Shown: positions 1 to 18,371 of the stretch, piece by piece
Position numbering within the stretch: position 1 is the stretch's first letter
Layout of the letters: each line of letters begins with the position of its first letter
Assembly: GCA_016840095.1 (NCBI GenBank)
Contig: JAEOSZ010000076.1
Coordinates: 1 to 18,371, forward strand
Direction of reading: 5' to 3'
Source of the DNA: Candidatus Heimdallarchaeota archaeon
GTDB lineage: Archaea; Asgardarchaeota; Heimdallarchaeia; Heimdallarchaeales; Heimdallarchaeaceae
DNA: 18,371 nucleotides
Translations under genes and position numbers: made by a program
Notes under the pieces: generated by a model
What the model was told of the DNA's origin: nothing
Seen by the model: the letters and a program-made list of their open reading frames with translations, nothing else
Databases searched by the model: none

Positions 1-3
1 AAA

Positions 4-255
4 TTGTTGAAGATATTGGAAAACTCTCCACAGTATCAAAAAGAACTTTCTGAAGATACTGGATTACGTGGAGGAACTTTCAAACATCACACAGATATTC
101 TACAAGACGAGGGATTCATTACTCGTGAGGCTATTAGAGGACGTTATCTAATTACTCAACTTGGAATTGAGGCTCTAAAACTTGCTGAAATGATCTATCT
201 TCGAGAAAAGCAATTGGAAGAAGATGAAGCAATTAACATAGATATTGAGGATTAG
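4..255 (+). CDS. Winged helix-turn-helix (ArsR-like) protein, probably 5'-truncated by the window edge
   Basis: The segment 'QKELSEDTGLRGGTFKHHTDILQDEGFI...GRYLITQLG' fits the wHTH helix-turn-helix plus wing pattern. The frame is open to the window start. Confidence 0.7.
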   Translation: MLKILENSPQYQKELSEDTGLRGGTFKHHTDILQDEGFITREAIRGRYLITQLGIEALKLAEMIYLREKQLEEDEAINIDIED

Positions 256-274
256 GAAATAAGGAGGAAATTAA

Positions 275-946
275 ATGAGATTAAGCATTAAAAACCGACC
301 TTTGAAAATTACTCATAGCTTTGAATATACTTTCAACAATAAACAAGCTAAAATTTCCTTATCTAAAAATACAATCCTTCTTCCAATTTTTGATGAAAAG
401 AGAAATAGACAAATTGGGTTCTTACTTGATGGACCCGTTGGGATAATCGCTGATTTACTTGTTCATTCACAGGAAGGAGCAGTTGGAGAACTTATCGATG
501 AAACTTATTCGAATATTCTCCTCTTTCCTGTAAAACTCCCCTTTCTTACCCCAGATCATGTAAAAGAAATTCAACCCCTTGAAGATATTTCTAAACATGA
601 GGAAATAATTCGAAAGTATAAAGTGCAACTTGTCCATGATGAGTATATCTCATATGAAGAAAAAGATGGAATAATGGTTCAAACCTATAATCCAACCTCT
701 CTCTGGTTTTTCGCACAAGAATCTACTTTCTTAATAGATACTGAAGAGATAATAGGGAGGCGTGGAGAAAAAAAGTTGTTTTGGCTAGTAAAGGATTCTT
801 TTACTACAGTAAGCAATAGAGGACGAGTAACATCTACTAAGGATTTATTTTCAATTAACAAAGCTCAAAAGACAGTACATAGAATTCTAGATACACCCCT
901 TGCATCAATATTCTCAAGATTTAGTGAGATATTTGCAGCTATCTAG
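275..946 (+). CDS. Hypothetical protein (223 aa, apparently beta-rich)
   Basis: Long ORF with AAGGAGG SD just upstream, 19 nt after the HTH gene. No family recognised. Confidence 0.7.
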   Translation: MRLSIKNRPLKITHSFEYTFNNKQAKISLSKNTILLPIFDEKRNRQIGFLLDGPVGIIADLLVHSQEGAVGELIDETYSNILLFPVKLPFLTPDHVKEIQPLEDISKHEEIIRKYKVQLVHDEYISYEEKDGIMVQTYNPTSLWFFAQESTFLIDTEEIIGRRGEKKLFWLVKDSFTTVSNRGRVTSTKDLFSINKAQKTVHRILDTPLASIFSRFSEIFAAI

Positions 947-956
947 ATTCCTTTTT

Positions 957-1946
957 TTATTCTTTTTCTAATTTGGTTTTAATCACTTTCGCAATTTGTT
1001 TTGAAATTACAGGAGGAACAGCTTCTCCAATTTGGTTGAACATCCCTTCAACAGATCCTGTAAAAACAAAATCATCTGGAAAACCCATCAGCCGTGCTTG
1101 TTCTCTTACTGATAAAGGCCTATCCTCTATAGGGTGAATAAATCTTGATTTACCCATTATTGTTGGTGCTACATCTTTCTCATCTAACTTTGTCCAATTT
1201 CGATTTTCTCTAGAAGCTCCCTTGAAGTATACAGCTGATTGACCTTTTCGAATTCCCAGCCCCTCTTTCTTTACTTGTTTTGGAAAAGGTAATCTAAAAT
1301 GATTTGGTACATCATTAGGATAAGCGGGGGAAGAAAGATCAAGTATTGAATCCGCAACTTTTATCCTTCTTTTAGGCATCAAATCAAAATGCACATTCGA
1401 TATAAATACTCTGTTTCTATAACTTGGACAACCATATTTTTCACAAGATATGAAATTAAAGTGAATCTTGCTATAACCAACTGTTTTGAATTCCTCCTTG
1501 ATTATTTCTTTTCCTTCAGCATCTACAATGGGCAGAACATTTTCTATTACAAAATATTTAGGTGAAAGGTCACCAATAATTCGTGTTGCATGGAATATTA
1601 AATCTCCTTGAGGATCATCATAAAATCTTTCAAAAGGAGTCTTCTTTCTTCTTGGATTTGCTGCTGTAAAAGGCTCACAAGGAGGAGAAGCTAGAACAAC
1701 ATCTATTTCTTCACCTATCTTATCAATAATTTCTAAACTATGAACTGTACGAATATCTCTAATCCATACTTTAGATTTTGGAAAGTTATGAGTATAAGTT
1801 TTAGCTGCAGATTCATCTTTTTCAATAGCTAATTTATCAATAAAACCCTCTTGCACGAAACCTAAACTAAAACCTCCTGTTCCTGAGAAAAGATCAACAA
1901 ACGAAAATTCTCTCTGTTTTGAACTAGAGCTCATCTTTCTGCACAA
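957..1946 (-). CDS. C5-cytosine methyltransferase (Dcm/Dnmt family), orphan; true start possibly ATG at 1934
   Basis: Motif I DLFSGTGG, motif IV SPPCEPFT, motif VI ENV, motif VIII PSYRNRVF, motif IX REQARLMGFPD, motif X QIGEAVPP. Confidence 0.92.
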   Translation of the reverse strand: MCRKMSSSSKQREFSFVDLFSGTGGFSLGFVQEGFIDKLAIEKDESAAKTYTHNFPKSKVWIRDIRTVHSLEIIDKIGEEIDVVLASPPCEPFTAANPRRKKTPFERFYDDPQGDLIFHATRIIGDLSPKYFVIENVLPIVDAEGKEIIKEEFKTVGYSKIHFNFISCEKYGCPSYRNRVFISNVHFDLMPKRRIKVADSILDLSSPAYPNDVPNHFRLPFPKQVKKEGLGIRKGQSAVYFKGASRENRNWTKLDEKDVAPTIMGKSRFIHPIEDRPLSVREQARLMGFPDDFVFTGSVEGMFNQIGEAVPPVISKQIAKVIKTKLEKE

Positions 1947-1956
1947 CTTCTAAAAT

Positions 1957-2035
1957 TGGTGGGGCAGGCAGGATTTGAACCTGCGACATCCACTGTGTGA
2001 GAGTGGCATCATAGGCCAGGCTAGATCACTGCCCC
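1957..2035 (-). tRNA. tRNA-Val (anticodon CAC), CCA encoded, no intron
   Basis: Reverse complement GGGGCAGTGATCTAGCCTGGCCTATGATGCCACTCTCACACAGTGGATGTCGCAGGTTCAAATCCTGCCTGCCCCACCA. Acceptor stem GGGGCAG/CTGCCCC, anticodon arm CCACT-CTCACAC-AGTGG, T arm GCAGG-TTCAAAT-CCTGC. Confidence 0.97.
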
Positions 2036-2059
2036 TTAGTGGTTGTTGATTAATTGTTG

Positions 2060-2074
2060 ATTATTAATTTTTCT
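2060..2074 (-). promoter_or_regulatory. BRE/TATA promoter of tRNA-Val
   Basis: Minus strand AGAAAAA-TTAATAAT begins its TATA about 32 nt upstream of the tRNA 5' G. Confidence 0.55.
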
Positions 2075-2100
2075 AATTGCATCTTAAAATAGTATATAAT

Positions 2101-2320
2101 GCCCCCGAGGTTAACTCTAAACATCATTTTAAGGGATTCACCCACATCAGTTAGTTGAGCTCCTCAGGAGCAAACTGTTGTCTACCAGGGTTGACCGTGT
2201 TTCACAGTGTAGAATGTCTCACTCTACTCAACAGGAGCCCGTATGGTAGCCTATTGCCTTGTAATTGCACTTTCTTTCCTAGTCGGTTGATACCATCTCT
2301 AGAAAGTCCTCGATAAAGGC
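2101..2320 (-). ncRNA. Putative unclassified structured non-coding RNA (~220 nt)
   Basis: 46% GC (101/220, hand count) against AT-rich flanks. The ends pair (GCCUUU..GAGG / CCUC..GGGGGC) and there are several internal hairpins whose G-U pairs work only on the minus strand. A BRE/TATA lies upstream. Confidence 0.6.
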
Positions 2321-2338
2321 AATTATACATGGGTTTAG

Positions 2339-2357
2339 TATATATTGAACTTTTTTG
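2339..2357 (-). promoter_or_regulatory. BRE/TATA promoter of the putative ncRNA
   Basis: Minus strand CAAAAAAG-TTC-AATATATA, with the TATA starting about 27 nt upstream of G2320. Confidence 0.5.
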
Positions 2358-2365
2358 TCTTATAC

Positions 2366-2388
2366 AAAAGAGAAAAAGGAAAAATAAG
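2366..2388 (-). terminator. Oligo-U terminator after tyrS
   Basis: Minus strand CTTATTTTTCCTTTTTCTCTTTT immediately after the tyrS stop codon. Confidence 0.55.
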
Positions 2389-3462
2389 TTAAAGAGATTT
2401 GACTGCTTCAACTAAATCTTGATGTTTTTCGAAATACTTTCTTGATGGTTTCAAAATCTCATTCACTGTTTTTGCTAAACTCAATTTCAAATCTAACGGA
2501 TGTACAGAACCTTCCATATAATCAATCTTGAAAGATTCATATGAATTGTAGATTAGATCACCGCCAAACTTCTCGTCTCTTTCAATTCTGAATTCATCAA
2601 ACATGTCAAAAACTATGTATTGTACCATTTCAGTGATAGGATTTCCAACTACTTGCTTTGGAGGACATTGTGCTTTTTTGAGTTTCCTCACAACATCTTC
2701 TTCACTATCATGAATGAATATACATGTTTCTGGTTTTGATTTACTCATTTTGGCATCGATTTGATCAGCAAGATCTGGAACAGCTTCAGCATCCATTTTC
2801 TTACCAAAGCCTTGTAATCCTGTTATGAGTGGAGTATGAATACAACTTGGTTTTGTTCTACCTAGCTTCTCAGCTGTATCTCGAGCTAGCATGTGGGCTT
2901 TTCTTTGATCCATTCCTCCATAAGCTAAGTCTATTTCCATGTCATAGATATCAGCTACTTGCATAGCTGGATAGTAGATAAAACCAGATTCTATTTCACC
3001 TTCAGCTTTTCTTCCCATTACAGGAAGAGTTCTGAGAACTCTTGTAAGAGTATTTGCTTTAGCTACTCTGATGACTTTTTCCCAATATGTTATCTTTTCA
3101 GCAAGTTCAGATGCCCAAATATATTTTACATTTGGTCCTTTAGCACCAATTGATTCAAAGGCTTTTTTGAAATATTCTCCTGCCAGTTTGATTTTTTCCA
3201 TATCAGCTCCTAGTTTGTTATTAATCCAACTGTGCCAATCGGCAAGGAAAATTATTACTTCGAAACCTGCATTCATTAAGTCCTTAATTTTGTTTCCACA
3301 AACAATACCAGTTCCTAGATGAACAAGACCAGAAAGTTCATACCCAATGTATGCTCTTGGTTTTTCCTTTTCTTCCAAAATCTTTCTAATTTCCTCTTCA
3401 AGGATAACTTCTTCAGTATTTTTTGTAACTAGTTTTATTCTTTCTTCAATAGACATTAACAT
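2389..3462 (-). CDS. tyrS: Tyrosyl-tRNA synthetase (archaeal); start probably at 3456
   Basis: AYIGYE.SG.VHLG (HIGH-like), LADWHSWIN, YPAMQVAD, GGMDQRKAH, KMSKS and HPLDLK motifs. GGGTGA SD lies 6 nt before the second ATG. Confidence 0.97.
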   Translation of the reverse strand: MLMSIEERIKLVTKNTEEVILEEEIRKILEEKEKPRAYIGYELSGLVHLGTGIVCGNKIKDLMNAGFEVIIFLADWHSWINNKLGADMEKIKLAGEYFKKAFESIGAKGPNVKYIWASELAEKITYWEKVIRVAKANTLTRVLRTLPVMGRKAEGEIESGFIYYPAMQVADIYDMEIDLAYGGMDQRKAHMLARDTAEKLGRTKPSCIHTPLITGLQGFGKKMDAEAVPDLADQIDAKMSKSKPETCIFIHDSEEDVVRKLKKAQCPPKQVVGNPITEMVQYIVFDMFDEFRIERDEKFGGDLIYNSYESFKIDYMEGSVHPLDLKLSLAKTVNEILKPSRKYFEKHQDLVEAVKSL

Positions 3463-3608
3463 TCACCCAAACTATTTGAGGATTTGTTGATAATGACTGC
3501 CCTAACGTAACTCTATTTAAAAAACTCTTGGTTCGAGTTAACGATATTCCAAGGAAATCATCTCACTTCTGGATTATCCCTAAAACTCATAAATTTTTTG
3601 TCATTTGA

Positions 3609-3627
3609 TAAAAAAAAGAAGGAAGAA
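3609..3627 (-). terminator. Oligo-U terminator after dnaG
   Basis: Minus strand TTCTTCCTTCTTTTTTTT directly after the stop codon. Confidence 0.55.
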
Positions 3628-5196
3628 TTAAATTTGTTTAAACTCAATTATCTTCAAACCGGTTGGTTTTTTAGAAATTTCTCCTTTTCTTGCACCAATT
3701 ACTGTTTTGATTCCTTTGCCATTTGATCGATCTAATAATCTCTGAGTTATTATACCATCAATAACTAAAATATTACCTTTTTCGATTTTTTCTAAAGAAT
3801 CAAAAATTTCTGCTGCAGGAGACCTGAGAATTTCCTTTTCAGCTTCATCAAATACAATTGCTTCCAGTTTTGTTTTAACTGTTTTAACTGCATTAGTTAG
3901 ATATTCAGGAAGTTCAACTTTTCTTATTTCTCTTCTTGGAGGACGTTGACTTGTTGTAGATCTTGAATAAGTTCTTGAGCCAGAATGAGAACTTGGTCGA
4001 GAACCAGATCGAGAACTAGGACGTGATCCAGGTCGAGAATCAGTTCTAGGACGTGAGGAGGTATGAGATGGTCTACTTGATGATGGTCTTCCTGATGATG
4101 GCCTACTTGATGTTGGTCTTGGAGATGAAGGTTTCTGAGTAGTTGTTGGAGCAGTTTTCTTTTCTACTTTACCTTTACTAACTGTTGCAGCTTTTGTAGG
4201 TTTAGCTGGAACTTTCTTCTTACTTACTGTTTTTGTTTCCTTCACTTCAGCTTTAGGTTTCTTATCATCAGTTTCCTTTCTTGATAAAGTAAACTTTTTC
4301 AATCTCTTCTTAGGAGACTTAGATTTATCAAGGAACTCTTTAACTGTGAGATCTGCATCTTTACCTGTTAAGAAAACTGCTTTTTCTAATGGAACAGCTC
4401 CTTTCAAAGCTTGATTGGTTTCCTCTTCATTAAGGTCTTCAACTTCCTTTCCTTTTGGAGCTCGAGCTACAAATTCAACGTGTGATACTTGTAGTAATTC
4501 TTTTAGAATTAAATCCCCGCCTCTGTCACCATCTAGAAAAGCTGTTACTGTTTTCTTTGTAATTAAATCGATCAATTTAGGGGGTATACTTGTTCCATTA
4601 ACTGCAACTGTATTGTCAATACCATATTTTAGAAGATTGACAACATCTGCTCTACCCTCAACTAGAATTGTTTTCTTCTGTCTTTCAAATCCAGGACCAG
4701 CGGCAAATCCTTCATCACTGATACTAACTACTTGACTTGATTTAGAAGATTTTTGTACTTCCATACTTATTGATGAAGAAAAGGGACTAACATTTTGATC
4801 CCATTGACGCATGATTTCAGAAGCACGGTCAACAATTGATTGACGTTTATTGATTCTGACATCTACTATTTCCTCAAGCTTAACAGCACAACTGCATGGT
4901 CCTACTCTATCAACAGTTTCAAGAGTAGCTGCTAATATCGCAGTTTCCATCCGGGATAAGCTTGATGGGATTATTATTCTCCCAGAAGTTTTTCCTTTCT
5001 TGCTACTAAGTTCAACACTAATTCTTCCTATTCTTCCTGTTTTTTGGAGTTCGCGAATATCGAGATTTTCACTCAAAAGCCCATCTGTTTGTCCATAAAT
5101 CCCTCCGATTATGTCTGGCTTTTCAACGACTCCATCTATTTCAAAAGATGCTCTTATTTCATACTTTGTTGTTGAAGCATCTGTTTTTGCACCCAA
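3628..5196 (-). CDS. dnaG: Archaeal DnaG (TOPRIM; exosome-associated RNA-binding subunit) with a long disordered linker
   Basis: N-terminal 'GVVEKPDIIGGIYGQT.GLL...ELQKTGRIGRI', TOPRIM 'VEGRADV' and 'DGDRGG', C-terminal 'IDGIITQRLLD'. TTG start with AGGTGA SD. Confidence 0.96.
   Translation of the reverse strand: MGAKTDASTTKYEIRASFEIDGVVEKPDIIGGIYGQTDGLLSENLDIRELQKTGRIGRISVELSSKKGKTSGRIIIPSSLSRMETAILAATLETVDRVGPCSCAVKLEEIVDVRINKRQSIVDRASEIMRQWDQNVSPFSSSISMEVQKSSKSSQVVSISDEGFAAGPGFERQKKTILVEGRADVVNLLKYGIDNTVAVNGTSIPPKLIDLITKKTVTAFLDGDRGGDLILKELLQVSHVEFVARAPKGKEVEDLNEEETNQALKGAVPLEKAVFLTGKDADLTVKEFLDKSKSPKKRLKKFTLSRKETDDKKPKAEVKETKTVSKKKVPAKPTKAATVSKGKVEKKTAPTTTQKPSSPRPTSSRPSSGRPSSSRPSHTSSRPRTDSRPGSRPSSRSGSRPSSHSGSRTYSRSTTSQRPPRREIRKVELPEYLTNAVKTVKTKLEAIVFDEAEKEILRSPAAEIFDSLEKIEKGNILVIDGIITQRLLDRSNGKGIKTVIGARKGEISKKPTGLKIIEFKQI
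3986..4126. repeat. Degenerate in-frame tandem repeats in dnaG: 5x12 bp (3986-4045) and 4x15 bp (4067-4126)
   Basis: 12-mers: tgagaacttggt, cgagaaccagat, cgagaactagga, cgtgatccaggt, cgagaatcagtt. 15-mers: gatggtctacttgat, gatggtcttcctgat, gatggcctacttgat, gttggtcttggagat. They encode xxSR and PSSxR units. Confidence 0.8.
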
Positions 5197-5636
5197 TTTA
5201 GTTCACCTATTATGTTGCATAGTTGCATAAGCTTACAAGAAAAAGATGGATTCTTACTATCCCTTACCCTACTATTGTTATATCTCAAACTCATTAAGAG
5301 TATTTTTCCGACACATGTAATACACTTTATAGTGACTGTAATTTGACTTCTTGAAGTCAGTTAATGTTTATGATCGTGATAGGATGTGTGAGTGTAATCC
5401 ATCCAAGTTTTCTTGCATACTTGAACTCACATTATTATTTCAGGTGTATTTTCTTACCTGTAATTTCTAAATGTTGAACTATACATTCTTCAGTTCAAGA
5501 CAACATAAAAAAGTTAGAATTAAAAAAGTTCCCATTGGACACAAGCTTAAATAGGATTTCTAGGTTTGAAGAAGAATCATGAATAGGTTTTGCTTAAGTT
5601 TAAATAAGTTCAATTGCAGTCATATAGTGTAGAAAA

Positions 5637-6083
5637 ATGAACCCAGAATTATACATTGGATTAGGAGTCGGATTTGGGAGTTTATTCATAATAATTATTG
5701 TAATAATTGTTCTAAGAAGAGGGAAAAGGGAGAAGAACCCCTTGATTTCTAGATCAAAAGATGTCATGGTTATGATTAATCAAAGAATTTTATCAATGAA
5801 TTCAAGAATACAGAAATTTGATGATGAAATAACTAAATTAGTAGTTGCTAAAGAGAAAGAAGATCTATCACTTTTAACTATAGATATTGAACTGGATGAC
5901 ATTCCTCAAGAAATTGAAAGTAAAAAGAAGACAATTAATGATTACATAGCTGATATCAAGGATCTTGAAGATTATAAAAAGGAGATAGAAGAAATGTTGT
6001 CAAAGAAGGATGAGAACAAATGGAATGAATTAGAAACACTTCTTGAACAAACAAAAGAAAAAATGAGATATAGATTTACTTAA
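5637..6083 (+). CDS. Hypothetical single-pass membrane protein with a coiled-coil tail
   Basis: N-terminal hydrophobic segment 'LYIGLGVGFGSLFIIIIVIIVL' followed by RRGKR (positive-inside rule), then K/E-rich heptads. TTTAAATA box upstream at about 5599. Confidence 0.75.
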   Translation: MNPELYIGLGVGFGSLFIIIIVIIVLRRGKREKNPLISRSKDVMVMINQRILSMNSRIQKFDDEITKLVVAKEKEDLSLLTIDIELDDIPQEIESKKKTINDYIADIKDLEDYKKEIEEMLSKKDENKWNELETLLEQTKEKMRYRFT

Positions 6084-6159
6084 AGAATATAACCTATTAA
6101 TAGAAATGCTTTTATTCGAATGTTATGAGCAAAGAACAGAATAATTGAGGTGAGCCTTC

Positions 6160-6318
6160 TTGCCAGTTACAAATCCGGAGTATAGAGCTATCGCACGATC
6201 ACACATTATGGAAAAGAAAGTATGCAGAAAGTGTTATGCAACCAATCCTGTGAACGCAATTAAATGTCGTAAGTGTAGATCTAAGGAGCTCAGAATGAAA
6301 AGATCCAATAAGAAATAG
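6160..6318 (+). CDS. rpl40e: 50S ribosomal protein L40e (52 aa; missed by the ORF track)
   Basis: TTG start after GAGGTGA SD. Translation MPVTNPEYRAIARSHIMEKKVCRKCYATNPVNAIKCRKCRSKELRMKRSNKK has the L40e zinc ribbon CRKC..N....CRKC...LR.K. Confidence 0.93.
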   Translation: MPVTNPEYRAIARSHIMEKKVCRKCYATNPVNAIKCRKCRSKELRMKRSNKK

Positions 6319-6451
6319 ATTCAACTCAGGCACTCAATTCTAAAAATTTCAAACTGTATTGTCATAAGATTTAAATGCAAATTATAATCTTTGTTGATAA
6401 GTCAAACGTAAAAGTTGGAGAAACTGAAATTCCCTTTAATGTGATATACTA

Positions 6452-7351
6452 ATGAGCACCGAGAACGAAGAAATTAGCCTTGACGAAAAAAGAGAGAATC
6501 TTACAACTCTTAGATTAAGACGCAAAGAGCTAATTGACCAACTTCATGAATTTAATAAAAAACGAAATGAACTTCGTAGTCAAAGAGACAAAAATAACAA
6601 ATTAGCTAGAGAACTCTTTGATGAAGCTCGTGTTTCTAAAGAAAAAAGAGATCAGATTAATGAAGAAGTTCAAGTTAGAAAACAAATGCGTGACATTTTA
6701 CGTGAAGATGCGGATAATATTGGGAAGCGAATAGTAGAACTTGGATCACAGATGAAAAATATGGGTGTTCCCAAGAACAGACGTGTGGGAGATCGAATTC
6801 GAAGACTTGAAAGACAACTAGAAACAACACCATTTTTGACTAAAGAGATGGAAAAACAAACCTTAACCCAACTCGAAGAGCTTAGTTCTGAGTTTGAAAA
6901 ATTGGAACAGTTTAAAGATTTAAGAAGTGAATTCCGAGAGATTCAGAATAAATTAAGACACATGCAAACTGAAATCAAAACCTATCATACAAGTGTCACA
7001 ACATTAGCTCAAGAATCACAAATTCATCAAGAAAAAATGCTTGAAGCAACAAAAAAAGCGAAGAAAATTAAAGAAGAAGCTGATGAATCTCATGCAGAAG
7101 TCATAGCTTTAAGTGCAACTATCAGTGGAATAAGAAAAGAACTTGATGGTTTAACAGGAGAAGTAAAGAAACTCTCTAGTGATCTTGGACATGAAATTCA
7201 AGCAGCAAGAAGAGCTAGGAAAACAGAAGCTAAGAAGGTAAGAGAGCAAAGGTTGGATTCAAAAGCTGAAGAGATTTTAGTCAGATACAAAGATGGTGAA
7301 TCTTTAACTTTGGATGAATTCAAAGTTCTCATGGAAAGAGGTCTAATTTAG
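6452..7351 (+). CDS. Conserved archaeal coiled-coil protein (COG1340-like)
   Basis: All-helical heptad pattern, 'LERQLETTPFLTKEMEK' and the characteristic C-terminus 'GESLTLDEFKVLMERGLI'. Confidence 0.8.
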   Translation: MSTENEEISLDEKRENLTTLRLRRKELIDQLHEFNKKRNELRSQRDKNNKLARELFDEARVSKEKRDQINEEVQVRKQMRDILREDADNIGKRIVELGSQMKNMGVPKNRRVGDRIRRLERQLETTPFLTKEMEKQTLTQLEELSSEFEKLEQFKDLRSEFREIQNKLRHMQTEIKTYHTSVTTLAQESQIHQEKMLEATKKAKKIKEEADESHAEVIALSATISGIRKELDGLTGEVKKLSSDLGHEIQAARRARKTEAKKVREQRLDSKAEEILVRYKDGESLTLDEFKVLMERGLI

Positions 7352-7473
7352 TTTTCCTAAAAATTTTCTACTTATTAGAAATTAATGTAGTTTTATATAA
7401 TAATACACGTTATACACAATTCTTAAAACAAGAGTATATGAATCCATTAAAAGCAATAAATGGTGTTCTTTAA

Positions 7474-7977
7474 GTGAAGCTACCTATTTGTGTTATCGAC
7501 GCACAGACAAATACATTGTGTAGAAAGTGTAAACAACTTTACAGAGAAGGAAAAATTTCAGATATCGATATCGATATCTCAAAAATCTTAACCGATGCTT
7601 CTCAATCAAACAAGGATTTGAAAGGCATATCTTTCTACTCATCATATGAACTCTCAGATGTTGTTATGATAATAACAAGAAAACAAGATGTTGCTATATT
7701 GTCTTCTCCTGAAATTCTTGATAAAATTAAACAAAATACACAGAAAGAAATTCGTTTTCTTGAAAAGACAAATAATCCAAAAAAATTAGTTGAAAGCTTA
7801 TTGGACCCAGTTCCAATAGTTAATGTAACAACTTTGTATCTCCCCCCTTTCAGTGATAAAGAATATAAAATTGAAATTGATAAAAAATTTAAAGATAAAC
7901 TTCCTATCCCTGAGGAAATTGTTGTTCAAACAGTTACTTCTGTATTAGATACACAAGCTTACATCGAATTTATATGA
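7474..7977 (+). CDS. NusA-like transcription elongation factor (archaeal NusA2 type, KH-fold)
   Basis: N-terminus 'MKLPICVIDAQTNTLCRKC...GKISDIDIDIS' typical of this family, and 'LLDPVPIVNVTTLYLP'. Confidence 0.8.
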   Translation: MKLPICVIDAQTNTLCRKCKQLYREGKISDIDIDISKILTDASQSNKDLKGISFYSSYELSDVVMIITRKQDVAILSSPEILDKIKQNTQKEIRFLEKTNNPKKLVESLLDPVPIVNVTTLYLPPFSDKEYKIEIDKKFKDKLPIPEEIVVQTVTSVLDTQAYIEFI

Positions 7978-8096
7978 CATGCAAAAACAAGATATAACAA
8001 AATGAGAGAGTTAAATGAAATTAGGAACTTTTTTCCTTTAAGTCATTCAGCATTCAATCGTTATTATTTTATACTCAAGTTACTTACAATGCTTGT

Positions 8097-8456
8097 ATGG
8101 GTTTCAAGTATAAGCAAGTTATTGTTGTTCGAACTGATTTGAAGATGTCTAAGGGAAAAACAGCTGTTCAGGTTGCACATGGTTCAGTTTCTGCATACGT
8201 AAAAGCAAAGAAATATTATCCGGATTGGGCTGACAATTGGTTTGGTGAAGGACAAAAGAAGATAACTGTTAAAGTAAGTTCTCAAGAGGAATTACATGAA
8301 TTAGCAGAAAAAGCTAGAAAACTAGATTTACCATATGCTATAATCAATGATGCGGGACTTACACAACTACCTCCAGGAACAACAACAGTAATTGGAATAG
8401 GTCCATCAAGATCTGAATTAATAGATAAAGTATCTGCAGATTTATCTTTGTTATAA
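8097..8456 (+). CDS. pth2: Peptidyl-tRNA hydrolase Pth2
   Basis: KQVIVVRTDLKMSKGK.AVQVAH, GQKKI, DAGLTQLPPGT.T.IGIGP. Confidence 0.97.
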   Translation: MGFKYKQVIVVRTDLKMSKGKTAVQVAHGSVSAYVKAKKYYPDWADNWFGEGQKKITVKVSSQEELHELAEKARKLDLPYAIINDAGLTQLPPGTTTVIGIGPSRSELIDKVSADLSLL

Positions 8457-8479
8457 ACCGTCTTAGGGAGAGACATCTT

Positions 8480-9724
8480 TTGAATACTGCCAGCTTGCTT
8501 GTACCTCCAATAACAAAGGGGAAGAGAGTAGATGGTCGAATTAAACAATTGCCAGAAGATTTCATTGTAAGTGAGAAAATTGATGATGAGCATATACTGA
8601 ATCCACGAGATGAATCTTATAACCTTCCAGGTAAGAAGGGTTTATTCCTTCATTTTGTACTTGTAAAGAATAATATTGATACATCTGTTGCACTGGATTG
8701 GATTGCTAATTTATGGAAGGTTAATCGAAACGATTTAAGTATTGCAGGAACTAAAGATAAAAGAGCTTTTACAGCTCAGAGAGTTTCACTTTGGGGAGTA
8801 AAAAAAAGATATGAAGAAGGAAAATTGAAAGAAATCAATCTTCCAAAAATCAAAACAAAGTCATTATGTTTTAGAATTAAAGACATTAGGCTTGGAGATT
8901 TACTTGGGAATGCATTTGATATAATTCTTAGAAATATTTCAACAGATTTGACAACTACACGGAGTGTTTTAGAAGATAAAATTCTGGAAATTAATGAAAT
9001 TGGTTACTTGCATAATAGTTTTGGTCAACAAAGGTTTGGAGATACTAGACCTATAACCCATTTAATAGGTGAAAAACTGCTTCTGGGGAAGGTCCAAGAA
9101 GCATTGAAAATCTATGTTGGAAAAAGTTACGGAACAGAATCTCAAGAAGCACTTGAAGCAAGAAGACTTTATTGGGAAACAGAAGATCCTCAAAAGGTTC
9201 TTGAAATAATACCAGACCAAATGCATATAGAAAAGAAAATATTACGATTTCTCCAAAAATTCAAAAACCATGAACGTGCATTTTTTTCTCTTCCTTTGCA
9301 ATTCCAAAAATTATTCATTCATGCTTACCAATCTTATATTTTCAATAAATATCTTAAAATTAGATATAATGAATACTCAAAAAACCTTAGTGCCCCAATT
9401 TCTGGAGAGAAGATAATTGAGAACATTGCTTACGCACCTCTAGTTGGTAGTAAGACAGAATTAGAAGGTCAATCTAAAGAGATCTATACTAGAATCCTTG
9501 AAGATGAAGAAGTATCTCTACAAGATTTCAACAGAAGCATTGCAATAAAACTAGGGTCACGAGGTTCTAACCGATCAGTAGGTATGAAAATAGATAAATT
9601 AGCAATTATCGAAGTCACAGATGATGAACTTAATGTTGGAAAAACTAAAGCAAGAGTAGGTTTTGAATTGCGAAAAGGGTCTTATGCAACTGAAGTTTTA
9701 AAGGAATTTTCTTATCAAGAATGA
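8480..9724 (+). CDS. truD: tRNA pseudouridine(13) synthase TruD
   Basis: IKQLPEDF.V.E, catalytic AGTKDKRA.T.Q, GDL.GN.F.I, N.FG.QRFG, HAYQSY.FN, GSYAT. Confidence 0.96.
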   Translation: MNTASLLVPPITKGKRVDGRIKQLPEDFIVSEKIDDEHILNPRDESYNLPGKKGLFLHFVLVKNNIDTSVALDWIANLWKVNRNDLSIAGTKDKRAFTAQRVSLWGVKKRYEEGKLKEINLPKIKTKSLCFRIKDIRLGDLLGNAFDIILRNISTDLTTTRSVLEDKILEINEIGYLHNSFGQQRFGDTRPITHLIGEKLLLGKVQEALKIYVGKSYGTESQEALEARRLYWETEDPQKVLEIIPDQMHIEKKILRFLQKFKNHERAFFSLPLQFQKLFIHAYQSYIFNKYLKIRYNEYSKNLSAPISGEKIIENIAYAPLVGSKTELEGQSKEIYTRILEDEEVSLQDFNRSIAIKLGSRGSNRSVGMKIDKLAIIEVTDDELNVGKTKARVGFELRKGSYATEVLKEFSYQE

Positions 9725-9758
9725 TTCTAGAAATAGAATCAGTTAAACGATAAATACA

Positions 9759-10211
9759 TCACACATTTCTAACCATAAGGAAAGCATCTGAATTATCTTG
9801 GTAATATTTTCTGATTCGTGATACAATTTCAAATCCTGTTTCCTCATACAATTTTATCGCTCCTTCATTATCAACATTGACCTCAAGTTTTGTGCTGTTA
9901 AAACCCAATAAAGACGATCTTTCGAGGAAATGCAAAAGAACTCTCTTACCAAAACCTAAACTTCGATAATTTTCGATAACTGCGATTGATAGAATATGTG
10001 TTTGTTTTTCTACACCAGTATATCCTCCAAGCAAAAATCCAACCATCTCCCTTTTGTATTCAATAATAAAACACAATTCTGGTGCAGCAAAATAGATATT
10101 TGTTATTAGTGCTTCACCAAAAGGGTATGGAAAACTCTTTCTTTCTATTTCATAAACCTCTTGAATATCTTCTTTTCTCATGTGTCTAATGTAGGGAGAT
10201 TTATCATTCAT
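9759..10211 (-). CDS. GNAT N-terminal acetyltransferase (RimI/Ard1 family)
   Basis: IER.SFPYP, HILSIAV...YRSLGFG, LEV.VDN..AI.LY...GF, YYQD..DAFLM. Confidence 0.92.
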   Translation of the reverse strand: MNDKSPYIRHMRKEDIQEVYEIERKSFPYPFGEALITNIYFAAPELCFIIEYKREMVGFLLGGYTGVEKQTHILSIAVIENYRSLGFGKRVLLHFLERSSLLGFNSTKLEVNVDNEGAIKLYEETGFEIVSRIRKYYQDNSDAFLMVRNV

Positions 10212-10378
10212 TTATATCACAGATAGGATTTTGGTGTAATATTATCAAGTTTCATTTTAGTGAATTTTCTTGGTTTTATTGAACTACAAGAAGTGATTTT
10301 TTTACTTTTCTGAATAACCTAGTGTAAAATAAGTTTTAAATTGGGCAGGTCAATGTATTCATAATTAGAAAAAACTAG

Positions 10379-10816
10379 ATGAAGAAAATGAGTAAGAAAA
10401 GAGCTGCTGATTATGAGAGAGTGTTGGTAAACAGATTTTGGGATTTCGGATTTGCAGTAATGAGAGCTCCTTCTTCATCTGGAACAAGTAAAATGCCCAG
10501 ACCTGATGTCTTTGCAGGATCAGCTGAAAAAGGAATGCTGTTAGCAATTGAGATTAAAACAAGTCGTCAAGATGTTTTTTACATCCAACCTGAACAAATT
10601 CAAGGATTAACAGAATTTGCAGATAGATTAGGCGCTAAACCATATGTTGCTGTAAAATTTGTTGGTAAGAGAATGGATTTTCTCTTTCTCTCAGTTCCTG
10701 ACTCTTTAACACAGAGTAAAGGTGGAAGTTATAGAATAACTGTTGAAAATCTTAAATCAAAGGGGACTGATTTCTATTCCCTCATAAATGAAGAAGAACG
10801 CAAAGGTCAAAAATAA
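10379..10816 (+). CDS. hjc: Holliday junction resolvase Hjc (start possibly 10388)
   Basis: YER.LV......GFAVMRAPSS.G, PDVFAG, IEIK, EQI..L..FA, YVAVKF. Confidence 0.93.
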   Translation: MKKMSKKRAADYERVLVNRFWDFGFAVMRAPSSSGTSKMPRPDVFAGSAEKGMLLAIEIKTSRQDVFYIQPEQIQGLTEFADRLGAKPYVAVKFVGKRMDFLFLSVPDSLTQSKGGSYRITVENLKSKGTDFYSLINEEERKGQK

Positions 10817-10849
10817 CAAGTCTAAAATCAATCTGAAGTTGACAATGAA

Positions 10850-11938
10850 ATGAAGATACTAAAAAAAGACTACAAACATGGAATAATTGAACTTATCCCA
10901 GAGAACACAGATGACCTTTATGGTATCTATAGAATCTTAAAACCTGGAGATAAAGTTAGAGCTTCCACATCTAGAAGAGTAAGGAGAAAAGATGATGAAG
11001 GAAGAGCTGATACTGGTGAAAGAGTTAAAATGACTCTTGAGGTAGAAGTAGAAGAACTTGCATTTCATGGTTTTGGAGATAATTTGAGGTTCAAAGGAAC
11101 GGTAATTGATGGTCCAGATGACTTAATATCTCTTGGTTCCTATCACACCATTTCATTGTCGTTGATGGAAAAGATAAGGATTCTAAAAACTAACTGGGCA
11201 CCCATGGAGAAAAAGGTAATTGATGACATAGAAAAAGCATCGATGTTAGCTAAAATAATAATTGTTACAATCGAAGATAATAGTGTCTGTGTTGCACTTG
11301 TCACACAATTTTCAACAAAAATAATATCTGAATTTAGTTCAGCAGTTTCTGGCAAATATATGGAACCTCAACAACATTCAAGTGATATGGGACAATTTTT
11401 CCAAGATGTACTCCAATTGATACAAGACATTGTTAAACAACATGATACAAAAGTGATCATCTTAGCTGGTCCTGGTTTTACTCCTGAAAACTTCCATCAG
11501 TTTATTAAATCTAGAGATCAGCAACTATTTGAAAAAATAAGTTTGGTTCATGTTAGCACTGGAGGAAGAGTTGGTTTAAAAGAGGTTCTTTCTACAAAAC
11601 TTCCAGAGAAAATTGCTAATGAACAGCGTGTTGCTTATGAAACTCGATTAATCGACGAAGTATTGAAGAGATTAGGTCAAGATACTGGAAATGTAACTTA
11701 TGGTCTAGATAATGTTAAACGAGCTTTAGATATGGGTGCAATTGAAACATTGATGATTAGTGATGACCAAATTAGTATAGAAGACCTTGAAAAACGAAAA
11801 ACAATAGATGAGATGGTTGATGCTAATTCAAAAATGAGAGGAAAGACAGTAATTATGTCGATCAATCATGAATCAGGAGAGCAACTTTCAAAATTAGGTG
11901 GTCTTGCTGCTCTTCTACGATATCCTTTACCAGATTAA
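10850..11938 (+). CDS. pelA: mRNA surveillance / ribosome rescue protein Pelota (Dom34)
   Basis: PENTDDLY, GD.V.A.T.R, GSYHT, LAGPGF, YG...V..A..MGA..TL, HE.G.QL..LGGLAALLRYP. Confidence 0.96.
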   Translation: MKILKKDYKHGIIELIPENTDDLYGIYRILKPGDKVRASTSRRVRRKDDEGRADTGERVKMTLEVEVEELAFHGFGDNLRFKGTVIDGPDDLISLGSYHTISLSLMEKIRILKTNWAPMEKKVIDDIEKASMLAKIIIVTIEDNSVCVALVTQFSTKIISEFSSAVSGKYMEPQQHSSDMGQFFQDVLQLIQDIVKQHDTKVIILAGPGFTPENFHQFIKSRDQQLFEKISLVHVSTGGRVGLKEVLSTKLPEKIANEQRVAYETRLIDEVLKRLGQDTGNVTYGLDNVKRALDMGAIETLMISDDQISIEDLEKRKTIDEMVDANSKMRGKTVIMSINHESGEQLSKLGGLAALLRYPLPD

Positions 11939-13030
11939 TCACAATGGTTCTAAATAGGTGATAATTCCTTCAGGGTAGGGATATTGGTGTATAATCTCAA
12001 GTGTCAAATTAATATCGCTAAGTTTTGACTTTATATCATTACCTATTCGTTTTGCAACTAACCAGTTAAGAAATATAGTGTTGCTCATTTTGTCAATTTC
12101 ATAATCATCCAATTCAAAACCATAGTCTGAAACAAGTTTTTCTGTGACTGTTGAAATAAATTTGTTGTTATCAACTACTATCCTGGCGCGAACCAATAAA
12201 CCATCTTCTGTTATTTCATCAAAACGATTTGCGTATTTGTCAGCTCTTCTTAATAATCGATTCTTCAGTTGAGTGTTATCTTTGTATCTTGAAGAACAAT
12301 AATGAATAGCAATAACTGATTTCTTGAATTTTTGTAGAATTCCTATTGCTAATTCTTCACTTCCTTTTACAGCTGCACTAACACTACTTCTTACTAGATA
12401 ATTCATTTTTGTTAGAATTTCCACATTTGCTTCAGTTATCTCAAATTCATTTAGATTGACAAATTTCAATTTGTGATCAATTGCAAAATTTACAATCTCT
12501 AGTATCTCTTTCTCTTTATCCGGAATTACTGGAATTTCTATTCCAACTTCCCAATCAAAGGAAGTTGAATTCTTCAATGTCTCTTTCATTTTAGTAGTAA
12601 GTTTTAATCTTGGGGGATGAAATCTAATTTCATCCAATCCAGAGTTATAAAGAATTTTCATTTGGTCTAGACTCAGGGAATGTGATGTATAAAGATGACA
12701 ATGAAAATCTGCTCCAAAATGTTCTTTGAACCTACTAACGTAATCAGTAACTCTATCAATTGTTACAGCTGGATCTCCACCAGTTATACCTGCACCAAGT
12801 GCAGAAATCATCTCTGCTTCTTGTATTGCTTCATCAATCGAACTAATTTGTTGTTCATTTGCAAAGGTAATGTCTTGTCTTCTTTCTTTCATTATGGGAC
12901 AATAATAGCAATTAGAGTGACATTCTCCAGTAACAAACAAAACCAATTTCGCACCTAAAGAACAAAGTTGACAGCCTTTGATTGGTTTTCCAACTATCTT
13001 ATTTTCATGCCACTTGGAGATTTTTTTCAT
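11939..13030 (-). CDS. Radical SAM protein (COG2108-like, PFL-activating-enzyme related); start taken at ATG 13030
   Basis: GCQLC..GAKLVLFVTG.C...CYYCP (CxxxCxxC), GAGITGGDP, GLDEIRFHP, NLNEFE. The 19 codons upstream in the ORF track look like promoter DNA. Confidence 0.88.
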   Translation of the reverse strand: MKKISKWHENKIVGKPIKGCQLCSLGAKLVLFVTGECHSNCYYCPIMKERRQDITFANEQQISSIDEAIQEAEMISALGAGITGGDPAVTIDRVTDYVSRFKEHFGADFHCHLYTSHSLSLDQMKILYNSGLDEIRFHPPRLKLTTKMKETLKNSTSFDWEVGIEIPVIPDKEKEILEIVNFAIDHKLKFVNLNEFEITEANVEILTKMNYLVRSSVSAAVKGSEELAIGILQKFKKSVIAIHYCSSRYKDNTQLKNRLLRRADKYANRFDEITEDGLLVRARIVVDNNKFISTVTEKLVSDYGFELDDYEIDKMSNTIFLNWLVAKRIGNDIKSKLSDINLTLEIIHQYPYPEGIITYLEPL

Positions 13031-13146
13031 TCTTAAAAAATTAAAATTCTTTATAATAAAAAGTATCAGTTTGGGGAGAGATAGCATTTAATTACAAAAG
13101 AACAGTTTTTTATAGCAATTATTAGATTATAGTGAAAGGGTGAATC

Positions 13147-14337
13147 ATGCTTACAACTTTTCAAATTATCTTGTTTGTTCTAATTGGATTCTTACTCCTA
13201 TCGTATTTAGCTAATGTGCTAAACCTTCAAAAGTATGGAATACATATCTTGCCCTTTGGTATCATTTTTAGAACTAAGTTCTTCAACAAATTACTAGAAA
13301 AAATGGGAGAGAAGGGAAAGAAGTTCTGGAAAATTTTATACGATGTTGGCAAAGTCATAGCAGGTCTTATAACAATTGGTTTAATAGGATATTTTATTGT
13401 AAATCCATTCTTATTGATTTTCAAATCACCTGGTGGGATAGGCTTACAACTTCTAATTCCTGGAGTAACTATAGATTTCAAAATAGCACTATTATTCATT
13501 TTACCCATTTTAATTGTGCTTATCCCTCATGAGATTGCACATGCAGTGATGGCTCATAGGGAAGGAGTCAAAATCAAATCTTCTGGAATTTTCATTGTAC
13601 TTGTATTCTTTGGTGGATTTGTTGAATTAGCTAGAGAACAGATTGAAAAAGCAAAATTAAAAAGTAAAATAAGGATTTTTCTTAATGGTTCTGCAATTAA
13701 TGCAGTTTTTGCAGTGTTCTTTGTAGCTCTATATTTCTTATCACCATTGATTGTATCCATCGGTTATTCAAACCCAAGTGGAGTGTTAGTAACCAATGTT
13801 TATGATGATTATCCTGCCGATATTGTAGGGATTGCACGAGGTGATGTAATAACAACCATTGGAGCATACAATTCCTCAACAGGGCAAGTTACATATTACG
13901 ATATAAATAATATTGATGATTATCATAGGGCTCTTTCAGAGAATTTAGAATCTGATCTTTTATTTATAAGTTTCTTGGATAAACCTACGAGAGCCCTTGT
14001 ACCCACGACAGATGACCCATCATCTAAGAAAGATAGTAATGATAGAATTTTTCTTGGAATCAACATATACAATTATTATACACCAAAATCAGAAAGACAG
14101 TCAGAATGGTTCCCTTATTATTGGAATATTCAGATACTCTATACATTGAATATTAGTATAATGGCCGTATTTCTGAATCTTTTACCTTTAGTTTTAACTG
14201 ATGGAGATAAAATTCTCCATGCATATCTAATGAAAAGATATCCTGACAAACCTAAAGGTAAGAAAGTGTTAAATGTGGCTAGAATATTATCATTCTGTTT
14301 AATTATTGTTAACATCGTTTTATCAATGACATTATAG
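13147..14337 (+). CDS. Site-2 protease (M50 zinc metalloprotease) with PDZ-like insert
   Basis: Multiple TM segments, HEIAH zinc motif and NLLP...DG motif. 'GVLVTNV...YPA..VGI..GDVIT' is PDZ-like. GGGTGA SD. Confidence 0.92.
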   Translation: MLTTFQIILFVLIGFLLLSYLANVLNLQKYGIHILPFGIIFRTKFFNKLLEKMGEKGKKFWKILYDVGKVIAGLITIGLIGYFIVNPFLLIFKSPGGIGLQLLIPGVTIDFKIALLFILPILIVLIPHEIAHAVMAHREGVKIKSSGIFIVLVFFGGFVELAREQIEKAKLKSKIRIFLNGSAINAVFAVFFVALYFLSPLIVSIGYSNPSGVLVTNVYDDYPADIVGIARGDVITTIGAYNSSTGQVTYYDINNIDDYHRALSENLESDLLFISFLDKPTRALVPTTDDPSSKKDSNDRIFLGINIYNYYTPKSERQSEWFPYYWNIQILYTLNISIMAVFLNLLPLVLTDGDKILHAYLMKRYPDKPKGKKVLNVARILSFCLIIVNIVLSMTL

Positions 14338-15291
14338 GTGAAATCAATGAAATGTACTCTATGTGGAGGGCAAACTGTATATATCAGACAGTATGACAAA
14401 TTAGCACTTTGTAAGAGACATTTCAATGAACAAATGACGAAAAGAGTTCAAAAAACAATTACTAGATATAAGATGCTGGGGAGAAAAGATAGAATAGCTA
14501 TAGGCGTTTCAGGGGGAAAAGATAGTGTTGCTCTTCTAGATATTATGTCAAAGATAGAGAAGGATTTTCCAGAAAGTGAACTAGTAGCAATTATCATCGA
14601 TGAAGGAATAGAAAACTATCGAGAGGAGGGCTTATATTTCGCGAAAAAACATGCAAAAAGATTAGATATTGAGCACCATGTTTTTTCTTTCAAAAAGGAT
14701 TTTGGTTATGATCTTGATGATGTTATTGAGATTTTAGGAGAGAGAGGAAAAGATAGAGAATATGGAGCTTGCTCATACTGTGGTATTTTAAGAAGAAAGA
14801 TTTTGAATAAAGCTGCACAAAAAGTTGATGCTGATATTTTACTTACAGGTCATAATCTTGAGGATGAAGCAGAGACTATTCTGCTCAACATAATTAGAGG
14901 AGACATTACCCGTCTTGTGAGATTAGATCCAAAACCAAGAAAAATACATCACAGTTTAATCCCTCGTGCGAAACCTTTCCGTACAACACCACAGGCAGAA
15001 ATAGTGATGTATTGTTATCTAAATGATCTGGAATATCAGGAACTTCCTTGTCCTTATGCAGTAGAGGCATACAGAGGAGATGTTAGAGATTTCATTTTTA
15101 AAACTCAAGAAAAACAATCTATGTTATCATTCAATATAGTTAGAGGTTTAGATAAATTATTGAAAATGGTTACAGACGTTCCATCCGGCAACAAAATGCA
15201 GGATTGTTCAAAATGTGGTGATGCATCAGCAAGTAATCTGTGCAAAGCATGCTGGTTAAAGGATAAAATAGATATAATCCAAAAAATATAA
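14338..15291 (+). CDS. tRNA 2-thiolation protein, TtuA/Ncs6 (NcsA) family (start possibly 14347)
   Basis: N-terminal CxxC...CxxHF, PP-loop SGGKDS, DEGI..YR, CSYCG..RR, TGHNL.DEAET, CPY, C-terminal CxxC...CxxC. Confidence 0.92.
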   Translation: MKSMKCTLCGGQTVYIRQYDKLALCKRHFNEQMTKRVQKTITRYKMLGRKDRIAIGVSGGKDSVALLDIMSKIEKDFPESELVAIIIDEGIENYREEGLYFAKKHAKRLDIEHHVFSFKKDFGYDLDDVIEILGERGKDREYGACSYCGILRRKILNKAAQKVDADILLTGHNLEDEAETILLNIIRGDITRLVRLDPKPRKIHHSLIPRAKPFRTTPQAEIVMYCYLNDLEYQELPCPYAVEAYRGDVRDFIFKTQEKQSMLSFNIVRGLDKLLKMVTDVPSGNKMQDCSKCGDASASNLCKACWLKDKIDIIQKI

Positions 15292-15390
15292 TCGATTGTT
15301 CACTATTATGCACAGACGTTAAGAACAAGAGATATAAACTATTCTTTTTTCACTAATATAATTACTCAAATCAACTATGAGGAGATATGT

Positions 15391-15975
15391 ATGAGTGAAA
15401 CACTGAAAAATCTTGCAAAAGCATTCATTGGAGAGAGTCAAGCTAGAAATAGATACACAATGTATGCAAAAGTTGCACGAAAAGAAGGGTATGAACAAAT
15501 CGCCAATATTTTTCTTATTACAGCAGACAATGAAAGAGAACATGCTAAATGGAACTTCAGAATGATCCAAGAAGTCAAAAAGAAGTTAAAAATCAAAGAT
15601 GAAGCCATTCATGTTGAGGCTGAAGCACCATTAGTGCTGGATGATACCATTGCTAACCTCAAAGCTGCAATTGCAGGAGAACATTATGAATATACTATAA
15701 TGTATCCAGAATTTGCAGATGTCGCTGAAAATGAAGGTTTTCCAAAAATAGCAGATAGATTAAGAGCTATTGGAGAAGCAGAAGTACATCATGAAGAACG
15801 ATATAAGAAGCTTCTAGCACAAGTTGAAGGTAAAACTGTTTTCAAGAAAGATAACAAAGTTAGATGGGTTTGTCAGAAATGTGGTCATGTTCATGAAGGA
15901 GAACATCCTCCAGACAATTGTCCAAGCTGCAGCCACCCAAGTAAATATTACGAAATTCTATGTGAAACATACTAG
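15391..15975 (+). CDS. rbr: Rubrerythrin
   Basis: Diiron motifs [11 protein letters not shown]...IA..F..TA.NEREHA, GE.YE...MYP, E.HH, and a C-terminal rubredoxin domain W.CQKCG...CPSC.HP. GAGGAG SD. Confidence 0.96.
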
Positions 15976-15990
15976 TTTCACAATTTTTTC

Positions 15991-17946
15991 TTATTTAGTA
16001 AAAATAGTTTGTAAATAGCTTGAAAGATGAATACGATCATTTAAATCAAAGCTTTGTTTATCTTGAATCTTACTTTTTAAATTTCTCCAGATATTTGAAG
16101 AATCTTGATATTCTCTAAGTAATACTCGAAATTTGCTTATAGCTGAGTAAGATTTTCCCATAAAAGCATAGCACAATTTGAAACCATCTATCTCTTGAAA
16201 AATCACGTTAAAGCCATTAACTTTTACTCTCTCGATAAATTTTTCTGAATCTTTCTGTGAGATTTCAGTTTCAGATATTATTTCCGTTAATTTGACTATC
16301 ATCATTTCAGTTAAATTAGATGATTCGAAATTCTCAGTAAAAATTATAGAACCAATATGATTAATCATTAAAAATACACTAGGTTTTTCTGTTTCAAGAA
16401 CAATATCCTCATATGAGATTTTGTTTTTCACAAATTTATCTAATAATTCTTCCAAACATGTAAGTTCCATTCTGTCAATTATATCCGGGAGTTGATGTGT
16501 AGTATTATCCCAAATATCAAGTTGGTCAATAAGTTCATCATGTGCATTTGAGATAAGAGTTCCAAGTTTATGAATTCCTTTTTTATCCGCTATCATTTGA
16601 GCTTTGTTCATCAGTGCTTTAGCTTCTTTTGAATTGTTCCCAAGTAATGCTAATTGTGATTCAAACAAATATACTTCTGCAAGTAAAATAGAAGATTCTT
16701 GTTCTTCAGCTTTTCTTCTAAATCTATGTACGGTTTCTTTGAGCTTTTCAAAAATGGATAGATCCTTTAAATTGTGAAATTCCTGAACATACAAATCACA
16801 TAAATGAAATAAAGCTGTTTTGTTTATGTCTGCAAATGCAAATTTTGCAGAGGAAAGTTCCCAAAAAATTTGCTCAGCTTCTAATCGTTTATCTAAATCA
16901 TGCTCTATTCCTTGAGTCAATTTGTACTTAATAATAAGTGCTTTTAACAGATTAAACAACCTATGACTTTGGTGTATCTCTCCCTGTACGTTTTGAATTT
17001 CTTCTAGCATATCTTTATGTTCTAGTGCTCTTTCCAAATCTCCCATTTCCAAGGAAACCATACCTAGTCGATAAAGTACCTCTGAATAATGCCAATGTTT
17101 TGTATTTTTAGCTCTTTCTAAAGTTTCTTTACTTCTCTCATAATATTGGTAAACTTTTTTTACGTCTCCTTTATGCCAATGATAAATAGCCATGCTTCCG
17201 AGAAGAATTCCTATGATAAACGGTGAATTCATCTCCTCTGCTAATGATAAACTTCTTTTCGCGTGTTTGTAGGCTTTATCCAACTCTCCTCTTATCATAT
17301 AGATATCAGCCATATTACCCTCTGAACCCATTTTCAACTCAATATTACCTGTTTTTTCGCTAACAGCTAAACATCGTTCATAAAACACAAGACCCTCAGT
17401 CTTTTTATCAAACCAACTGTGAAGATTTCCTAGATCATGTAGATGCCATCCAATCTCATAATCATCATTGATTTGTTCAGCAATTTCTAGACCTTGATTC
17501 AAATCTTCTAGAATAGAATCAAAACCATAACGATAAGGTTTTCTTCTTCGCAAGTAGAATGCCTTTCTTCTTAGATACTCAATTCTTTGTTTATCTTCTA
17601 TTGAATTAATAGCTTGCTCAAAGACATCCTTCATTTCAAACGCTTTATCAATATTACCAGTTATAATATAAGTCCCCTGTAACCAAATTGCTGAATCAAA
17701 AATCAAATAATGATTACCAATTTCTTGACTCTTTTGCAAAGCTTCAAGTCCATTTTCCAGTGCTAGAGAATATGGTTGAATGAGATAATAGATTCTGCTT
17801 TTTAGTATTTTACAATTGATATAATCTTCAGTCGTAATATTCTCTTTCTCTAAATAGCGATCCAGTTGTTTAAGAGCTAAAGGGTATTTTCCGTAAATAA
17901 TCAAATTCTCAATTTCTTTTAGCTCAGGATTAAGAGAACCTTTCAC
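15991..17946 (-). CDS. Tetratricopeptide-repeat protein with a putative C-terminal longin-like domain
   Basis: TPR-like helices (e.g. 'NMADIYMIRGELDKAYKHAKRSLSLAEE', 'YRLGMVSLEMGDLERALEH') and an alpha/beta C-terminal ~130 aa. GTG start with GGGTGA SD. Confidence 0.82.
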   Translation of the reverse strand: MKGSLNPELKEIENLIIYGKYPLALKQLDRYLEKENITTEDYINCKILKSRIYYLIQPYSLALENGLEALQKSQEIGNHYLIFDSAIWLQGTYIITGNIDKAFEMKDVFEQAINSIEDKQRIEYLRRKAFYLRRRKPYRYGFDSILEDLNQGLEIAEQINDDYEIGWHLHDLGNLHSWFDKKTEGLVFYERCLAVSEKTGNIELKMGSEGNMADIYMIRGELDKAYKHAKRSLSLAEEMNSPFIIGILLGSMAIYHWHKGDVKKVYQYYERSKETLERAKNTKHWHYSEVLYRLGMVSLEMGDLERALEHKDMLEEIQNVQGEIHQSHRLFNLLKALIIKYKLTQGIEHDLDKRLEAEQIFWELSSAKFAFADINKTALFHLCDLYVQEFHNLKDLSIFEKLKETVHRFRRKAEEQESSILLAEVYLFESQLALLGNNSKEAKALMNKAQMIADKKGIHKLGTLISNAHDELIDQLDIWDNTTHQLPDIIDRMELTCLEELLDKFVKNKISYEDIVLETEKPSVFLMINHIGSIIFTENFESSNLTEMMIVKLTEIISETEISQKDSEKFIERVKVNGFNVIFQEIDGFKLCYAFMGKSYSAISKFRVLLREYQDSSNIWRNLKSKIQDKQSFDLNDRIHLSSYLQTIFTK

Positions 17947-17990
17947 AAATTCACCCTATAGTTTCAATAAAGAAACATTTACTTTTGGCT

Positions 17991-18007
17991 TATTTATAGG
18001 TTTTTTG
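17991..18007 (-). promoter_or_regulatory. BRE/TATA promoter of the TPR gene
   Basis: Minus strand A-tract followed by CC-TATAAATA, about 45-50 nt upstream of the GTG. Confidence 0.6.
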
Positions 18008-18022
18008 GGAAAAGTAGTAGAC

Positions 18023-18353
18023 AACTGAGCCGAACATAGCGACCAGTTGTTCGACATCATATCAGAAGCCGTTTCTTAACCATAAGCTCCACGCCGCTTG
18101 CTATGGGCACCACATATCAGTCTTAGAGCTGCTTACTTCCGTACCTGGCCCATTTTGACTTCAACCTTTCTAACGATTTCCTCCGAAACCGCCTCCAGTG
18201 TACACAGTCTCATAGGGCAGCGCTTCGACGCCATCCGATTAAGGCGTATCAACCTCAACGAAGCCTCAGCAACAGCATTCACCCCAGCATATAGAGCGCT
18301 TCTGGTACAAGGACGCCCTAGGTCCCCGGCTAGTCGTTGCTATCGACTCAGTT
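18023..18353 (-). other. Bulge-helix-bulge processing stem enclosing the SRP RNA (arms 18330-18353 and 18023-18046)
   Basis: 5' arm AACUGAGUCGA-UAGC-AAC-GACUAG pairs with 3' arm CUGGUC-GCUA-UGU-UCGGCUCAGUU as 11 bp, 3-nt bulge, 4 bp, 3-nt bulge, 6 bp. Confidence 0.8.
18041..18335 (-). ncRNA. ffs: Signal recognition particle RNA (archaeal 7S RNA)
   Basis: Minus strand shows helix 8 GCCAGGUAC-GGAA-GUAAGCAGC (SRP54 site) and helix 6 GCGGUUUC-GGAG-GAAAUCGU (SRP19 site). The Alu domain has a UGUA turn and complementary loops UAGGGCG/CGCUCUA. Helix 1 is GACUAG/CUGGUC; length is about 295 nt. Confidence 0.95.
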
Positions 18354-18371
18354 TCTAGTAAGCAGAAGAGG

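Follow-up and report, generated by a model that had tools for sequence, protein, structure and literature searches.

A probable three-motif box H/ACA guide sRNA of the Pab40/HgcG kind between tyrS and tRNA-Val in Heimdallarchaeota

Introduction

Archaeal box H/ACA guide sRNAs consist of one to three hairpins. In each, a large internal loop, the pseudouridylation pocket, separates a lower from an upper stem, tandem sheared G.A pairs form a K-turn or K-loop 5-6 bp above this pocket, and an ANA box, usually ACA, follows on the 3' side at 14-15 nt from the target position. The Pab40/HgcG/Afu4 family of guide RNAs has so far been described in Euryarchaeota, namely in Thermococcales, Archaeoglobus, and Methanocaldococcus. 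Pab40 and HgcG are one and the same RNA, represented in Rfam as RF00064; in P. abyssi the transcript is 234 nt long and starts at the first H/ACA motif (PMC4652768). Its motif 1 acts on U2588, a domain-V site conserved with eukaryotes, and its motif 3 on U2016 in the loop of helix 69 (H69), while motif 2 is odd and weakly active. In Pyrococcus H/ACA sRNPs, helix H2 has 5-6 bp and the ANA box lies 14-15 nt away from the target (PMC2377435).

The other archaeal RNA that should be considered here is sR-h45 of Haloferax volcanii. This double stem-loop H/ACA sRNA is responsible for Psi1940 and Psi1942 in the H69 loop and for Psi2605 in domain V, and it makes both H69 pseudouridines by way of a “UNUN” configuration; snR191/U19 is named as the H69 equivalent in eukaryotes (PMC7075261). 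Our literature search found no description of H/ACA sRNAs in Asgard archaea.

Here, we describe a locus from a Heimdallarchaeota MAG. With a probability of about 0.88, we read it as encoding a stand-alone, about 230-nt box H/ACA guide sRNA with three motifs, which corresponds in Heimdallarchaeota to Pab40/Pf7/Afu4/HgcG. An initial annotation, made from the DNA letters without database searches, had proposed a novel class of structured RNA closed by a long terminal stem. The RNA is not a new class; it is of a known kind, now found in Heimdallarchaeota.

The Locus and Its Conservation

By “the window” we mean the whole stretch of DNA analyzed, 18,371 nt in length, which is contig C59 of a 3.44-Mb MAG. 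The sRNA lies between tyrS and a tRNA-Val gene, on the same (minus) strand as both. RNA position 1 corresponds to window position 2320.

2086-2320, minus strand: whole predicted sRNA transcript, its 5' end set where conservation begins and its 3' end within the oligo-U UAUUUU (2086-2091); both ends are predicted
1957-2035, minus strand: tRNA-Val(CAC), from the Rfam scan

The product of tyrS is a tyrosine-tRNA ligase (NCBIfam NF006330, 430.6 bits; Pfam PF00579) and is 94% identical to its counterpart on a Heimdallarchaeota AB_125 contig. The neighbors had thus been named correctly in the initial annotation. Its GC-enriched island of 46% is there as well, with a GC content of 0.46 over 2101-2300 compared with about 0.29-0.39 in the flanks. 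The predicted length of the RNA is about 225-235 nt. When relatives are aligned, conservation sets in sharply at GCCUUU (2320) and fades past GGGGC-AU, at about 2099.

Of 24 same-genus genomes searched by BLAST, 23 have the element, with identities of 73-96%. We also built a covariance model, R1, and searched it against the genomes of the family (30 genomes from five genera, two of them single-contig) and against other families of the order. R1 matches the window at 2093-2322 on the minus strand (269.9 bits), the strand that had been chosen initially, and finds exactly one copy per genome in 29 of the 30 family genomes. In the other families of the same order it returned essentially nothing, the exception being one weak match of 24.3 bits. 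In 14 named contigs, AB_125 among them and the majority titled Heimdallarchaeota, tyrS is directly followed by the sRNA.

Some further observations concern the surroundings. Where homologous loci were compared, the order tyrS - sRNA - tRNA-Val appears to be kept throughout the family. About 10-20 nt past tRNA-Val, and on the same strand, a C5 cytosine methyltransferase gene begins (957-1946, minus strand; PF00145, TIGR00675 dcm). An ORF of 69 aa at 2202-2411 (minus strand) was considered as a coding gene and rejected: it has no Pfam family, and its conservation pattern is RNA-like.

Structure of the RNA

The single sequence folds with a minimum free energy (MFE) of -69.1 kcal/mol (z = -2.79), and 0 of 200 shuffles did as well. 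Together with the sharp conserved boundaries, this bears out the earlier suggestion of a standalone structured ncRNA. The RNA is neither a tRNA nor RNase P RNA, as had been stated; the RNase P RNA of this genome lies elsewhere (G000:C122, 156.8 bits).

How the RNA folds is another matter. The MFE fold draws a long-range stem, whereas the ensemble centroid consists of three hairpins, and RNAalifold on 21 genus sequences likewise gives three separate hairpins with no long closing stem. We wrote out an explicit H/ACA model of three hairpins, all built alike from a lower stem, an internal loop, an upper stem, and a small cap stem. Under this model, 94.5% of cells in a MAFFT alignment are paired and 12 pairs are compensatory; covariation is 0.239 compared with 0.152 in shuffles, and 0 of 500 shuffles are as high. 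A second alignment, which is model-based and leans toward the three-hairpin model by construction, covers 27 sequences from five genera. Here the paired cells make up 94.0%, compensatory changes are seen at 28 of the 55 pairs, none of 500 shuffles is as high, and slid controls never exceed 9 compensatory pairs. Throughout these 27 sequences the internal-loop strands are invariant and the stems vary, which is the pattern expected of guide sequences.

The long stem deserves the same scrutiny. In the initial annotation it ran GCCUUU...GAGG / CCUC...GGGGGC, and a novel ncRNA class closed in this manner would pair 2320-2305 with 2117-2101 and hold the remaining helices inside. The two ends are indeed complementary, the pairing is kept in about 94-100% of cells, and no Rfam family reaches its gathering score in this RNA. 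This pairing carries no information, because it is built from invariant sequence: covariation is 0.087 compared with 0.092 in shuffles, 432 of 500 shuffles are as high, and C.A mismatches arise at the one position that varies. In hairpins 1 and 3, on the contrary, the local lower stems gain compensatory changes when the other genera join the alignment, and a role as rRNA guides accounts for the invariant “stem” segments. With the centroid and RNAalifold also on the side of three hairpins, we regard the closed novel class as very improbable. Conservation and covariation among relatives speak for a conserved RNA and for three hairpins in place of the closing stem.

The first hairpin of the three-motif H/ACA sRNA has the following parts.

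2256-2320, minus strand: hairpin 1, with lower stem GCCUU(U)/(A)AAGGC, from RNAalifold and pair counts
2308-2314 and 2265-2268, minus strand: guides of hairpin 1, 5' AUCGAGG and 3' GCAA, invariant in 27 sequences
Within hairpin 1, minus strand: upper stem CUUUCU/AGAAAG, 6-7 bp
2298-2299 and 2277-2278, minus strand: K-turn signature of hairpin 1, GA plus GA, with a 3-nt bulge UAG
2252-2254, minus strand: ANA box of hairpin 1, AUA here and AAA or ACA in relatives, A-N-A in 27 of 27 homologues

Hairpin 1 agrees with the K-turn consensus, having a bulge of 3 nt above 6-7 bp. Its cap stem covaries (GGC/GCC, AGC/GCU, UGC/GCA), and its three helices (helices 1-3) are 94-99% paired, with compensatory changes present. 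The ANA box sits 14 nt past the top of the 3' guide.

A related single hairpin exists outside the family. The weak R1 match mentioned above (24.3 bits, E 8e-4), from another family of the same order, is a stand-alone hairpin at L153:1501-1618 on the minus strand (G040:C66:21859-21976), and it has the guide strands of hairpin 1 (UAUCGAGGACUUUCU ... GUGCAAAA). In the family of that genome, the hairpin 1 module may be a separate one-hairpin H/ACA sRNA.

The second hairpin of the window is the least regular one.

2182-2249, minus strand: hairpin 2, with lower stem CUACCA/UGGUAG
2237-2242 and 2188-2193, minus strand: guides of hairpin 2, 5' ACGGGC and 3' CAACCC, invariant (27 sequences)
Within hairpin 2, minus strand: upper stem CC-UGUU/AACA-C-GG, 6 bp
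2228-2229 and 2202-2203, minus strand: K-turn signature of hairpin 2, GA plus GA, with a 5-nt bulge
Within hairpin 2, minus strand: cap stem GUAGAGU/AUUCUAC
2176-2178, minus strand: ACA box of hairpin 2, ACA in 26 of 27 homologues and AUA in 1, in the same column

In helices 4-6, which form this hairpin, 5, 5, and 3 pairs show compensatory changes. Pairing is poorest in its upper stem (80.8%, the lowest of all helices), and its K-turn is atypical: the bulge has 5 nt, and a clade of 6 genomes has UA where the 5' GA would be. The ACA box follows 14-15 nt past the top of the 3' guide. Twin T-loop hairpins at 2194-2227 were tried as another fold of this region and rejected, as the second of them (ACUG/CGGU) cannot form in several relatives; its bases are part of hairpin 2, where they lie in the covarying upper stem and the K-turn.

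2101-2171, minus strand: hairpin 3, with lower stem GCUCCUGAG/CUCGGGGGC, 9 bp
2156-2162 and 2112-2115, minus strand: guides of hairpin 3, 5' GAGCUCA and 3' GUUA, with AGCUC and GUUA invariant
Within hairpin 3, minus strand: upper stem CU-AAC/GUU-U-AG, 6 bp with one U.U
2147-2148 and 2124-2125, minus strand: K-turn signature of hairpin 3, GA plus GA, with a 3-4 nt bulge
Within hairpin 3, minus strand: cap stem GGG/CCC
2095-2100, minus strand: 3' tail AUUAUA, a degenerate terminal box with AUU right after the stem and AUA three nt later

In the counts for helices 7-9, the lower stem of hairpin 3 is 98% paired and has 4 compensatory pairs, and in the upper stem three of five pairs switch from AAC/GUU to GGU/ACC. 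Past the hairpin, the first A of the tail is conserved in most homologues and the third position is A, U, or other. The triplet found 15 nt after the pocket reads AUU, ACU, or AUA, a clean ANA being present in only part of the family.

All told, the lower stem, pocket, and upper stem of an H/ACA motif are predicted in each of the three hairpins by RNAalifold and supported by covariation, and the GA/GA pairs are correctly positioned in all three hairpins of the window. The ANA spacing of 14-15 nt after hairpins 1 and 2 and the upper stems fit the constraints reported for Pyrococcus (PMC2377435). Of the helices that had been drawn from the letters, relatives preserve GGG/CCC as well as CUACCA/UGGUAG and ACUUUC/GAAAGU, the latter two showing compensatory changes; the hairpin GCUCC-UGA-GGAGC is disrupted in 7 of the 20 distinct relatives.

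Predicted rRNA Targets

No rRNA genes were found in the source MAG, and for this reason the targets were read in rRNAs of the same genus. Every U in the LSU and SSU rRNA of the closest same-genus genome with rRNA (G013) was scanned; G004 and G005 were also used. Positions were carried between species by our own offset arithmetic from E. coli and yeast numbering.

The top-scoring site of hairpin 1 is UUGC-UA-CCUCGAUG, with 4+8 bp around UA, and 0.5% of shuffled guides score as well. We take it, from our own offset arithmetic, to be the equivalent of E. coli 2496, P. abyssi U2588, and yeast Psi2865. The top-scoring site of hairpin 3 is UAAC-UA-UGAGCUUC in the helix-69 loop, again with 4+8 bp, and 2.5% of shuffled guides score as well. 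Helix 69 could be identified directly from its sequence, which in this genus is GGAGC-UAACUAU-GAGCUUC, and the site presumably corresponds to E. coli U1915, possibly also to U1917. If hairpin 3 pairs by AGCUUC alone, UAUG is left unpaired, which is a “UNUN” configuration. In both hairpins the 3' guide gives only 4 bp. The two independent best matches thus fall on the two sites that have been experimentally assigned to Pab40 motifs, U2588 by our own mapping and U2016.

For hairpin 2 there are two candidates. Candidate A is the A-loop, GGGUUG-UUC-GCCC (E. coli U2554), with 6+4 bp in a UNN configuration. Candidate B is GGGUU-UA-G(A)CCGU (E. coli U2586 equivalent), with 5 bp on one side and 1+4 bp around a G.A mismatch on the other. 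Since 18% of shuffled guides match rRNA as well as the best match of hairpin 2 does, neither candidate is significant alone. Pocket strands complementary to rRNA around an unpaired U-N are thus seen for hairpins 1 and 3. Both candidate sites of hairpin 2 were proposed earlier for motif 2 of the Pab40 family (PMC2377435).

All four candidate sites are identical in the three genus LSU rRNAs. Guides and targets are both invariant within the genus and offer no guide-target covariation to read; the one A-to-C change in the hairpin 3 guide has no matching change in H69 of G005.

It is worth asking whether hairpin 2 guides at all. An H/ACA sRNA could have only hairpins 1 and 3 as active rRNA guides, with hairpin 2 an orphan, a guide for something other than rRNA, or a structural or assembly module. 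Its best rRNA match is no better than that of shuffled guides, one clade has partly lost its K-turn, which is atypical to begin with, no helix of the RNA is paired less well than its upper stem (80.8%), and motif 2 of Pab40 is likewise odd and weakly active (PMC2377435). On the other hand, both loop strands (ACGGGCUC, GUCAACCC) are invariant over five genera while the stems covary, a pattern that speaks for a conserved partner in base pairing. AACCC(U) in the 3' guide is moreover common to the RF00064 consensus, and all 27 sequences have the ACA box (AUA in one) at the proper spacing. We consider it unlikely that only hairpins 1 and 3 are active rRNA guides.

Alternatively, and as a tentative suggestion only, hairpin 2 could be retargeted or have dual specificity: it would pseudouridylate the A-loop (E. 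coli U2554) through a noncanonical 5'-UNN-3', possibly U2586 too, and in one clade it would do so without a canonical K-turn. The A-loop U2554 equivalent is, we assume, the site of yeast Psi2923. If this were true, a single Heimdallarchaeal sRNA would guide modification of H69, the Psi2865 equivalent, and the A-loop, for which eukaryotes use several separate snoRNAs.

The rRNA genes themselves show some features of interest. The LSU rRNA gene of G013 (L033, G013:C12) has a 154-nt insertion right after GUGAGA, at reverse-complement locus coordinates 4586-4739. The insertion lies at about E. coli A2600/C2601, is absent in G004 and G005, and probably represents an intron of the rRNA, situated in the peptidyl-transferase region. 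The genus LSU rRNA genes (G004, G005, G013; L031-L033) are about 3380-3580 nt long compared with the 2987 positions of the archaeal model, a length that suggests insertions or expansion segments. The genus helix 69 stem, GGAGC/GAGCUUC, is unusual and is matched by the hairpin 3 guide.

Promoter-Like Elements and Transcript Ends

2341-2358, minus strand: promoter-like element, a purine-rich BRE (ACAAAAAAG) and then a TATA-like box (UUCAAUAUA), at -38 to -21 from the first G of the RNA

A BRE/TATA ahead of the RNA had been noticed in the initial annotation, as had a separate one ahead of the tRNA gene, and both have held up. The BRE/TATA-like sequence in the window is ACAAAAAAGUUCAAUAUA (2341-2358) and is conserved across genera: the motif GACAAAAAA(G/C)TTCAA(T/G)ATA, in other genera TTAAAGATA / GTTAAATA, occurs at an equal upstream distance in 27 homologous loci. 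Judged by sequence and position, this element would act as a promoter and the sRNA would form a separate transcription unit. A U-run is present downstream of the sRNA in most homologues, and U-rich terminator-like runs follow tyrS.

The second promoter-like element, A-rich and TATA-like, precedes tRNA-Val at 2056-2076 on the minus strand. In homologues, a motif (A)ACAGAAAAAATAAATA appears about 20-45 nt downstream of the sRNA; the copy in the window lies about 20-40 nt upstream of tRNA-Val. This motif is probably the BRE/TATA of the tRNA gene.

Could the element be a structured tyrS 3' UTR or tRNA-Val 5' leader, with a cis-regulatory or processing role, and no independent gene? It shares its strand with both neighbors, and the synteny is kept in the family. 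Such a reading has to contend with the terminator-like runs after tyrS and with the conserved BRE/TATA-like elements, one at -38 to -21 of the RNA and another before the tRNA. It gives no role to the H/ACA features and the rRNA complementarity, and the related single hairpin with the same guide stands in another family at an unrelated-looking AT-rich locus. We hold a UTR or leader to be extremely improbable.

Comparison with Known Guide RNAs

At gathering thresholds, an Rfam scan of the whole window returned tRNA-Val only. At permissive thresholds, RF00064 HgcG (Pab40) aligns from model positions 1-276 with window 2092-2377 (34.3 bits, E 6.1e-8 in a 501-nt search), which is below its gathering score of 77. 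The first 57 model positions are unstructured and align to the promoter region, in keeping with the reported start of the Pab40 transcript at its first H/ACA motif (PMC4652768). The locus was absent from the result of a whole-genome RF00064 look-up, whose controls were uninformative, with matches in bacteria and over the cut-off in 0 genomes. At the gathering score the RNA belongs to no Rfam family, but it is related to a known one. With a full-length subthreshold match, H/ACA features, and Pab40-like targets, the claim of a novel ncRNA class has to be given up.

The likeness to Pab40/Pf7/Pho40/Afu4/HgcG (RF00064) lies in the three tandem H/ACA motifs within about 230 nt, in the common guide cores (CGAGGA / UGC.A, AACCCU, GUUA), in the predicted targets of motifs 1 and 3 (P. 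abyssi U2588, by our own mapping, and U2016 in the H69 loop), and in a motif 2 that is atypical in both RNAs. There are also differences. The Heimdall RNA is AT-richer, with about 44% GC, and has K-turns with small cap stems in place of K-loops. The 5' guide of its motif 3 is GGAGCUC, compared with GGUUAGC in the consensus, and fits the lineage's own H69 stem. Its motif 2 has a 5' guide without the extra stem-loop, its terminal ANA is degenerate, and its host is an Asgard MAG. The putative orthology to Pab40/HgcG is based on architecture, guide cores, and predicted targets, the RNA being too diverged for the Rfam threshold.

With sR-h45 of Haloferax volcanii, the RNA shares the combination of an H69-loop guide and a domain V guide in one sRNA, and its hairpin 3 could leave UAUG unpaired in the same “UNUN” manner. 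Unlike the three closely spaced hairpins here, sR-h45, by its description, has two hairpins with a 56-nt linker and no counterpart of hairpin 1.

The eukaryotic snoRNAs snR191/U19 (H69), snR46 (yeast Psi2865), and snR10 (Psi2923) resemble the RNA in mechanism and rRNA positions, the equivalences for snR46 and snR10 being our assumption from yeast numbering. They differ in their hairpin-hinge-hairpin-tail layout with H and ACA boxes, and they have no K-turn, with Nhp2 in place of L7Ae. No sequence homology is claimed.

Conclusions

The protein machinery that such an RNA would need is encoded in the same genome, with Nop10 (49.9 bits), Gar1 (38.5 bits), and the DKCLD domain of Cbf5 (61.7 bits) all above their Pfam cut-offs. 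From what is known of the family, L7Ae would bind the K-turn of each hairpin, and Cbf5-Nop10-Gar1 would dock on the lower stem and ANA box. Each internal loop would then pair through its two strands with the 23S rRNA that flanks an unpaired U-N, and this U would come to lie in the active site of Cbf5 and be converted to pseudouridine. For hairpin 1, the predicted target is the U in GCUUGC-U-A-CCUCGAUG, near the peptidyl-transferase center, and for hairpin 3 it is that in the helix-69 loop, UAAC-U-A-UGAGCUUC. For hairpin 2 it may be E. coli U2586 (GGGUU-UA-GACCGU) or A-loop U2554 (GGGUUG-UUC-GCCC). Transcription, RNP assembly, and the rRNA modifications are steps that we infer.

Please note that these genes score far too low to be picked up by the current Rfam model (34 vs 77 bits). 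The structural alignment of 27 sequences could seed a better model and help to annotate GC-rich islands in AT-rich Asgard genomes. As we read it, this locus adds Heimdallarchaeota, Asgard archaea that stand near the origin of eukaryotes, to the range of the Pab40/HgcG/Afu4 guide-RNA family. Guided pseudouridylation of the H69 loop and of sites near the peptidyl-transferase center is predicted here, with guides that work as they do in other archaea and in eukaryotes.

Follow-up and report, generated by a model that had tools for sequence, protein, structure and literature searches.

The window, i.e. the whole 18,371-nt stretch of DNA that was analysed, is an entire contig (C59 of the assembly denoted G000). 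Positions 1-17946 carry ordinary housekeeping genes around the SRP RNA gene: a minus-strand tRNA-Val (1957-2035) and genes for a C5 DNA methylase, a class I Trp/Tyr-type tRNA synthetase, a Toprim (DnaG-like) protein, TruD, a Pelota/eRF1-like protein, a radical SAM protein, an M50 peptidase, a PP-loop ATPase and rubrerythrin. A TPR protein of 651 aa adjoins the SRP gene on its downstream side. The archaeal SRP RNA itself lies on the minus strand at 18342-18037, within the final 350 bases of the window, and is the only SRP RNA match in the assembly (3.44 Mb, 89% complete).

The Rfam model Archaea_SRP (RF01857) aligns to the window over its full length, model positions 1-317, with 88.7 bits (E 1.5e-20). 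Since this is lower than the gathering score of 96.5, the gene is absent from a default Rfam run on the window, which returns tRNA-Val alone. SRP RNAs of the same genus, which also includes the MAG 'Candidatus Heimdallarchaeota archaeon AB_125', score 87-107 bits and many of them fall below 96.5. The GGAG loop of helix 6 and the CAGG, GGAA and AGCAGC motifs of helix 8 stand at their consensus positions in the Rfam alignment (as CGGAGG, GCCAGG, CGGAAG and AGCAGC). The gene order is collinear with model positions 1-317 throughout, with no circular permutation, in agreement with the description of the gene as non-permuted in the initial annotation of this DNA.

That annotation had placed the SRP RNA inside a bulge-helix-bulge (BHB) motif, the substrate of the tRNA-splicing endonuclease EndA, and all of the helices and bulges that it named are present on minus-strand reading. 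They are listed below in the pairing register termed A, together with the alternative register B, which is shifted by one base, and the products predicted from each.

18353-18343 (AACUGAGUCGA) with 18033-18023 (UCGGCUCAGUU), minus strand: core of the outer helix, 11 bp with one G-U
18357-18354 (UAGA) with 18021-18018 (UCUA), minus strand: extension of the outer helix, a further 4 bp across a bulged G at 18022
18343-18357, minus strand: leader, read from its pairing as the 5' strand of the outer processing stem
18018-18033, minus strand: trailer, the 3' strand of the outer stem (core 18033-18023, bulged G 18022, extension 18021-18018)
18342-18339 (UAGC) with 18040-18037 (GCUA), minus strand: central 4-bp helix, register A
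18338-18336 (AAC), minus strand: 5' bulge, with the predicted EndA cut between 18337 and 18336
18036-18034 (UGU), minus strand: 3' bulge, with the predicted cut between 18035 and 18034
18335-18330 (GACUAG) with 18046-18041 (CUGGUC), minus strand: inner helix, the remainder of SRP helix 1, 6 bp with one G-U
18010-18013, minus strand: T-run past the stem, read from the sequence, T4 here and T5 in most relatives; a probable transcription stop
18336-18035, minus strand: predicted excised and circularised SRP RNA, register A, 302 nt, with the full Alu and S domains inside
Register B, minus strand: central helix AUAG/CUAU, bulges CAA (18339-18337) and GUU, inner helix of 7 bp
18337-18034, minus strand: predicted product of register B, 304 nt, with the 5' cut between 18338 and 18337
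Predicted ring junction, register A: CAACTGGTCGCTATG at the 3' end joined to CGACTAGCCGGGGACC
Predicted ring junction, register B: CAACTGGTCGCTATGT at the 3' end joined to ACGACTAGCCGGGGACC
Predicted junction in most other species of the genus: CAGGTCGCTATG
Predicted ligated flank of leader and trailer: GAGTCGATAGCAA joined to TTCGGCTCAG

In both registers the two bulges are 3 nt each, on opposite strands and each 3' of the 4-bp central helix, as in the hBHBh' motif, and they are flanked by an outer helix of 11 bp (15 bp with the extension) and an inner helix of 6-7 bp. As in a precursor of the pre-rRNA type, the leader and trailer of one transcript pair and a long stem encloses the mature RNA, an assignment that rests on the TATA box upstream and the T-run downstream of the stem in relatives, the promoter of the window gene lying beyond the contig end. 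The Rfam model assigns the central helix of the BHB to the outer part of helix 1, and its ends are 6 nt and 2 nt off the predicted mature ends; as the scores are also below its cut-off, annotation pipelines miss or mis-bound these SRP RNAs. A k-turn reading of the bulges is ruled out, the pairs after the bulge being G-C and A-U with no sheared or tandem G-A.

Genes for both enzymes that the initial annotation had invoked, EndA for cutting and RtcB for ligation, are present in the genome. EndA is represented by two paralogues of 183 and 180 aa (C165:5932-6480 and C104:23839-24381 of G000), each with the N-terminal and catalytic domains, and RtcB by a protein of 497 aa (C93). The nearest solved chains to the first EndA paralogue are 3p1z_B, 3ajv_B and 2zyz_B, which are catalytic subunits from crenarchaeal heterotetramers of relaxed specificity, and the two paralogues probably form a heterotetramer of the broad-specificity type. 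According to a preprint (10.64898/2026.10.13.758758), 44 of 60 Asgard genomes encode two EndA paralogues, as would fit an (alpha-beta)2 enzyme. The splicing pathway is in use, since 15 of the 46 tRNA genes identified with ARAGORN contain introns. When the cut rule used above (each strand has its bulge 3' of the 4-bp helix and is cleaved past the second bulge nucleotide) is applied to tRNA introns, it returns the intron lengths given by ARAGORN, i.e. 17 nt for tRNA-Arg, 38 and 30 nt for tRNA-Leu, 13 nt for tRNA-Thr and 49 nt for tRNA-Ser. The geometry and polarity at the SRP ends are thus those of an EndA substrate, as had been proposed, and the same rule holds for the tRNA introns of this genome. 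The genes for 16S and 23S rRNA, sought as positive controls for pre-rRNA BHB motifs, were not found in this assembly; among relatives, the closed genome G045 alone showed a plausible BHB for pre-16S at 250 nt or less from the gene.

To follow the motif among relatives, SRP loci were gathered from 205 Asgard genomes with the Rfam model and 60 nt were read on each side. The order of the window comprises families f1 (that of the window), f3 and f4, with at least 12 genera and 38 full-length SRP loci. A BHB with an outer stem of leader and trailer, 4-18 bp long, is found exactly at the SRP ends in 38/38 of these loci, and 37 of them have the strict 3-4-3 geometry; the exception, G044, has a 5' bulge of 2 nt at maximal pairing. 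The stem sequences are unrelated between the three families, as illustrated by the following loci.

G029 (f4): outer stem 14 bp, central helix GGGC/GCCU, bulges AAC and AGA
G019 (f1): central helix GUAG/CUAC, bulges CAA and AAA
G026 (f3): central helix UGGG/CCUA, bulges UAA and GAA
G035 (f3): central helix UGAG/CUUA, bulges CAA and GAA
G036 (f3): central helix GGGA/UCCU, bulges AAA and AGA

In a MAFFT alignment of the 38 loci, 85.3% of the cells expected to pair do so, a figure that drops to 25-40% if the 3' partners are displaced by 1-3 columns, and 22 of the 25 pairs show changes on both sides. The columns of the central helix (44-47) are 90% paired over the 38 relatives, with both-side changes in all four pairs. 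None of 500 shuffles matched any of five measures on this alignment, a statistic that overstates the support because the genomes compared are related and not independent; more weight lies with the control with displaced partners and with the complete dissimilarity of stem sequences between the three families. Covariation across the SRP flanks that keeps the 3-4-3 geometry, envisaged when the motif was first described here, is found order-wide in the form of compensatory changes. The BHB is almost certainly a selected feature.

Two further loci deserve mention from this survey. Downstream of the intact SRP gene of G022, at a distance of 270 nt, there is a second, weaker SRP match (L005 1360-1657, on G022:C152, also L062), the 5' part of which is unrelated sequence but in which the BHB is kept in its 3' half, as is the trailer; it looks like a 5'-truncated duplicate. 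Locus L225 (JBHLQZ010000003.1) comes from a MAG named 'Candidatus Thorarchaeota archaeon QM1B.68', yet its SRP 5' end is the genus-specific one otherwise confined to Heimdallarchaeota MAGs, so that the Thorarchaeota label or the binning is probably wrong.

Register is less firmly fixed than geometry. A one-base slipped register had been allowed for at the outset, and register B is indeed equally well formed; its structure scores almost as register A does on the 38-locus alignment. By alignment columns, 18 sequences, those of this genus, fit both registers, eight fit A alone (f4, three of f3, and G045/G046) and five fit B alone (the G019 group and G041/G042). As relatives are split between the registers, what is conserved is the geometry and not the register. 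Energies of the minimal hairpin rank register A (-29.1 kcal/mol) over register B (-27.3 kcal/mol). Folding energy alone does not pick the BHB, because a non-BHB alternative (-29.9 kcal/mol) is 0.8 kcal/mol better than register A, and the stability of the whole 360-nt fold is not above that of shuffled sequence (z = -0.01). Within the genus, one bulge position is variable (U, A or G), and this is the third nucleotide of the register-A 3' bulge. Under register A the variable nucleotide would end in the discarded trailer and the predicted junction would not differ among the 18 species of the main clade, which weakly favours that register. The 3' bulge in the main clade of the genus (UGU, UGA or UGG) is mostly without the terminal A that the tRNA BHB motifs of this genome have, which counts against processing by EndA.

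Outside the order the arrangement of the SRP ends is different. The BHB stem is absent from all 73 loci read there, of which 23 belong to f5 and f7, sister families within the same class, and 50 come from 20 further Asgard families. The Asgard SRP RNAs that have no BHB end in a contiguous terminal helix of 6-15 bp, e.g. UGGCAAGUC/GACUUGCCA, and the sequence UGGCAAGUC is common to f7 and f23. The promoter differs in position as well. In f5 and f7 the TATA box is centred 24-26 nt ahead of the SRP 5' end, and the 3' end is followed by a T-run. In family f1 the box is a conserved gTTTAAAT; 29-32 nt separate its centre from the core outer stem downstream (38 nt in one genus), and a T-run comes after the stem. 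The same TATA placement is seen in a 98%-identical metagenome contig (1129 nt, JGI), which covers the promoter region past the contig end of the window. From the position of the TATA box ahead of the outer stem in f1 it follows that transcription should start a few bases before the stem and that the stem belongs to the transcript. By homology with these relatives, transcription in the window would start at about the leader (18357-18343). Taken together, the distribution looks like a gain of the BHB stem in the ancestor of this Heimdallarchaeia order.

The helix that would be left at the SRP ends after excision is 2-3 bp in f3, 5 bp in f4 and 3-7 bp in f1, i.e. 2-7 bp overall versus 6-15 bp in SRP RNAs without a BHB. 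Such a residual helix is too short to hold free ends together, as expected if covalent closure had replaced helix 1.

Other variants of the SRP ends were seen in the wider sample. In f14 (G140, G150, G185, G199, G201) and f21 (G128, G151, G169) the SRP model matches only at positions of about 67-307 or 82-292, and these RNAs may be without an Alu domain, permuted, or too diverged. Loci L205 and L211 (f24) and L243 (f26) have GGGAG-AAA before the SRP terminal helix and CUCC or UUCCC after it, giving a short extra helix in which a single A bulge of 3-4 nt interrupts just one strand, unlike a BHB.

The following maturation route is proposed from the structure of the locus. The primary transcript of the SRP gene would be about 350 nt long. 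About 15 nt of leader and about 30 nt of trailer would flank the SRP RNA and pair as a 15-bp processing stem, with a canonical BHB where the stem meets SRP helix 1. The SRP RNA would thereby take the position of a tRNA intron, or of the rRNA in an archaeal pre-rRNA stem. EndA would cut past the second nucleotide of each bulge, and RtcB would ligate the excised piece through its 2',3'-cyclic phosphate and 5'-OH termini. A ring of 302 nt (304 nt in the slipped register) would result, in register A with a 7-bp helix 1 capped by the 5-nt loop CUAUG; leader and trailer would be joined as a small hairpin and discarded. The BHB is very likely cut, and formation of a ring is likely. The combined reading, in which the SRP RNA is excised by EndA at the BHB and closed to a ring by RtcB, is probable. 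Whether the ring, rather than a re-opened linear form, would be the working SRP RNA is an evenly balanced question, and the same balance applies to the order-wide extension of the proposal, namely that throughout the order the working SRP RNA may be a ring made from a non-permuted gene by the tRNA-splicing machinery, its closure replacing a helix 1 that has shrunk to 2-7 bp.

Searches for the junction in existing collections gave the following. A 16-nt junction pattern with a 0-2 nt gap, which is too unspecific, has at least 120 matches in metagenome contigs, with an SRP context in none of those listed. A 23-nt junction pattern had no match in viral contigs, a collection unlikely to contain 300-nt RNAs. 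Exact look-ups of the spurious 49-aa and 86-aa ORFs inside the SRP gene, aimed at RNA-derived contigs, likewise gave no match, and a homology search with a spurious SRP-internal ORF returned one 98%-identical ORF, on the 1129-nt JGI contig mentioned above, which is of ordinary genomic order.

Several other explanations bear on this proposal. The one that survives best accepts cleavage by EndA and departs from the ring afterwards: the ring might be short-lived or ligation absent, and the working SRP RNA might be linear with trimmed ends, like archaeal 16S rRNA. Circular pre-16S and pre-23S RNAs are re-opened in most of the archaea studied (PMC12918454, PMC7758197), and the sequence carries no sign of the fate of the RNA after the cut. 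Against this, the ends of a linear form would be held by only 2-7 bp (2-3 bp in f3), compared with 6-15 bp where there is no BHB, leaving the Alu end frayed; the circular form is functional in Thermoproteus (PMC4731332), and a second processing signal is not evident. This reading is considered unlikely.

Less probable still is that the stem is not processed at all and represents a lineage-specific extension of helix 1, kept in a mature RNA of about 350 nt, with bulges that are structural or bind protein. Covariation-backed pairing would be expected there too, and the Rfam model already puts the central helix in helix 1. Such an extension gives no reason, however, for two 3-nt bulges placed 4 bp apart on opposite strands with the polarity of an EndA substrate over at least 12 genera, nor for a geometry that persists while all of the stem sequences change and the register moves by one base. 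The sequence of the outer stem is also unconserved, unlike the unprocessed SRP terminal helix that is shared by f7 and f23. A retained helix is regarded as improbable.

That the BHB shape is a chance match in an AT-rich genome is hardly credible and is refuted in practice by the comparative data: although BHB-shaped matches are plentiful in a genome-wide scan (6138 when spans of up to 3.6 kb are allowed, 694 at up to 450 nt), and about 7-8% of cross-family or shuffled-flank controls yield an outer helix of at least 6 bp in the 60 x 60 nt search window, the SRP BHB is within the top seven of the 694 matches and stands above chance because it coincides exactly with the SRP ends on both sides and is conserved, with compensatory changes, in 38/38 loci of the order, against 0/73 outside it.

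The scan also drew attention to other sites in G000. Its best match, C117:1878-3833, spans 1.9 kb with inverted termini of 16-18 bp that are compatible with a BHB in three different registers; no Rfam family matches it, and it may represent a mobile element instead of an RNA gene. The remaining top-ranked BHB-shaped stems enclose 130-360 nt (C122:88004-88383, C98:2611-2767, C3:23840-24227, C49:70610-70937 and C70:1330-1638), and none of these five candidates has a match to an Rfam family.

To our knowledge, BHB-dependent circular SRP RNA is known from two Thermoproteus species only, where it repairs a scrambled gene. In Thermoproteus tenax and T. uzoniensis the precursor of the SRP RNA is permuted, recombinant EndA cleaves its BHB in vitro and the RNA is circular, as shown by Plagens et al. 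(2015, PMC4731332). Ligation by RtcB has been proposed for these RNAs, and covalent closure stands in for helix 1 (PMC4731332). In both cases the leader and trailer of an SRP precursor form a BHB, and the mechanism proposed for the order of the window is the same. In Thermoproteus, however, the permuted gene begins and ends within the S domain and has no helix 1, and the molecule is made whole only by circularisation. The gene of this Asgard (Heimdallarchaeia) order differs from that of these Thermoproteales in having a BHB at the normal ends of helix 1 and a short helix 1 left, and, being collinear, it is not a member of the permuted Thermoproteus type.

Closed SRP RNA has also been met in archaea with ordinary, non-permuted genes. 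By circRNA-seq, circular SRP (7S) species were detected in Sulfolobus, Halobacterium, Haloferax and Thermococcus by Danan et al. (2012) and in later re-analyses (PMC3326292, PMC12558985, bioRxiv 10.64898/2026.03.23.713588). These resemble the present case in the form of the gene but are circular segments or minor junctions without a BHB, whereas here a dedicated, conserved BHB would set the ends of the whole molecule. Archaeal tRNA introns (hBHBh') share the identical geometry, polarity and predicted cut positions; the roles of the parts would be reversed, with the excised piece as the functional product and the ligated 'exons' as waste.

The closest architectural match is found in the processing stems of archaeal pre-rRNA, where a BHB in the 16S and 23S stems leads through EndA and RtcB to circles and where a non-permuted stable RNA is likewise enclosed by a long stem of leader and trailer, with the BHB at the inner end of that stem and the whole RNA in the intron position. 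The differences lie in the cargo, which here is an SRP RNA transcribed alone from its own promoter, whereas pre-rRNA comes from an operon and most of its circles are re-opened. Circular 16S and 23S transcripts have been reported in Asgard archaea, with no mention of SRP RNA (PMC12918454). No description of a non-permuted SRP RNA within a BHB stem was found in full-text searches, in line with the remark made when the motif was first noted that none was known from Asgard archaea.

Here an intact gene appears to have gained an rRNA-style processing stem that a whole order has kept, and if the proposal is true, circularisation would be a chosen maturation route and not a repair. The order sits among the closest archaeal relatives of eukaryotes and would offer a testable case for the role of a closed end in the SRP RNA of mesophilic Asgard archaea, to which the 'heat stability' argument put forward for Thermoproteus applies less obviously. 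The predicted junction could serve as a lineage-specific marker for metatranscriptomes. Set beside the known systems, what appears to be new here is the combination: a mechanism of the Thermoproteus type, predicted to act within an architecture of the pre-rRNA type, on the transcript of a non-permuted SRP gene.
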